DNA of 58,443 nucleotides, taken from contig CAJTMZ010000007.1 in NCBI GenBank assembly GCA_910577445.1, positions 1 through 58,443 of the forward strand. The letters run 5' to 3'. The DNA comes from an uncultured Lachnospiraceae bacterium (GTDB lineage Bacteria; Bacillota; Clostridia; Lachnospirales; Lachnospiraceae). The notes beneath the pieces were generated by a model that saw only the letters and a program-made list of their open reading frames with translations, was not told where the DNA came from and did no database searches. Position 1 is the stretch's first letter; each line of letters begins with the position of its first letter. Made by a program: the position numbers and the translations under genes. Shown piece after piece: positions 1 to 58,443 of the stretch.

Positions 1-6
1 GCAATC

Positions 7-213
7 TTGTCCGTCCTGTTGGAGTGGTTTTGTCCCGTCCGGAACTGGAAGATTGAAGATGATTTATGGCACCACCCGCGAAAATATATTGTACCGCTGA
101 TTATGTTTTTGATTGCAGGGCTTATCGGTATGTGGTCTGTAAGTATATGGGTTTTGCTCTGCATTGTCATAGCTGAAGTTTTAAGCTTATCGCTTGTCGT
201 AAGGAGGATATAA
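7..213 (+). CDS. Small hydrophobic membrane protein, probably 5'-truncated by the window edge
   Basis: 68-aa ORF with two hydrophobic stretches; its 3' end contains the RBS (aggagg) of the next gene. Confidence 0.5.
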   Translation: MSVLLEWFCPVRNWKIEDDLWHHPRKYIVPLIMFLIAGLIGMWSVSIWVLLCIVIAEVLSLSLVVRRI

Positions 214-217
214 TACC

Positions 218-439
218 ATGAAAAATACAAAACGCTGCCCTAAATGCAGCTCACAAAATATTGTCCGTGTTCCCGATAACCAAAACCGTCATGCCAGCGG
301 GAACAATATTTATACTTCGACCTTTACATTGATGAAAAAAATCCCGGTTATACGCTATGTCTGCCGCGATTGCGGATATGTGGAGAACTGGGTGGAAACG
401 CAAAGAGAACGTGACGAAATTAAGCGCACATTTGGATAA
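218..439 (+). CDS. Small zinc-ribbon hypothetical protein
   Basis: CPKC...CRDCG motifs; aggagg RBS upstream. Confidence 0.75.
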   Translation: MKNTKRCPKCSSQNIVRVPDNQNRHASGNNIYTSTFTLMKKIPVIRYVCRDCGYVENWVETQRERDEIKRTFG

Positions 440-457
440 TGCAAGGAGGGTTGCAAA

Positions 458-1198
458 ATGGAAAACATTATCCTGCAAACACACGGAATATCCGTAAAAT
501 ATGGAAAGTTCCTTGCGCTTGACGATGTAAGCATTAGTCTTAAAAATAAGCATATATACGGCTTTATTGGTGAGAACGGCGCAGGTAAGACTACACTGAT
601 GAAAGTGCTGACAGGGCTGCTTTACCCGACAAACGGTGATTTTTCGCTGTTCGGGAAGAACAGGCCATGCGATATTCTGAAAATGCGCCGACATATCGGC
701 AGCATCATTGAAGCTCCAGCCCTTTATCCGGAATACTCCGCTTACCGTAATCTTGAATTACAGCGTATCCTTATCGGCAATCCCGACAGGGAAATATGTG
801 ATAAGCTGCTTGGAATGGTGGGAATGACCGAGGTTAAGGATAAGAAAGTAGGAAAATTCTCTATGGGCATGAAGCAAAGACTTAGCATAGCAATGGCTCT
901 TGTCGGCAAGCCGAGGCTGCTTATACTTGACGAACCGATAAACGGTCTTGATGCGAAAAACATATCTGAACTGCGCAGCTTGCTCAAAAGGCTGAATGAG
1001 GAAAACGGCGTAACACTGTTCTTATCAAGCCATATCCTTAACGAGCTTTATCTGCTTGCCACGGATTACTATATTATCCACAAGGGGAGAATAATCAAGT
1101 CGCTCACCCATAATGAACTTGACGAAAAACTTTCAGTTACGGGGCAAAGCCTTGAAGAATACTTTCTTAGTATTACGGGAGGTGACAGCAATGTATAA
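458..1198 (+). CDS. ABC transporter ATP-binding protein (BcrA/lantibiotic-immunity-like)
   Basis: Walker A GENGAGKT, signature FSMGMKQ, Walker B LLILDEP, SSH switch. Confidence 0.9.
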   Translation: MENIILQTHGISVKYGKFLALDDVSISLKNKHIYGFIGENGAGKTTLMKVLTGLLYPTNGDFSLFGKNRPCDILKMRRHIGSIIEAPALYPEYSAYRNLELQRILIGNPDREICDKLLGMVGMTEVKDKKVGKFSMGMKQRLSIAMALVGKPRLLILDEPINGLDAKNISELRSLLKRLNEENGVTLFLSSHILNELYLLATDYYIIHKGRIIKSLTHNELDEKLSVTGQSLEEYFLSITGGDSNV

Positions 1199-1886
1199 TC
1201 AGCTAATCATTGAAAAATACAAAGCGAAAAGATTTATTATCATGTATCTTGCGGCGGTTGTTCTTGCAGCAGCAGGATTTTTCCTTGGATTTCTGAAACT
1301 CCCGGAAAATCTTGATACAGCAACGGTGTTTTCTTTTTCGATTTGCGATACATCTTTTATGTTTATCATTTCACTTGTTACTGCCTGGTTTGCAGGAAAT
1401 GATTTTCTAAACCGAACAATACATAATGAGATAAAGGCAGGGTACAGCCGTTTTTCAGTGTTTGTTACAAGAACTATTACAGCCGTTATCATGGCGGTGC
1501 TGCTGCATTTAACCTATGTTTTCGCAACAGTTATCGGATTTGCTGTTAAATACAGGTTTGACAGTAGTATATTTTCTGTTACGGATTTTGTTTGGCTGCT
1601 GGTAATCATGTTGCAGATATGTGCCAACATCTGTATCGTTATGTTTATTGTCTTTGCCCTCAAAAAAGTTGCATCGGGAATAGCTGTAACGGTTGTGTTC
1701 AGCTTTGTGTCCTGCAATATCCTTAGAAACTTCATCAGAGAGAGTGTTTTCCGGCTGACCTGTTTCAGCCTTGCACAAACGAGTGATAACAGAACACTTG
1801 CATTGTCGGCGGTGTTTGCAGCAGCGGTGATTGTTATTTCACTGACAGCAACACACTTAGTTTTCAGAAAATCCGAGATAAAATAA
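1191..1886 (+). CDS. ABC-2 type permease partnering the upstream ATPase
   Basis: About six TM segments; ATG at 1191 after ggaggtg, overlapping the ATPase stop. Confidence 0.85.
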   Translation: MYNQLIIEKYKAKRFIIMYLAAVVLAAAGFFLGFLKLPENLDTATVFSFSICDTSFMFIISLVTAWFAGNDFLNRTIHNEIKAGYSRFSVFVTRTITAVIMAVLLHLTYVFATVIGFAVKYRFDSSIFSVTDFVWLLVIMLQICANICIVMFIVFALKKVASGIAVTVVFSFVSCNILRNFIRESVFRLTCFSLAQTSDNRTLALSAVFAAAVIVISLTATHLVFRKSEIK

Positions 1887-2026
1887 GAATTTCAGTTATG
1901 ATATCTTTACAACAATAAAATTTGCCTTAATAAAGCAAATGGGATATTCTTATTTGTGTGGAATAATATATATTTGCTTTAATGCTTTTTAATGTTAAAT
2001 ATACCTGCATGAAGGAGGTACGGACA

Positions 2027-2311
2027 GTGAACGACAAAGTTTATGAATATGAATCCGTAATTTACGAAGCCGGACAAAAAGGCGGCGCGTACGTTATTTT
2101 TCCATACGATATCCGTAAAGAATTTGGCCGGGGACGGGTGAGGGCGCATGTCACTTTTGACGGGGCGCCGTATGACGGCAGCATTGTAAATATGGGCGTC
2201 AAAAATGATGATGGAAGTATCTGCTATATTATAGGGATACGAAAGGATATCCGCGCCCAAATAGGAAAACAGCCGGGGGACAGGGTTTTTGTGACCGTTA
2301 ATTGCTCCTGA
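2027..2311 (+). CDS. DUF1905-like small protein
   Basis: GGAYVIFPYD...GRVRAHVTFDG...IRAQIGKQPGD pattern; GTG start after aaggagg. Confidence 0.75.
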   Translation: MNDKVYEYESVIYEAGQKGGAYVIFPYDIRKEFGRGRVRAHVTFDGAPYDGSIVNMGVKNDDGSICYIIGIRKDIRAQIGKQPGDRVFVTVNCS

Positions 2312-3770
2312 CCGATTTTTTTCCTTCCTCATAATCCCGCAGCGCCTCCATTGCCTTAGGAGCCAGAGGTATGAGCACTATCATGTTGAAAACAGTCATC
2401 AGCCCCACACCGATATCCCCCAAATCCCACACAAAGGTGTAGGCGGCCAGACCGCCGATAAACAGCATAATAAGAGCCAGAACCTTGTAAAGCGTCTGGG
2501 AAAGCCAGTTATCCCCGAAAAGATAGGCCACATTGGACCTTGCGTAAAAGAGGATGCCGATAAAGGTGGAAAAGCTGAACAGCCAGAGAATGGCGGCGAT
2601 AAAGATAACGCCGAATTCTCCCATATGGTACTCCATGGCCGTCTGCAGAAGGTCCATGCCGGAGAGCCCGTCCGTCAGCTCTGCCGGGGCAAGGAGCATA
2701 ATCATGGCGGAACAACTGCAGATGACAAGGGTGTCAATAAAAACGCCCAGCGCCTGCAGGAGTCCTTCCTTTGCCGGATGGCTGACATCCGCGGCGGCTG
2801 CTGCGCAGGGAGCGGAGCCGGAACCGGCCTCGTTGGAAAAAAGTCCTCTTTTTGCGCCGTTCATAATCACGGCGCCGATGCCGCCTGCGACCGCCTGCCG
2901 AAGGCCGAAGGCTTCCGCAAAAATTCTCTGGAAGATAGCGGGAAGCTGACCGGCGTTTTTGAAGATGATAAACAGCGTTATCACAAAATAGCAGACCGCC
3001 ATAACGGGAACCATGATATCCAGAACCTTTACCGTGGCGTTTTTGCGCAGCACAATCACGGCGGCTATGATTACCAGAACCGCGGTGGTATAAAGGGGCG
3101 GGATGCGGAAAGCGTTCTCAAAGGCCGAGGAGACGGAATTGCCGATTACCTGGCTGATGCCGCACCAGCAAATCAGGCCGGAGAGCGCAAATAAAACGGC
3201 AATCACGGAATGTCTGCGGCCTTTGCCCTGCATGCTTTTGGCGTCTCTTCCCTTCCCTGAGAGGAAAAAATGGTGGATATAATAAGCGGGGCCGCCCCGA
3301 TACCCGCCGTAAAGGGGGTCTTTTTCCTTATAAAGCTGCGCCAGGGTGGCTTCGGTGAAAGCGGTGGAGGAGCCAAGGAGGGCAATCACCCACATCCAGA
3401 AAACCGCGCCCGCGCCGCCGGCGGAAATGGCGGCGACCACGCCCACCAGATTTCCCATTCCCACACGGGTGGCGGTTGACAAAAACAATGTCTGCAGGCC
3501 GGAAATCGCGCCTTTCTGCGAGGACTCCTTTGTCTGTGCAGTGAGCTTTACCATTTCCGGGAACATGCGGAAAGGAAGAAAGCGGGTGCGGAGAGTGAAG
3601 TAAATTCCCGACGGAATCAGAATCAGGATGAGCAGGGAAAGCCCAAGGGAGCTGCCGCCCGGTAAGGGGATGGTGATAAGGTCTCCCCAGAGTATGTGGT
3701 AAACAGAGTGAAAAACTGCCAGAGCGGCGTTTTTTATGGTTTCAAAAAATGTCATTGTCATTATCCTCAT
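2298..3770 (-). CDS. Alanine/glycine:cation symporter (AGCS family)
   Basis: RVGMGNLVGV, GAVFWMW, RGGPAYY and RGLFSNEAGSGS motifs; multiple TM segments; exact start uncertain. Confidence 0.92.
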   Translation of the reverse strand: MRIMTMTFFETIKNAALAVFHSVYHILWGDLITIPLPGGSSLGLSLLILILIPSGIYFTLRTRFLPFRMFPEMVKLTAQTKESSQKGAISGLQTLFLSTATRVGMGNLVGVVAAISAGGAGAVFWMWVIALLGSSTAFTEATLAQLYKEKDPLYGGYRGGPAYYIHHFFLSGKGRDAKSMQGKGRRHSVIAVLFALSGLICWCGISQVIGNSVSSAFENAFRIPPLYTTAVLVIIAAVIVLRKNATVKVLDIMVPVMAVCYFVITLFIIFKNAGQLPAIFQRIFAEAFGLRQAVAGGIGAVIMNGAKRGLFSNEAGSGSAPCAAAAADVSHPAKEGLLQALGVFIDTLVICSCSAMIMLLAPAELTDGLSGMDLLQTAMEYHMGEFGVIFIAAILWLFSFSTFIGILFYARSNVAYLFGDNWLSQTLYKVLALIMLFIGGLAAYTFVWDLGDIGVGLMTVFNMIVLIPLAPKAMEALRDYEEGKKSVRSN

Positions 3771-3804
3771 TTGGCGTTTTGTACATGTCCGTTTGGTGTG
3801 TTTT

Positions 3805-4452
3805 TTATAGTTTCAGAAAATCCCTGACCTCCAGCAGATTTTGAAACTGACGAAACAGGAGGCTTTTGATTTCCTCGTCCGGTGCAATCAAATCAGGCAC
3901 CATAAGGGGCTTCATGCCTGCCCTGTGGGCGGAACGGATTCCGTTAGGCGAGTCCTCCACGGCGTAGCAGCAGGAGGGCGGAGTCTCTAAAAGGCCGCAG
4001 GCTTTCTGGTAAATTTCCGGGTGCGGCTTGCTGTGGGTTACCATATCCCCGCACACAATGGCCTGAAAGAAGCCTAAAAGCCCGATGCTCTCCATTTCCT
4101 CTAAGACAAGGCTTTTCCTCGTAGAGGAAGCCAGTCCGATTCGGTAACCGTTTTCTTTCAGAAAGTCAAACAGCTCATACACTCCCGGTTTTACCGGAAG
4201 CCCGTGCTCTTTTATATTGGCGTGAAAAATCTCCGAAGACATAGCCTTATACTTCCGATAAGGGAAATCCGTTCCATATGTCCGCAGGAACAGGGCTTCC
4301 GTCTCCGGCGAGGTAATTCCGATGCACTGATACAAAGTCTTTTCAATATCCGTAATCCCGATTCTGTCAGCCACTTCTTTCCAGGCTTCCAGAATAAGGG
4401 CCTCGGTATCAATCAAAACCCCGTCCATATCAAAAACTATCGTTCGAATCAT
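3805..4452 (-). CDS. HAD-superfamily phosphatase (beta-PGM-like)
   Basis: FDMDGVLIDT motif I, KPHPEIY, EDSPNG. Confidence 0.9.
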   Translation of the reverse strand: MIRTIVFDMDGVLIDTEALILEAWKEVADRIGITDIEKTLYQCIGITSPETEALFLRTYGTDFPYRKYKAMSSEIFHANIKEHGLPVKPGVYELFDFLKENGYRIGLASSTRKSLVLEEMESIGLLGFFQAIVCGDMVTHSKPHPEIYQKACGLLETPPSCCYAVEDSPNGIRSAHRAGMKPLMVPDLIAPDEEIKSLLFRQFQNLLEVRDFLKL

Positions 4453-4665
4453 AATAAATCAACCTTTCCAAAACAAAGAAATTCCCGGCCTGCTGCCGGA
4501 CACCTCGTAAGCGGCAACACCAGTATACCCCATATGTACAAATAAAGAAACAATTTGCTACAAAAATCTTTGGGTTTATAGTATAATGATAAAGTTAGCT
4601 GGAAAGATTTGATTCCTGCAAAAACGGAACACGGCAGGAGGAACCGGAACAGGAGGATTGCATAT

Positions 4666-6069
4666 ATGGAAAATAAATTTGACGTAATTATCATCGGCGC
4701 CGGCCCCGGCGGCATTTTCTGCGCATATGAACTGATGGACAAAAAGAAGGATTTGCGGGTGCTGGTGGTTGAAAAAGGCCGTTCCATCGAAAAACGGCAG
4801 TGCCCCAAGCGGGTTACAAAGCAGTGCGTTGGCTGTAAGCCCTGCTCGATTACCACGGGCTTTGCGGGAGCGGGAGCTTTTTCAGACGGAAAGCTTTCTC
4901 TTTCCCCGGATGTGGGAGGAAATCTCCCGGCCATTTTAGGCTATGAAAAGACGGAAGAACTGATTAGGGAATCCGACAATATTTACCTGAAGTTCGGCGC
5001 GGATACCAGCGTTTACGGCATGGATAAGCAGGCGGAAATCAGGGAAATCAGGAAAAAGGCAATCAACGCCAACTTAAAGCTGGTGGAATGCCCGATTCGC
5101 CATTTAGGAACGGAGGAAGGGTATAAAATTTACGAAAAACTGCAGCATCATCTGGAAGAAGCGGGCGTGGTGCTGAAATTCAATACCATGGTGGAGGAAA
5201 TTCTTCTGGAAGAGGGCCGGGCCGTGGGAATCAGGACGGATAAAGGCGAAAACTTCTATGCCGGTGAAATCGTTTCCGCCGTGGGCCGGGAGGGCGCCGA
5301 CTGGTTCAACGCCAAATGCGGTGAAATCGGGATTGACACCACGCCGGGAACCGTGGACATCGGCGTCAGGGTGGAAGTGCGGGACGAAGTGATGCAGTTC
5401 CTCAACGAAAATCTCTATGAGGCGAAGCTGATTTACCACACGCCGACCTTTGACGATAAGGTGAGAACCTTCTGCACCAATCCTTCCGGCGAGGTGGCAA
5501 CGGAGTACTACGAGGGCGGACTGGCGGTGGTGAACGGCCATGCCTATAAGTCCCAGGACTTTAAGACGGACAACACCAACTTTGCCATCCTTGTGAGCAA
5601 GAACTTTACCAAGCCCTTTAAGACCCCTATTGAATACGGAAAGCATATCGCGCAGCTCTCCAACATGCTCTGCGGGGGCAAGATACTGGTGCAGACTTTC
5701 GGGGATTTCAAGAGAGGGCGAAGGACCACGGAGGAGAGGCTTTGCCGCAACAATCTGATGCCCACCTTAAAGGACGCCGTACCGGGCGATTTGTCATTGG
5801 TGTTCCCGCACCGGATTATGGTGGATATCGAGGAAATGCTGATTGCGCTGGATAAAATCACGCCCGGCATTGCGGCGGACGAGACCCTGCTTTACGGGGT
5901 AGAGGTGAAGTTTTACTCCAACAAGGTCGTGGTCAACAAGGACTTTGAAACCAGCATGAAGGGACTTCGGGCAATCGGCGACGGAGCCGGCGTGACCAGA
6001 GGGCTGCAGCAGGCATCCGCCAACGGCATCAGCGTGGCGAGAAGCATTCTGAGGGCTTTTTCAGCATGA
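4666..6069 (+). CDS. FAD/NAD(P)-dependent oxidoreductase
   Basis: GAGPGG dinucleotide-binding motif, GAGAFSDGK, C-terminal GDGAG; ATG at 4666 after aggagg. Confidence 0.88.
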   Translation: MENKFDVIIIGAGPGGIFCAYELMDKKKDLRVLVVEKGRSIEKRQCPKRVTKQCVGCKPCSITTGFAGAGAFSDGKLSLSPDVGGNLPAILGYEKTEELIRESDNIYLKFGADTSVYGMDKQAEIREIRKKAINANLKLVECPIRHLGTEEGYKIYEKLQHHLEEAGVVLKFNTMVEEILLEEGRAVGIRTDKGENFYAGEIVSAVGREGADWFNAKCGEIGIDTTPGTVDIGVRVEVRDEVMQFLNENLYEAKLIYHTPTFDDKVRTFCTNPSGEVATEYYEGGLAVVNGHAYKSQDFKTDNTNFAILVSKNFTKPFKTPIEYGKHIAQLSNMLCGGKILVQTFGDFKRGRRTTEERLCRNNLMPTLKDAVPGDLSLVFPHRIMVDIEEMLIALDKITPGIAADETLLYGVEVKFYSNKVVVNKDFETSMKGLRAIGDGAGVTRGLQQASANGISVARSILRAFSA

Positions 6070-7148
6070 GAGTGAATGGACGTATAAAGGATTGCCTGTT
6101 AAAGTACTGCCTGTGTTTTTTTCTGTGCGGTATTTTACTGCTTGCTTCGTGGGGCTGCGGGGAGAGCGAGGCGGAGATGCGGGTGGTGCTCACCACCGGC
6201 TTTAACAAGGACGAGATTTTCAGGATTGAAACCATGTCCTGTACCCTGCCGGAAGCCATGGTATACCTTACCAACACCCAGGACCAGTACGAGAGCGTCT
6301 ACGGGGTGGAAATATGGAAGACCAATTTAAACGGCGTGACCCTTGAGGAGAGCGTCAAGGACACGGTTCTCGCGGAGCTTGCCCAGATAAAGACCATGAA
6401 CCTGTTAGCGCAAAGGCAGGGGGTCAGCCTTGACGAGTCCGAGCTGAAACTGGCAAAGGCCGCCGCGGAGAAGTATTACGGCTCCTTAAACCAGGCGGAG
6501 CGGGAGGAAATGCAGGTGACGGAGGAAATTATCGAAAACCTCTATGCGGAATTTGCGCTTGCCGGCAAGGTGTACGAATATATCATAAAGGATATCTATC
6601 CTGAAATCAGCGACGACGAAGCCAGAACCATTACCATTTTAGACATTTTGATTAAAACCTGCACAACCGACGGAACCGGAAAAAAAATCGCCTATGAGGA
6701 AAGCGCGAAGGAGGATGCGTTAAGAAGGGCGAGAGAGGTTTTGCGCCTTGCGGGGGAAAAGGACAGCGACTTTGAACAGTTGGTTTTCCGGTACAGCGAA
6801 GGGGAAAAGGGTACTTTTTCCTTTGGAAAGGGCGAGACGGAAAAAGCCTTTGAGGACGCGGCTTTCAATTTGGGAACCGGGGAAATCAGCGATATTGTGG
6901 AAACCGAAGAGGGCTATCATATCATCAAATGCGTCAGCACCTTTAACCGGGAGGAAACCGACGCCAACAAGATTAAAATTGTGGAACAGAGAAGGGAAGA
7001 GGTGTTCGGGGAGGAATACGACGCCTTTGTGGAATCCCTCACAAGAACCCTGAACGAGGAGCTTTGGGACACCGTGACTTTCATAAAAAACGAGGAGGTG
7101 ACCACCAGGGATTTCTTCGATGTCTACAATGAATATTTTGGTTTATAA
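6066..7148 (+). CDS. Peptidyl-prolyl isomerase/foldase (PrsA/parvulin-like), exported or lipoprotein
   Basis: N-terminal signal ending LASWGC; FEDAAFNLGTGEISDIVETEEGYHIIK rotamase motif. Confidence 0.82.
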   Translation: MRVNGRIKDCLLKYCLCFFLCGILLLASWGCGESEAEMRVVLTTGFNKDEIFRIETMSCTLPEAMVYLTNTQDQYESVYGVEIWKTNLNGVTLEESVKDTVLAELAQIKTMNLLAQRQGVSLDESELKLAKAAAEKYYGSLNQAEREEMQVTEEIIENLYAEFALAGKVYEYIIKDIYPEISDDEARTITILDILIKTCTTDGTGKKIAYEESAKEDALRRAREVLRLAGEKDSDFEQLVFRYSEGEKGTFSFGKGETEKAFEDAAFNLGTGEISDIVETEEGYHIIKCVSTFNREETDANKIKIVEQRREEVFGEEYDAFVESLTRTLNEELWDTVTFIKNEEVTTRDFFDVYNEYFGL

Positions 7149-7199
7149 AAATTTTAGAATTGCGGAAAGCCTTGAAAATTGGGCATTTTCAACGAATTG

Positions 7200-7226
7200 T
7201 TAGCACTCATTTTTAATGAGTGCTAA
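7200..7226 (+). promoter_or_regulatory. CIRCE element (HrcA operator)
   Basis: Exact TTAGCACTC-N9-GAGTGCTAA upstream of htpG. Confidence 0.97.
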
Positions 7227-7233
7227 TTTTTCC

Positions 7234-7262
7234 TTGACAAGAAAAGCAAAGAGAATTACACT
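7234..7262 (+). promoter_or_regulatory. SigA-type promoter of htpG
   Basis: TTGACA (7234-7239), 17-bp spacer, TACACT (7257-7262). Confidence 0.75.
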
Positions 7263-7313
7263 TGATTTTAGTTGAAGAAACAAAGACTGGAAAAGAAAAA
7301 GGAGTGATTTATC

Positions 7314-9515
7314 GTGGCAGAGAAACACGGAAGCTTGTCTATTAACAGTGAAAACATATTCCCGATTATTAAGAAGTGGTTGTATTCGGACCATGATATC
7401 TTTTTCAGGGAATTGATTTCCAATGGCTGTGACGCCATCACCAAACTGAAAAAGCTGGATATGATGGGAGAGTATCCCTTACCGGAGGATTACAGGGGAA
7501 AAATTCAGGTTTTAGTCAACCCCGAGGAAAAGACGCTGAAGTTTATCGATAACGGTATCGGAATGACGGCGGACGAGGTGGAGGAATATATTAACCAGAT
7601 TGCTTTCTCCGGAGCAACGGATTTTATTGCAAAGTATAAGGATAAGACCAACGAGGACCAGATTATCGGCCATTTCGGACTGGGCTTTTACTCCGCTTTT
7701 ATGGTGGCGGACGAGGTGCATATCGACACCCTTTCCTGGCAGGAGGGCGCGGCCCCGGTACACTGGGAATGCGACGGCGGTACGGAATTTGACATGAAAG
7801 AGGGAGAACGCGCCGAGGTGGGAACCACCGTTACGCTTTTCCTGAACGAGGATGTACTGGAGTTTTGCAACGAATATAAGGCGAGAGAGGTTATTAAAAA
7901 ATACTGTTCTTTCATGCCGATAGAGATTTACCTTTCCAAGGAAAACACCACCGATACCCAGACCATTGACGCCGATGAAAAGCTGGAAACGGACACGGTT
8001 GTGGAGGAAATCAAGCCGGAGAAGGAAGAAGATAAGTTAAGATATAAAATTGTAAGGCGCCCCGAACTTTTGAACGAGACCAATCCGCTGTGGGCAAAGC
8101 ACCCCAATGAGTGCACCAAAGAGGAGTATCTTGAGTTTTACCGCAAGGTGTTCCAGGATTACAAGGAGCCTTTGTTCTGGATACATCTGAATATGGATTA
8201 TCCTTTCAACTTAAAGGGAATTTTGTACTTCCCCAAGATTAACATCGAGTATGAGTCCATCGAGGGTGTGATTAAGCTCTACAACAATCAGGTGTTTATC
8301 GCGGACAACATCAAGGAAGTGATTCCCGAGTTCCTGATGCTGCTTAAAGGTGTGATTGACTGTCCTGATTTGCCTCTTAACGTGTCCAGAAGCGCGCTGC
8401 AGAACGACGGTTTTGTAAAGAAGATTTCCGATTACATCACCAAGAAAGTGGCGGACAAGCTTTCCGGCATGTGCAAGACGGAAAAGGAAGAGTACGACAA
8501 ATACTGGGACGACATCAGTCCTTTCATTAAATTCGGCTGCTTAAAGGACGACAAGTTCTGTGAAAAGATGACGGACTACATTCTTTTCAAGAACCTGGAG
8601 GGCAAATATCTGACCCTTCCCGAATGCCTGGAAGTCAATAAGACTGACCCGGACGAGGCGGATGAAAAGGAAACCGCCGAAAAGACAGAAGGCGAAGAGA
8701 CGGCTGCCGACACGGAAGAAAACGCGGATAACGAAAGCGGTAAAGAGAATGCCGCAGAACAAGCGGATGGCGGAGCGGCGGATGACGAAAGCGAATCCGG
8801 GGATGTGGAAAAAGCATCCGGAGCCGACGTGGTTGACGCTGACGGCAACGTGATTGACGAAGAAGATGACGACGACGAGGAGTCCGGGGAAGAGGAGAAG
8901 AAAGAAAAGGTTATTTACTATGTAACCGACGAGAAACAGCAGAGCCAGTACATCAGCATGTTCAAGGCTGCCAAAATGGACGCCGTTATCCTCACCCACA
9001 ATATAGACCAGCCTTTTATTTCCCAGTTGGAGGCAAAAAATGAAGGCATTAAGTTCCAGAGAATCGATGCGGATTTGACGGATACCTTCAAGGCAAAGAC
9101 CAACAAAAAGACGGCAAAGGAATTAGAGGAAGCCGCCGAGGCCGTAAGCAAGGTGATGAAGAAAGTCCTGAAAAAGGATAAGATTACCATCAAGGTTGAA
9201 AAGCTGAAAAACAAGAAGATATCCTCCATGATAACCCTGTCCGAGGAGAGCAGGAGAATGCAGGATATGATGAAGATGTATTCCATGCCCGGTATGGGAA
9301 TGAACGATTTCGGAAAAGAGGGCGAGACGCTTATTTTAAACGCCAGCCATCCTCTCGTGAAATACATCATGGAGCATACGGAGGGCAGCAATGTCAATAT
9401 GATTTGCGAACAGCTCTACGATTTGGCCCTTTTGCAGCACGCGCCTCTTGAGCCGGAAGCCATGAGCAAGTTCGTGGCAAGAAGCAACGATATTATGATG
9501 CTGCTGACAAAGTAA
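7314..9515 (+). CDS. htpG: Molecular chaperone HtpG (Hsp90) with a long acidic insertion
   Basis: IFFRELISNGCDA, DNGIGMT, IGHFGLGFYSAFMVA and DLPLNVSRSALQ motifs; GTG start. Confidence 0.96.
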   Translation: MAEKHGSLSINSENIFPIIKKWLYSDHDIFFRELISNGCDAITKLKKLDMMGEYPLPEDYRGKIQVLVNPEEKTLKFIDNGIGMTADEVEEYINQIAFSGATDFIAKYKDKTNEDQIIGHFGLGFYSAFMVADEVHIDTLSWQEGAAPVHWECDGGTEFDMKEGERAEVGTTVTLFLNEDVLEFCNEYKAREVIKKYCSFMPIEIYLSKENTTDTQTIDADEKLETDTVVEEIKPEKEEDKLRYKIVRRPELLNETNPLWAKHPNECTKEEYLEFYRKVFQDYKEPLFWIHLNMDYPFNLKGILYFPKINIEYESIEGVIKLYNNQVFIADNIKEVIPEFLMLLKGVIDCPDLPLNVSRSALQNDGFVKKISDYITKKVADKLSGMCKTEKEEYDKYWDDISPFIKFGCLKDDKFCEKMTDYILFKNLEGKYLTLPECLEVNKTDPDEADEKETAEKTEGEETAADTEENADNESGKENAAEQADGGAADDESESGDVEKASGADVVDADGNVIDEEDDDDEESGEEEKKEKVIYYVTDEKQQSQYISMFKAAKMDAVILTHNIDQPFISQLEAKNEGIKFQRIDADLTDTFKAKTNKKTAKELEEAAEAVSKVMKKVLKKDKITIKVEKLKNKKISSMITLSEESRRMQDMMKMYSMPGMGMNDFGKEGETLILNASHPLVKYIMEHTEGSNVNMICEQLYDLALLQHAPLEPEAMSKFVARSNDIMMLLTK

Positions 9516-9531
9516 AGCGGCGAAAGCCTGT

Positions 9532-9560
9532 GACAGATTAAAAAATCTCTGCATAGTATA
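9532..9560 (+). promoter_or_regulatory. Putative sigK-type sporulation promoter of the sleC-like gene
   Basis: GACA (9532-9535), 16-bp spacer, CATAGTATA (9552-9560); matches the AC-N16/17-CATAnnnT consensus. Confidence 0.6.
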
Positions 9561-9588
9561 TGATAAGTATATATGCAGAGGTTTTTTT
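9541..9588 (+). terminator. Intrinsic terminator after htpG, overlapping the sleC promoter and RBS
   Basis: CTCTGCATA (9547-9555) / TATGCAGAG (9572-9580) stem followed by T7 immediately before the ATG at 9589. Confidence 0.7.
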
Positions 9589-10499
9589 ATGCCCAAAAAT
9601 AATTTACACAGCGCCCAGTCGGACGGCGGCTACACCGGTAAGCTGCAGATTGAGGTGACTTCCTCTCTTGGCCTGATTCCCGTAAAGGACGCTACCGTGA
9701 CGATTTCCTACACGGGCGTGCCTGATGTTACCATTGAAAAAATCACAACCGATTCCTCCGGACAGACGGAAAAAATCGATTTGCCGGCTCCGCCCCCCGA
9801 ATACAGCCTGACGCCGGTGGAACAGCAGCCTTATTCGGAATACAACGTGCAGGTGGAAGCGCCCGGCTATGAACCCGTGATGGTTTCGGGAACGGAGATT
9901 CTTCCCGGCGTTACGGCCATGCAGCCGATACGGATGACTCCCGTGGAGGCCACAAGAGAGCAGGAAGAGGTGATTACCATACCCGACCACACGCTTTACG
10001 GGGAATATCCGCCCAAAATACCGGAGGACGAGATTAAACCGGTGGACGAGAGCGGGGAAATTGTCTTAAGCCGCGTGGTTATTCCTGAATACGTGGTCGT
10101 TCACGACGGCGTTCCGGATGATTACACCGCCAGGAATTATTATGTAAGATACAGGGATTACATCAAAAACGTGGTTTCCTCGGAAATATACGCCACCTGG
10201 CCGGACAGTACAATCTATGCCAATACGCTGGTGATTATGTCATTTACCCTAAACCGGGTATATACGGAATGGTACCGGAACAAGGGCTATAATTTTACCA
10301 TAACCTCCTCCACCGCCTATGACCAGAAATGGATGCCGGGCAGAAATTATTATGAAAATATCGACAGGGTGGTGGACAGCGTGTTTGCCAATTACCTCTC
10401 CCGCCCGGGGGTGCGGCAGCCCATCTTTACCGCCTACTGCGACGGACGGCGGGTGAGCTGCGACGGCTTAAGCCAGTGGGGCTCTAAATATCTCGGGGA
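9589..10499 (+). CDS. sleC: 5' part of an interrupted spore cortex-lytic enzyme gene (SleC-like, SpoIID/LytB catalytic domain). As integrated, the ORF runs into the element and stops at 10536
   Basis: VVIPEYVVVHDG, YIKNVVSSEIYATWP, SFTLNRVYTEWYRNKGY and YCDG...LSQWGSKYLG match clostridial SleC; similarity ends abruptly at the GGGGA repeat. Confidence 0.88.
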
Positions 10500-10522
10500 T
10501 GGCTGTGACATAATAGGACTAA
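10495..10522 (+). repeat. attL: GGGGA core (10495-10499) plus element arm ending GGACTAA (10516-10522)
   Basis: Direct repeat with 18718-18722; arm is the inverted complement of TTAGTCC at 18698-18704. Confidence 0.85.
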
Positions 10523-10592
10523 TGGCCGCTTTTTGAGCGTAAATTTGTTAAGAGAAAAATAAACGGCAAGAGCTGAAAGAAGGGGAGGAAAA

Positions 10593-12179
10593 ATGGAGCC
10601 GGCGGAGAATGATAAAAGATGGCATACATGCGGTTACGTGCGTTTATCCTGCGAGGACGGCGACGGGCGGGAGAGCAACAGCGTCACAGGACAGAAGAAC
10701 CTGATTCGGGATTACATAAGCCGACGCCCGGAGTTTATAGAGTGCGGCATGAAAGTGGACGACGGTTTTTCGGGTTCCGATTTTGAAAGACCTGCTTTCC
10801 GTGAGATGATGGAGGAGGTAAAAGCCGGAAAGATTAACTGTATCGTGGTGAAAGACCTGTCCCGCTTTGGCAGAAACTATCTGGACGCCGGGGAATACAT
10901 AGAGAGGATATTTCCTTTTCTCGGCGTGCGGTTCATTGCCGTCAACGACAATTACGACAGCCTGAACGACAGAGGGGAGATGGAGAGTTTCCTGATTCCC
11001 TTTAAAAACCTAATCAACGATGCGTACTGCCGGGATATTTCCGTGAAAATAAAAAGCCAGCTTGCCGTCAAACGAAAGAGGGGAGACTTTGTGGGGGCCT
11101 TTGCGGTTTACGGCTACAAAAAGGATTCGGATAATAAAAACCGCCTGGTAAGGGACGATTTTGCCGCCGGGGTAGTGCGGGATATTTTTCGCCTGAAGCT
11201 GGAAGGCGTCAGCGCCGGAGACATTGCGGACCGGTTAAACGAAGAGGGCGTGCTCTCTCCCATGGCCTATAAAAAGGCGGAGGGGCTGCGGTATGCCACG
11301 CCGTTTTCACCGGACGGGGAAGGCTTGTGGACTGCTTCCGCGGTTTTGCGGATACTGAAAAATCCGGTCTACACGGGGGTTCTTGCGCAGGGGAAAACCA
11401 CCGCGGTCAGTTTCAGGGTAAAGCGGCGTGTGGAAAAACCCGGCGCGGAATGGGACGTGGCAAAAAACGCCCATGAAGCCGTCATAAGCGGGGAGGATTT
11501 TGAGGTTGTACAAAAGCTTCTCGCAAGGGATACCCGCACCAGTCCCGGCGGAAAAAAAACGGAGCTTTTTTCCGGCATGGTTTTCTGCGGGGAGTGCGGC
11601 GGTCCCATGGTGAGGAAAACGGTTCCGGCGAAAAACAGGAAATATGTTTATTATGTCTGCGGAACCCATAAAAACGAAAAAACCTGCTTTTCCCACAGTA
11701 TACCTGCGGGCGCTTTGGCGGACATCGTCCTTTTCTCTTTGCAGGGGCAGATACGGATGCAGGGCTTTCGGGATAAGGGCAGCCCGGCCGGCCTTGCAGT
11801 GGAAGCGGCCTGGCAAAAAAACGGCGAAAACAGGCTAAAGGCGCATTTGGAGAGAAGGCAGGCGGAAGCGGAAAAGTGCCGGCTGGTTCTGGACTCCCTT
11901 TCCGTGAACCTTGCGAAAGGGGTGATTGACAGGGCGGAATATGAGGAACTTAAAAAAGGCTTTCGGATAAAGCTGTTGGCGGCGGAGCATAAGATAAGCG
12001 AAATCCGGGAGAAGATGGGCCGGGCCGCAAAGGAGGATAAAGGCGTCATAAGGCGGTGGGAGCAGTTTGAAAAGTATGGGAATGTGACAAAGCTCGACAG
12101 GGCCATGACGGCGTTTATGATAGACGGAATTTTTATCCGAAGGAATAAAAGAGTGGAGATTGTTTATAACTGGCGATAG
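10593..12179 (+). CDS. Large serine recombinase 1 (full length: resolvase, recombinase, Zn ribbon, coiled coil)
   Basis: YVRLS catalytic motif, DDGFSGSDFERP, VKDLSRFGRNY, CGECG...YYVC...C. Confidence 0.93.
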   Translation: MEPAENDKRWHTCGYVRLSCEDGDGRESNSVTGQKNLIRDYISRRPEFIECGMKVDDGFSGSDFERPAFREMMEEVKAGKINCIVVKDLSRFGRNYLDAGEYIERIFPFLGVRFIAVNDNYDSLNDRGEMESFLIPFKNLINDAYCRDISVKIKSQLAVKRKRGDFVGAFAVYGYKKDSDNKNRLVRDDFAAGVVRDIFRLKLEGVSAGDIADRLNEEGVLSPMAYKKAEGLRYATPFSPDGEGLWTASAVLRILKNPVYTGVLAQGKTTAVSFRVKRRVEKPGAEWDVAKNAHEAVISGEDFEVVQKLLARDTRTSPGGKKTELFSGMVFCGECGGPMVRKTVPAKNRKYVYYVCGTHKNEKTCFSHSIPAGALADIVLFSLQGQIRMQGFRDKGSPAGLAVEAAWQKNGENRLKAHLERRQAEAEKCRLVLDSLSVNLAKGVIDRAEYEELKKGFRIKLLAAEHKISEIREKMGRAAKEDKGVIRRWEQFEKYGNVTKLDRAMTAFMIDGIFIRRNKRVEIVYNWR

Positions 12180-12339
12180 GAAGGCGGTATTTATGACGTT
12201 TTCATATGACAATAGTTATGAAAAATTCTGGACGGCAAAGCCTGTAAAATGATAAAATAGAAAATACAGGAAAAACGCGCGCAAGCAGTGCGGACGCGCA
12301 AAACACACGCGCGGATATGGGGAAAAGGAGGAATTTGAA

Positions 12340-13905
12340 ATGGTGAATACGTTTCGCTATGACGACGTGCCGGTGCTTGAAACAACCGGCGGAAAACTGA
12401 AAGGGTATTTTTATAACGGGGAATACATTTTTAAGGGCGTTCCCTATGCGGAGGCGGACAGGTTCCAGATGCCCAGAGAGGCAAAATGGGAGGGTGTGAA
12501 GGAGGCATGCTCCTACGGTTTCGTCTGCCCTCTTATGGAAGTGGATACGCCGGGGGCGGAGCTGATGGTGCCGCACCGCTACTGGCCTCAGGACGAGCAC
12601 TGCCAGAGCCTGAACATCTGGACCAAAGAGATTGGCGGCGGGAAAAAAATGCCTGTTATGGTATGGCTCCACGGGGGCGGGTACTTTGCCGGTTCCTCCA
12701 TAGAACAGGCGGCTTACGACGGGTTTAATATGTGCATGAACGGCGACGTGGTGGTGGTTTCCATCAATCACCGTCTGAATATTTTAGGCTACCTTGACCT
12801 GTCACCGTTTGGCAGTAAATATAAAAACTCGGGCAATGCGGGACACGCGGATATGGTTGCCGCGCTGAAGTGGGTGCATGACAACATCGCCCTGTTTGGC
12901 GGCGACCCTGACAACGTAACGATTTTCGGGCAGTCAGGCGGCGGCATGAAGGTTGCGGATTTAATGCAGATTGAGGAGGCGGACGGTCTTTTCCACAAAG
13001 GGCTGATTATGAGCGGAGTAGGCGACGACACCCTTTTACCTTCCTGTACGGGAGACGGCAGGGAGATTGTCACGGAATTATTGAAAGAGCTTGGCATTTC
13101 AGAGGACGAGGTGGAAAAGCTGGAGACCATTCCCTATTATGAGCTTGTAAAGGCGTACAAAAAGGTAAGTCCGGCGATTGCGGCAAAGGGAGGCTATATC
13201 GGTGGAAATCCTCTGGCCAATGAGTATTACAGGGGAAATCCCATCGGCTATGGATTCAGGGACCATGCTTTTGACATTCCTCTGATGGTGGGAAGCGTAT
13301 TCGGGGAGTTTTCCTTCAAAGCGGCTTCCTACGATAAAAATAAACTGACTGAGGAACAGTTAAAGGAAGTGATATCCGCCGTGTACGGGGAACACACGGA
13401 CGAAATAACGGAGGTATTCAAGGAAGCTTATCCCGGAAAGAGCCCGGCAGATTTGCTTTTGGTTGACCGTGTGATGCGTCAGCCCTCAAAGCAGCTTGCC
13501 AGAATGCACGCCGAGGGGAAAAAGGCGGCGGTTTACCTGTATGATTTTACGCTGGAATTTCCGATATACCACAATAAAATCGCATGGCACTGCTCGGATA
13601 TCCCCTTCTTTTTCCATAATACGGAGCTGGTAGAGGTATGTCAGATTCCCGAGGTGAGAGAGAGACTGGAAAAACAGATGTTCGAAGCTTTTATGGCTTT
13701 TGCAAGGACAGGAAAGCCGGAATGTGAAAATCTGCCCAAGTGGGAAGCGGTGACGCCAGAGGTAGAGCCGACTATGATTTTCGACAGAGAATGCGAGCTG
13801 AGATATAATTTTGACGATAAACTGTACGAAAAGATTGACAGTTTTCTCCCGCCCTTTAATTTTATGGAAATGATGGCAAGCGGGGACGAGAAGATACAGC
13901 ATTAA
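12340..13905 (+). CDS. Type-B carboxylesterase (element cargo)
   Basis: FKGVPYA, PVMVWLHGGG, FGGDPDNVTIFGQSGGG nucleophile elbow, AWHCSDIPFFF. Confidence 0.92.
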   Translation: MVNTFRYDDVPVLETTGGKLKGYFYNGEYIFKGVPYAEADRFQMPREAKWEGVKEACSYGFVCPLMEVDTPGAELMVPHRYWPQDEHCQSLNIWTKEIGGGKKMPVMVWLHGGGYFAGSSIEQAAYDGFNMCMNGDVVVVSINHRLNILGYLDLSPFGSKYKNSGNAGHADMVAALKWVHDNIALFGGDPDNVTIFGQSGGGMKVADLMQIEEADGLFHKGLIMSGVGDDTLLPSCTGDGREIVTELLKELGISEDEVEKLETIPYYELVKAYKKVSPAIAAKGGYIGGNPLANEYYRGNPIGYGFRDHAFDIPLMVGSVFGEFSFKAASYDKNKLTEEQLKEVISAVYGEHTDEITEVFKEAYPGKSPADLLLVDRVMRQPSKQLARMHAEGKKAAVYLYDFTLEFPIYHNKIAWHCSDIPFFFHNTELVEVCQIPEVRERLEKQMFEAFMAFARTGKPECENLPKWEAVTPEVEPTMIFDRECELRYNFDDKLYEKIDSFLPPFNFMEMMASGDEKIQH

Positions 13906-13998
13906 AAACGAAATTATTTTACCAAAGTCTAAAATCAGGCAATACCATTTTGAATGAAGAAAGTAAAATGTGAAAAAGCAACAGAAACGGGGGAAAAT

Positions 13999-16299
13999 AT
14001 GGAAAGAGACATCAAAAAAATAATTTCCGAAATGACACTGGAGGAAAAAGCCGGTATGTGTTCCGGCGAGGATTTCTGGCGCCTGAAACAGGTGGAACGT
14101 CTTGGTATCCCGGCGGTAATGGTATCCGACGGACCGCACGGACTGCGCAAGCAGCCGGAAAACGCCGACCATCTCGGAATCGGGGAAAGCATTGTGGCGG
14201 TCTGCTTCCCGGCAGCCTGCGCCACGGCTTCCAGCTTTGATACGGAACTGATGAACGAGATGGGAAAAATACTGGGAGAGGAGTGTCAGGCGGAGGACTT
14301 AAGCGTGCTCCTGGGACCGGCGGTCAATATCAAGAGAAGCCCTCTGTGTGGCCGTAACTTCGAGTATTTGTCTGAGGACCCGTATCTCGCGGGAAAAATG
14401 GCCGCCGCCTACATTAAGGGTGTGCAGAGCTGGGACGTGGGAACCAGTATGAAGCACTATGCGGCAAACAATCAGGAATATAACCGTATGAGCTGCTCTT
14501 CCAACCTGTCGGAGCGGACTTTCCGGGAGATTTATCTTCCCGCTTTTGAGACGGCGGTAAAGGAAGCGCAGCCTAAGACAATTATGTGCAGCTACAACAA
14601 AATCAATGGAACCTATGCTTCCGAGAACCACCACCTTCTGACAAAAATCTTAAGGGACGAGTGGGGGTTTGAAGGCTATGTGATGACCGACTGGGGCGCT
14701 GTGGCGGACCGCGTGAAGGGAATCAGGGCGGGACTTGATTTGGAGATGCCCGGCAGCGGCGGCTTCAACGACGCCAAAATTGTTGCGGCAGTGAAGGACG
14801 GAAGCCTTGACGAGGCCCTGCTGGACAAGGCGGTGGAGAATATTTTAAAGGTGGTATTTTCCTATGCGGACAATCGTCGTCCGGAAGCCGTGTTCGACAG
14901 GGACGTCGACCATGAGAAAGCGGTAAATATCGAGACGGAGTGCGCGGTCCTTCTGGAAAACAACGGCGTGCTTCCCTTAAAAGGGGATAAAAAAGTGGTA
15001 TACATCGGCGAATATGCCGAAAAACCCCGCTATCAGGGCGGCGGTTCCAGCCATATCAACGCCAGTAAGGTAACCTCGGCTTTAGAGAGCGCAAAGGAAA
15101 AAGGCAGAACCGTATCCTACCTAAAGGGATTCCCGGCCGATAAAGACGAGGAGAACGAGGCGGAGCTTTCGGCAGCGGTTTCGGCGGCGCGGGAAGCGGA
15201 TGTGGCAATAATTTTTGCGGGGCTTCCGGACGTGATTGAGTCCGAGGGATATGACCGGAAAGATATGAAGCTTCCGGCATGTCAGAACAAGCTGATTGAG
15301 GAAGTTCTGAAGGTACAGAAAAACACGGTTGTGGTACTGCATAACGGAAGCCCGGTGGAAGCGCCCTGGGCGGACGACGCGGCGGCGGTTCTGGAAATGT
15401 ACCTGGGAGGCCAGGGCGTAGGCGAGGCTGCGGACCGTCTCCTTTACGGCGAGGCAAACCCCTGCGGGCGTCTAGCGGAAACATTCCCCTTCCATCTGGA
15501 AGATAATCCCAGCTATCTGAATTTCCCCGGCGACGGAAGAGTCGTGGACTACGCGGAGGGCGTTTACGTGGGCTACCGCTATTATGACACGAAAAAAATG
15601 CCGGTACGCTGGGCTTTCGGGCACGGACTGTCCTACACTTCATTTTCGTACGGCAATCTGCAGATGCCGGAGGAAACGCTGGGAGATACGGGCAGCGTAA
15701 AGGTATCTGTGGACGTGACAAATACCGGCGCTGTGGCGGGCAAAGAGGTGGTGCAGCTTTATGTCAGCGACAAAAACGGTACGTCGGGAAGACCGGTAAA
15801 AGAGCTGAAAGGTTTTGCCAAGACAGCGCTTGCGCCGGGTGAGACAAAGACGGTGGAATTTACCTTAAACGCAAGGGATTTGTCTTTTTACCATGAAGGA
15901 CTTGGCGACTGGTATGCGCCCTCGGGAACCTATGAGATTCTGATAGGGCACGCCAGCGACGAGATTTCCCTGAAAGGCGAGCTCTCCTTCAGGACCGGAA
16001 AACAGCTTCCTCTTCATGTGAGCGGCTCCACGACTGTGGGAGAACTTTTAGCGCATCCCGTAACCGCTCCGATTGTGGGAGAGATGATGAAGGCAATGCA
16101 GGCGAAGATGGCGGGCATGATGGGCGACGGCGCTGAGGAAGCCGCAAATGCCCTTGGCACAGGCGCGGAGATGATGGAGGCAATGGTGATGGGAATGCCG
16201 CTGAAATCCCTGGCAAGTTTCGCAGGCGCGGAGCTGGCGGCGCAGATTGAGCAGATGATGCAATCTTTGAATCAGGCGCTTGGCAATGTGCAAAAATAA
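13999..16299 (+). CDS. GH3 beta-glucosidase/glycosidase with Fn3-like domain (element cargo)
   Basis: SDGPHGLRK, GRNFEYLSEDP, KHYAANNQE, VMTDWG nucleophile, ESEGYDR, GKEVVQLYV; likely start at 13999. Confidence 0.93.
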   Translation: MERDIKKIISEMTLEEKAGMCSGEDFWRLKQVERLGIPAVMVSDGPHGLRKQPENADHLGIGESIVAVCFPAACATASSFDTELMNEMGKILGEECQAEDLSVLLGPAVNIKRSPLCGRNFEYLSEDPYLAGKMAAAYIKGVQSWDVGTSMKHYAANNQEYNRMSCSSNLSERTFREIYLPAFETAVKEAQPKTIMCSYNKINGTYASENHHLLTKILRDEWGFEGYVMTDWGAVADRVKGIRAGLDLEMPGSGGFNDAKIVAAVKDGSLDEALLDKAVENILKVVFSYADNRRPEAVFDRDVDHEKAVNIETECAVLLENNGVLPLKGDKKVVYIGEYAEKPRYQGGGSSHINASKVTSALESAKEKGRTVSYLKGFPADKDEENEAELSAAVSAAREADVAIIFAGLPDVIESEGYDRKDMKLPACQNKLIEEVLKVQKNTVVVLHNGSPVEAPWADDAAAVLEMYLGGQGVGEAADRLLYGEANPCGRLAETFPFHLEDNPSYLNFPGDGRVVDYAEGVYVGYRYYDTKKMPVRWAFGHGLSYTSFSYGNLQMPEETLGDTGSVKVSVDVTNTGAVAGKEVVQLYVSDKNGTSGRPVKELKGFAKTALAPGETKTVEFTLNARDLSFYHEGLGDWYAPSGTYEILIGHASDEISLKGELSFRTGKQLPLHVSGSTTVGELLAHPVTAPIVGEMMKAMQAKMAGMMGDGAEEAANALGTGAEMMEAMVMGMPLKSLASFAGAELAAQIEQMMQSLNQALGNVQK

Positions 16300-16364
16300 T
16301 ATAAAATGGTGGAATCCCAAAAGTTTGCGGCGGCTTCTGTCGTCAAAAAACAGAGGAGAAAACG

Positions 16365-16394
16365 GAATAATGACATGCCTCCGGCTCATAAGGT
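16365..16394 (+). promoter_or_regulatory. Putative sigE-type sporulation promoter for recombinases 2 and 3
   Basis: GAATAAT (16365-16371), 15-bp spacer, CATAAGGT (16387-16394). Confidence 0.45.
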
Positions 16395-16412
16395 GAGCCG
16401 GAGGTGTTTTTT
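16375..16412 (+). terminator. Intrinsic terminator after GH3 that sequesters the RBS of recombinase 2
   Basis: Perfect 11-bp stem CCTCCGGCTCA (16378-16388) / TGAGCCGGAGG (16394-16404), then T6 directly before the ATG at 16413. Confidence 0.8.
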
Positions 16413-17399
16413 ATGGCAAGAACGAAACGGAAAGTCAATCCCTTATCCCCGGCCCCTGAAAAACAGAAGGAGCAAAGAATTTACCGTGCCGGAGGCTATG
16501 CGCGCCTTTCGGTGGAAGACGGCGGGAGAGCGGGGGCGGACACGCTTCAAAATCAGGAGGAATTGATTTTTCAATATATAAAAGCGCAGCCGGACATGGC
16601 GTTTGCGGGAATGTACAGCGACAACGGACAAAGCGGTACGGATTTTCGCCGTCCCGGGTTTGAACGACTTCTGAGCGATGCAAAAAGTGGGAAGATTGAC
16701 TGTATTGTGGTAAAAGATTTGTCCCGCTTTGGCAGGAATTATCTGGAAACCGGAAATTATCTGGAAAGGCTGTTTCCGCTTTTGGGCGTGCGCTTTGTGG
16801 CGGTTGCAGAGGGCTTCGATTCCCTGACGGCGGGCGGGGACGAGGGGGACTGTCTCATTCCCCTGAAAAATATGATGAACGAATTTTACAGCCGGGATAT
16901 TTCCCGGAAAATCGGCTCCGCACTTGCCCTCAGACAAAAAAGGGGCGAGTTTATCGGAACATGGGCGCCCTATGGCTACAGGAAACGCGCAGACAATCCC
17001 CGCCGCATTGAACCCGACCCTGAAACTTCGCAGGTGGTCCGGGAGATATTTGACCGGTGCCTTTTGGGAGCGCCGTACCGGCAGATAGCGGAAAACCTGA
17101 ACCGGCAGAATATTCCGTCGCCCGCTAAGTACCATTACCTGAAAGGGGAAGCAAAAGCGGCACGCTATGAAAATGCCGTTTGGAAACCGCCAATCATAAA
17201 GCGGATTCTTTCCGGCGAGGTTTATCTGGGACATATGGTACAGGGATGTAAAAGGAAGTCTTTTTACGAGGGGAAGGGACAGAGGCGGGTTCCGAGGCAG
17301 GAATGGATTATTGTACGCAATACCCATGAGGCAATCATTCCCAACGACCTGTTTGAAAAGGTGCAGAAAATCATGGAAGAAAAGCGCCAATACCGGTAA
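16413..17399 (+). CDS. Serine recombinase 2, C-terminally short (no Zn ribbon or coiled coil)
   Basis: MARTKRK start after GGAGGTG; YARLS, DNGQSGTDFRRP, VKDLSRFGRNY; ends just after THEAII...FEKVQ. Confidence 0.88.
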   Translation: MARTKRKVNPLSPAPEKQKEQRIYRAGGYARLSVEDGGRAGADTLQNQEELIFQYIKAQPDMAFAGMYSDNGQSGTDFRRPGFERLLSDAKSGKIDCIVVKDLSRFGRNYLETGNYLERLFPLLGVRFVAVAEGFDSLTAGGDEGDCLIPLKNMMNEFYSRDISRKIGSALALRQKRGEFIGTWAPYGYRKRADNPRRIEPDPETSQVVREIFDRCLLGAPYRQIAENLNRQNIPSPAKYHYLKGEAKAARYENAVWKPPIIKRILSGEVYLGHMVQGCKRKSFYEGKGQRRVPRQEWIIVRNTHEAIIPNDLFEKVQKIMEEKRQYR

Positions 17400-17444
17400 C
17401 TCGCCGCATAAAATGCTCTAAGAGATTTACACAAGGACGGTTAA

Positions 17445-18701
17445 ATGAAGATTGCAATGTATCTGCGCCTTTCCGAAGAAGACAGGGATATGGCAAAAAG
17501 CAAAAAAAAGGAATCGGACAGCATCAGCAGCCAGCGGAATCTGATTTTGGATTTTATCGGCCGGAATGTGGAGCTGCAAAAGGCGGAAATTCTGGAATTT
17601 AGCGACGACGGGTTCAGTGGGAAAAATTTTGAGCGTCCCGGGATTGAGAGAATGCTCCGGATGGCGAAGCAGGGGGATATTCAGTGCATTGTGGTAAAGG
17701 ATTTATCCCGGTTTGGCAGGGACTACCTGACAGCGGGGAACTATATTTCCCGTATCTTCCCGTTTATGGGAGTGCGTTTTATTTCCGTAAACGACGGCTT
17801 CGACAGCGCCTGTAGGCAGGATACGGAAAGTCTGGATGCGGCCTTTAAAATGCTGCTGCACGACCTTTACAGCCGGGATTTGTCCCGTAAGGTGCGAAGC
17901 GCCCAGTATTTGAGAGCAGAGCGGGGGGAGTTTCTCTCCTCTTTCGCCCCTTTCGGGTATGTGAGAGATGAAAAGGACAGAAAAAAACTGGCGGTTGATA
18001 CTGCGGCGGCGGAAATTGTGCGCCGTATTTTCCGTCTGGCCCTTGACGGCGTCGGCACGGCGCGGATTGCCGGAATCTTAAACAGGGAGGAAGTCCCAAC
18101 GCCGATGGCTTATAAGCGGGCGGCGGGATGTACCCGTAAGCGCTGGGGCCGGTCCGGGGAGACCAATTTCTGGACCCCCGGTACGGTGGGCAGGATTCTG
18201 CGGGACGAGCGCTATATTGGCAGTAGTATCTATGGAAAGAAAAGGCGGGAAAGGACGGGGGACAGCCGGGAAAAGGAGGTTCCGAAAGAGGAATGGATTG
18301 TTGTGGAAAATACCCACGAGGGGCTTGTGACGAAGGAAGCGTTTGACGCGGTACAAAAGAAAATCCAAAGAACGGCAAGGCGGCCGGGCGGAAATTCTGG
18401 GATTTGCGCGCACGCGGGCCGAAATTCGGAAAAGGACCGGTGCGGCATATGGGAAGAGGCTGGCCGGATACGGGAGGAAAAGAACCGTCCGCAGGGTACA
18501 GATTCCCCGGATAATGGGAAAAGGGCGGTGAGATTAAAGAAAAGTTTAAGAGATGCGGAAAGCAGGCTGCAGGCTCTCTACGGGCAGTTCGTTCTGGGAG
18601 AGATTACAAAAAAAGAGTATCTTGCGGGAAAGGAGGCCGTCCTTAGAAAAAAAGAGGTTCTCACCCGGCAGCTTGCGGAATGGACGAATCTTGTTATTTA
18701 G
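17445..18701 (+). CDS. Serine recombinase 3 (Zn ribbon absent or degenerate); stop codon lies inside the attR arm
   Basis: YLRLS, DDGFSGKNFERP, VKDLSRFGRDY; no CxxC after THEGLV...FDAVQ; remnant coiled coil LYGQFVLGEITKKEY. Confidence 0.88.
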   Translation: MKIAMYLRLSEEDRDMAKSKKKESDSISSQRNLILDFIGRNVELQKAEILEFSDDGFSGKNFERPGIERMLRMAKQGDIQCIVVKDLSRFGRDYLTAGNYISRIFPFMGVRFISVNDGFDSACRQDTESLDAAFKMLLHDLYSRDLSRKVRSAQYLRAERGEFLSSFAPFGYVRDEKDRKKLAVDTAAAEIVRRIFRLALDGVGTARIAGILNREEVPTPMAYKRAAGCTRKRWGRSGETNFWTPGTVGRILRDERYIGSSIYGKKRRERTGDSREKEVPKEEWIVVENTHEGLVTKEAFDAVQKKIQRTARRPGGNSGICAHAGRNSEKDRCGIWEEAGRIREEKNRPQGTDSPDNGKRAVRLKKSLRDAESRLQALYGQFVLGEITKKEYLAGKEAVLRKKEVLTRQLAEWTNLVI

Positions 18702-18722
18702 TCCCTGTATGGCAGCAGGGGA
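18698..18722 (+). repeat. attR: element arm TTAGTCC...TATG plus GGGGA core (18718-18722)
   Basis: Direct repeat with 10495-10499; inverted symmetry with 10500-10522. Confidence 0.85.
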
Positions 18723-19080
18723 AGAGGGCTATGCCGCCATTGATATTATCCGTTACTATTACGGCAGCGACATGTACATCAACACGGCCACCAGTATTTC
18801 GGGAGTCCCCTCGTCCTGGCCCGGCTATGATTTGACGATTGGCTCATCGGGAGAAAAGGTGAGGCAGATGCAGCAGCAGTTAAACCGGATTGCCAGAAAT
18901 TATCCCGCCATTCCGACGATAACGGCGGACGGTATTTTCGGACCGGCCACGGCAAACGCGGTGAAGGCTTTCCAGAGGATTTTCAATCTGCCTGCCAACG
19001 GAATCGTGGATTTTCCCACCTGGTACAGCATTTCCAACATTTATGTGGGGGTCAGCAGGATTTCCGAGCCGGGAACTTAA
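18723..19080 (+). CDS. sleC: 3' part of the interrupted sleC-like gene (end of catalytic domain plus peptidoglycan-binding domain)
   Basis: EGYAAIDIIRYYYG, then LTIGSSGEKVRQMQQQL...ADGIFGPATANAVKAFQRIFNL...GIVDFPTW (PG_binding_1 pattern); same frame as 9589. Confidence 0.88.
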
Positions 19081-19237
19081 AAATAATTAATGACACAAAG
19101 CCGTCCATTCGCTATAATGAAGAATAAACAGATTGTTTGAAAAATACAAAAGATAGCTTTTCTGTGAAGCAAGGGTCTTTTGTGGTCTATGCACCGGGGG
19201 ATATGGGTGCAAAAATGCTTTAGAACGGAGGATTCCC

Positions 19238-20899
19238 ATGAAAAAAAAGAATAAGATAATGCTTACAGTGATGGCGGCGGCAATCGGAGTGCTGGCGGCA
19301 GTCGGCGGCAGAGACAGCGCTCTTTATGCGGAGGCGGCGGGGCGGCCGGTATCCATTGATTCCTGCCTGATTTCGGACGAGGACGTGGTATGTGAAATCA
19401 GTACGTCCAGCGTTCCGTCAAGCGACGACGGAAAGTTTTACGTCTATGCGGACGACGTGCAGCTTGACGGAACCACAGGAAGCATTGTCGCTAAGGTGGA
19501 CGCGGGAAAAAGCGTTTCCGCAAGCTTTCCGCTGAATTATAACACGGCGGATTCCAACTTAAGCCGCAAGTTTTTGGTCGCGGTGAAGAGAAACGGGGAG
19601 ATGGTGCAGGTAAGCGACGAGCATTATATCACCAACCCGGAAGCCATCGCCGCCTACTCTTCCACAAGAATGGACGGTGCCATCAAAGGGCTTTTGCCGG
19701 ATATCTCAAAGGTTACCGGCGAGGAGCTTAATGAGCTTGGGATTCACCAGATGGTTTATAACATGGATATCGACGATATCTGTTCGGACGAGTCGGTTCC
19801 CGGAACCATTGCCTTTCCCTATAACGGCCAGACCTGGTATTTTAACGGGGAGCGGCTTGCGGAATACGATTCCACCATCAGTACGTTAAATAAATACGGA
19901 ATCCAAATCACTATGGTTCTCTTAAACGGGGGACAAAATCCTTACGCCCAGGATTTAATCCATCCTCTGGCAGCAGACGGGGAGAACTGCCCCGGCTATG
20001 CGCTGAATGTGGAGGAGGAAGCCGGAGTCAACCACTTAAAGGCGATAGGCGCTTTTCTGGGGCAGCATTATTCGGGACAGACCGGCTGCGGACAGGTGGA
20101 CAACTGGATTATCGGAAACGAAGTGAACGCCCGCACCTCATGGTGGTATACCAATTCCACTTCCATGGATTTGAATGTCAATATTTATGTGAAGGCATTC
20201 CGCATCCTTTATAATGAAATGAAGAGTATGAACGCCAGCGTAAGAATATATAATTCCATCGACCAGGAGTGGAACCGCAAGTCCAATCCCGGAAGCTTTC
20301 TGGCAAAGGAGTATCTGGACCAGTTTAACTACTATATGAACAGGGAAGGGAATATTGACTGGGGACTTTCCTACCATCCTTACAATTCGCCCCTCTATGA
20401 CCCTTATGCCTGGAACGGGCCGGCGGTATGGGTGAAGGACAGCATCACCACGCCTTACATCACCATGCAGAATATTGATATTTTAATCGACTATATGCAT
20501 CAGGACAAGTTTTTAAATCCGGCGGGCGAGGTGAGAAGCATTTCCCTTGCGGAAATCGGCTATACTTCCGCTTTCGGGGACGAAAAGCAGGAAGCGTCAA
20601 TTGCCTATGGTTATCTGAAAGCGGCTTCCCTTCCTGATGTGGATGCCTTTATGCTGTTCCGTCAGACCGACGAAGCCTTTGAGATGGAAAGCCATCTGGC
20701 CCTTGGGCTGTACGATTTGGAGGGCAACAAAAAGCCTTCCTATGAAATGTATAAGAAGCTGGGGACGGAAAACGAAGCCGAGGCGAAGGCGCGGGCTTCG
20801 GAAATCATTGGCATGGACATTGATGAAATGATTCGCGATAACATCGTGTGGACGAGGGAAGGCAACGGCGTCGTAGCGGCTGTGGCCCCTGAGGAATAA
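19238..20899 (+). CDS. Secreted glycoside-hydrolase-like protein (DUF5722-like)
   Basis: Signal peptide; NWIIGNEVN and ISLAEIGY resemble clan GH-A acid/base and nucleophile motifs; LSYHPY. Confidence 0.7.
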   Translation: MKKKNKIMLTVMAAAIGVLAAVGGRDSALYAEAAGRPVSIDSCLISDEDVVCEISTSSVPSSDDGKFYVYADDVQLDGTTGSIVAKVDAGKSVSASFPLNYNTADSNLSRKFLVAVKRNGEMVQVSDEHYITNPEAIAAYSSTRMDGAIKGLLPDISKVTGEELNELGIHQMVYNMDIDDICSDESVPGTIAFPYNGQTWYFNGERLAEYDSTISTLNKYGIQITMVLLNGGQNPYAQDLIHPLAADGENCPGYALNVEEEAGVNHLKAIGAFLGQHYSGQTGCGQVDNWIIGNEVNARTSWWYTNSTSMDLNVNIYVKAFRILYNEMKSMNASVRIYNSIDQEWNRKSNPGSFLAKEYLDQFNYYMNREGNIDWGLSYHPYNSPLYDPYAWNGPAVWVKDSITTPYITMQNIDILIDYMHQDKFLNPAGEVRSISLAEIGYTSAFGDEKQEASIAYGYLKAASLPDVDAFMLFRQTDEAFEMESHLALGLYDLEGNKKPSYEMYKKLGTENEAEAKARASEIIGMDIDEMIRDNIVWTREGNGVVAAVAPEE

Positions 20900-20959
20900 A
20901 AAGGGTCCGGCGGGCAGAAGCCAAAGACCATGCTTTTTGCGTGAAAGAGGAAGAGAAAA

Positions 20960-22732
20960 ATGGAGAATCAGGAAAAAAAGCAGTATGTCAAATGGATAGC
21001 GGTGTCTGTGCTGCTTGCACTGGCGGCAGCCGGCCTTGTATTTGGGGTCAGAAAATTAAGCGGGCGGCCGCCGGAGCAGTTTGACGCTTTTCTGAACGAT
21101 TGTTTCATGGAGGAAGTGACGGAAAACACCATTAACCTTCATTATATCCTGGCGTATCCTGAAAACTTCGGAATTACCGGCTATGAGGTTACGCTGGGGG
21201 ATTTTTCTCCTGATGACGACGCGCTTTATGAAGAACTTGAAAAGCTGAAAAAGGAGATAACCTCTTTTGATAAGGCAAAACTGACGAGACAGCAGCAAAT
21301 CGTTTATGACATTATGCTTGACTATGTGGAGACGGAGCTCTCCGCAAGGGAGTTTTCACTGTACGAAGAGATTCTTAGTCCGACGACGGGTTTCCAGGCC
21401 CAGCTTCCCGTCGTGCTTGCCGAGTATACTTTCCGCACAAGGCGGGACATAGAGGACTATCTGGAGCTGATTTCCCAGATAGACGACGCTTTTGAGGAGA
21501 TTGTGGATTTTGAAAGGAAGAAGGCTAAAGCCGGGCTTTTCATGTCCGACGATGTGGCCGACGCAATTATCGAACAGTGCGCCGAATTTATCAGGGAACC
21601 GGAAGAAAACTATATGATAGAGGTGTTTGACGACAAGATTGCCTCTTTTGAAGGGCTTTCCGGGCAGGAAAAGGAAGAATACCGGAAAAGAAACCATGAT
21701 GTCATCACCACGGAGGTGACGGAGGGCTATCAGACCTTGATTGACGGCCTTACGGAGCTTAAGGGAAGCGGCGTCAATGAGCTGGGGCTTTTCTATTATG
21801 AGAACGGAAAAGAATATTATGAATATCTGGTTCGGACGGCCACGGGCTCCGATTTGTCCGTGAAAAAGCTGCAGAAGAGTACGGAAAAATTTCTGGAAAA
21901 TTTTCTCTTTGAATTGCAGATGAAAATCATTGAGAATCCTTCGCTTTATTATGAGCTGACGGAGTATGAGTATCCGGTTACGGAGCCGGAGGAGATTACG
22001 GAGGACTTAAAGAGCAAAACGGGAGAATACTTTCCGGAGCCGCCTAAGGTGAACTACCGGATAAAGCGAGTCCATCCGTCCATGGAGGAGCATTTAAGCC
22101 CGGCCTTTTATCTGACGACTCCCGTTGACGATTTGGAAAACAACGTGATTTATATCAACGGAAAGTATGTGGATAACGGGCAGAATGAGCTTTACCCGAC
22201 CCTTGCCCATGAGGGGTATCCGGGACATTTGTATCAGAATGTCTATACAGGCTCTTGCGAACTGCCGCTTATCCGCAACCTTTTTTCCTATCCGGGTTAT
22301 TCGGAGGGGTGGGCCACTTATGTGGAGTTTGAGTATTCCGGCCTTCTTGCGGGAATGGAGGAAGATGTCGCAAAACTGACCGGAGGCGAGAGCGCGTGGG
22401 CGCTGGCAATGTCCGCTTATATTGACATGGCGGTTCACTATGACGGATGGACGAAAGAGGACGTGTCAGAGTTCCTTATGGGCTACGGAATCGGCGACGC
22501 GGGCACGGTGGACGAAATTTTTGATTTGATAGTGCAGGAACCGGCCAATTACCTCAGTTATTTTATCGGATATCTGGAGATTCTGAATCTGAGGGAAGCG
22601 GCGCAAAAGGAGCTGGGGGACGACTTTCATGTGAAGGAGTTCCACGAGTTTTTGCTGCAGACCGGACCGGCGCCTTTCTACATTATTGAGGATTATATGG
22701 AAGAGTGGATGGAGGAGAGGGCGGCTTCGTAA
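20960..22732 (+). CDS. DUF885-family membrane-anchored protein
   Basis: N-terminal TM; TLAHEGYPGHLYQ, YSEGWATYVE, YLSYFIG, FHEFLL.TGP. Confidence 0.85.
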   Translation: MENQEKKQYVKWIAVSVLLALAAAGLVFGVRKLSGRPPEQFDAFLNDCFMEEVTENTINLHYILAYPENFGITGYEVTLGDFSPDDDALYEELEKLKKEITSFDKAKLTRQQQIVYDIMLDYVETELSAREFSLYEEILSPTTGFQAQLPVVLAEYTFRTRRDIEDYLELISQIDDAFEEIVDFERKKAKAGLFMSDDVADAIIEQCAEFIREPEENYMIEVFDDKIASFEGLSGQEKEEYRKRNHDVITTEVTEGYQTLIDGLTELKGSGVNELGLFYYENGKEYYEYLVRTATGSDLSVKKLQKSTEKFLENFLFELQMKIIENPSLYYELTEYEYPVTEPEEITEDLKSKTGEYFPEPPKVNYRIKRVHPSMEEHLSPAFYLTTPVDDLENNVIYINGKYVDNGQNELYPTLAHEGYPGHLYQNVYTGSCELPLIRNLFSYPGYSEGWATYVEFEYSGLLAGMEEDVAKLTGGESAWALAMSAYIDMAVHYDGWTKEDVSEFLMGYGIGDAGTVDEIFDLIVQEPANYLSYFIGYLEILNLREAAQKELGDDFHVKEFHEFLLQTGPAPFYIIEDYMEEWMEERAAS

Positions 22733-22799
22733 TCTGAGAGCGAATCCGCCTTTTGCCAGAGGATGAACCTGCGAACCTCTGAAAAACTCATTTTCCCGG

Positions 22800-22828
22800 T
22801 TGAACAGGCTACCCTCCTATGCTATAAT
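22800..22828 (+). promoter_or_regulatory. SigA-type promoter of carAB
   Basis: TTGAAC, 17-bp spacer, TGcTATAAT (extended -10). Confidence 0.65.
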
Positions 22829-22874
22829 GAACCGATTACGCAAAGAAGAAGGAAAGAAAGGGAGCAGGGACTAC

Positions 22875-23972
22875 ATGAAAGCATTTTTAATTCTGGAAGA
22901 CGGCACGGTTTTTACAGGAACGCACATAGGCGCCGACAGGGAAGTTATCAGTGAAATTGTCTTTAATACTTCCATGGCGGGATATCTTGAGGTTTTGACG
23001 GACCCCTCTTATGCGGGACAGGCAGTCTGCATGACTTATCCCCTGATTGGAAATTACGGCGTGTGCAGGGAAGATATGGAGTCGAAAAAAGCGTGGCCCG
23101 ACGGATTTATCGTGAGGGAACTGTCGCGCATGGCAAGTAATTTCCGAAAAGAGATAACGATTCAGGAATTTCTGGCCGAGCAGGACATTCCGGGCATTGC
23201 GGGTATCGACACCCGGGCACTTACCAAAATTCTTCGTGAAAAAGGCACTATGAACGGTATGATTACTACCGATGAAAATTACAATCTTGCCTTGATTCTT
23301 CCCCAGTTAAAGCAGTACACCACCGGAAAAGTGGTTGAAAAAGTAACCTGTTCCCACAAATACAATTTTGAAATAAAAGCGCAGTCCTTAAAGGAGCCGC
23401 TTTCACGGAAAGGGAAAAAGGTAGCCCTTCTTGATTTCGGCGCAAAGGATAATATTGCGTCCAGTCTTGTGCGGCGGGGATGCCAGGTTACCGTGTACCC
23501 GGCAAATACAAAGGCGGAGGAAATCATCGCGGATAAGCCGGACGGCATTATGTTAAGCAACGGCCCCGGCGACCCGAAGGAATGTACGGAAATCATTGCG
23601 GAAATCAAAAAGCTTTACGACAGTAATATTCCCATCTTTGCAATCTGCCTGGGGCACCAGCTTATGGCCCTTGCCACAGGGGCGGATACCTTTAAGATGA
23701 AATACGGACACCGGGGAGGCAATCATCCGGTGAAGGACTTAAAGAGCGGACGGGTTTATATTTCATCCCAGAACCACGGCTATGTGGTGGATACCGAAAA
23801 ACTTGACCCCGGCGTTGCGGTTCCGGCTTTTATCAATGTAAACGACGGCACCAACGAAGGGCTTTCCTATACCGGAAAGAACATTTTTACTGTCCAGTTT
23901 CACCCGGAGGCTTCTCCGGGCCCCCACGATTCGGGGTATCTGTTTGACAGATTTATTGAGATGATGCGCTAA
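22875..23972 (+). CDS. carA: Carbamoyl-phosphate synthase small subunit
   Basis: EIVFNTSMAGY, LSNGPGDP, AICLGHQ, QFHPEASPGPHD. Confidence 0.97.
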   Translation: MKAFLILEDGTVFTGTHIGADREVISEIVFNTSMAGYLEVLTDPSYAGQAVCMTYPLIGNYGVCREDMESKKAWPDGFIVRELSRMASNFRKEITIQEFLAEQDIPGIAGIDTRALTKILREKGTMNGMITTDENYNLALILPQLKQYTTGKVVEKVTCSHKYNFEIKAQSLKEPLSRKGKKVALLDFGAKDNIASSLVRRGCQVTVYPANTKAEEIIADKPDGIMLSNGPGDPKECTEIIAEIKKLYDSNIPIFAICLGHQLMALATGADTFKMKYGHRGGNHPVKDLKSGRVYISSQNHGYVVDTEKLDPGVAVPAFINVNDGTNEGLSYTGKNIFTVQFHPEASPGPHDSGYLFDRFIEMMR

Positions 23973-24008
23973 AATATATTTGCGGGACTTAAAACAGGAG
24001 AGGAAAAG

Positions 24009-27000
24009 ATGCCTAAAAATCCAAATGTGAAAAGAGTAATGGTGATTGGCTCCGGTCCGATAGTAATCGGGCAGGCCGCGGAATTCGACTACGCCGGAAC
24101 ACAGGCATGCCGTTCTTTAAAGGAGGAGGGCGTGGAGGTTATTCTGGTAAATTCCAACCCGGCCACGATTATGACGGACAAGAATATTGCGGACAAGGTT
24201 TATATAGAACCCCTCACCGCAAGAGTTCTGGAGCAGATTATAGAAAAGGAAAAGCCCGACAGCATTCTTCCCACACTCGGGGGACAGGCGGGCCTTAATC
24301 TCGGAATGGAGCTGGAGGAGTCGGGATTTCTTGCCGCCCACAATGTAAAGCTTTTGGGAACCACGGCGGCTACCATCAAAAAGGCGGAGGACAGACAGGA
24401 ATTTAAGGATACCATGGAAAAAATCGGGGAGCCCTGCGCCGCGTCAACGGTGGTGGAAACGGTGGCAGAGGGGGTGGCTTTCACCAGGACCATAGGCTAT
24501 CCCGTGGTGCTTCGCCCGGCCTATACATTAGGAGGTTCCGGCGGCGGAATCGCCCATAACCAGGCGGAACTTGAGAGTATCCTTGAGAACGGGCTTCGTC
24601 TTTCCAGAGTGGGGCAGGTTCTGGTGGAACGCTGCATCGCGGGCTGGAAGGAAATCGAGTATGAAGTGATGCGGGATAGCGCGGGCAACTGTATTACCGT
24701 CTGCAACATGGAAAATATCGACCCGGTGGGAGTTCATACCGGAGACAGCATTGTGGTGGCGCCCTCCCAGACGCTGGGGGACAAGGAATACCAGATGCTG
24801 CGTTCCTCCGCCCTTAATATTATCGACGAGCTTCAGATTACCGGCGGGTGCAACGTGCAGTTCGCTCTTCATCCTGAGAGCTTTGAATACTGCGTGATTG
24901 AGGTGAACCCCCGTGTCAGCCGTTCTTCCGCGCTGGCAAGCAAGGCTACGGGATACCCCATTGCCAAGGTGGCGGCCAAGATTGCCCTTGGCTATACCCT
25001 GGACGAAATCAAAAACGCGATAACGGGCAAGACCTTTGCCAGCTTTGAGCCCACGCTGGACTACGTGGTGGTAAAGCTGCCAAGACTGCCTTTTGACAAA
25101 TTTATCACCGCAAAAAGAACGCTGACCACCCAGATGAAAGCCACCGGCGAGGTTATGAGTATCTGCGACAACTTCGAGGGCGCGCTGATGAAAGCAATCC
25201 GCTCTCTTGAACAGCACGTGGACTGTCTCCTTGACTATGATTTTAGCGCGCTTTCCGCAGAGGAACTGAAAGAACGGTTAAAGAAGGTGGACGACCAGCG
25301 GATTTACGTGATAGCAGAGGCGCTCCGCAAGGGAATCGGCTACGATGAAATCCATCAGATTACCATGATTGACAACTGGTTCATTGATAAAATCGCAATT
25401 CTGGTGGAAATGGAGCAGGCGCTTAGGGAAAATCCTCTTACGCCTGAACTTTTGCGGGAGGCAAAGCGGATTGAATTCCCCGACAATGTGATTGCAAGAC
25501 TTACCGGCAAGACAGAGGAAGAAATTAAAAAGATGCGCTACGATAACGGCATCGTGGCGGCTTATAAGATGGTGGACACCTGCGCGGCGGAATTTGAAGC
25601 GTGCACCCCTTATTACTATTCCGTATATGGAAGCGAGAACGAGGCAGCGCTCACGACACCGCCGAAAAAGGTGCTGGTTTTAGGTTCCGGCCCAATCAGA
25701 ATCGGACAGGGAATCGAGTTCGATTACTGCTCCGTCCACGCCACCTGGGCTTTTGCAAAGGCGGGCTACGAGACGATTATCGTCAACAACAACCCGGAAA
25801 CGGTCAGCACGGACTTTGACATTGCCGACAAGCTTTACTTTGAACCGCTGACGCCGGAGGACGTGGAGAGCATTGTCCGTCTGGAAAAACCGGACGGGGC
25901 GGTGGTGCAGTTCGGCGGACAGACGGCCATCAAGCTGACGGAAAGCCTGATGAAAATGGGCGTGCCGATTCTCGGAACAAAGGCGGAGGATGTGGACGCC
26001 GCCGAGGACAGGGAACTGTTTGACAAAATTCTGGAGGAAACGGGAATCCCGCGGGCGGCCGGAGACACCGTTTATACGGCGGAGGAGGCAAAGGAAGTGG
26101 CAAACCGGCTGGGCTATCCCGTGCTTGTGCGTCCTTCCTACGTGCTGGGCGGCCAGGGAATGCAGATTGCCATCTGCGACGAGGAGATTGAGGAGTTTAT
26201 GAACATCATCAACCGAATCGCCCAGGACCACCCCATTCTGGTAGACAAATATCTGCAGGGCAAGGAAATCGAGGTGGACGCGGTCTGCGACGGAAAGGAT
26301 ATTCTGATACCGGGTATTATGGAGCACATTGAGAGAACCGGCGTCCATTCCGGCGACAGTATTTCCGTTTATCCGGCCTTTACCATATCCGATACCGTGC
26401 GGGACAAAATCGCGGATTACACCGCGAGGCTTGCAAGGGCGCTTCACGTAAAGGGTCTGATTAACATTCAGTTTATTGCCATCGGCGAGGAGGTTTATGT
26501 CATCGAGGTCAATCCCCGTTCCTCCCGTACCGTTCCCTATATCAGCAAGGTTACCGGGATTCCCATTGTGGACCTTGCAGCCGAGGTGATTATGGGAAAA
26601 TCCATAAGAGAGCTTGGATATGAGCCGGGGCTTGCGCCGGCGGCGGACTATTTCGCCATTAAGATGCCGGTATTTTCCTTTGAAAAAATAAGGGGAGCGG
26701 AAATCAGTTTAGGCCCTGAAATGAAATCCACCGGCGAGTGCCTGGGGATAGCCAAAACCTTTAACGAGGCGCTGTACAAGGCTTTCCTGGGAGCGGGGAT
26801 TGATTTGCCGAAGCACCGGCAGATGATTATCACCGTCAAGGACGCGGATAAAGGCGAGGCGGTGGAAATCGGGCGCAGGTTTGAAAAACTCGGTTACACT
26901 ATCTACGCCACCAGAAGCACCGCGGCGGCTTTGCAGGAGGCCGGGGTAAAAGCAAGGAAAGTAAACAAGATTTCCCAGGAATCCCCTACCGTCATGGATT

Positions 27001-27203
27001 TGATTCTGGGACACAGAATCGATTTGGTAATCGATACCCCCACCCAGGGGAGGGACAAGTCAAGAGACGGCTTCTTAATCAGAAGAACGGCAATCGAGAC
27101 GGGAGTAAACTGCATCACGGCAATGGACACCGCAAGGGCCCTCGTCACCAGTCTGGAAAACGCCAGAGAGCAGTTTACGCTGATTGATATCGCTTCCATA
27201 TAA
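24009..27203 (+). CDS. carB: Carbamoyl-phosphate synthase large subunit
   Basis: GSGPIVIGQAAEFDYAG, duplicated ATP-grasp domains, EVNPRVSRSS, C-terminal MGS domain. Confidence 0.98.
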   Translation: MPKNPNVKRVMVIGSGPIVIGQAAEFDYAGTQACRSLKEEGVEVILVNSNPATIMTDKNIADKVYIEPLTARVLEQIIEKEKPDSILPTLGGQAGLNLGMELEESGFLAAHNVKLLGTTAATIKKAEDRQEFKDTMEKIGEPCAASTVVETVAEGVAFTRTIGYPVVLRPAYTLGGSGGGIAHNQAELESILENGLRLSRVGQVLVERCIAGWKEIEYEVMRDSAGNCITVCNMENIDPVGVHTGDSIVVAPSQTLGDKEYQMLRSSALNIIDELQITGGCNVQFALHPESFEYCVIEVNPRVSRSSALASKATGYPIAKVAAKIALGYTLDEIKNAITGKTFASFEPTLDYVVVKLPRLPFDKFITAKRTLTTQMKATGEVMSICDNFEGALMKAIRSLEQHVDCLLDYDFSALSAEELKERLKKVDDQRIYVIAEALRKGIGYDEIHQITMIDNWFIDKIAILVEMEQALRENPLTPELLREAKRIEFPDNVIARLTGKTEEEIKKMRYDNGIVAAYKMVDTCAAEFEACTPYYYSVYGSENEAALTTPPKKVLVLGSGPIRIGQGIEFDYCSVHATWAFAKAGYETIIVNNNPETVSTDFDIADKLYFEPLTPEDVESIVRLEKPDGAVVQFGGQTAIKLTESLMKMGVPILGTKAEDVDAAEDRELFDKILEETGIPRAAGDTVYTAEEAKEVANRLGYPVLVRPSYVLGGQGMQIAICDEEIEEFMNIINRIAQDHPILVDKYLQGKEIEVDAVCDGKDILIPGIMEHIERTGVHSGDSISVYPAFTISDTVRDKIADYTARLARALHVKGLINIQFIAIGEEVYVIEVNPRSSRTVPYISKVTGIPIVDLAAEVIMGKSIRELGYEPGLAPAADYFAIKMPVFSFEKIRGAEISLGPEMKSTGECLGIAKTFNEALYKAFLGAGIDLPKHRQMIITVKDADKGEAVEIGRRFEKLGYTIYATRSTAAALQEAGVKARKVNKISQESPTVMDLILGHRIDLVIDTPTQGRDKSRDGFLIRRTAIETGVNCITAMDTARALVTSLENAREQFTLIDIASI

Positions 27204-27344
27204 AAAGCAGGGTAATGGCGGCGGTGGTGTGAAAAAGCTGCCTGGGGCGGATACGGCGATACATGGCCGGGGATGCGGTATGTTTCTTTAAGGAAATATA
27301 CCGCATCCCTGACATTATTATGGAAAAAGGAAAAGAGGTGCGGT

Positions 27345-27851
27345 ATGGATTTACCGGCTAAAATGAATCTGAAAAACGCGGTGGAGCGGGTGCTCCATGT
27401 GCCGGGGAATTACGGCGGCGGCCAGTTGGAAATGACGCTTGTGGCCGACTGCCAGCAGCCGGAGGAATACCTAAAACAGACGGCCTTTGAGATTGCCGGG
27501 GCGCTGCGCTCCCACAGCGAGGTGTTCCGCAATGTGAGACTGAACCTTCTGCTCTGGAAGAGCGACGGGCGGATGGAAAACAGGGTGGTTCCGCTTTCTT
27601 TTCTGCAGATGGATAACTGCTTTGAAAATTATGAGGAACTGGATGAGGAAAAGACGTTCGAGGCGCTTGCGGGGAATTTGAAGCTCTTCCATGCAAGGTC
27701 GAAGCTGATTCTGGTTCTGGCAGGCGAAAAGGCGGTCGTAAAAGACAGGGAGGCGCTTCGCCGGAACATGTATCCTTTTCTCGGGAAAAAGAGCCTTTTT
27801 CTGCGGAAAGGAAGTCCAGAGGGGAAGTGGGTAAGAGGGGCCGAGCTGTGA
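27345..27851 (+). CDS. Hypothetical protein
   Basis: ORF with gaggtg RBS, lying between carB and the LysR gene. Confidence 0.65.
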   Translation: MDLPAKMNLKNAVERVLHVPGNYGGGQLEMTLVADCQQPEEYLKQTAFEIAGALRSHSEVFRNVRLNLLLWKSDGRMENRVVPLSFLQMDNCFENYEELDEEKTFEALAGNLKLFHARSKLILVLAGEKAVVKDREALRRNMYPFLGKKSLFLRKGSPEGKWVRGAEL

Positions 27852-27899
27852 TTTAGGCAGGGCAGGAAAGCGGCAGACCGATAGGAAAAGAGGAGCGCG

Positions 27900-28781
27900 A
27901 TGTCCGAAAATTTTGAATATTATAAAGTGTTTTATTATGCGGCCAGATTCGGGAGCCTGACAATGGCGGGGACGGAGCTGTCCATTTCCCAGCCGGCGGT
28001 GAGCCAGGCGCTTAAGCAGCTTGAAAGCGCACTTAAGGTCAAGCTGTTTGTGCGTTCCGCGAGAGGAATCCGCCTGACGCCGGAGGGGGAGATATTGTAC
28101 GGGCATGTGAAAGCCGGTTATGAACAGATTTTATTGGGAGAGAAAAAGCTTTCCTCCATGCTGCGGCTTGATTATGGCGAGCTGAGAATCGGGGCCAGCG
28201 ACATGACTTTAAAGTTTTATCTGCTTCCTCTTTTAGAGGAGTACCACGAAAAATTTCCCGGTATCAAGGTGACGGTCACCAATGCCCCCACACCGGAGAC
28301 GCTTGATTTGCTGCGGCAGGGGAAAATTGATTTCGGAGCCGTAAGCATGCCCTTTCAGGCGGGCGGGGAGCTTTTTGTGACACCTGTAAAGGAAATTGAG
28401 GACGTGTTTGTGGCGGGGCGGCGGTTCACCCAGTACAAAAACCATATGCTGGATTTGCAGGAGCTGGAAAGGCTGCCTGTTATTTCTCTGGAGGGAAAAA
28501 CCAGCACCAGAAGCTATCTGGACGGTTTTCTGGGAAAAAGCGGGATAAGGCTTTGCCCGGAGTTTGAGCTTGCAACAAGCGACATGATAGTGCAGTTTGC
28601 CCTGCGGGGGCTTGGAATCGGAAGCGTGGTAAAGGATTTTGCCGCCGAATATCTGGAGGACGGGAGACTGTTTGAGCTGCGCTTCAACAAGATTATTCCC
28701 AAAAGGCAGATATGCGTAGTGAGAAACGGCAGGACGCCGGTTTCGCGCGCTGCCGGGGAATTTTTAAGAACAGTAACATAG
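27900..28781 (+). CDS. LysR-family transcriptional regulator
   Basis: GSLTMAGTELSISQPAVSQALKQLE HTH, LTPEG, substrate-binding domain. Confidence 0.93.
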   Translation: MSENFEYYKVFYYAARFGSLTMAGTELSISQPAVSQALKQLESALKVKLFVRSARGIRLTPEGEILYGHVKAGYEQILLGEKKLSSMLRLDYGELRIGASDMTLKFYLLPLLEEYHEKFPGIKVTVTNAPTPETLDLLRQGKIDFGAVSMPFQAGGELFVTPVKEIEDVFVAGRRFTQYKNHMLDLQELERLPVISLEGKTSTRSYLDGFLGKSGIRLCPEFELATSDMIVQFALRGLGIGSVVKDFAAEYLEDGRLFELRFNKIIPKRQICVVRNGRTPVSRAAGEFLRTVT

Positions 28782-28827
28782 CAAAAGGAAAAGCACGAAA
28801 GCTGCCATGCATAAAGGCGGCGCGGAA

Positions 28828-29439
28828 ATGAGGAAAAGTATGATAAAAAATATTGTGTTTGACATCGGAAACGTACTGGCCGGTTTTCACTGGCAGGATT
28901 ACTTTCACAGCTTCGGGTATTCGGACGAGGTGTTCGAGCAGTTGGCGGACGCCACGGTCAGAAGCACTGTCTGGAATGAAATGGACAGAGGTAAAATGAG
29001 CGACGACGAGCTGATTGCGGGGTTTATTGCAAACAATCCGGCGGTGGAAAAGGAAATCCGCGAGGTTTATGCGAACATGAGGGACATGATAGTGCGTTAT
29101 GACTATGCGTGTCCGTGGATTGAAGAACTAAAGGGGCGGGGGTACGGCGTTTATATTATCTCCAATTTCGGCGAGACGGCTTTCGCAGAATGCCAGGGCG
29201 CGCTTGATTTTTTGGAGAAAACGGACGGCGCGGTTATCTCTTATCAGGTAAAACTGGTGAAGCCGGATTATGAAATTTATCATCTTCTGTGCCGGAAATA
29301 CGGGCTGAAGGAGAGAGAATGCGTTTTTATTGACGATACGGAAAAGAACGTAAAAGCGGCCAGGGAAATCGGCATGAAAGGAATCGTGTTCTATAATCTT
29401 GCCCAGGCAAAAGAGGAACTGGAGTCTGTTCTGGCATAG
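28828..29439 (+). CDS. HAD-family phosphatase
   Basis: FDIGNVL, KPDYEIY, FIDD motifs; start codon uncertain. Confidence 0.85.
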   Translation: MRKSMIKNIVFDIGNVLAGFHWQDYFHSFGYSDEVFEQLADATVRSTVWNEMDRGKMSDDELIAGFIANNPAVEKEIREVYANMRDMIVRYDYACPWIEELKGRGYGVYIISNFGETAFAECQGALDFLEKTDGAVISYQVKLVKPDYEIYHLLCRKYGLKERECVFIDDTEKNVKAAREIGMKGIVFYNLAQAKEELESVLA

Positions 29440-29447
29440 GCGGCAAA

Positions 29448-29702
29448 TCAGGAGTCTTTCCGCCCGGAAGTATCGTTTTCGGGAGAAAACTCCGCGATGG
29501 TGGATTTGTTTGTGAATCTGCCGTAGGCCCAGATATAAATCCATAAAAGGATAGGCAGTCCCACGGTGGCGACGAGACAGGCCGCAAAGAGGCGGTCAGA
29601 GCCCGGAAAGTCCAGAAGGGAAATGACCAGAGTGGCTACATATAAAAGAACCAGTAAAATAATGCAGATAATTGCCGCGATTTGTTTTGGTTTTTTCTTC
29701 AT
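29448..29702 (-). CDS. Small two-TM membrane protein
   Basis: MKKKPKQIAAIICIILLVLLY...; aaggag RBS. Confidence 0.7.
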   Translation of the reverse strand: MKKKPKQIAAIICIILLVLLYVATLVISLLDFPGSDRLFAACLVATVGLPILLWIYIWAYGRFTNKSTIAEFSPENDTSGRKDS

Positions 29703-29724
29703 GGGAAAACTCCTTTGCATGGGT

Positions 29725-30708
29725 TTAATTGTCCTGTAAAAAGTGAAAAAGAGCCTGATAATAGCCCGTAAGCACATGGGAAGGGCTGTTATAAATCTCG
29801 TGCCGGCTCCCTTCTATCTGTATGAGCCTTGCAGACGGGGTCTGCGCCGCAAAACGTCTTATGGAGGACGCTTTCACAAGATGGTCGTCCGGAGACTGGA
29901 AAATAAGAACGGGAGCCGTTATTTTAGCGCAGTTTCTCTTCTGTGTGGCGGACCGGCAGGCAATAAGGGCCTGATAAGACCATCCGTAGCTTGCGCCGCT
30001 GGTCTGAAACAGCGGGTTGGCGGCTCTTTTTTTCTGATAATATTGGTATCTGGGCAGGCTTGTGCTGCAGCTATCCTCAAATCTTTCATCAGGGCAGTAG
30101 GCGCCCTGGCCAAAGGCGTAGCCGTCGTCCTTACGAAGGACGGTCAGAATCCGTCCGAGAGCAAGGGCACAGGGGGCGGGAACCGACAGGATAATACCCA
30201 GCATGGGCGCGGTTAAGACTGCCTTTTGGAAAGTGGCCGGGTAGGTTTCCAGATAAAGGGCGCCGATACAGCCGCCCATGGAATGGGCATACAAATAAAG
30301 AGGCAGGCCGTTGCAGAAAGGCATTACCGCTTTTTGGACAAAGGTATGCAGATTATCCACGTAGTCGGTAAACTGTCTCACATGAACCATGTGAGGGTGA
30401 CGGGTATCCCGCAGGGAGCGTCCGTGTCCCCGGTGGTCGGCCAGATACACCCGGTATCCCGCGCTTACAAAATAGTAAATGACTTCTTTATATTTTTCTA
30501 TGGATTCACTAAAGCCATGGCTGATGACGATTGCGCCTTTTTCCTCTTTCGGGCAGTATGCTTCATAGTAAAGCTTCCCTTCCGGCACATCCAGATATCC
30601 GCTTTGGCAGATTCCGGCAAGAAAAGGCTCCACCTTTTTTGTCATGGCAGAGTGAAATTCCGAATCTTCAAGTATGGTTGTGTTTTTCTGAAAAGATGAG
30701 TTATTCAT
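29725..30708 (-). CDS. Alpha/beta hydrolase (lysophospholipase-like)
   Basis: ISHGFSE, DHRGHGRS, AHSMGG, HEIYN. Confidence 0.9.
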   Translation of the reverse strand: MNNSSFQKNTTILEDSEFHSAMTKKVEPFLAGICQSGYLDVPEGKLYYEAYCPKEEKGAIVISHGFSESIEKYKEVIYYFVSAGYRVYLADHRGHGRSLRDTRHPHMVHVRQFTDYVDNLHTFVQKAVMPFCNGLPLYLYAHSMGGCIGALYLETYPATFQKAVLTAPMLGIILSVPAPCALALGRILTVLRKDDGYAFGQGAYCPDERFEDSCSTSLPRYQYYQKKRAANPLFQTSGASYGWSYQALIACRSATQKRNCAKITAPVLIFQSPDDHLVKASSIRRFAAQTPSARLIQIEGSRHEIYNSPSHVLTGYYQALFHFLQDN

Positions 30709-30715
30709 AATACTT

Positions 30716-31078
30716 TCACATGACTATATGCTTTTTAATAGCTTCAAAACTTTCCCGGCTTAAAACGTGTTCGATTTTACAGGCATCCTGTGCGGCGGTT
30801 TTTTCGTCAACGCCCAGACTTGTCAGCCATTTGGTAAACAGCTCGTGACGCTCGTAAATCATTTCCGCGATTTCCCGGCCTGTCTGTGTCAGATAAATAA
30901 ACCCTTCCTTTGTGACGGTAATATGTTCCCGTTCGCGCAGGTTTTTCATGGCCACGCTGACGCTTGACTTTTTAAAACCCAGTTCCTCGGCGATATCCAC
31001 CGAACGGACGACAGGGCGGGATTTGCTCAATATTAATATTGTTTCCAGATAATTTTCCGAAGATTCGCTGGTGTTCAT
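30716..31078 (-). CDS. DtxR/MntR-family metal-dependent repressor
   Basis: ENYLETIL...VRSVDIAEELG...ERHE...DACKIEH; divergent from feo. Confidence 0.92.
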   Translation of the reverse strand: MNTSESSENYLETILILSKSRPVVRSVDIAEELGFKKSSVSVAMKNLREREHITVTKEGFIYLTQTGREIAEMIYERHELFTKWLTSLGVDEKTAAQDACKIEHVLSRESFEAIKKHIVM

Positions 31079-31178
31079 ATTTTCCTCATTCCTACGAGCC
31101 GCATTTTCTTTTTCGCAGTGTAATTTATTATATCATAAAAACCGCTTAAGAAATATTAAAAATTTGGAAAAATAATTA

Positions 31179-31209
31179 TTGACAACTAATATATATTAGC
31201 ATATACTAA
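31179..31209 (+). promoter_or_regulatory. feo promoter with overlapping TTAG-N6-CTAA operator
   Basis: TTGACA (31179-31184), 17 bp, TATACT (31202-31207); TTAGCATATACTAA at 31196-31209. Confidence 0.7.
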
Positions 31210-31292
31210 CTTAAGACAGAATAAAATAACAAAAGGAAGAAAAGTAAAACATCCGCGGAAATAAAAAATATGATTGGAAAGAAGGTGGGACA

Positions 31293-31505
31293 ATGCCGTT
31301 ATCGATGATGAGAGAAGGGGAGCCCGGCGTGATACATAAAGTGGGCGGTAAGGAGGAAACCAGAAGGTTTCTTGAAAATCTTGGTTTTGTGGCCGGTGGG
31401 ATTGTGACAGTGGTTACACAGACAAGAGGCAATCTGATTGTCAACGTGAAAGATGCAAGGATTGCAATCGGCAGGGACATGGCGAATAAGGTTATGGTGG
31501 GCTGA
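31293..31505 (+). CDS. feoA: Ferrous iron transport protein FeoA
   Basis: MPLSMMREGE...RRFLENLGFVAG...RIAIGRDMANKVMV. Confidence 0.9.
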   Translation: MPLSMMREGEPGVIHKVGGKEETRRFLENLGFVAGGIVTVVTQTRGNLIVNVKDARIAIGRDMANKVMVG

Positions 31506-31570
31506 AATGCCTGACAGTCTGCTTTCCGCGGGATTGCGGACTTATGAATAAAAAGAACAGGAGGACGGTT

Positions 31571-31792
31571 ATGAAAACACTGAGAGAAATTCCCTGCAAA
31601 GATACGGTAAGGGTAACGGGAATCACCGGGGAAGGCGCGGTGAAAAGAAGAATAATGGATATGGGAATTACCAAAGGAGTGGAGATATTTGTCAGGAAAA
31701 AAGCCCCCCTTGGGGACCCGCTGGAGGTTACGGTGCGCGGATATGAGCTTACCATACGCAAGGCGGACGCCGCTATGATTCTGGTTGAGTGA
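31571..31792 (+). CDS. feoA: Ferrous iron transport protein FeoA (second copy)
   Basis: RRIMDMGITKG...APLGDPLEVTVRGYELTIRK. Confidence 0.92.
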   Translation: MKTLREIPCKDTVRVTGITGEGAVKRRIMDMGITKGVEIFVRKKAPLGDPLEVTVRGYELTIRKADAAMILVE

Positions 31793-31893
31793 ACGGGCCT
31801 TTCTCAGGTTTTCCGCAAGGGAAACCGGACTTTTTAAAGCGAGGAAAATCTACAGACAGCGGCGGAGCGCGCCGTTTCTTTTCAGACTTAGAG

Positions 31894-31907
31894 TTAGTTT
31901 AAACTAA
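31894..31907. promoter_or_regulatory. Second TTAG-N6-CTAA palindrome, upstream of feoB
   Basis: Perfect palindrome TTAGTTTAAACTAA. Confidence 0.6.
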
Positions 31908-31930
31908 TAAATGATAGAGGAGGAATACAC

Positions 31931-34114
31931 ATGGCAGTTAAAATCGCGCTTGCAGGCAATCCGAACTGCGGAAAAACAACCTTATTTAACGCGCTGACGG
32001 GCTCTAACCAGTTTGTGGGAAACTGGCCGGGGGTTACGGTAGAAAAGAAAGAGGGAAAATTAAAGGGCAGAAGGGACGTAGTGATTATGGATTTGCCCGG
32101 CATTTATTCCCTTTCTCCTTACACGCTTGAGGAAGTGGTGGCGAGAAATTATCTGATTGGGGAAAGGCCGGACGCCATCATCAATATTGTGGACGGAACC
32201 AATATCGAGAGAAATCTGTATCTGTCCACGCAGCTTTTAGAGCTGGGGATTCCTCTTGTGATGGCCGTGAATATGATGGATATCGTGGAAAAAAGCGGGG
32301 ATGAAATCGACGTTTCAAAGCTGGGTAAAAGGCTGGGCTGCGAGGTGATGGAAATTTCCGCGCTGAAAGGAACGGGTATTTTAAAGGTGGCGGAGCGGGC
32401 GGCAGCCCTTGGGGAAACGGGTTTAGTTCCCGAGCCGGTTCACAGATTTTCCCCGAAAGTGGAGGAAGCGCTGGCCGCTGTCGGGGAGAAGATTGGCGGT
32501 GAAATCCCAAAAGAGCAGAAGCGTTTCTTCGCGGTAAAATTACTGGAAAAGGACAGCAAAATTGCGGGGCAATTAGAAAAGGTCCCCGATATTTCTGTGG
32601 AAATTGACAAAATAGAAAAAGAAATGGATGATGATACCGAAAGCATTATTACCAGCGAGCGGTACGCCTATATCAGCTCTGTTACCGGCGAATGCTGTAA
32701 GAAAGCGGACACAAGAAAGCTGACGGCATCGGATAAAATCGACAGGGTGGTGACAAACAGATGGGCGGCGCTTCCCATTTTTGCGGCAGTGATGTTTCTG
32801 GTTTATTACGTTTCGGTAACCACGGTGGGAACATGGGCTACAGACTGGGCAAATGACGGCGTGTTCGGAGAAGGATGGAGCCTGTTTGGGCATTGGATAC
32901 CGGGCATTCCCGCATTTCTGGGAAATCTGCTGGAAGCAGTGGGCTGTGCGGACTGGCTTTCGGGGCTGATTCTGGACGGCATTGTGGCCGGCGTGGGCGC
33001 GGTGCTGGGCTTTGTGCCCCAGATGCTGGTGCTTTTCATCTTCCTTGCCTTTCTGGAAGCCTGCGGATATATGGCGAGGATTGCCTTTATCATGGACAGA
33101 ATTTTCAGAAAGTTCGGCCTTTCGGGGAAATCCTTTATACCCATGTTAATCGGAAGCGGCTGCGGGGTTCCGGGGATTATGGCCTCCCGCACCATTGAAA
33201 ACGACAGAGACAGAAAAATGACCATTATGACCACGACCTTTGTGCCCTGCGGGGCGAAGCTTCCTATTATAGGGCTGATAGCGGGCGCGCTTTTCGGCGG
33301 CGCATGGTGGGTGGCTCCCAGCGCCTACTTTGTGGGAATTGCGGCGATTATCTGTTCCGGTATCATTCTGAAAAAGACAAAAATGTTTGCAGGCGACGCG
33401 GCGCCCTTTGTTATGGAGCTTCCGGCTTACCATATGCCCACGGTGAGCAGCGTTCTTCAAAGCATGTGGGAGCGGGGATGGTCCTTTATCAAAAAAGCCG
33501 GTACCGTCATCATGCTATCGACGATTATTCTCTGGTTTCTTATGAGCTTCGGATGGTCTGAGGGGTCTTTCGGAATGCTTGAGGCCGAAGAGCTTGATTT
33601 AAGTATACTTGCCTTTCTCGGAAATATTTTTGCCCCTGTATTCGCACCTCTCGGCTGGGGGGACTGGAAAATGGCGGTTGCGGCCATTACAGGTCTGATT
33701 GCAAAAGAAAACGTAGTGGGAACATTCGGTATTCTTTACGGATTTGCGGAGGTCGCCGAGGACGGAGAGGAAATCTGGGGACAGCTTGCCGGAAGCATGA
33801 CGGCTGCTGCGGCATATTCTTTCCTGGTATTTAACCTTCTGTGCGCTCCCTGCTTTGCGGCAATGGGCGCAATAAAGCGGGAAATGAACAATATCAGATG
33901 GTTCTGGTTTGCAGTGGGCTATCAGACAGTCCTTGCCTATGCGGTTTCTCTCTGTATTTTCCAGCTTGGCACATGGTTTGCCGGCGGCGGATTCGGTATC
34001 GGCGCGGCAGCGGCGGTTCTTCTGGTTATCGGGTTTATCTATCTGCTTTTTTGTCCGGCGAAGGACAGTGTCGGGCTAAAGGTTGACATGAGAAGAATGG
34101 CGCGTGTAAAATAA
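31931..34114 (+). CDS. feoB: Ferrous iron transporter FeoB
   Basis: GNPNCGKT, GNWPGVTVE, DLPGIYSL G-domain; GCGVP and PCGAKLP gate motifs. Confidence 0.97.
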   Translation: MAVKIALAGNPNCGKTTLFNALTGSNQFVGNWPGVTVEKKEGKLKGRRDVVIMDLPGIYSLSPYTLEEVVARNYLIGERPDAIINIVDGTNIERNLYLSTQLLELGIPLVMAVNMMDIVEKSGDEIDVSKLGKRLGCEVMEISALKGTGILKVAERAAALGETGLVPEPVHRFSPKVEEALAAVGEKIGGEIPKEQKRFFAVKLLEKDSKIAGQLEKVPDISVEIDKIEKEMDDDTESIITSERYAYISSVTGECCKKADTRKLTASDKIDRVVTNRWAALPIFAAVMFLVYYVSVTTVGTWATDWANDGVFGEGWSLFGHWIPGIPAFLGNLLEAVGCADWLSGLILDGIVAGVGAVLGFVPQMLVLFIFLAFLEACGYMARIAFIMDRIFRKFGLSGKSFIPMLIGSGCGVPGIMASRTIENDRDRKMTIMTTTFVPCGAKLPIIGLIAGALFGGAWWVAPSAYFVGIAAIICSGIILKKTKMFAGDAAPFVMELPAYHMPTVSSVLQSMWERGWSFIKKAGTVIMLSTIILWFLMSFGWSEGSFGMLEAEELDLSILAFLGNIFAPVFAPLGWGDWKMAVAAITGLIAKENVVGTFGILYGFAEVAEDGEEIWGQLAGSMTAAAAYSFLVFNLLCAPCFAAMGAIKREMNNIRWFWFAVGYQTVLAYAVSLCIFQLGTWFAGGGFGIGAAAAVLLVIGFIYLLFCPAKDSVGLKVDMRRMARVK

Positions 34115-34144
34115 TGACAGGAATGGTAAACAAGGAGGTTTGTT

Positions 34145-34288
34145 ATGGGAACAGCAATCACGGCGGCAGTCCTGGCTGTTATTGTGGGATTGGCCGTAAG
34201 AAAGATGATACGGGATAAAAAAAGCGGGAAATCCCTGCAGTGCGGATGTGACTGCGCAAAGTGCGGAGGGTGCGGGCACAAAGTATAA
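34145..34288 (+). CDS. FeoB-associated Cys-rich small membrane protein (47 aa; below the ORF track cutoff)
   Basis: Hand translation MGTAITAAVLAVIVGLAVRKMIRDKKSGKSLQCGCDCAKCGGCGHKV; aaggagg RBS. Confidence 0.85.
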   Translation: MGTAITAAVLAVIVGLAVRKMIRDKKSGKSLQCGCDCAKCGGCGHKV

Positions 34289-34456
34289 ACTGCATACAAT
34301 TCATTGCATACAAATTTCATAATTATAAAAAGGCAGGGTCTGTTTGTACGGCAGGCTCTGTCTTTTTGCAAAAAGGTCTTTTTTCAGGGCAGTAAATATA
34401 GTACACTGAAAACATACGAAAAGGAATGGAAAGGGAAAGAAACGGAGGAAGAAAAA

Positions 34457-35539
34457 ATGAACCGGTGGAACGAATATGATAAGGACAGGGAGCGTCTGGT
34501 GGAGCCCACCTGCGACGAACTGCAGTACTGCGGAAGAATTGACGACGAGGATGCGGACGCACCGGTGTTTACCATGCCGGGAAGCTTTGTGCGGATGGCC
34601 TTTACGGGGTCTTCCAGCATAAGGGCGGTGGTAATCAATAAGCGGAACTACCACCGTTCCTTTCTGGGCGTGCTTCTTAACGATACCCAGAGCAGTATTG
34701 AGGTGGAAAAGGACGGGGAGCCGGTGGTTCTCACCCTTGCGGAGAATCTGGATAAAGGCACGGAGCACATGGTTACCCTTTTTAAAAGAATGGATAACTG
34801 CCATGAATACGCCTTTTTAGGCTTTCTTCTGGAATATGGGGCGAGGGTGGTAAAGGCCAGACCCCTGCCGAGAAAGAAGATGGAGTTTTACGGGGATTCG
34901 GTGACCGCCGGGGAAGTGGCGGAGGCGACGGCTTTCTGCGGAAAGGAGGACCCGGAAAACGAAGGGGAGTTTTCCAACGCCTATTTTTCCTATGCCTGGG
35001 CGACGGCGCGCCTGCTCCATGCAAGGGTTCATCTGGTGGCTCAGGGCGGGATTGCATTTGGCGACGGCGCCGGTTATCTGATGGACGGAAAGGCTGGAAT
35101 GGAAAGCTGTTACAGAAAGGTGCGGTTTTATCAGGAAGAAGGGGAGCGTAAGGACTGGAATTTCAACCGCTATACGCCCCATGTGGTGGTAGTGGCAATC
35201 GGGCAAAATGATGCATATCCGGTGGATATCATGCAGGATGAACAGGGGGAAAAGGCCAGGGAATGGAGAAGAAAGTATAAGGAATGGATACTTTCTTTAA
35301 GGGAATTGTACCCGAAAGCATGGATAGTTCTGTCCACCACGATTCTCAACCATAATGCGGGATGGGACAGAAGCATCGGGAAAGTATGCGCAGAATTGAA
35401 CGATTCCAGAATCGTGCATTTTCTTTACAGTATGAATGGAAGAGGGACGCCGGGGCACATAAGAGTGCAGGAAGCGATGAATATGGCGCTGGAATTATCA
35501 GGATTTATTAACGGCCTCGGAAATAGTGTGTGGGAATAA
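34457..35539 (+). CDS. SGNH/GDSL esterase, CE2-like carbohydrate acetylesterase
   Basis: EFYGDSVTAG, AQGGI, IGQND, C-terminal GH; N-terminal beta domain. Confidence 0.75.
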   Translation: MNRWNEYDKDRERLVEPTCDELQYCGRIDDEDADAPVFTMPGSFVRMAFTGSSSIRAVVINKRNYHRSFLGVLLNDTQSSIEVEKDGEPVVLTLAENLDKGTEHMVTLFKRMDNCHEYAFLGFLLEYGARVVKARPLPRKKMEFYGDSVTAGEVAEATAFCGKEDPENEGEFSNAYFSYAWATARLLHARVHLVAQGGIAFGDGAGYLMDGKAGMESCYRKVRFYQEEGERKDWNFNRYTPHVVVVAIGQNDAYPVDIMQDEQGEKAREWRRKYKEWILSLRELYPKAWIVLSTTILNHNAGWDRSIGKVCAELNDSRIVHFLYSMNGRGTPGHIRVQEAMNMALELSGFINGLGNSVWE

Positions 35540-35733
35540 AATATATCGCCTTTGACATGACAGGGAAAGATATGACATTTTGCGTTTTGTGCAAATTTCA
35601 TATCTTTCTCTTTTATTATTGATTTTTCTATACAAATGTGCTATTGTATAAAAAGACCGGAAAATAAGCCGACTTAGAGAAATCTGTTCAGGAGACGGTT
35701 GTTATTCCGAAAAAACAGGAGGTATAAAAAGTT

Positions 35734-37656
35734 ATGAAATCACGCACTAAAAGACTGGTTGCACTATTTGCAACCCTGGCTATGACAGCATCACTGCTGG
35801 CGGGCTGCGGCGGCGGCTCCGAACCAACAACAAGTGATACTCCGGCCACAACGGACGATGTGGCGGCAGATGACGCTGCTACCGACGACGCAGCGACAAC
35901 CGACGACGCTGCTACTGATGATGCTGCGGGTGATACCGCGTCTGCAGGCGACACCACAAGCACGCCGAGAAACGAGACCCTGTATTTTGCAGGACAGCAG
36001 TGGGGAACCATCAACGACTGGAACCCGTTCTCAACCAACTCCAACAATCCGATGTGTATTCAGCAGAAGGATTCTTCCCGTACGCTGATTTACGAGACGC
36101 TCTTTATGTTCAATATGTTGGACGGAGAGCTTTATCCTCTGCTTGGAACAGAGTGGTCATGGGATGACGAGGCTATGACCAGCATGACCGTTAAGATGAA
36201 TCCTGACGCTCACTGGAGCGACGGTTCCGCCCTTACGGCAAACGATGTTGCTTATACATGGGAGGCCAATGTGAAATATGAATCTTCTCTTGGTATGGAT
36301 TTCCCGAATTATGTAGAGTCCATCACGGCGGTGGATGATGCCACAGTAGCTATCAAGTGCAAACTTGACGATGCAGGCAATCCGACCAATCCTCTGAAGG
36401 TTCAGCAGCTTCTTCAGCAGATGTACGTTATGCAGAAAGCATATCTTGAGACAGTTGAAGGAAGAAACAATTCCGATAAGGAAGCTATGAAGCTTGACAA
36501 GATGGAAGACCTTGTCGCTTCCGGTCCTTACATGCCTTTCTTTGACGACGACCAGAAAATTGTATTTATCAGAGACGAGAATTACTGGGGCCAGGCTGCT
36601 TCTATGTGGGGAAAACTTCCCGCACCGAAGTATATCGCACATGTAATCTATGCTGATAACAACGCAGGTCAGGTTGCATTAGAGGCAGGCGACGTTGACG
36701 TTTGTCAGCAGTTCACCACTGATGTGCAGAAACTCTGGGAAGAGAAGAACCTTCCTATTACTACATACATTGACGAGCCTCCTTACGGACAGTGCGCTAC
36801 CATGCCTTCCTGCTGGATGAACGTTGAAAAGCCCGGTCTTGACCAGGTAGCTGTAAGAAAAGCTATTGCCATGGCAACAGATTATGACCAGATTATTGCA
36901 TCTGCCATGTCCAATCAGTCTCCTACATTTACCGATGTTCCCCGTTCTACCATGAACCCCACAGACGGCGAGCAGGCTATGTATGACCATGACGCAGTAA
37001 AAGATTTACAGTTTGCAGGAAATGATATTGAAGGCGCAAAGGCTCTCCTTGACGAGGCGGGCATCGTTGACTCCGACGGCGACGGAATCCGTGAGTATAA
37101 CGGAACACCCCTTTCTTTCAAAGCTGAGTGTCCTAAGGGCTGGACAGACTGGATGGCTTCCCTTGAAATCGTGGCGGCTTCCGCTAAGGAAATTGGAATT
37201 GATATCCAGACTTACTTCCCTGACCAGAATACATTCTACGATGATATTACAACAGGTAACTTTGAAATTTGTATGAACTCTCCTTCAGGTTCTTCCATCA
37301 CCAATCCCTGGGGACGTTGTATGCAGTTCTTAAGCAGCCAGTACGCTGACCTTGAAGTAAACTGGAGCGGTAACTGGAGTCAGTACAGAAACGACGAAGC
37401 AGATGAGATTCTGGCTAAGATTCCTCTTGAGACAGACGAAGCTACGCTGAAAGAATACTATACAAGACTGAACGAGATTTATCTGACAGACGTTCCTAAC
37501 TTCGCGCTTATGTACAGACCGGAATTGTTCTACATTGTAAACGAGTCCGTATGGACAGGATATCCGATGAAGGATGACGGAAGCAACATTCCTCCTACCG
37601 ACTGTACAGACGGTTACGGAATTGCAGCTCTCTATAATCTGACACTGGTTGAATAG
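35734..37656 (+). CDS. Family-5 (Opp/Dpp-type) ABC substrate-binding lipoprotein, probably binding oligosaccharides
   Basis: Lipobox LLAGC, acidic DDAAT linker, PRNETLY, YETLF, WSDG..LTANDVAYT. Confidence 0.88.
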   Translation: MKSRTKRLVALFATLAMTASLLAGCGGGSEPTTSDTPATTDDVAADDAATDDAATTDDAATDDAAGDTASAGDTTSTPRNETLYFAGQQWGTINDWNPFSTNSNNPMCIQQKDSSRTLIYETLFMFNMLDGELYPLLGTEWSWDDEAMTSMTVKMNPDAHWSDGSALTANDVAYTWEANVKYESSLGMDFPNYVESITAVDDATVAIKCKLDDAGNPTNPLKVQQLLQQMYVMQKAYLETVEGRNNSDKEAMKLDKMEDLVASGPYMPFFDDDQKIVFIRDENYWGQAASMWGKLPAPKYIAHVIYADNNAGQVALEAGDVDVCQQFTTDVQKLWEEKNLPITTYIDEPPYGQCATMPSCWMNVEKPGLDQVAVRKAIAMATDYDQIIASAMSNQSPTFTDVPRSTMNPTDGEQAMYDHDAVKDLQFAGNDIEGAKALLDEAGIVDSDGDGIREYNGTPLSFKAECPKGWTDWMASLEIVAASAKEIGIDIQTYFPDQNTFYDDITTGNFEICMNSPSGSSITNPWGRCMQFLSSQYADLEVNWSGNWSQYRNDEADEILAKIPLETDEATLKEYYTRLNEIYLTDVPNFALMYRPELFYIVNESVWTGYPMKDDGSNIPPTDCTDGYGIAALYNLTLVE

Positions 37657-37691
37657 GAATAAGTTTACTGAATAAAAAATAATTCCTTGAT

Positions 37692-37730
37692 AAAGCCGGG
37701 CGGGGCTTAGGCTTTCCGCCCGGCTTTTTA
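37692..37730 (+). terminator. Stem-loop after the SBP gene (terminator or mRNA stabiliser)
   Basis: AAAGCCGGGCGG / CCGCCCGGCTTT followed by T-run. Confidence 0.75.
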
Positions 37731-37782
37731 TTCAATAAGCCGGTTCGCGAAGCGTGCCGGCGTTTGATGGCAAGGGGAAGGG

Positions 37783-38796
37783 GTGAAGCGTTTGAAAGGA
37801 TTTAAGAAGTATTACGGTCAGAAATTATTGTGGTATCTGATTACGTTGTTATTTGCAATCGTGCTGAACTTCGTACTGCCAAGACTCATGCCCGGTGACC
37901 CGGTGGCAAGTATTGCGGCAGGCGCTGTGTCCGGCATGACGGATACCACGGCGATTCAGAAGGTATTAAATGATTATGCGGAAAAATTCGGCGTCAACGA
38001 GCCCATGATTGTACAGTTCGGAATTTGGGCAAAGAACGCTATCCGCGGTGATTTCGGTGTTTCTTTTGGGCAGTATCCCAGAACGGTAGCGGATATTATT
38101 TCATCTTCCGTAGGGTGGACATTGGCCTTGCAGCTCCCGGCCATCATTGTGGGCTGGATTCTGGGTAACCTTTTAGGCGCTGTGGCTGCTTACATAAAGG
38201 GAGCCTTTGACAAGGTGATTCTTCCGGTATTTTTGTTTGTCAGCAATTTCCCGGCGTTCGGTATGGCGATTATCCTGCTGACGGTGTTTGGTATCAATCT
38301 GAAATGGTTCCCTACAAGCGGTGGCTATGGTTTTGATTTGATACCCAATGCAAGCTGGGAGTTTGTGAGTTCCGTGATTTCTCATTATCAGCTTCCTTTC
38401 TGGTCAATTGTATTGATTACCATCGGCGGTCAGGCAATCGGTATGCGTTCCATGGCAATTTATGAATTGAACGCGGATTATGTAAAATACAGCCGTTTCC
38501 TTGGAATCAAAGACAGAAAGATTGTAGGCTATGTGTTCAGAAACGCAATGCTTCCTCAGATTACCGGTCTGGCAATGAGCCTTGGAACCATGATGGGCGG
38601 CGCACTGGTTGCCGAGATTATCTTCAGTTATCCGGGACTTGGTTCTACACTGATGACGGCAGTAACCGGTCAGGACTATCCGCTGATTTCCGCATGTACG
38701 CTGATTATCACCGTGATGGTGCTTCTGGCCAACCTGTTTGTTGAACTTATTTACGGCGTCATTGACCCTCGTGTCAAGGCAGCACAGCAGGATTAG
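37783..38796 (+). CDS. ABC permease (OppB/DppB family)
   Basis: [33 protein letters not shown]. Confidence 0.92.
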
Positions 38797-38806
38797 GAGG
38801 TGGATT

Positions 38807-40057
38807 ATGAAAAATACATTGAGACAGGTGTTCCATTCTCCCAAGTTCGTGCTTGGTTTTATCATTTTTGCAGGATTGCTTCTTACTACAATTTTCTACC
38901 CGCTGATAGTGACGGCAGACCCGCTTGAAATGGTAGGTAACGGTAATTTCTTCAAACCCGGCACCTATGTTTCCGTAAAAGATGCGGTGGAGGGTACCCG
39001 TTATACGCTCAATATTGACGCAAAGGCCAGCTCCATCGGCTCTAAAATCAGCGCCGAGGACAAGGAAGCCATGAAAGAATGGCTGACGAAGTTCGGCGGT
39101 GTTGCGGAAGCCGATATCAATCTTGAGGACGTGGAAGGACTGATTGGCCTCTGGGAGGCGAATTATTCCGCAGATGCGGAGCAGAAAGGGCTTACCGCTT
39201 CCAAAAAGAAATATTATGTCCGTCTGAATAATAATATTGACGGCATCCTTTCGGATAACGATGTGATTATCGCCCGTGAAAATCCGGAAACAGGAGAACT
39301 GGAGCAGAGTGCTTCCATTGGCTCCAAAGAATATGTCAATACCAAAGACGTTGCAAACAGAAGAACATTTATCTTAGGAACAGATAACTTCGGACGGGAT
39401 GTGCTGACAGAGCTTGTGGACGCGACCAAGACTTCCCTGCGCGTGGGGCTGATTGCCGGTATGATTGCGACTCTGATTGGACTGTTCCTGGGACTGATAT
39501 CCGGTTATGTGGGCGGTGTTGTGGATGACCTTATCATGTTCATCACCAATATGTTTACCGTTATCCCTTCATTCGTTCTTTTAATCCTGATTTCCTACTC
39601 TGTAGGACAGAACGCGAGAGGCGTCAATCTGGTAGGTATTATTATCGGAATCACTTCATGGACATGGACCACCCGTTCCGTGCGTTCACAGGTTATCTCC
39701 TTAAGAAACCGTGACCACGTAAATCTGTCAAAGCTTTCAGGACACAGCATGATGAGAATCGTTCTTACGGATATCCTGCCTTATCTTGCTTCCTACGTGG
39801 TAATGGCATTTATTTTACAGATATCTTCGGGTATCCTTGCCGAAGCGCAGCTTTCCATGCTGGGCCTTGGACCTTCATCCTCTACCACAGCTACCCTGGG
39901 ACTTATGATGAACTGGGCTACGCTTTATGCGGCGCCTCTTAACGGTTCCTGGTGGGCGTACTTCCCGGTTGTTGTTACCATCGCTCTGATTGCGTTTTCA
40001 CTTAACCTGATGAATACGGGATTAGACCAGGTATTTAACCCGCAGCTTAGAGATTAA
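38807..40057 (+). CDS. ABC permease (OppC/DppC family) with enlarged extracytoplasmic region
   Basis: [29 protein letters not shown] at 38807 after aggagg. Confidence 0.9.
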
Positions 40058-40068
40058 GGAGGGATATC

Positions 40069-41091
40069 ATGGGAAAAGTAATGCTGGAAGTTAAAAATTT
40101 AAAAACAAAATACGTTACCCGTCAGCGTGAGGACGTATTTGCAGTAGACGGTGTCTCTCTGAAGATTGAAGAAGGAAAATCCCTTGGCGTTGCCGGCGAG
40201 TCGGGCTGTGGTAAATCCACACTGGCGCTGTCACTGATGGGATATTATTTCCCGCCCCTTCATTATATCAGCGGCGACATTATTGTAGACGGAAACAACA
40301 TTTCCGGTTTAAAACCGGATGATGTGAGGAAAAAGATTCTGGGAACGGAAATTGCCTACATACCTCAGGCAGCCATGAATGCTTTGAACCCTACACAGAA
40401 AATTATCCGTTTTATTGAAGACGTTATTCATGTACATGACCCGAAGGCCACCAAGAAAGATATTTACGACCTGGCAAAAGAAAGATTTGCTATTCTGGGG
40501 CTTCCTGAGGAGGTACTGCAGAAACATGCGGTGGAATTGTCCGGCGGTATGAAGCAGCGTACCGTTATCGCAATTTCCACGATTCTTTCTCCTAAGGTAC
40601 TGATTGCCGACGAACCTTCATCGGCTCTCGACGTTACCAGCCAGAAGATGGTTATCAAGATGATGCGTGACCTGATGGAAAAAGGCTTCATCAGAAGTAT
40701 GATTTTTATTACCCATGAGCTGCCTCTGCTTTACAACGTGACAGACGATATTATGGTAATGTATGCAGGACAGATTGTGGAGCGCGGCACGGCAAAAGAG
40801 ATGGTATTCGACCCGCTGCATCCTTATACAAAGGGTCTGATGGGCTCCATCATCGTTCCCGAGGAAGGTGTGCGTGAGAATAAGCTGATAGCAATTCCGG
40901 GAACGCCTCCTAACTTGAAACGTCCGCCTAAAGGATGCCGTTTCGCAGACAGATGTAAGTATGCATCACCCACCTGTATGGCAATGGAGGTTCCCGTACT
41001 TGAGGTACCCAGCAAGGAAAGCGACAGAGAACGTGAGTATCGTTGCCTGATGTCTGTAAGAAAGATTCGGGAGGTGTATGAGAATGAGTGA
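40069..41091 (+). CDS. ABC ATP-binding protein (OppD family)
   Basis: [31 protein letters not shown]. Confidence 0.93.
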
Positions 41092-41899
41092 TAAGAAGAG
41101 AGCGGAATGCTTAACCGGCAAAGGCGTAACCAAGATTTTTGGTATGGGCGACAGAAAAACAGTAGCCGTTGACCATGTGGATTTTGATTTCCGCGAGGGA
41201 GAAATAGTTTCCATCGTAGGCGAGTCGGGCAGCGGCAAGACCACTCTTTCCAAGATGCTTCTCGGTCTTATCAGCGTCACGGAGGGTGAGGTAATGTTCC
41301 AGGGCAAGCCCAGGGATATTTCCAGCGGAGCAAAGAAAAAGGAATACTGGAAAGGCATTCAGGCGATTTTCCAGGACCCTTTCTCCTCCTATAATACATT
41401 CAACAAAATTGATTCGGTTCTTCTTGACTGTATCAACATGAGAGGCGGAAAGTCTCTTCCTTACGAGAAGAAATTCGAAATGATGAGGGAAGCCTGCAGC
41501 TTTGTTAATCTGGAATTTAAAGAGCTTACCAACAAGTATCCTTTCGAGCTATCCGGCGGTCAGATGCAGAGACTTATGATTGCAAGAATTTTCCTGCTCA
41601 AGCCCAAGATTCTGTTAGCTGACGAGCCTACGTCCATGATTGACGCCTGTTCAAGAGCGACTATTCTGGATATGCTTTTAAAACTTCGTGATGAAATCAA
41701 CATGACAATTATTTTCATCACACATGATATCGGCCTTGCCTACTACGTTTCCGATTCCGTATATATTATGGAGCATGGAAAGTTTGTGGAGCACGGCTCG
41801 GCGGAGGATGTGATTCTTCGTCCCAAGGCAGCCTATACCCAGAGACTGATTAACGACGTTCCCAAGATTTATGAGGAATGGGATTTGAGTACGGTGTAG
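41078..41899 (+). CDS. ABC ATP-binding protein (OppF family)
   Basis: [31 protein letters not shown]. Confidence 0.93.
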
Positions 41900-42126
41900 G
41901 ACTGACTTAAGGAATTGAAATAATAGTGTGAAACAGGAGGCAGAGCGTGTTTTGGCATGTTCTGCCTTTTGCTTCGTACCGGAGAATATATTCCAAAATA
42001 TATTTGAAGAGTTCTGAAAGCCATTTTTCTGCCGATAAATATAACAGGGATTTGTATTTTACAAAGTTAAGAGAGGCACAAAGAGTATACACTCTCAGAT
42101 ATGATTATCAGGAAGGAGCGGCAGTT

Positions 42127-42435
42127 ATGGCAGTTGGCGGATTAAGTACGGCGCAGATGATGCAGGAAATTCAGGGAAGGAAAAAGGAACTCTACACAAA
42201 GATTTTAAAAGGGGAAACGCAGCAGAAATTCCAGATTGGCGCAGGGGAATATAGCGAGAAGGAATGGAAGCGCATGCTGGACAAATTCGACGAGACTCAG
42301 GACGAGATTCGGGAGGCTCTTGAGGAGGAGAAGGAAGCGCAGGGGAAGGGAAAAGCCAGAGAGCAGAGCACTTCTGAAAAAACGAAAGATATGTATGAGG
42401 ATATTGTCGGGATGATGGGCGGGAAGATACGATAA
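42127..42435 (+). CDS. Hypothetical protein
   Basis: ORF with aaggag RBS; charged helical sequence. Confidence 0.55.
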   Translation: MAVGGLSTAQMMQEIQGRKKELYTKILKGETQQKFQIGAGEYSEKEWKRMLDKFDETQDEIREALEEEKEAQGKGKAREQSTSEKTKDMYEDIVGMMGGKIR

Positions 42436-42449
42436 GATTTGAGGTTAAA

Positions 42450-43427
42450 ATGATGACGGACGAACTGCTATCAGAACTGAAAAAAATAACGCCAGAGGAG
42501 AAAAGCATTCTGGCGGGCAGAAAAGAAATTGAAAAAGAGCTATATATGTCGGCCGGCCGGGATATGATTGAAGCGGGAAAGCTTTTGGAGGCCGGCAAGC
42601 TGATACAGGTGCGCCCCAATACCCGGTTTGTCCATTTCCCAAAGCATACCCATAATTATATAGAAGTAATTTATATGTGTTCGGGAAGAACTCATCATGT
42701 GATAGACGGCGACGACGTGATTTTAAAGGAGGGCGAATTGCTGTTTCTGAACCAGAAGGCAGTACAGGAAATCTATCCGGCAGAAGAAAACGACGTGGCA
42801 GTCAATTTTATCATTCTGCCAGAGTTTTTTGACCACAGCCTGAAAATGATGGGAGAGGAAAAAAACCTTCTGAGGGACTTTGTGATTGAAAGCCTGAAAG
42901 GAAAGGACGAGGCGTCCGGTTATATGCATTTTAAGGTAGCGGACGTCCTGCCGGTTCAGAATCTTCTGGAAAACCTTATCTGGTCAATCTGGAATAAACA
43001 GCCCAATAAGAGAAGCATTAATCAGGTGACTATGGGGCTGCTTTTTCTCCAGTTGATGAACTATACGGACAGGATGGAGACTGGAACCGGCAGCGGAAAG
43101 CAGCGGATGATGATTGATGTGTTAAGTTATGTGGAGGAGCATTACCGGGACGGAGAGCTTTCGGAGCTGGCCGGCCTGCTTCATTGTGATTTTTACTGGC
43201 TTTCCAGAGAAATTAAAAGGATTACAGGCAAAAACTATACGGATTTGGTGCAGGAAAAACGCCTCAATCAGGCAGTTTATCTTCTGGAAAACACCAATAT
43301 GTCGGTGATGGAAATCGGTATGAGCGTGGGATATGAGAACGTCAGCTATTTTCACAGGATTTTCCAGAGAAGGTTTGGGGTTACGCCAAGGAAGTACCGG
43401 ATAAGCAGAAACAGAATTTCAAAATAA
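42450..43427 (+). CDS. AraC-family regulator with cupin sensor domain
   Basis: PKHTHNYIEVIY cupin; VGYENVSYFHRIFQRRFGVTPRKYR. Confidence 0.92.
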   Translation: MMTDELLSELKKITPEEKSILAGRKEIEKELYMSAGRDMIEAGKLLEAGKLIQVRPNTRFVHFPKHTHNYIEVIYMCSGRTHHVIDGDDVILKEGELLFLNQKAVQEIYPAEENDVAVNFIILPEFFDHSLKMMGEEKNLLRDFVIESLKGKDEASGYMHFKVADVLPVQNLLENLIWSIWNKQPNKRSINQVTMGLLFLQLMNYTDRMETGTGSGKQRMMIDVLSYVEEHYRDGELSELAGLLHCDFYWLSREIKRITGKNYTDLVQEKRLNQAVYLLENTNMSVMEIGMSVGYENVSYFHRIFQRRFGVTPRKYRISRNRISK

Positions 43428-43611
43428 AACGATGGGTAAATTTCAAATCTAATACGTTTCAGGGGTTCTTTCATAAAGGCATTTATTGGTAAATAGTCAT
43501 TATGAAAGATTTCAAAAAGGACAAAAATTCCACAAATTTTGTTTATATTTCACAAAAAAGTTTAATTAAGAATATAGTTGTGGACACTTTGTTATAGACA
43601 TGATATTATAA

Positions 43612-43621
43612 TGTTATAACA
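43612..43621. promoter_or_regulatory. Putative GntR/HutC-type operator
   Basis: Palindrome TGTTATAACA (GT-n-TA-n-AC core) upstream of a sugar operon that encodes a GntR-UTRA regulator. Confidence 0.45.
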
Positions 43622-43651
43622 ATATAATAACTAAAAGGAGGATGTATTATT

Positions 43652-45004
43652 ATGAAGCTAAAAAGAATTACGGCTCTGTTGCTTTCTATGGCAGTGATGG
43701 TTGGAACATTGGCAGGATGCGGCGGCTCAAACAGCGACGGCGGCGGTGCACAGACTTCGCAGAAGGAAAATACAGCGGATAAGGAAGCGGATACGGCAGG
43801 CGCAGAGGATACCGGTTCCGGTGAGGCGGCTTCCGCCAACGGAACAATTGAATTTTGGAACGATAAGATGGCAAATGTGGAGCAGACCGCACTGGACGCT
43901 ATGATAGGCGCAATCCATGAAGCTTCCGGCTATACGCTGGATATGATTCCCTATCCGGACACGGCATCTTATCAGACGGCTATGCAACAGACTGTCCGTG
44001 ATGCAAAAGCGCCGGGGCTTTTTACCTGGTGGAGCGGCCCTCAGCTTCAGACACTGGTAGAGAACGGCCTGGTGGAGGATTTGACTTCTGTGTGGGAGAG
44101 CGCTATTTTCGATGCGGGAGTATCTCAGGGAGTTGCGGATGCGTTTACCTTTGACGGTAAAATCTATGCAGCGCCATGGAGCGTTCTTTATAATGTTGTT
44201 CTCTACAACAAGACGGTATTTGACCAGTACGGATTAAAGGAACCGGAAACATTTGATGAGTTTCTGCAGTTGTGTGAGGATTTAAAATCCAACGGCGTGG
44301 CACCCATTGCTTTAAAGAGTGATTCATGGGCTGGTTTCATCTGGTTTCAGGCATTGCTTGCGGCGAAAGATGTGGAACTGTACAAGGGCATATGCGATGG
44401 AAGCATCAAATATACAGACGAGCGGGTTGCGGAAGTGATGGGAATCTGGAAGGATATGCTGGACAAGGATTATTTTTCCGTGCCGATGGATTACGGTACC
44501 GACGTCAGAACCGCTTTTGCTAAGGGAGAAGTTGCAATGATGCTGGAGCCTCATGTGGAATTTGCGGGTATGAGGAAAGACTTTGATATGAAGGAAGGCG
44601 AAAGCATAGATGCCTTTGTTGTTCCGGCTATGGACGGCGGTAAGAGAACCATTTTCTTCGAAGCGGCTCCCTTGTGCGTATCCAGCTTCAGCGGACAGAA
44701 GGACGATGCAGTTAAGATATTGGAAACATGGTATTCGGAAGACGTGCAGAATGTACTTCACAAAGAATTTGGCTATACAAATACCAGCAAGGTTACCGTA
44801 GATACTCCGACAGTAAAGAAAATTCTGGATGCCACCGCTGATGCGGATAATTATCAGATGGTACTGAGATTTTATGAAAACACTCCGGATAAACTGAGAG
44901 ATTTTGTTCTGGATGAGCTTATGAAGTTCCAGCTCAAATATTCGGGCGTTGACGAGATGCTGAATGCAATTCAGGCGGAGGCCGACGCAGTATTTGGAAA
45001 TTAA
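43652..45004 (+). CDS. Carbohydrate ABC substrate-binding lipoprotein (family 1)
   Basis: Lipobox TLAGC, DGKIYAAP, YNKTVFDQYGL..PETFDEF. Confidence 0.9.
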   Translation: MKLKRITALLLSMAVMVGTLAGCGGSNSDGGGAQTSQKENTADKEADTAGAEDTGSGEAASANGTIEFWNDKMANVEQTALDAMIGAIHEASGYTLDMIPYPDTASYQTAMQQTVRDAKAPGLFTWWSGPQLQTLVENGLVEDLTSVWESAIFDAGVSQGVADAFTFDGKIYAAPWSVLYNVVLYNKTVFDQYGLKEPETFDEFLQLCEDLKSNGVAPIALKSDSWAGFIWFQALLAAKDVELYKGICDGSIKYTDERVAEVMGIWKDMLDKDYFSVPMDYGTDVRTAFAKGEVAMMLEPHVEFAGMRKDFDMKEGESIDAFVVPAMDGGKRTIFFEAAPLCVSSFSGQKDDAVKILETWYSEDVQNVLHKEFGYTNTSKVTVDTPTVKKILDATADADNYQMVLRFYENTPDKLRDFVLDELMKFQLKYSGVDEMLNAIQAEADAVFGN

Positions 45005-45085
45005 GAAAAGAATTTGACAAAGGGCTGCCGCAGTAAGTGGCTGCGGCGGCTTTTTGCCCGGATGAGAAAGGGGGTTATCCGTTTA

Positions 45086-45952
45086 ATGAGAAAATCCTTT
45101 TCATTAAAAAACTATAAGGATTATCTGTATATTGCGCCTGCGGTTTTGTTTGTCGTTATTTTTTTCGTTACTTCTATCATTTATGCGTTCAGACTCAGTT
45201 TCTTTGAGTGGGACGGATTTTCGGAAATGGTTTTTGTAGGATTTGATAATTACAAGAAGCTGTTCGGGGATAAGAATTTCCTGACTTCGGTTATGAATAC
45301 GATTATATGGGTGGCAAGTTCCCTGATACTGTCTATGGCTTTGCCGCTGCTTTTTGCAATTTTAATTACCAAAAGTTCTCTGCCGGGATTTTTCAAGAAC
45401 ATTTTTTATTTTCCTTCGGCATTATCCGCAACGGTAGGCGGTCTGCTTATGACGTCGATTCTGTCCGTATACGGACTTCCACGGATTATGGGAATGCTGG
45501 GCTTTCAGAATCTTGTAAGGGACTGGCTATCCATCCCGTATGTCAATACCTTTGTTATGATTTTGTCCGGGGTATGGCAGGGACTTGGGCTGAATATGCT
45601 TCTGTTCATTTCGGGGCTTAACAATATTGATTCGTCCCCGATTGAAGCGGCTCAGATTGAAGGTACCGGAACTTTTCAGCTTTATACAAGGGTGGTATTC
45701 CCGCTGCTTAAAAATACCATTGTGGTAGTGCTTTTAATGTCACTTGTAAATAGCTTCAAAACATTTGACAATATATGGATTATGACAAAGGGAGGTCCCT
45801 ACAGAACTTCCGAAACACTGGCGCTTACAATGTATGAGGAATCCTTTATACGGAATGATTTCGGACGGGGCGCGGCTGTGGCCATTGTCCTGACTGTCGT
45901 TGTTGTATTTGTTTCTTATTTTAATATCAGGAATTCTTTTAAAGAGGATTAG
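45086..45952 (+). CDS. Carbohydrate ABC permease
   Basis: FVGFDNY, EAAQIEG, FDNIWIMTKGGP. Confidence 0.9.
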   Translation: MRKSFSLKNYKDYLYIAPAVLFVVIFFVTSIIYAFRLSFFEWDGFSEMVFVGFDNYKKLFGDKNFLTSVMNTIIWVASSLILSMALPLLFAILITKSSLPGFFKNIFYFPSALSATVGGLLMTSILSVYGLPRIMGMLGFQNLVRDWLSIPYVNTFVMILSGVWQGLGLNMLLFISGLNNIDSSPIEAAQIEGTGTFQLYTRVVFPLLKNTIVVVLLMSLVNSFKTFDNIWIMTKGGPYRTSETLALTMYEESFIRNDFGRGAAVAIVLTVVVVFVSYFNIRNSFKED

Positions 45953-45960
45953 GGGTTTAT

Positions 45961-46782
45961 ATGCGAAAAACAAGTAAGAAAAACAGAATTATAATTAACT
46001 GTATATTGGGCGTGCTTTCTGTCATATGGTTTGTGCCTGTTGTTTTTGCGGTAATGAATATGTTTAAGGGACAGGTTGAATACAACATGGGGAGCTTTTG
46101 GGCGCTTCCTGAAGGAAATAAGTTTGCGGACAATTTAAGCTATATCAGAGACAATGCCAAAATATTCCAGGGAATGCTGAGCAGTCTGCTCTATGCGGCA
46201 TGCGGGGCGGTATTCGCGGTGATACTGGGAACCATGGCGGCATACGGAATAGCGCATCTTAATATAAAGCACAGAATGTTCTGGTTTATGGTGATTTACA
46301 GCGGCACGATTTTTCCTTTTCAGATTTATCTGATACCGGTTTTCAGGGGATACGCAAAGCTGGGGCTGTATGATACCAGACAGGGAATGATTTTATTTTA
46401 CACGGCAATATGTATTCCGTTTGTAATGTTTGTACTGCGCAACTTTTTTACGGGAATTTCAAAGGAAATCTGTGAGTCCGCCAAATTGGACGGCGCTTCC
46501 GATTTGCAGATACTGCTTAAGATGTTTGTTCCCATGGCAAAGGCGCCTCTTTCCGTGGTACTGCTTTCGCAGTTTACCTTTTGCTGGAACGACTTGATGT
46601 TCGGACTTACCTTTACGAAATCAAGGGAAATTAAACCTGTTATGGCGTCGTTGTCTCTGATGAACACAGGTCATGCGCCGGCCATGCTGATGGCCTGTCT
46701 GGCGGCGTCCCTGCCCACCATTTTGTTTTTTATCTTTTTAAATAAGAATTTTGAAGCGGGATTTGTATATACAGGAAAGTAA
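45961..46782 (+). CDS. Carbohydrate ABC permease
   Basis: ESAKLDGAS EAA loop, WNDL. Confidence 0.9.
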   Translation: MRKTSKKNRIIINCILGVLSVIWFVPVVFAVMNMFKGQVEYNMGSFWALPEGNKFADNLSYIRDNAKIFQGMLSSLLYAACGAVFAVILGTMAAYGIAHLNIKHRMFWFMVIYSGTIFPFQIYLIPVFRGYAKLGLYDTRQGMILFYTAICIPFVMFVLRNFFTGISKEICESAKLDGASDLQILLKMFVPMAKAPLSVVLLSQFTFCWNDLMFGLTFTKSREIKPVMASLSLMNTGHAPAMLMACLAASLPTILFFIFLNKNFEAGFVYTGK

Positions 46783-46813
46783 TTTTTATTTATAAAATTA
46801 TGGAGGAGAAATC

Positions 46814-49279
46814 ATGGATTTAAAGAAACAGTGGAAAGTGTATTTGATTCAGCATTCCCATACGGATATCGGCTATACGGAAAGACAGGATAAAATTATC
46901 AGCTATCACTGCGATTTTATCAGACAGGCTGTGGATATTTTAAATGACATTCACGAAAATAACAGGAAGGAATATGAAGGCTTTGTATGGCAGTGCGAGA
47001 ACTACTGGCAGGTAAAAAATTTTTATGCCCATGCTTCTGAAGAATATATCAGAGACTTTGAAAAATATGTGCATACCGGGGAAATCGGCCTGTCAGGCAA
47101 TTATTTAAACATGACGGAACTGATTTCAAAAGAGGTGCTGGATACCAGAATCGCGCAGGCAAAAGATTACGGAGAGAAAATAGGACATCCCGTCATTTCC
47201 GGTATGACGGCGGATATCAACGGCTTTGCGTGGGGATATGTGGATTCTCTCAGTGAAAACGGGATAAAGCATTTGTATTCCTGTCTGCATCCTCATCACG
47301 GGATGTTCCCTCTTTATAAAAAGGTAATGCCCTTTTACTGGGAAAGCCCGAAAGGAAACAGGATACTTGTCTGGAACGGGGAACACTATCATTTTGGAAA
47401 TGAAATGTTTCTCTCGCCTCACGCGGGAACTTCCTACATGACATATGATGAATTTCACAAGCCAATCAGAGACGATGCGATTTTGAACGTTTCGGCCAAG
47501 GAGACGGATAAAAGGGAAGTTGAAATTGCACAAATCCGGCTGGAGCGGTATCTGGCGAATCTGGAGGAAGAAGGCTATCGGTACAATCTGGTTCCGTTTA
47601 TGGTTTCAGGCGCCATCACCGATAACGCGCCGCCAAGCCGGGAGATAGCAAGGCGTGTGAACGAACTGAACGGAATTTATCAGGGAAAGATAACATTCCG
47701 TATGGTAACTCTGGAACAGTTTTTTGCCGAGGTGGAGAAAAACTGTGATAATATCGCAGTTTACAGAGGAGATTGGAACGACTGGTGGGCGGACGGTGTA
47801 GGCTCCACGCCGGCAGCGGTAAAAATCTTCTGTGACGCAAGAAGAAAGTACAGTATCTGCCAAAAGCTGGACGAAAAGCGGGAACTCGGGTACGAATGCC
47901 TGATGGATAAAGCTGCGGAGAACCTTATGCTTTACGCGGAGCATACATGGGGATATTCTTCCTCTGTGTCAGAGCCATGGGAAACGCTTGTGGGCGACCT
48001 GGAAATGAAAAAAACGGCTTATGCCATCAACGCGAATACGGAGATTTCAAGGAATCTGGACGAGGTTCTCGCGAAAAAGGGAGAAGTTTCGATTTCCCAG
48101 GACAGACCCCATAAGTACAGGATTATCAACCCTCACACGATGGATTTAAAGACAAAAGTCTGTTTATATATAGAATTTTGGGAGTATATGGAGGGCCTGA
48201 GATTCAGTGACGATATGCCGATAGAGGTAGTGGACGCTGCAACCGGAGAAATACTCAGTTCTCAGGTTAAGCGGATTGCAAGAGCCACTCAGGTAGAGGT
48301 TATCGTAGATTTGAAGGCTAAGGAAGAAAAGGAAGTAATGATACGTCTGGCCGGGAACCGGAAAGCGGTTGTGGTAAAGAACCATGCGCATATAGGCGCA
48401 GAGGGTGTTGCGGACATTCTTATGCCGGATGGGTTCAGGGAAAACTGCGCCTGTGTGGAAACCGCTTTCTATAAAGTGCTTCTGGACGAGGAAAAAGGAA
48501 TTACGGCGATTATTGACAAAAAGGATAACCGAAATATTATCAGAGAAGACGCAAAGTATCCTGCCTTTACAGGGATTTACGAGGTGACTGACATGAAAGG
48601 GCAGGCATGTGAAAGCAGAAGAAGGATGGGGAGGAACCGCAAGGACGTTTCTACCGCCCGGTATGCTTCCTGTTTAAAGGATATCCGTATTGTGGAAAAA
48701 GGCGCCGTGTATACGGCGCTGCAGTTGGATTACAGCCTTTACGGAACCGGATTTTACAGCATCTTTTTGAAGGTATACAAAGAAATTCCAAGGCTCGAGG
48801 CTACGGTGCGCATCCACAAGAGCAGCGTATGGGAGCCGGAAAATCTGTATATATCCCTTCCTTTTACTGCGGGAGAAGAAGAGGTAAAATATATTGATAA
48901 GACCGGCTGCATCATAAGGCCGGGGATTGACCAGCTTCCCGGGACCAATATGGAGTTTTATCTGCTGCAGAACGGAATTGTGATGGAAGGGAAAGAAAAA
49001 ACGCTTACACTGGCAATAAAGGACGCTCCGCTTGTTACGTTCGGAGAGCTGAAAGCCCATCCCGTCCGCTTATGCGACGGCAAAAATGAAGAAAAGAACC
49101 GTGAGCAGGCTTATTCCTGGGTAATGAATAATTTTTGGGAAACAAATTTCAAAGTGGATTTAGGCGGATTTTATGAATTCTCCTATACGCTTTCCACGCA
49201 TGAGAAGTGTTCAAAGGAAAGGGCTATGGAAATCTGTGCTGCCGATAACGAAGGAGTTCTTGGTTTTTATGCGAAATAA
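46814..49279 (+). CDS. GH38-like glycoside hydrolase (alpha-mannosidase-related)
   Basis: HSHTDIGY, ADING, DNAPP, GDWNDWWADG, EHTWG, MNNFWETNF. Confidence 0.75.
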   Translation: MDLKKQWKVYLIQHSHTDIGYTERQDKIISYHCDFIRQAVDILNDIHENNRKEYEGFVWQCENYWQVKNFYAHASEEYIRDFEKYVHTGEIGLSGNYLNMTELISKEVLDTRIAQAKDYGEKIGHPVISGMTADINGFAWGYVDSLSENGIKHLYSCLHPHHGMFPLYKKVMPFYWESPKGNRILVWNGEHYHFGNEMFLSPHAGTSYMTYDEFHKPIRDDAILNVSAKETDKREVEIAQIRLERYLANLEEEGYRYNLVPFMVSGAITDNAPPSREIARRVNELNGIYQGKITFRMVTLEQFFAEVEKNCDNIAVYRGDWNDWWADGVGSTPAAVKIFCDARRKYSICQKLDEKRELGYECLMDKAAENLMLYAEHTWGYSSSVSEPWETLVGDLEMKKTAYAINANTEISRNLDEVLAKKGEVSISQDRPHKYRIINPHTMDLKTKVCLYIEFWEYMEGLRFSDDMPIEVVDAATGEILSSQVKRIARATQVEVIVDLKAKEEKEVMIRLAGNRKAVVVKNHAHIGAEGVADILMPDGFRENCACVETAFYKVLLDEEKGITAIIDKKDNRNIIREDAKYPAFTGIYEVTDMKGQACESRRRMGRNRKDVSTARYASCLKDIRIVEKGAVYTALQLDYSLYGTGFYSIFLKVYKEIPRLEATVRIHKSSVWEPENLYISLPFTAGEEEVKYIDKTGCIIRPGIDQLPGTNMEFYLLQNGIVMEGKEKTLTLAIKDAPLVTFGELKAHPVRLCDGKNEEKNREQAYSWVMNNFWETNFKVDLGGFYEFSYTLSTHEKCSKERAMEICAADNEGVLGFYAK

Positions 49280-50192
49280 CAGGAAATTTTATCTTATGCT
49301 GGATGTAGGTGGAACCAATATTAAAGCCGGCATCCTTTCAGAGAACGGTGTTTTGGAAAAAACAGGAATACGGTTCTTTGAGGCAAAGGCAAAAGGCAGC
49401 CAGGAAGAAATTTTTAAAAATTTTGCGGAAGTGCTGCATACACTTATGGAGAATCTTCCTGAAAAAGACGCCCGGATTGAAGGGATTGGAATGGCATTTC
49501 CCGGTCCCTTTGATTATGAGAAAGGCGTCAGTCTGATGCGGGGGCTGGGTAAATACGATTCCATATACGGCCTGTCCATTTCGGAAGAGATGAAAAGATA
49601 TTTTCCGTCACCGGAGAAGAAAGAACTTTTGGCGGAAAAATGCAGATTTATTTTTCTCCATGACGTGGAGGCTTTTGCTATAGGCGAATGTCACTTCGGA
49701 GAGGTAAAAAACTGTAAAAGGGTAATGTACCTTTGTATCGGAACGGGAGCCGGCTCGGCGTTTACCAGCCATGGAAAGATATTAAAGGGGGAGGAGGGAG
49801 CGCCGCCTATGGGATGGATTTTCAACACCCCTTTCAGGGAAGGTATCATTGACGATTATCTTTCCGTACGGGGGCTGGCTGCCATTTCCCGTAAAGTAAT
49901 GGGAGAAGAAAAGAGCGGACGGGAGTTGGCAGAGCTTTGCCAAAGAGAAAATGCACGTGCTCTTACAGTATACGAAGAATTTGGAGACCTGCTTCGGGAA
50001 GCGGCTTTGCCTTTTCTGGACAGCTTTGGTCCGGACGGCTTCGTGCTGGGGGGACAGATGTCCAAAAGTTTTTCTTATTTTGGCGGGGCGCTTTCGGAGG
50101 AATGCGAAAAGAGAGGAATCAAAATCTTTCTGACGGCCGATACCTCCCGGCGGGCGCTGGAGGGATTATATGTATACGCCAGAGACTTATGA
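49269..50192 (+). CDS. ROK-family sugar kinase
   Basis: LDVGGTNIK, AFPGPFDY, HDVEAFAIGE, IGTGAGS. Confidence 0.88.
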   Translation: MRNNRKFYLMLDVGGTNIKAGILSENGVLEKTGIRFFEAKAKGSQEEIFKNFAEVLHTLMENLPEKDARIEGIGMAFPGPFDYEKGVSLMRGLGKYDSIYGLSISEEMKRYFPSPEKKELLAEKCRFIFLHDVEAFAIGECHFGEVKNCKRVMYLCIGTGAGSAFTSHGKILKGEEGAPPMGWIFNTPFREGIIDDYLSVRGLAAISRKVMGEEKSGRELAELCQRENARALTVYEEFGDLLREAALPFLDSFGPDGFVLGGQMSKSFSYFGGALSEECEKRGIKIFLTADTSRRALEGLYVYARDL

Positions 50193-50305
50193 GCAGCATG
50201 GCAAAGTGGCTGTAAAATAACAATCGGTAAGGGGGCCGTATCATTGTAATTTTTTCCGGAAAATGGTAAAATTATATTTGAATAACCCAAAGGAGCTGGA
50301 AATTA

Positions 50306-51031
50306 ATGACATTAAACAGAGAAAAAGGCGCGGCGCCCTTGTATTCCCAGATAGTAGAGATAATCAGAAGTCAGATTGAAAACGGAGATTTTGTTAAAGG
50401 AGAAATGTTTTTAACGGAAAAAAGACTCCAGGAAATCTATCAGGTAAGCCGCATTACCGTCAGGCAGGCAATCAATGAGCTGGAAAACGAAGGATATCTG
50501 CAGTGCGCCAGAGGAATCGGAACGACTGTGGTCTACGGAAAGAAAATAGATGAAAATTTAAAGAATCTTGTGAGCTTTACGGATGAAATGAAGCTTCACG
50601 GAAAAGTGATGAATACCAGCTACTGCGATATGGCGCTTATACGTGCCGGCAAGTCCGTGGCGGTCCAGCTCGAAATAGAGCCGGAGGACGAATGCTACCA
50701 GCTCACTAGGGTCAGAAGCGTCGGCAAGGAAGCGATTGTGTACTCTGTTACCTGGCTGAAAAAGATAAGGGAATATCCCTTAGATACGAAATATTATATG
50801 GAATCTTTATATCAATTTCTGCAGACCGACTGCAATATAAAAGTGGTAAAAGGCCGAGATACTCTTGAAGCGGTTGCGGCCACGGCGGAAATCAGCAGAT
50901 ATCTGGCTATTCCCGAGGGCGTGCCCGTTTTTAAAAGAGTGCGTAAGGCATATGGAGAAAACGGAGAAATCGTGGAATATACGATTTGTTATTATCCAGG
51001 CGACAGATATAAATATTCAGTGGAATTATAA
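50306..51031 (+). CDS. GntR-family regulator (HutC/UTRA)
   Basis: PLYSQI, VSRITVRQAINELENEG, GIGT, C-terminal UTRA domain. Confidence 0.92.
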   Translation: MTLNREKGAAPLYSQIVEIIRSQIENGDFVKGEMFLTEKRLQEIYQVSRITVRQAINELENEGYLQCARGIGTTVVYGKKIDENLKNLVSFTDEMKLHGKVMNTSYCDMALIRAGKSVAVQLEIEPEDECYQLTRVRSVGKEAIVYSVTWLKKIREYPLDTKYYMESLYQFLQTDCNIKVVKGRDTLEAVAATAEISRYLAIPEGVPVFKRVRKAYGENGEIVEYTICYYPGDRYKYSVEL

Positions 51032-51051
51032 ACAGAAATTCGGGGGTAAAA

Positions 51052-52803
51052 ATGAATAAACAATATCTCAAATATGGCAATTATGATTTACTGCCATATA
51101 CCAGAGTAAAAGGTTATGACAGTCATGCGGTTAAAGGTTATGATGATATAATAATAAGACTTAAAGAAGAAATTGCATTGGGAAAGCGGATTTTTGTCTG
51201 CGATGTTTATCCGGGTGTTGATAAAGAGGAGATTTTAGAGCATTTTTCCCGTCTGAATCCGACGCTTGTGATTGAGTCGGAGGATTGCGCATTAGAAGAG
51301 AAAGAACTGAATGAAATGTTCGGGGAATATCTGACGGACGACAGAGTATTTGGCTTTATGTGCCATAAAAAGCTGGAGGACTGTTTTATCGGAGAAAAGG
51401 TTAAAGCCGCACAGGAGAGGATAAAGGCAGTTTCTGAGGGAGTCGTACTGGTGATTGGCGTCGGGGCGTCACTTATCACACAGGGAGACGTTTATCTTTA
51501 CTTTGATTTGTCAAGATGGGAAATTCAGCTAAGATACCGCCGGGGAATGGCAAACTGGAAATGCACAAATCGTAAGGACGACAATCTGAGGAAGATAAAA
51601 AGAGGTTATTTTGTGGAATGGCGGCTTGCCGATAAACATAAAAGGCAGCATTTTGAAGATTTTGATTATCTGGTGGACACGAATAAGAAAGAAGAACCCA
51701 AAATGATTACGGGAGAGGCCTTTTTGCAGGCTCTGATTCAGGTAAGCGCCCGGCCCTTTCGTATGCAGCCCTACTTCGACCCGGGAGTGTGGGGCGGCCA
51801 TTGGATGCAGCAGAATTTTAACCTTGGGGAGGAGGAACCCAATTTCGCATGGAGTTTTGACGGCGTTCCGGAGGAAAACAGCCTGAATCTGATGTTCGGG
51901 GATATTCTGGTGGAGATTCCCTGTATGGACCTGGTGCTCTACAGACCTCACGAGCTTTTGGGAGAAAAGGTTCACGCGCGGTTCGGCCCGGAATTTCCCA
52001 TACGTTTTGACATGTTAGATACCATGGGCGGCGGAAATCTTTCGCTTCAGGTGCATCCCCTTACGGAGTACATTCAGGATACCTTTGGAATGAATTACAC
52101 TCAGGATGAAAGTTATTATATTCTGGACTGTGAAGAAGGCTCCTGCGTTTATCTTGGAGTGAAAGAAGGCATTGTGCCGGAGGAAATGGCGGCTGACTTA
52201 AAGAGGGCCGAGAAAGGCGGATTTGAGTTTCCGGCGGAAAAATATGTGAACAGGATACCGGTGAAAAAGCATGACCATGTTCTGATTCCGGCAGGAACGG
52301 TTCATTGCTCGGGAGCGGATACCATGGTACTGGAAATCAGCGCAACGCCATACATTTTCACATTTAAGATGTGGGACTGGGGAAGAGTGGGGCTTGACGG
52401 AATCCCGAGACCTATCCATGTGGAGCATGGGGTCAAAAATATTCAGTGGGACAGAACCCGGCCATGGCTTGAGGAAAACCTGCTTCATCAGGAGGAAATC
52501 TGCAGGGACGAGGACGGCATTTTAGTGGAGCGGACAGGACTTCATCAGCGGGAATTTATTGACACCCACCGCTATATGCTTCAAAAGCCTGTAAAGTGCC
52601 GGTTAAATGACAGCGTTCATGTCTTAAACCTGGTAGAGGGAGAGAAGGCGCTTATCGAGAGCCCAACAGGAGTTTTTGAGCCTTTCGAGGTGCATTATGC
52701 GGAAACATTTATTATTCCGGCGAGTGTTGGGGAATATGTTATTAATCCGACAGGAGCGGCAGGCGGAAATGTTGTAGGGGTAATTGCGGCGTCTGTCAGA
52801 TAG
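51052..52803 (+). CDS. Class I mannose-6-phosphate-isomerase-like cupin protein with an extra N-terminal domain
   Basis: GVWGG, NLSLQVHP, QDESYYILD, IPAGTVHC, LEIS motifs in the C-terminal half. Confidence 0.75.
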   Translation: MNKQYLKYGNYDLLPYTRVKGYDSHAVKGYDDIIIRLKEEIALGKRIFVCDVYPGVDKEEILEHFSRLNPTLVIESEDCALEEKELNEMFGEYLTDDRVFGFMCHKKLEDCFIGEKVKAAQERIKAVSEGVVLVIGVGASLITQGDVYLYFDLSRWEIQLRYRRGMANWKCTNRKDDNLRKIKRGYFVEWRLADKHKRQHFEDFDYLVDTNKKEEPKMITGEAFLQALIQVSARPFRMQPYFDPGVWGGHWMQQNFNLGEEEPNFAWSFDGVPEENSLNLMFGDILVEIPCMDLVLYRPHELLGEKVHARFGPEFPIRFDMLDTMGGGNLSLQVHPLTEYIQDTFGMNYTQDESYYILDCEEGSCVYLGVKEGIVPEEMAADLKRAEKGGFEFPAEKYVNRIPVKKHDHVLIPAGTVHCSGADTMVLEISATPYIFTFKMWDWGRVGLDGIPRPIHVEHGVKNIQWDRTRPWLEENLLHQEEICRDEDGILVERTGLHQREFIDTHRYMLQKPVKCRLNDSVHVLNLVEGEKALIESPTGVFEPFEVHYAETFIIPASVGEYVINPTGAAGGNVVGVIAASVR

Positions 52804-52885
52804 AGGCGGCCAGATTGTTATAAACAATATAAATACAAATGTGGAAACTTTTCAAATGAAAAGCGGATAGGTATCGTTTATGGGA

Positions 52886-52910
52886 GGGGCAGAAGATTTC
52901 TGCCCCATTT
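52886..52910 (+). terminator. Intrinsic terminator of the mannoside locus
   Basis: GGGGCAGAA-gat-TTCTGCCCC followed by attt. Confidence 0.6.
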
Positions 52911-53121
52911 GTGTATGCATTAAAAATGTGGAAAATTAGCAGGAACAACAGAATAAAATTACCAATATTTACCACTTGAGAACCGATACAAATCACCTTA
53001 CAATAACATTAAGGCATATAAGGAAATACTTAGGAACAAGATGCGGGGGCTGGAGAAATACAATTCTCAGCCCCTTTAATCATCCGCCTTAATAACCTAT
53101 AAGACTGAGGGGTAATAATTG

Positions 53122-53328
53122 ATGAAATTTTATGAGGTGACAATCATTTTAGACGGCAGGCAACAGGAGCGGCTTGAAAATCTGGCCACGCGCTTCAAGA
53201 AAATAAACGGATGGGGAGAGAGGGATATTATGCAGTTCGCTGTCAATGCCCATACAGAGAGCAGGGATGATATGCTCGCGTTTATGGAAAAGAAAGCTGA
53301 ACAGTTGGAAAGGTCCGTCGGTGTATAA
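53122..53328 (+). CDS. Small hypothetical protein
   Basis: 68-aa ORF with gagggg RBS. Confidence 0.55.
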   Translation: MKFYEVTIILDGRQQERLENLATRFKKINGWGERDIMQFAVNAHTESRDDMLAFMEKKAEQLERSVGV

Positions 53329-53411
53329 TTTAATGAAACTTCAATTTTAACGTCAATTACAGATTGTTATGTTGTTTAACTAAACAGGATTTACACTCCG
53401 TAACTTGCAGA

Positions 53412-53846
53412 TTACAGCCATGCGGGATGCATTGTTTTATCTGCTTTGTGCTTATCTAAAATGGCATGTACTCTTTCAACTTCATCGAGAACCAGAGAGC
53501 ATTCCTTATGTATTTCCTTTCTTAAGTTGCGTTCGGTTTGCTTCAATTGCGATTCCAGATTGTCAACCCGGACGTTCAGCTTTCGAATGTCGGATTTCAC
53601 ATCCAGCATGTCAGTTTTAAGGTTCTGTATGTCGGATTTCATATCCTGCATGTCAGTCTTCATGTTCTGCATGTCAGATTTCATGTTCTGCATGTCGGTC
53701 TTCATGTCCTGCATGTCGGATTTCATATCCTGCATGTCAGATTTCATATCCAGCATATCAGATTTGAAAGTCTGGATATCAGTTTTCATGCCTTGCATTT
53801 CAGAGAGAATCAAATTTAATACTTCATTATCTGTCATGGTATTCAC
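53412..53846 (-). CDS. Heptad-repeat coiled-coil protein
   Basis: About ten (S/T)DMQ(D/N)MK units; start at 53846 (GTG) or 53837 (ATG). Confidence 0.7.
   Translation of the reverse strand: MNTMTDNEVLNLILSEMQGMKTDIQTFKSDMLDMKSDMQDMKSDMQDMKTDMQNMKSDMQNMKTDMQDMKSDIQNLKTDMLDVKSDIRKLNVRVDNLESQLKQTERNLRKEIHKECSLVLDEVERVHAILDKHKADKTMHPAWL
53595..53804 (-). repeat. Degenerate 21-bp tandem repeat (about 10 copies)
   Basis: Units such as gatttcatatcctgcatgtca on the + strand. Confidence 0.9.
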
Positions 53847-54090
53847 CGCTTTCTTATAACCGCCGGTTTGTGAGGTAAAGTCAGTATATCACAATATAAA
53901 AATAATGTCCATACAAATTTGCGATAATTTCAGACGCGTAATATTCAGTCAATTAATTTTTGAATCTGAATCTGGCAGAAATTTCATTGCTTGCAAATAA
54001 GGACACTTTTTTAAACAAAAGGTGTCTTTTTTTTACCCTCATCCTGCGGTAAAATAATTATAAAATACAAAATCGGAGAAAGGAGAAGGT

Positions 54091-55497
54091 ATGGGCAAGT
54101 ATTATCTGGCAATTGATATCGGGGCCTCCAGCGGGCGCCATATTCTTGCGCATAAAGAGGACGGAAAGATAGTGCTCGAGGAAGTTTATCGTTTTCCCAA
54201 CGGAATGGTGGATAATAACGGCGAGCTGGTGTGGGAAGCGGACAGGCTTTTTGCGGAAATCAAAAACGGCATGAAAAAATGCAAAGAGTTGGGCAAAATT
54301 CCCTCCAGCGTAGGGATTGACACCTGGGCCGTTGACTTTGTTCTTCTTGATGAAAAGGGAGAGCGCATGGGAAACGCGACGGCATACCGGGACGGACGCA
54401 CCAGAGGGATGGACGAAAAGGTCTATGAAATCATAAATGAGGATGATTTATATGCCAGAACGGGAATCCAGAAGCAGATATTCAACACCATTTACCAGCT
54501 TATGGCGGTGAAGGAAAAGGAGCCGGAGCGGCTTTTTGGGGCGAAAAAACTTTTGCTTATCCCTGATTATTTTAACTATCTGCTTACGGGAAAGGCGGTT
54601 ACCGAGTACACCAACGCGACTACCATGCAGCTTGTAAGCCCTGAAACAAAGGACTGGGATTTTGACCTGATTGAAAAGCTGGGATATCCGAAGGAAATTT
54701 TCATGGAAATCCACATGCCGGGAAGCGAATTGGGAAGTCTGACAAAGGAAATGCAGGAGGAAATCGGCTACGACTGTAAGGTGGTTCTTCCGGCTACTCA
54801 CGATACCGGTTCGGCGGTTATGGCGGTGCCGAGCAATAAGGAGGCAGCCTTATATATCAGCTCAGGGACCTGGTCGCTTATGGGAACGGAGCTTTCAGGG
54901 GCAAACTGTTCAAAGGAGAGCAAGGCGTGCAATCTGACCAACGAAGGCGGGTATGATTACCGTTTCCGTTATCTGAAAAATATTATGGGGCTTTGGATGA
55001 TACAGTCCGTGAAAAAGGAAATCGGAGGGGAGCTGGGCTTTGGGGAAATCTGTGACATGGCTTCAAAGAGCAGTATTACTTCCATTGTTGACTGTAACGA
55101 CGACCGTTTCCTTGCGCCGGCCAACATGACAAAAGAGGTGCAGGCGGCCTGCGCGGAGTCCGGTCAGCAGGTTCCGGAGGAAATTGCGGAAGTTGCGGCG
55201 GTTATCTACAACAGTCTGGCGCAGTGCTACAAAGAAGCCGTAACGGAAATCGAAAAAATGACGGGGCTTTCCTACGACAGTATCCATATCGTGGGCGGCG
55301 GTGCAAATGCGGACTATTTGAACCGCCTTACTGCAAATGCCACAGGCAGATGCGTTTATGCGGGTCCTACGGAGGCAACCGCAATCGGAAACATTGCGGC
55401 GCAGATGATTGCGGGGGGAGAGCTTGAGAATCTCCGCGACGCAAGAAGCTGCATTTACGATTCTTTTGAAATACAGGTTTACAAACCGGAACAATAA
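54091..55497 (+). CDS. rhaB: Rhamnulokinase (FGGY family)
   Basis: AIDIGASSGR, GIDTWAVDF, THDTGSAV, SSGTWSLMG, TNEGG, LKNIMGLW, GPTEATAIGN. Confidence 0.88.
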   Translation: MGKYYLAIDIGASSGRHILAHKEDGKIVLEEVYRFPNGMVDNNGELVWEADRLFAEIKNGMKKCKELGKIPSSVGIDTWAVDFVLLDEKGERMGNATAYRDGRTRGMDEKVYEIINEDDLYARTGIQKQIFNTIYQLMAVKEKEPERLFGAKKLLLIPDYFNYLLTGKAVTEYTNATTMQLVSPETKDWDFDLIEKLGYPKEIFMEIHMPGSELGSLTKEMQEEIGYDCKVVLPATHDTGSAVMAVPSNKEAALYISSGTWSLMGTELSGANCSKESKACNLTNEGGYDYRFRYLKNIMGLWMIQSVKKEIGGELGFGEICDMASKSSITSIVDCNDDRFLAPANMTKEVQAACAESGQQVPEEIAEVAAVIYNSLAQCYKEAVTEIEKMTGLSYDSIHIVGGGANADYLNRLTANATGRCVYAGPTEATAIGNIAAQMIAGGELENLRDARSCIYDSFEIQVYKPEQ

Positions 55498-55524
55498 AAT
55501 AAGAAAACAGGAGGATTAAAAAGC

Positions 55525-56943
55525 ATGTTAGTTAACACAAAAGCAAAATTAGGCGTTTTTTCCATCGCGTTAGGCGCATATCTGCCGCAGTTCCCGTCGC
55601 TGGTGCCTGAATTTGAGGCGCAGTACGAGGCGTTCAAAAAGACGCTCCCCGATACGGTGGAGATTATCGACGGCGGAATGGTAACCACAAAGGAGCAGTC
55701 TCAGGCGGCCGGAGATTTGTTCCGCGCGGCGGACGTTGATTTGGTATTTATGCAGCTTCTTACCTACGCGACATCCTACAACATGCTTCCCGCGGTGAAG
55801 GATTTGGATGTGCCGGTGGTTCTTGTGAACGTGCAGAAGCTGAAAGCCCTTGACTACGACCATACGGATATTGCTTCATGGCTTGGCGAAGGCTATGCCT
55901 GCGGCGCCGTGGGCGAGATGGTGGCCGACCTTGAGAGGTACGGAAAGCGTCATGCTGTAATTACGGGAGTGGTTGAAGGAGGCGACCCCGGCGTACAGAA
56001 AGAAATCGAGCAGTGGTGCCGTGCGGCTCAGGTAAGAAGAAGGTTCCGGGACACCAATATCGCTCAGGTGGGAAGACCATATCCGGGCATGATGGACCTT
56101 TATATCGACGAGTCCAATCTTTACAGAAGAATGCACCTTTACACCAAGCAGTTTGACTGGGAAAAGATGTGGGCCATTGCCGATGAGATTACCGACGAGG
56201 AAGCAATCCGCGCAAAGGCGCAGGATATTCTCGACACTTTTGATATCGAGGGCGGCGGAAGTATAGAAGAAGTATGGGAAATGGCAAAATATGTGGTTGC
56301 CTTTGAGCAGTGGGTGAAGGACGAAAAGCTTGGCCTGATTGCTTCCCATTACGACGGATTTGCACAGGGCAAGGCCGGGGTTTTGGACAGTATGCTGATT
56401 CCCGCCTTTTCCATGCTGATTAAGCAGGGGACGGCCTGCGCCGTTGAGGGCGACATGAAGGTTGCCATGGCAATGAGTATTTTAAAGACCATCTCAGGAA
56501 CGGGGCAGCTTGCCGAAATGTATTCCATTGACTTTAACGACGATATCGCCATCATCGGGCACAGCGGCTCCGGCGATGCGGATATTTCCGACAAGAAGCC
56601 TACCATGAAGATTGTGAAAGTATTCCACGGAAAGACGGGCGGCGGCTATCTGACACAGTTCTATCCTTACACAGGCCCCGTCACCTATCTTGCCATTACC
56701 CAGGATGGGGACGGACACTTTAAGTTTATCGTAGCGGAGGGCGTAAACGAGGAAGGCAAGATTCTTTCCTTTGGCGATACCAACATGAGAACGCGTTTTA
56801 CCTGCGGAGCGAGGGAATTTGTGAACCGCTGGAGCGAATGCGGCCCGACCCATCACTTTGCGGCGGCTACAGGCAGACATATTGATACGATTCTGAAAGT
56901 GGCGAAGATTTTCAACGTACCGGTTGATATCGTAACCAGATAA
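55525..56943 (+). CDS. L-fucose/L-arabinose isomerase-family protein
   Basis: YPGMMDLY, AVEGD, GHSGSG, FHGKTG, GPTHH metal-ligand pattern. Confidence 0.78.
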   Translation: MLVNTKAKLGVFSIALGAYLPQFPSLVPEFEAQYEAFKKTLPDTVEIIDGGMVTTKEQSQAAGDLFRAADVDLVFMQLLTYATSYNMLPAVKDLDVPVVLVNVQKLKALDYDHTDIASWLGEGYACGAVGEMVADLERYGKRHAVITGVVEGGDPGVQKEIEQWCRAAQVRRRFRDTNIAQVGRPYPGMMDLYIDESNLYRRMHLYTKQFDWEKMWAIADEITDEEAIRAKAQDILDTFDIEGGGSIEEVWEMAKYVVAFEQWVKDEKLGLIASHYDGFAQGKAGVLDSMLIPAFSMLIKQGTACAVEGDMKVAMAMSILKTISGTGQLAEMYSIDFNDDIAIIGHSGSGDADISDKKPTMKIVKVFHGKTGGGYLTQFYPYTGPVTYLAITQDGDGHFKFIVAEGVNEEGKILSFGDTNMRTRFTCGAREFVNRWSECGPTHHFAAATGRHIDTILKVAKIFNVPVDIVTR

Positions 56944-56980
56944 TCCGGAAGATTTGGAATGCCATATTGGGAAAGCAGGC

Positions 56981-57871
56981 TCACAGGGCCTGCTTTCTGT
57001 ATTCTCTGGGACTGCTCTGATAATATTTCCGAAAGGCCGACGAAAAGTGTTCGGCGGAGGAATAACCCAAATCCTCCGCAATGGAAGTGATGCTTCTGGC
57101 TTTATCGGCGAGGAGAACGGCGGCGGCTGACATTTTGGCTTCCGCTTTTTTCTGCTGGAAAGTTTTTCCGTAGTATTCCATCAAAAGCCTCTGGGTCTGC
57201 CTGGCGCTGAGCTTCAATTTATCGGCAAGGGTATCCAGAGACAAATTCTGATATTCGTACAGAAAATATTCTTCGATAATAACCGATTTGGAATCGGTGA
57301 GATTGTTTTTGGAAAATGCCGTCCGGGAGGGTCTGCACTGCTCGTAATTGCGTACGGTGTAAATCAGAAGCTGGGATAAAAGCAGCTCCACCTGATTCTG
57401 ATAGCCGGTATAGCGGTGGGAAAGCTCATCAAAGAGCTGCCTCATCAGGGTATGGACGCCCTGGGTATCCTTTCCAATCCAGAAAGGGATGGAAGTGAAA
57501 GCGTCAAGTACGGGTGAGGGCGCCTTTTTCCGGGAGGAACTGCTGATTTTCAGATAGATACAGTATTCCTGCATGGAGTCAGGGGGCACGGGCGCCTGAA
57601 AATGCTCTACATGAGGGCCGGTCACAAAAAGGGTGTTGGGCGTGATGTCGTATATCGGTTCCGCTATTTCTGTCTTTGCAAATTCGCGGTAATTTCCGCC
57701 CACCTTCAGTTTTCCGAAGCCCCGGGGTACATAATGAATTTCGTAACAGCCGCTTCCGTGGCTGTGGGCGGGAATGGCGCGGGTAAAGCGCTCGAAGGCG
57801 ATGTTCAGCCCGTGGACGGGAATGCCGTCCATGGTGAAGCGGATATTCATATCGGTATAAAGAGTTCTCAT
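56981..57871 (-). CDS. AraC-family regulator
   Basis: HSHGSGCYEIHY cupin; LGYSSAEHFSSAFRKYYQSSPREYRK. Confidence 0.92.
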   Translation of the reverse strand: MRTLYTDMNIRFTMDGIPVHGLNIAFERFTRAIPAHSHGSGCYEIHYVPRGFGKLKVGGNYREFAKTEIAEPIYDITPNTLFVTGPHVEHFQAPVPPDSMQEYCIYLKISSSSRKKAPSPVLDAFTSIPFWIGKDTQGVHTLMRQLFDELSHRYTGYQNQVELLLSQLLIYTVRNYEQCRPSRTAFSKNNLTDSKSVIIEEYFLYEYQNLSLDTLADKLKLSARQTQRLLMEYYGKTFQQKKAEAKMSAAAVLLADKARSITSIAEDLGYSSAEHFSSAFRKYYQSSPREYRKQAL

Positions 57872-58104
57872 AGCGCCTCCTTCTTTTTTGGAAATCCGGT
57901 ATCGGCAGGTTTTGTTCCTCCGAATCTATATTATCATAAAATCTATAAAAACACGACATTTTTATTCACAAATAGGCAGGAAATAAACTTGTACGGAGAT
58001 ATGCCGCTGTTATAATAAAAGTATGACATTTTATCGCGGGAGGTTTCCCGCGGCGATATTTATAAAAGCGCACAAAGGCGTGCGGAAAGAGAGGGATTGG
58101 GTTT

Positions 58105-58443
58105 ATGGCAGTGAAAATGTTGATGAAGGGAGCCGTACTGCCGGGAAACAGCACGGTGGAACTGAAGGATTTCGAGGTGCCGGTGCCGGGGCATGGACAA
58201 GTGCTTGTGCAGACCAAGGCTACCACTATCTGCGGCAGCGATATCCGCTGCATTTACAAGGAGCACACCGGAAAGGGCCCGGAGGGCTACATTCCCGGCA
58301 TGGTGGCGGGCCACGAGCCCTGCGGCGTGATCGTTCAGGAGGGAGAAGGGCTTAAGCGGTTCAAAAAGGGCGATAGGGTAATCGTGTACCATATTTCCGG
58401 CTGCGGCGTGTGCAACGACTGCCGGAGAGGATATTATATTTCC
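58105..58443 (+). CDS. Zinc-dependent (MDR) sugar/polyol dehydrogenase, truncated by the window end (not in the ORF track)
   Basis: Hand translation contains [27 protein letters not shown]. Confidence 0.85.

What the first reader, a model, noticed from the sequence alone, without database searches (positions are those of the whole stretch)
9589..19080. Spore-germination gene sleC is split by a compact triple-serine-recombinase element: candidate new developmentally excised (skin/gin-like) system
Seen: the two halves of a SleC-like cortex-lytic enzyme lie 8.2 kb apart in the same frame. The break falls inside the conserved SpoIID-type motif (SQWGSKYLG | EEGYAAIDIIRYYYG). Both halves are free of stops and frameshifts. 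Deleting 10500-18722 gives a 1,269-bp ORF (422 aa), the size expected for clostridial SleC. The insert has no phage, relaxase, replication or conjugation genes. Established: skin/SpoIVCA in sigK, SPbeta/SprA in spsM and, from memory, the non-prophage gin element with three recombinases (girABC) in Bacillus cereus gerE are excised only in the mother cell. Clostridial SleC is mother-cell expressed and needed for cortex hydrolysis. Inference: this element is excised in the mother cell to rebuild sleC while the spore genome keeps it, which would make germination depend on the element. I do not know of a described sleC-intervening element but could not search.
Basis: partly seen in the sequence, partly recalled or inferred. 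Interest (0 to 1): 0.93.

Follow-up and report, generated by a model that had tools for sequence, protein, structure and literature searches.

The report
Mobile element splits spore-germination gene sleC
A gut Lachnospiraceae bacterium carries its spore cortex-lytic enzyme gene sleC in two pieces separated by an 8.2-kb element with three serine recombinases, and comparison with relatives indicates that the element is cut out precisely to rebuild the gene, a trick known for other sporulation genes but apparently not reported for sleC.

Summary
A SleC ortholog is split exactly between codons 303 and 304 (KYLG|EEGY) by an 8,223-bp insert flanked by a 5-bp repeat (GGGGA). Removing it gives a 422-aa ORF collinear with intact orthologs. 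The insert holds three paralogous serine recombinases, a carboxylesterase and a GH3 glycosidase, and no phage or conjugation genes.

New evidence:
- Three congeners carry the same element family at the same site, with conserved att arms.
- Element and flanking host genes show similar synonymous divergence. The split sleC stays under purifying selection as strong as intact copies (dN/dS 0.02-0.05), and so do the recombinases (0.10-0.27).
- Two mouse-gut metatranscriptome runs hold contigs with the exact joined sleC.
- A sigma-K-like promoter motif is conserved upstream.
- sleC is a hot spot. It is split in 25 of 68 genomes of the genus, at four sites and sometimes twice. It is also split in at least 25 of 200 genus representatives of the family that hold it, and in 3 genomes of other families of the order (5 suspect ones re-searched, of 24 sampled).

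Best reading (about 0.7): a long-resident, skin/gin-like element excised during sporulation. Mother-cell restriction, the recombinase roles and dependence of germination on the element are not shown.

The parts
9530..9560 (+). Sigma-K-like promoter motif upstream of sleC: AC at 9532-9533, 17 nt, then CATAGTATA at 9552-9560
   Evidence: Sequence. The motif (AC, 16-17 nt, CATAnnnTA) is kept upstream of every ortholog printed (window plus 29 loci, intact and split) although the sequence further upstream differs. Sigma-K consensus (-35 AC, -10 shared with sigma-E) and sigma-K dependence of C. difficile sleC come from passages of PMC3789822.
9540..9587 (+). Strong hairpin with A-run and U-run that contains the -10 motif and the sleC ribosome-binding site (GCAGAGG)
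   Evidence: Fold of 9530-9600: -21.8 kcal/mol, z -5.9, 0 of 200 shuffles as good. Arms largely conserved.
9589..10499 (+). sleC 5' segment (codons 1-303 plus two bases of codon 304); as integrated the ORF runs on to a stop at 10536
   Evidence: [quoted passage not shown]
10495..10499 (+). Left copy of the 5-bp crossover core GGGGA (attL)
   Evidence: joint with 5 letters fitting either side.
10500..10522 (+). Element-side arm of attL, ending in GGACTAA, conserved in four species
   Evidence: With the last two core bases in front (25 nt) it occurs once per genome, in only 4 of 68 genus genomes, always at sleC.
10593..12179 (+). rec1: full-length large serine recombinase (528 aa; Resolvase, Recombinase, Zn_ribbon_recom), starting 57 nt after the stop of the truncated sleC ORF
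   Evidence: Orthologs 69% and 63% identical in G366 and G375, dN/dS 0.15-0.22. Groups with the first gene of a contiguous triplet on contig C22.
12340..13905 (+). Cargo: carboxylesterase (521 aa, COesterase)
   Evidence: Present in RNA-library contigs at about 98.5-99.4% identity.
13954..16299 (+). Cargo: GH3 beta-glycosidase (781 aa)
   Evidence: 87% identical copy in the G366 element, dN/dS 0.086.
16375..16407 (+). 15-bp-stem terminator-like hairpin after GH3; its 3' arm holds GGAGG just upstream of the likely rec2 start (ATG 16413)
16404..17399 (+). rec2: short serine recombinase (331 aa by the ORF listing; Resolvase and Recombinase domains, no zinc ribbon)
   Evidence: The short form is conserved (333 aa in G366, 326 aa in G375; 76% and 68% identity; dN/dS 0.13-0.20), so it is not a decayed gene.
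17445..18701 (+). rec3: serine recombinase of 418 aa without a detectable zinc ribbon; its stop lies inside the attR arm
   Evidence: Orthologs in G019, G366 (both without zinc ribbon) and G375 (666 aa, with zinc ribbon), dN/dS 0.10-0.27.
18695..18717 (+). Element-side arm of attR, beginning TTAGTCC (inverted repeat of the end of the attL arm), conserved in four species
18718..18722 (+). Right copy of the crossover core GGGGA (attR)
18723..19080 (+). sleC 3' segment (last base of codon 304 to the stop; end of the catalytic region plus PG_binding_1)

Best explanation
The window holds a resident, non-phage, non-conjugative integrative element of 8,223 bp that sits inside the coding sequence of sleC. 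SleC is the spore cortex-lytic enzyme, made late in the mother cell. The element carries a triplet serine-recombinase module (rec1, cargo, rec2, rec3) and short att arms around a GGGGA core. I propose that during sporulation the recombinases recombine attL with attR, release the element as a circle and rebuild a 422-aa sleC that is transcribed from its sigma-K-type promoter. The forespore chromosome keeps the element, so it is inherited vertically. Shown here: the exact anatomy, conserved att arms, co-divergence with the host, purifying selection on the split gene and on all three recombinases, and the existence of the exact joined sequence in RNA libraries. Inferred: that the joined RNA comes from element-bearing cells, that excision is confined to the mother cell, and how it is timed. 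One possible timer in this window is read-through from the sleC promoter into rec1, which starts 57 nt after the truncated ORF. No separate directionality factor is evident; the short rec2 or the zinc-ribbon-less rec3 may fill that role, or the trio may be bidirectional.
For: (1) Exact, in-frame split with a 5-bp repeat.
(2) True SleC: E 3e-125, end-to-end match to the solved pre-pro-SleC.
(3) G019, G366 and G375 have the same break. Arms of about 23 bp on each side are conserved while the neighbouring element DNA differs. The arm occurs only at sleC, in 4 of 68 genomes.
(4) The four carriers are monophyletic in the sleC tree. Synonymous divergence of element genes is in the range of the flanking htpG and downstream genes. 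WIN-G366: element 0.95-0.97 (rec3 2.18, near saturation), flanks 0.49-0.69. WIN-G375: rec1 1.53 and rec2 1.78 (rec3 not computable), flanks 1.30-1.50. G366-G019: rec3 0.27 (that ORF includes the fused sleC 3' part), flanks 0.20-0.25.
(5) Over that divergence the split sleC has dN/dS 0.020-0.049 (6 pairs), like intact-intact pairs (median 0.042, 64 pairs). rec1, rec2 and rec3 have 0.10-0.27.
(6) No second ortholog in the genome.
(7) RNA-library runs X15 and X16 (one study) each hold a contig joining 10494 to 18718. In X15 it lies on 852 nt to the left and 175 nt to the right of the joint. The cargo genes are covered, while depth is 0 over rec1 from 10770 and 0 or under 1 over rec2/rec3.
(8) Conserved sigma-K-like promoter motif.
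(9) sleC is split at other sites in many relatives, and all 19 fetched inserts encode a serine recombinase (one only a partial hit).
Against: No DNA-level attB or attP product was seen. The two DNA runs laid (X4, X10) show only the integrated form; they are contigs, which drop rare variants.
The joined RNA contig differs from the window at 8 of 852 positions, so it comes from another strain whose element status is unknown. It could simply lack the element.
Both RNA runs come from a single study.
No candidate directionality factor is conserved among the three fully seen elements.
rec1 lies directly after the sleC 5' part only in this window. In G019 and G366 an SDR gene intervenes, and in G375 there is more than 9 kb with no rec1.
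The genome has three Hydrolase_2 genes and a SleC paralog, so the need for this sleC is not certain.
Element dS is somewhat above that of sleC itself.
Confidence: 0.7

Rival explanations
1. The element excises and reintegrates, but not under mother-cell control. It is a stochastic or growth-phase-dependent switch, as reported for the yin element in yabG, that creates subpopulations with and without functional sleC.
For: No sporulation-specific promoter or directionality factor was identified inside the element. Triplet serine-integrase modules belong to ordinary mobile elements (passages of PMC4701971). Passages of PMC10747680 describe excised yin at all time points. Intact sleC is scattered among split lineages in the gene tree, which fits occasional germ-line excision.
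Against: Co-divergence with the host over dS of about 1.3-1.5 implies very stable germ-line retention. The arm is single-copy and found only at sleC. DNA contigs of two runs show only the integrated form.
Confidence: 0.15
2. An ordinary insertion has inactivated sleC. The halves are a young pseudogene, and other cortex-lytic enzymes (the 612-aa paralog, three Hydrolase_2 proteins) carry germination.
For: Other candidate lytic enzymes exist. No direct excision product was seen in DNA.
Against: dN/dS of the split gene is 0.02-0.05 across four species that share the insertion. There are no stops or frameshifts inside sleC in any of the 13 split copies examined (the one stop, L042 codon 229, lies in the overlap at the junction). 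The promoter and att arms are conserved. The paralog is also present in congeners with intact sleC. The exact joined sequence exists in RNA libraries.
Confidence: 0.07
3. The two halves are expressed as separate polypeptides that assemble into an active enzyme without any DNA rearrangement.
For: An ATG lies three codons before the junction in the window's attR arm.
Against: That ATG is absent from the attR arms of G019, G366 and G375. All four insertion sites (about residues 172, 232, 294 and 303) fall before the PG_binding_1 domain (346-405) and within or next to the conserved SpoIID-like region, not at a Pfam domain boundary. The 3' piece has no conserved ribosome-binding site.
Confidence: 0.03

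Closest known systems
skin element in sigK (B. subtilis, C. difficile) and the related SPbeta/spsM, vfbin/spoVFB and vrin/spoVR elements
   Same: Inserted in the coding sequence of a mother-cell sporulation gene. A serine recombinase gene lies at the edge. Precise excision would rebuild the ORF. The element is retained in the germ line. Variable gene content apart from the recombinase is also reported for skin (passages of the bioRxiv preprint 10.1101/2022.02.25.481979; PMC4191935).
   Different: The target is sleC, a germination enzyme, not a regulator or a coat, DPA or polysaccharide gene. There are no phage genes, three recombinases instead of one, and no directionality factor was found. 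The host is a gut Lachnospiraceae.
gin element in gerE of Bacillus cereus ATCC 10987
   Same: A non-phage intervening element with three serine recombinase genes in a sigma-K-stage gene (abstract and passages of PMC5595907).
   Different: gin is 28.6 kb. Only GirC plus the small factor GirX are needed; girAB is a separate operon, not expressed, and the three are only 22-26% identical. Here the element is 8.2 kb, and the three recombinases are 40-45% identical to each other, all conserved and under purifying selection. They correspond one-to-one to a contiguous triplet elsewhere in the genome.
Triplet serine-integrase modules of Firmicutes integrative conjugative elements (Ambroset et al. 2016, PMC4701971)
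   Same: Three co-oriented paralogous serine integrases that cluster by position. Some members lack the zinc ribbon. Site-specific insertion inside genes with 2-8 bp repeats (passages). Here: a 5-bp repeat, same gene order as the C22 triplet, one member with and two without a zinc ribbon.
   Different: There is no conjugation module. The triplet is interrupted by cargo between the first and second gene. The target is a sporulation gene, and the host gene stays under selection.
SCCmec CcrA/CcrB recombinase pair
   Same: A multi-subunit large-serine-recombinase system. NCBIfam gives sub-threshold matches of rec1-3 to CcrA, CcrB and CcrC models. That CcrAB both excises and integrates is recalled, not from a call.
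   Different: Scores are far below the family cut-offs (61-85 bits against 700-900). Different host and target, and three rather than two genes.
Heterocyst-specific excision elements of cyanobacteria (fdxN element, XisF)
   Same: Developmentally timed excision by a serine recombinase in a terminally differentiated cell rebuilds a gene. The parallel is drawn in passages of PMC6957869. rec1 matches the XisF model at 97.6 bits.
   Different: Below the XisF cut-off (375 bits). Different phylum and a different developmental programme.

Membership tests
Sporulation-gene intervening elements (skin / SPbeta / vfbin / vrin / gin / yin class) | Inserted within the coding sequence of a sporulation gene expressed in the mother cell | tested here: met
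   SleC ortholog. Conserved AC-N16/17-CATAnnnTA motif upstream. C. difficile sleC is transcribed from a sigma-K promoter (passages of PMC3789822). Expression in this organism's mother cell is inferred.
Sporulation-gene intervening elements (skin / SPbeta / vfbin / vrin / gin / yin class) | Element-encoded large serine recombinase next to a junction | tested here: met
   rec1 starts 93 nt after the attL core; rec3 ends inside the attR arm.
Sporulation-gene intervening elements (skin / SPbeta / vfbin / vrin / gin / yin class) | Deletion between short direct repeats restores an intact, collinear ORF | tested here: met
   5-bp GGGGA repeat. The 422-aa product is collinear with 420-422-aa orthologs. 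The exact joint is seen in contigs of 2 RNA runs.
Sporulation-gene intervening elements (skin / SPbeta / vfbin / vrin / gin / yin class) | Excision occurs during sporulation and only in the mother cell | not testable with these tools
   Only contigs of public runs were available; no time course and no cell-type data.
Sporulation-gene intervening elements (skin / SPbeta / vfbin / vrin / gin / yin class) | Small recombination directionality factor encoded in the element | tested here: inconclusive
   No small ORF is shared by the window, G366 and G375 elements; only rec1-3 are common to all. Directionality factors are small and diverse, so one could be missed.
Sporulation-gene intervening elements (skin / SPbeta / vfbin / vrin / gin / yin class) | Element kept in the germ line and host gene kept functional | tested here: met
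   Element dS is in the range of flanking host genes, with the same branching order. sleC dN/dS 0.02-0.05.
Triplet serine-integrase module (PMC4701971) | Three co-oriented paralogous serine integrases that cluster by position | tested here: met
   rec1, rec2 and rec3 are 40-45% identical to each other. In a quick tree (the careful search did not finish) rec1 groups with C22_A (support 97) and rec2 with C22_B (85). rec3 is closest to C22_C by identity (44%) but that fork is unresolved.
Triplet serine-integrase module (PMC4701971) | The three genes are contiguous at one end of the element | tested here: not met
   Esterase and GH3 lie between rec1 and rec2; rec1 is at the left end and rec2-rec3 at the right end. 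The same holds in G366 and G375.
Triplet serine-integrase module (PMC4701971) | Part of an element with a conjugation module | tested here: not met
   The five ORFs of the insert are three recombinases, COesterase and GH3. No plasmid match.
gin element (gerE, B. cereus) | Inserted in gerE; one recombinase (GirC) plus GirX suffices; GirA/B unrelated in origin | tested here: not met
   The target is sleC. The three recombinases are one conserved paralogous set, all under purifying selection. gin facts are from PMC5595907.
SleC (clostridial spore cortex-lytic enzyme) | N-terminal pre-pro region, SpoIID-like catalytic region, C-terminal PG_binding_1 | tested here: met
   Pfam SpoIID and PG_binding_1. 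Alignment to PDB 9h68 over residues 15-418. Architecture as described in passages of 10.1101/2022.02.25.481979.

The most novel reading that the evidence does not exclude
sleC is the principal landing site for a whole guild of serine-recombinase elements in Lachnospiraceae and related families. There are four crossover sites within about 400 bp, up to two elements in one gene, and about a third of the species of one genus are affected. Spore germination competence in many gut commensals would then be rebuilt by DNA excision at each sporulation. The element in this window would do so with a three-subunit serine recombinase that needs no separate directionality factor and is timed by read-through from the sigma-K promoter of the very gene it interrupts.
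Probability: 0.3. Interest if true: 0.85.

Novelty: new variant of a known kind. Interest (0 to 1): 0.75.

Why it matters
Developmental gene rebuilding by excision is known for sigK, spsM, spoVFB, spoVR, gerE and yabG, mostly in Bacillus and in a few pathogenic clostridia. Here the interrupted gene is the enzyme that opens the spore cortex at germination. The host is an abundant gut commensal family whose spread between hosts relies on spores.

If excision is required, an element of this kind makes itself indispensable: a spore whose mother cell failed to excise it would lack SleC. The frequency found (25 of 68 genomes in the genus; at least 25 of the 200 family genus representatives that hold the gene) also matters for practice. 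Gene callers report these genes as truncated 'peptidoglycan-binding proteins', so genome surveys may wrongly score such species as having lost a germination gene.

The triplet recombinase with a conserved 48-bp site is a compact candidate for studying multi-subunit serine recombinases. A locus whose record title names a strain (L063, 'Bacterium 1xD8-48') carries the same site, which may make the question testable at the bench.

Tried and rejected
- Predicted attP junction, degenerate 33-nt pattern, in metagenome contigs: 0 matches. No evidence either way.
- attL arm alone in metagenome contigs: 4 contigs, all integrated forms at sleC.
- DNA runs X4 and X10: no joined contig. Contigs drop rare variants, so this is uninformative. 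X10 record 8 starts at 18723, right after the core, which is at most a weak hint of a graph branch.
- Linking the RNA strain's 7 listed variants in the sleC 5' part to an element-bearing contig (L149): L149 has the window's letters at all 7, so no link could be made.
- A same-species full-length protein in the 5.8-billion-protein collection: the best hit, P0002 (421 aa), is identical to G019's 5' part for 304 residues but has a divergent 3' part. It is a hybrid or an assembly chimera, not an empty site.
- Sigma-K -10 motif inside the element: 2 matches on the + strand, both inside recombinase genes; window-wide 24 matches against 18 expected. Not significant.
- Rfam on 9000-19600: nothing. Plasmid collection: no match.
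- Phage collection with rec1: the best hits are 'UNVERIFIED Bacteriophage sp.' scaffolds from faeces with two or three recombinase matches (three in tandem in L170, two plus a partial third in L169). They are linear fragments without terminal repeats and not informative.
- The sigK family model matched only profile positions 62-226 in the own genome. I took this as a divergent N-terminus within a 219-aa frame, not a split, and did not pursue it.
- The search of earlier findings was not open.
- Literature: seven searches, none of which returned a report of a sleC-intervening element; two of them looked for triplet recombinases and sleC regulation rather than for one. Supplementary tables of the cited papers were not seen and might list further target genes.

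Full report
**Observation**

The finding is in the sequence as described. ORF 9589-10536 encodes 303 residues of a SleC-like protein followed by a short element-derived tail. The frame 18553-19080 carries the remaining 119 residues from 18723 on. Against six intact orthologs of 420-422 aa, the two pieces abut at ...SQWGSKYLG|EEGY... with nothing missing. The same five bases, GGGGA, stand at 10495-10499 and at 18718-18722. Deleting 10500-18722 therefore gives 1269 nt, which is 422 codons plus the stop.

**The gene**

[quoted passage not shown] It has the SpoIID-like and PG_binding_1 signatures. The gene is thus a true sleC.

The genome has SpoIVA above the curated cut-off, so it belongs to a spore former. 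There is no second ortholog. There is only a 612-aa paralog, 39% identical (43% when searched with P0001), with extra PG_binding_1 and LysM domains. Congeners with an intact sleC have that paralog too. Three Hydrolase_2 (SleB/CwlJ-type) genes also exist.

**The element**

Between the halves lie five co-oriented genes:
- rec1: 528 aa, Resolvase + Recombinase + zinc ribbon.
- A carboxylesterase.
- A GH3 glycosidase.
- rec2: about 330 aa, no zinc ribbon.
- rec3: 418 aa, no zinc ribbon detected.

There are no phage, replication or conjugation genes, no Rfam family and no plasmid match. The three recombinases are 40-45% identical to one another. In a quick tree, rec1 groups with the first gene and rec2 with the second gene of a contiguous recombinase triplet on contig C22 of the same genome. 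rec3 is nearest the third gene by identity, but that fork is unresolved. All of them stand apart from the single recombinases described below (the careful tree search did not finish).

This is the 'triplet of serine integrases' module described for streptococcal conjugative elements. There the members cluster by position, some lack the zinc ribbon, and insertion leaves 2-8 bp repeats (passages of PMC4701971). Here the triplet is interrupted by cargo and no conjugation module is present.

**att sites**

In G019, G366 and G375 the gene is broken at the same codon. About 23 bp on the element side of each junction are conserved: window 10500-10522, ending GGACTAA, and 18695-18717, beginning TTAGTCC. 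The DNA just inside these arms differs completely between species. Joined, the arms would form a site of about 48 bp with terminal inverted repeats. Its centre falls on the GA of the shared core, as expected for a large serine recombinase site; the 2-bp crossover is recalled knowledge. The attL arm occurs once per genome, in 4 of 68 genomes of the genus, always at sleC.

**Age and selection**

The four carriers form one clade in the sleC tree. Their elements share the architecture rec1 - cargo - rec2 (326-333 aa in all three seen) - rec3, with different cargo (SDR, AraC, GH3, EamA, TauE, ThuA).

| Pair | dS of element genes | dS of flanking htpG / downstream gene | dS of sleC |
|---|---|---|---|
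| Window-G366 | rec1 0.97, rec2 0.95, GH3 0.96; rec3 2.18 (near saturation) | 0.69 / 0.49 | 0.72 |
| Window-G375 | rec1 1.53, rec2 1.78; rec3 not computable | 1.30 / 1.50 | 0.92 |
| G366-G019 | rec3 0.27 (ORF includes the fused sleC 3' part) | 0.20 / 0.25 | 0.26 |

Apart from rec3, which is near saturation in the two deeper pairs, the element has diverged about as much as its host. That fits one ancestral insertion inherited vertically. Over that time the split sleC shows dN/dS of 0.020-0.049 (6 pairs), the same as intact-intact pairs (median 0.042, 64 pairs). The recombinases show 0.10-0.27. A gene that had been dead for that long would not look like this. The simplest way for it to function is precise rejoining.

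**Expression data**

The stretch is held by mouse-gut metagenomes from several studies; all runs are kept as contigs. Two metatranscriptome runs of one study (X15, X16) each contain a contig that joins 10494 to 18718, skipping 8223 bases with 5 letters fitting both sides.
- In X15 the contig is 1027 nt: 852 nt on the left (8 differences) and 175 nt on the right (1 difference), at depth 41.
- The same runs cover the esterase and GH3 genes (0.6-1.7% differences).
- Depth is 0 over rec1 from 10770 on. It is 0 or under 1 over rec2/rec3 in X15, and 0 except 1.25 in one bin in X16.
- DNA runs X4 and X10 bridge attL (X4 also attR) and show no joined contig.

So an uninterrupted sleC message with exactly the predicted junction exists in a near-identical strain. 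Whether that strain carries the element could not be settled.

**Promoter**

Thirty bases upstream of the start codon lies AC-N17-CATAGTATA. The motif AC, 16-17 nt, CATAnnnTA is kept in the window and all 29 orthologous loci printed, intact or split, whatever lies further upstream. It matches the sigma-K pattern (-35 AC). In C. difficile sleC is transcribed from a mapped sigma-K promoter (passages of PMC3789822). The motif and the ribosome-binding site sit in a strong hairpin (-21.8 kcal/mol, z -5.9).

**A wider pattern**

In the genus (68 genomes including this one):
- 43 have an intact sleC.
- 4 are split at codon 303/304.
- 3 are split near residue 172.
- 15 are split near residue 232.
- 3 are split at both 172 and 232. 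G035 and G381 have all three pieces found; G028 has the outer two.

That makes 25 of 68 split.

In the family, 301 genomes (one per genus) were searched, and 200 had a match. I then re-searched 43 of them, chosen because they had two or more matches or weak best scores.
- 14 have both parts on one contig, 2.5-60 kb apart.
- 11 more have the parts on different contigs.
- Most are split at a fourth site, codons 294/295 (W-M/L-T|Q-W-G).

Of the 24 other-family genomes of the order sampled, I re-searched the 5 with partial matches. Three are split: G053 with a 3.6-kb insert on one contig, and G050 and G060 with parts on two contigs.

All 19 non-303/304 inserts that I fetched encode a large serine recombinase, with one only a partial hit. 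The smallest, 2.7 kb in G208, holds little else. Recombinases at site 232 track SleC identity in 7 of 8 genomes; one (L040) is unrelated, at 34-36%. This suggests old residents plus at least one independent arrival.

Record titles place these genomes in Lachnospiraceae; one congener is labelled Suilimivivens sp..

**Mechanism, shown and inferred**

Shown: the anatomy, site conservation, vertical retention, selection and the joined RNA sequence.

Inferred: attL x attR recombination by the triplet during sporulation, in the mother cell, gives a circle and an intact sleC under its sigma-K-type promoter, while the forespore keeps the element.

Timing is open. In this window rec1 begins 57 nt after the truncated ORF, with only a weak hairpin between. 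The sleC promoter could therefore drive it and be disconnected from it by the excision itself. That adjacency is not conserved in the three relatives. No small conserved ORF suggests a directionality factor.

**Comparison with the literature**

The known targets seen were sigK, spsM, spoVFB, spoVR, gerE, yabG and spoVK. Seven full-text searches returned no paper describing an element in sleC; two of them were aimed at triplet recombinases and sleC regulation rather than at such a report. Supplements were not available.

But gin needs only GirC and GirX, and its three genes are unrelated in origin.

**Verdict**

This is a new variant of a known kind of system, with unusually good comparative support and a surprisingly wide distribution. 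Developmental control remains to be shown.

Noticed in passing
window 9540-9587: The hairpin just before the sleC start codon (-21.8 kcal/mol, z -5.9) has an A-run before it and a U-run after it. It encloses both the sigma-K-like -10 motif and the ribosome-binding site. Transcripts reading in from htpG would terminate or have the site masked, whereas transcripts started at the internal promoter would lack the 5' arm. The arms are conserved in most of the 30 sequences printed.
   Followed up: partly
window 16375-16413: A 15-bp-stem terminator-like hairpin after GH3 holds GGAGG in its 3' arm, 8 nt before the likely rec2 start (ATG 16413). This is the same 'ribosome site inside a terminator arm' layout as upstream of sleC.
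   Followed up: no
G035 (L061 plus another contig) and G381 (L062): sleC is in three pieces: two separate insertions (near residues 172 and 232) in one gene. G279, in another genus, shows pieces 2-234, 227-293 and 251-419 on three contigs.
   Followed up: partly
L058 1006-2649 (-), L044 1498-2853 (-), L058 11685-13532 (-): In G366 and G019 the rec3 ORF has no stop of its own and reads in frame across attR into the sleC 3' part (547 aa in G366, with PG_binding_1). In G366 the sleC 5' part reads in frame into an SDR gene (615 aa). These fusions are not conserved in the window or in G375, so they are probably incidental.
   Followed up: partly
L150 (metagenome contig), 1-1559: Near-identical element (rec1 99.4% over 180 aa) plus about 200 nt of identical sleC flank, joined to a sleC 5' region only about 60% identical to the window's. 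Either horizontal transfer with flanking DNA or a chimeric assembly through the conserved region.
   Followed up: partly
P0002 (protein from an ENA assembly): A 421-aa SleC identical to G019's 5' part for 304 residues. It then switches, exactly at the att site, to a divergent 3' part. Hybrid gene or assembly chimera.
   Followed up: partly
G000 contig C22, 9361-14175 (L004, L008, L005): A contiguous triplet of full-length serine recombinases (598, 581 and 507 aa) elsewhere in the same genome. Its element and target were not examined.
   Followed up: no
L047 (G208, complete chromosome), 1378-4105: The smallest sleC-intervening element seen: about 2.7 kb, holding essentially one 489-aa serine recombinase.
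   Followed up: partly
L149 versus window 10761: A same-species metagenome contig has a 42-nt in-frame insertion in rec1 relative to the window.
   Followed up: no
L169, L170 (GenBank 'UNVERIFIED Bacteriophage sp.' from human faeces): Short virome scaffolds with recombinases of this family: three in tandem in L170, two plus a partial third at the scaffold end in L169 (up to 43% identity to rec1). They are linear, with no terminal repeat.
   Followed up: partly
G000 contig C2, 11407-11901: The sigK family model matches only profile positions 62-226 (226.7 bits, below the cut-off) within a 219-aa open frame. Probably a divergent N-terminus rather than a split sigK, but not checked.
   Followed up: no
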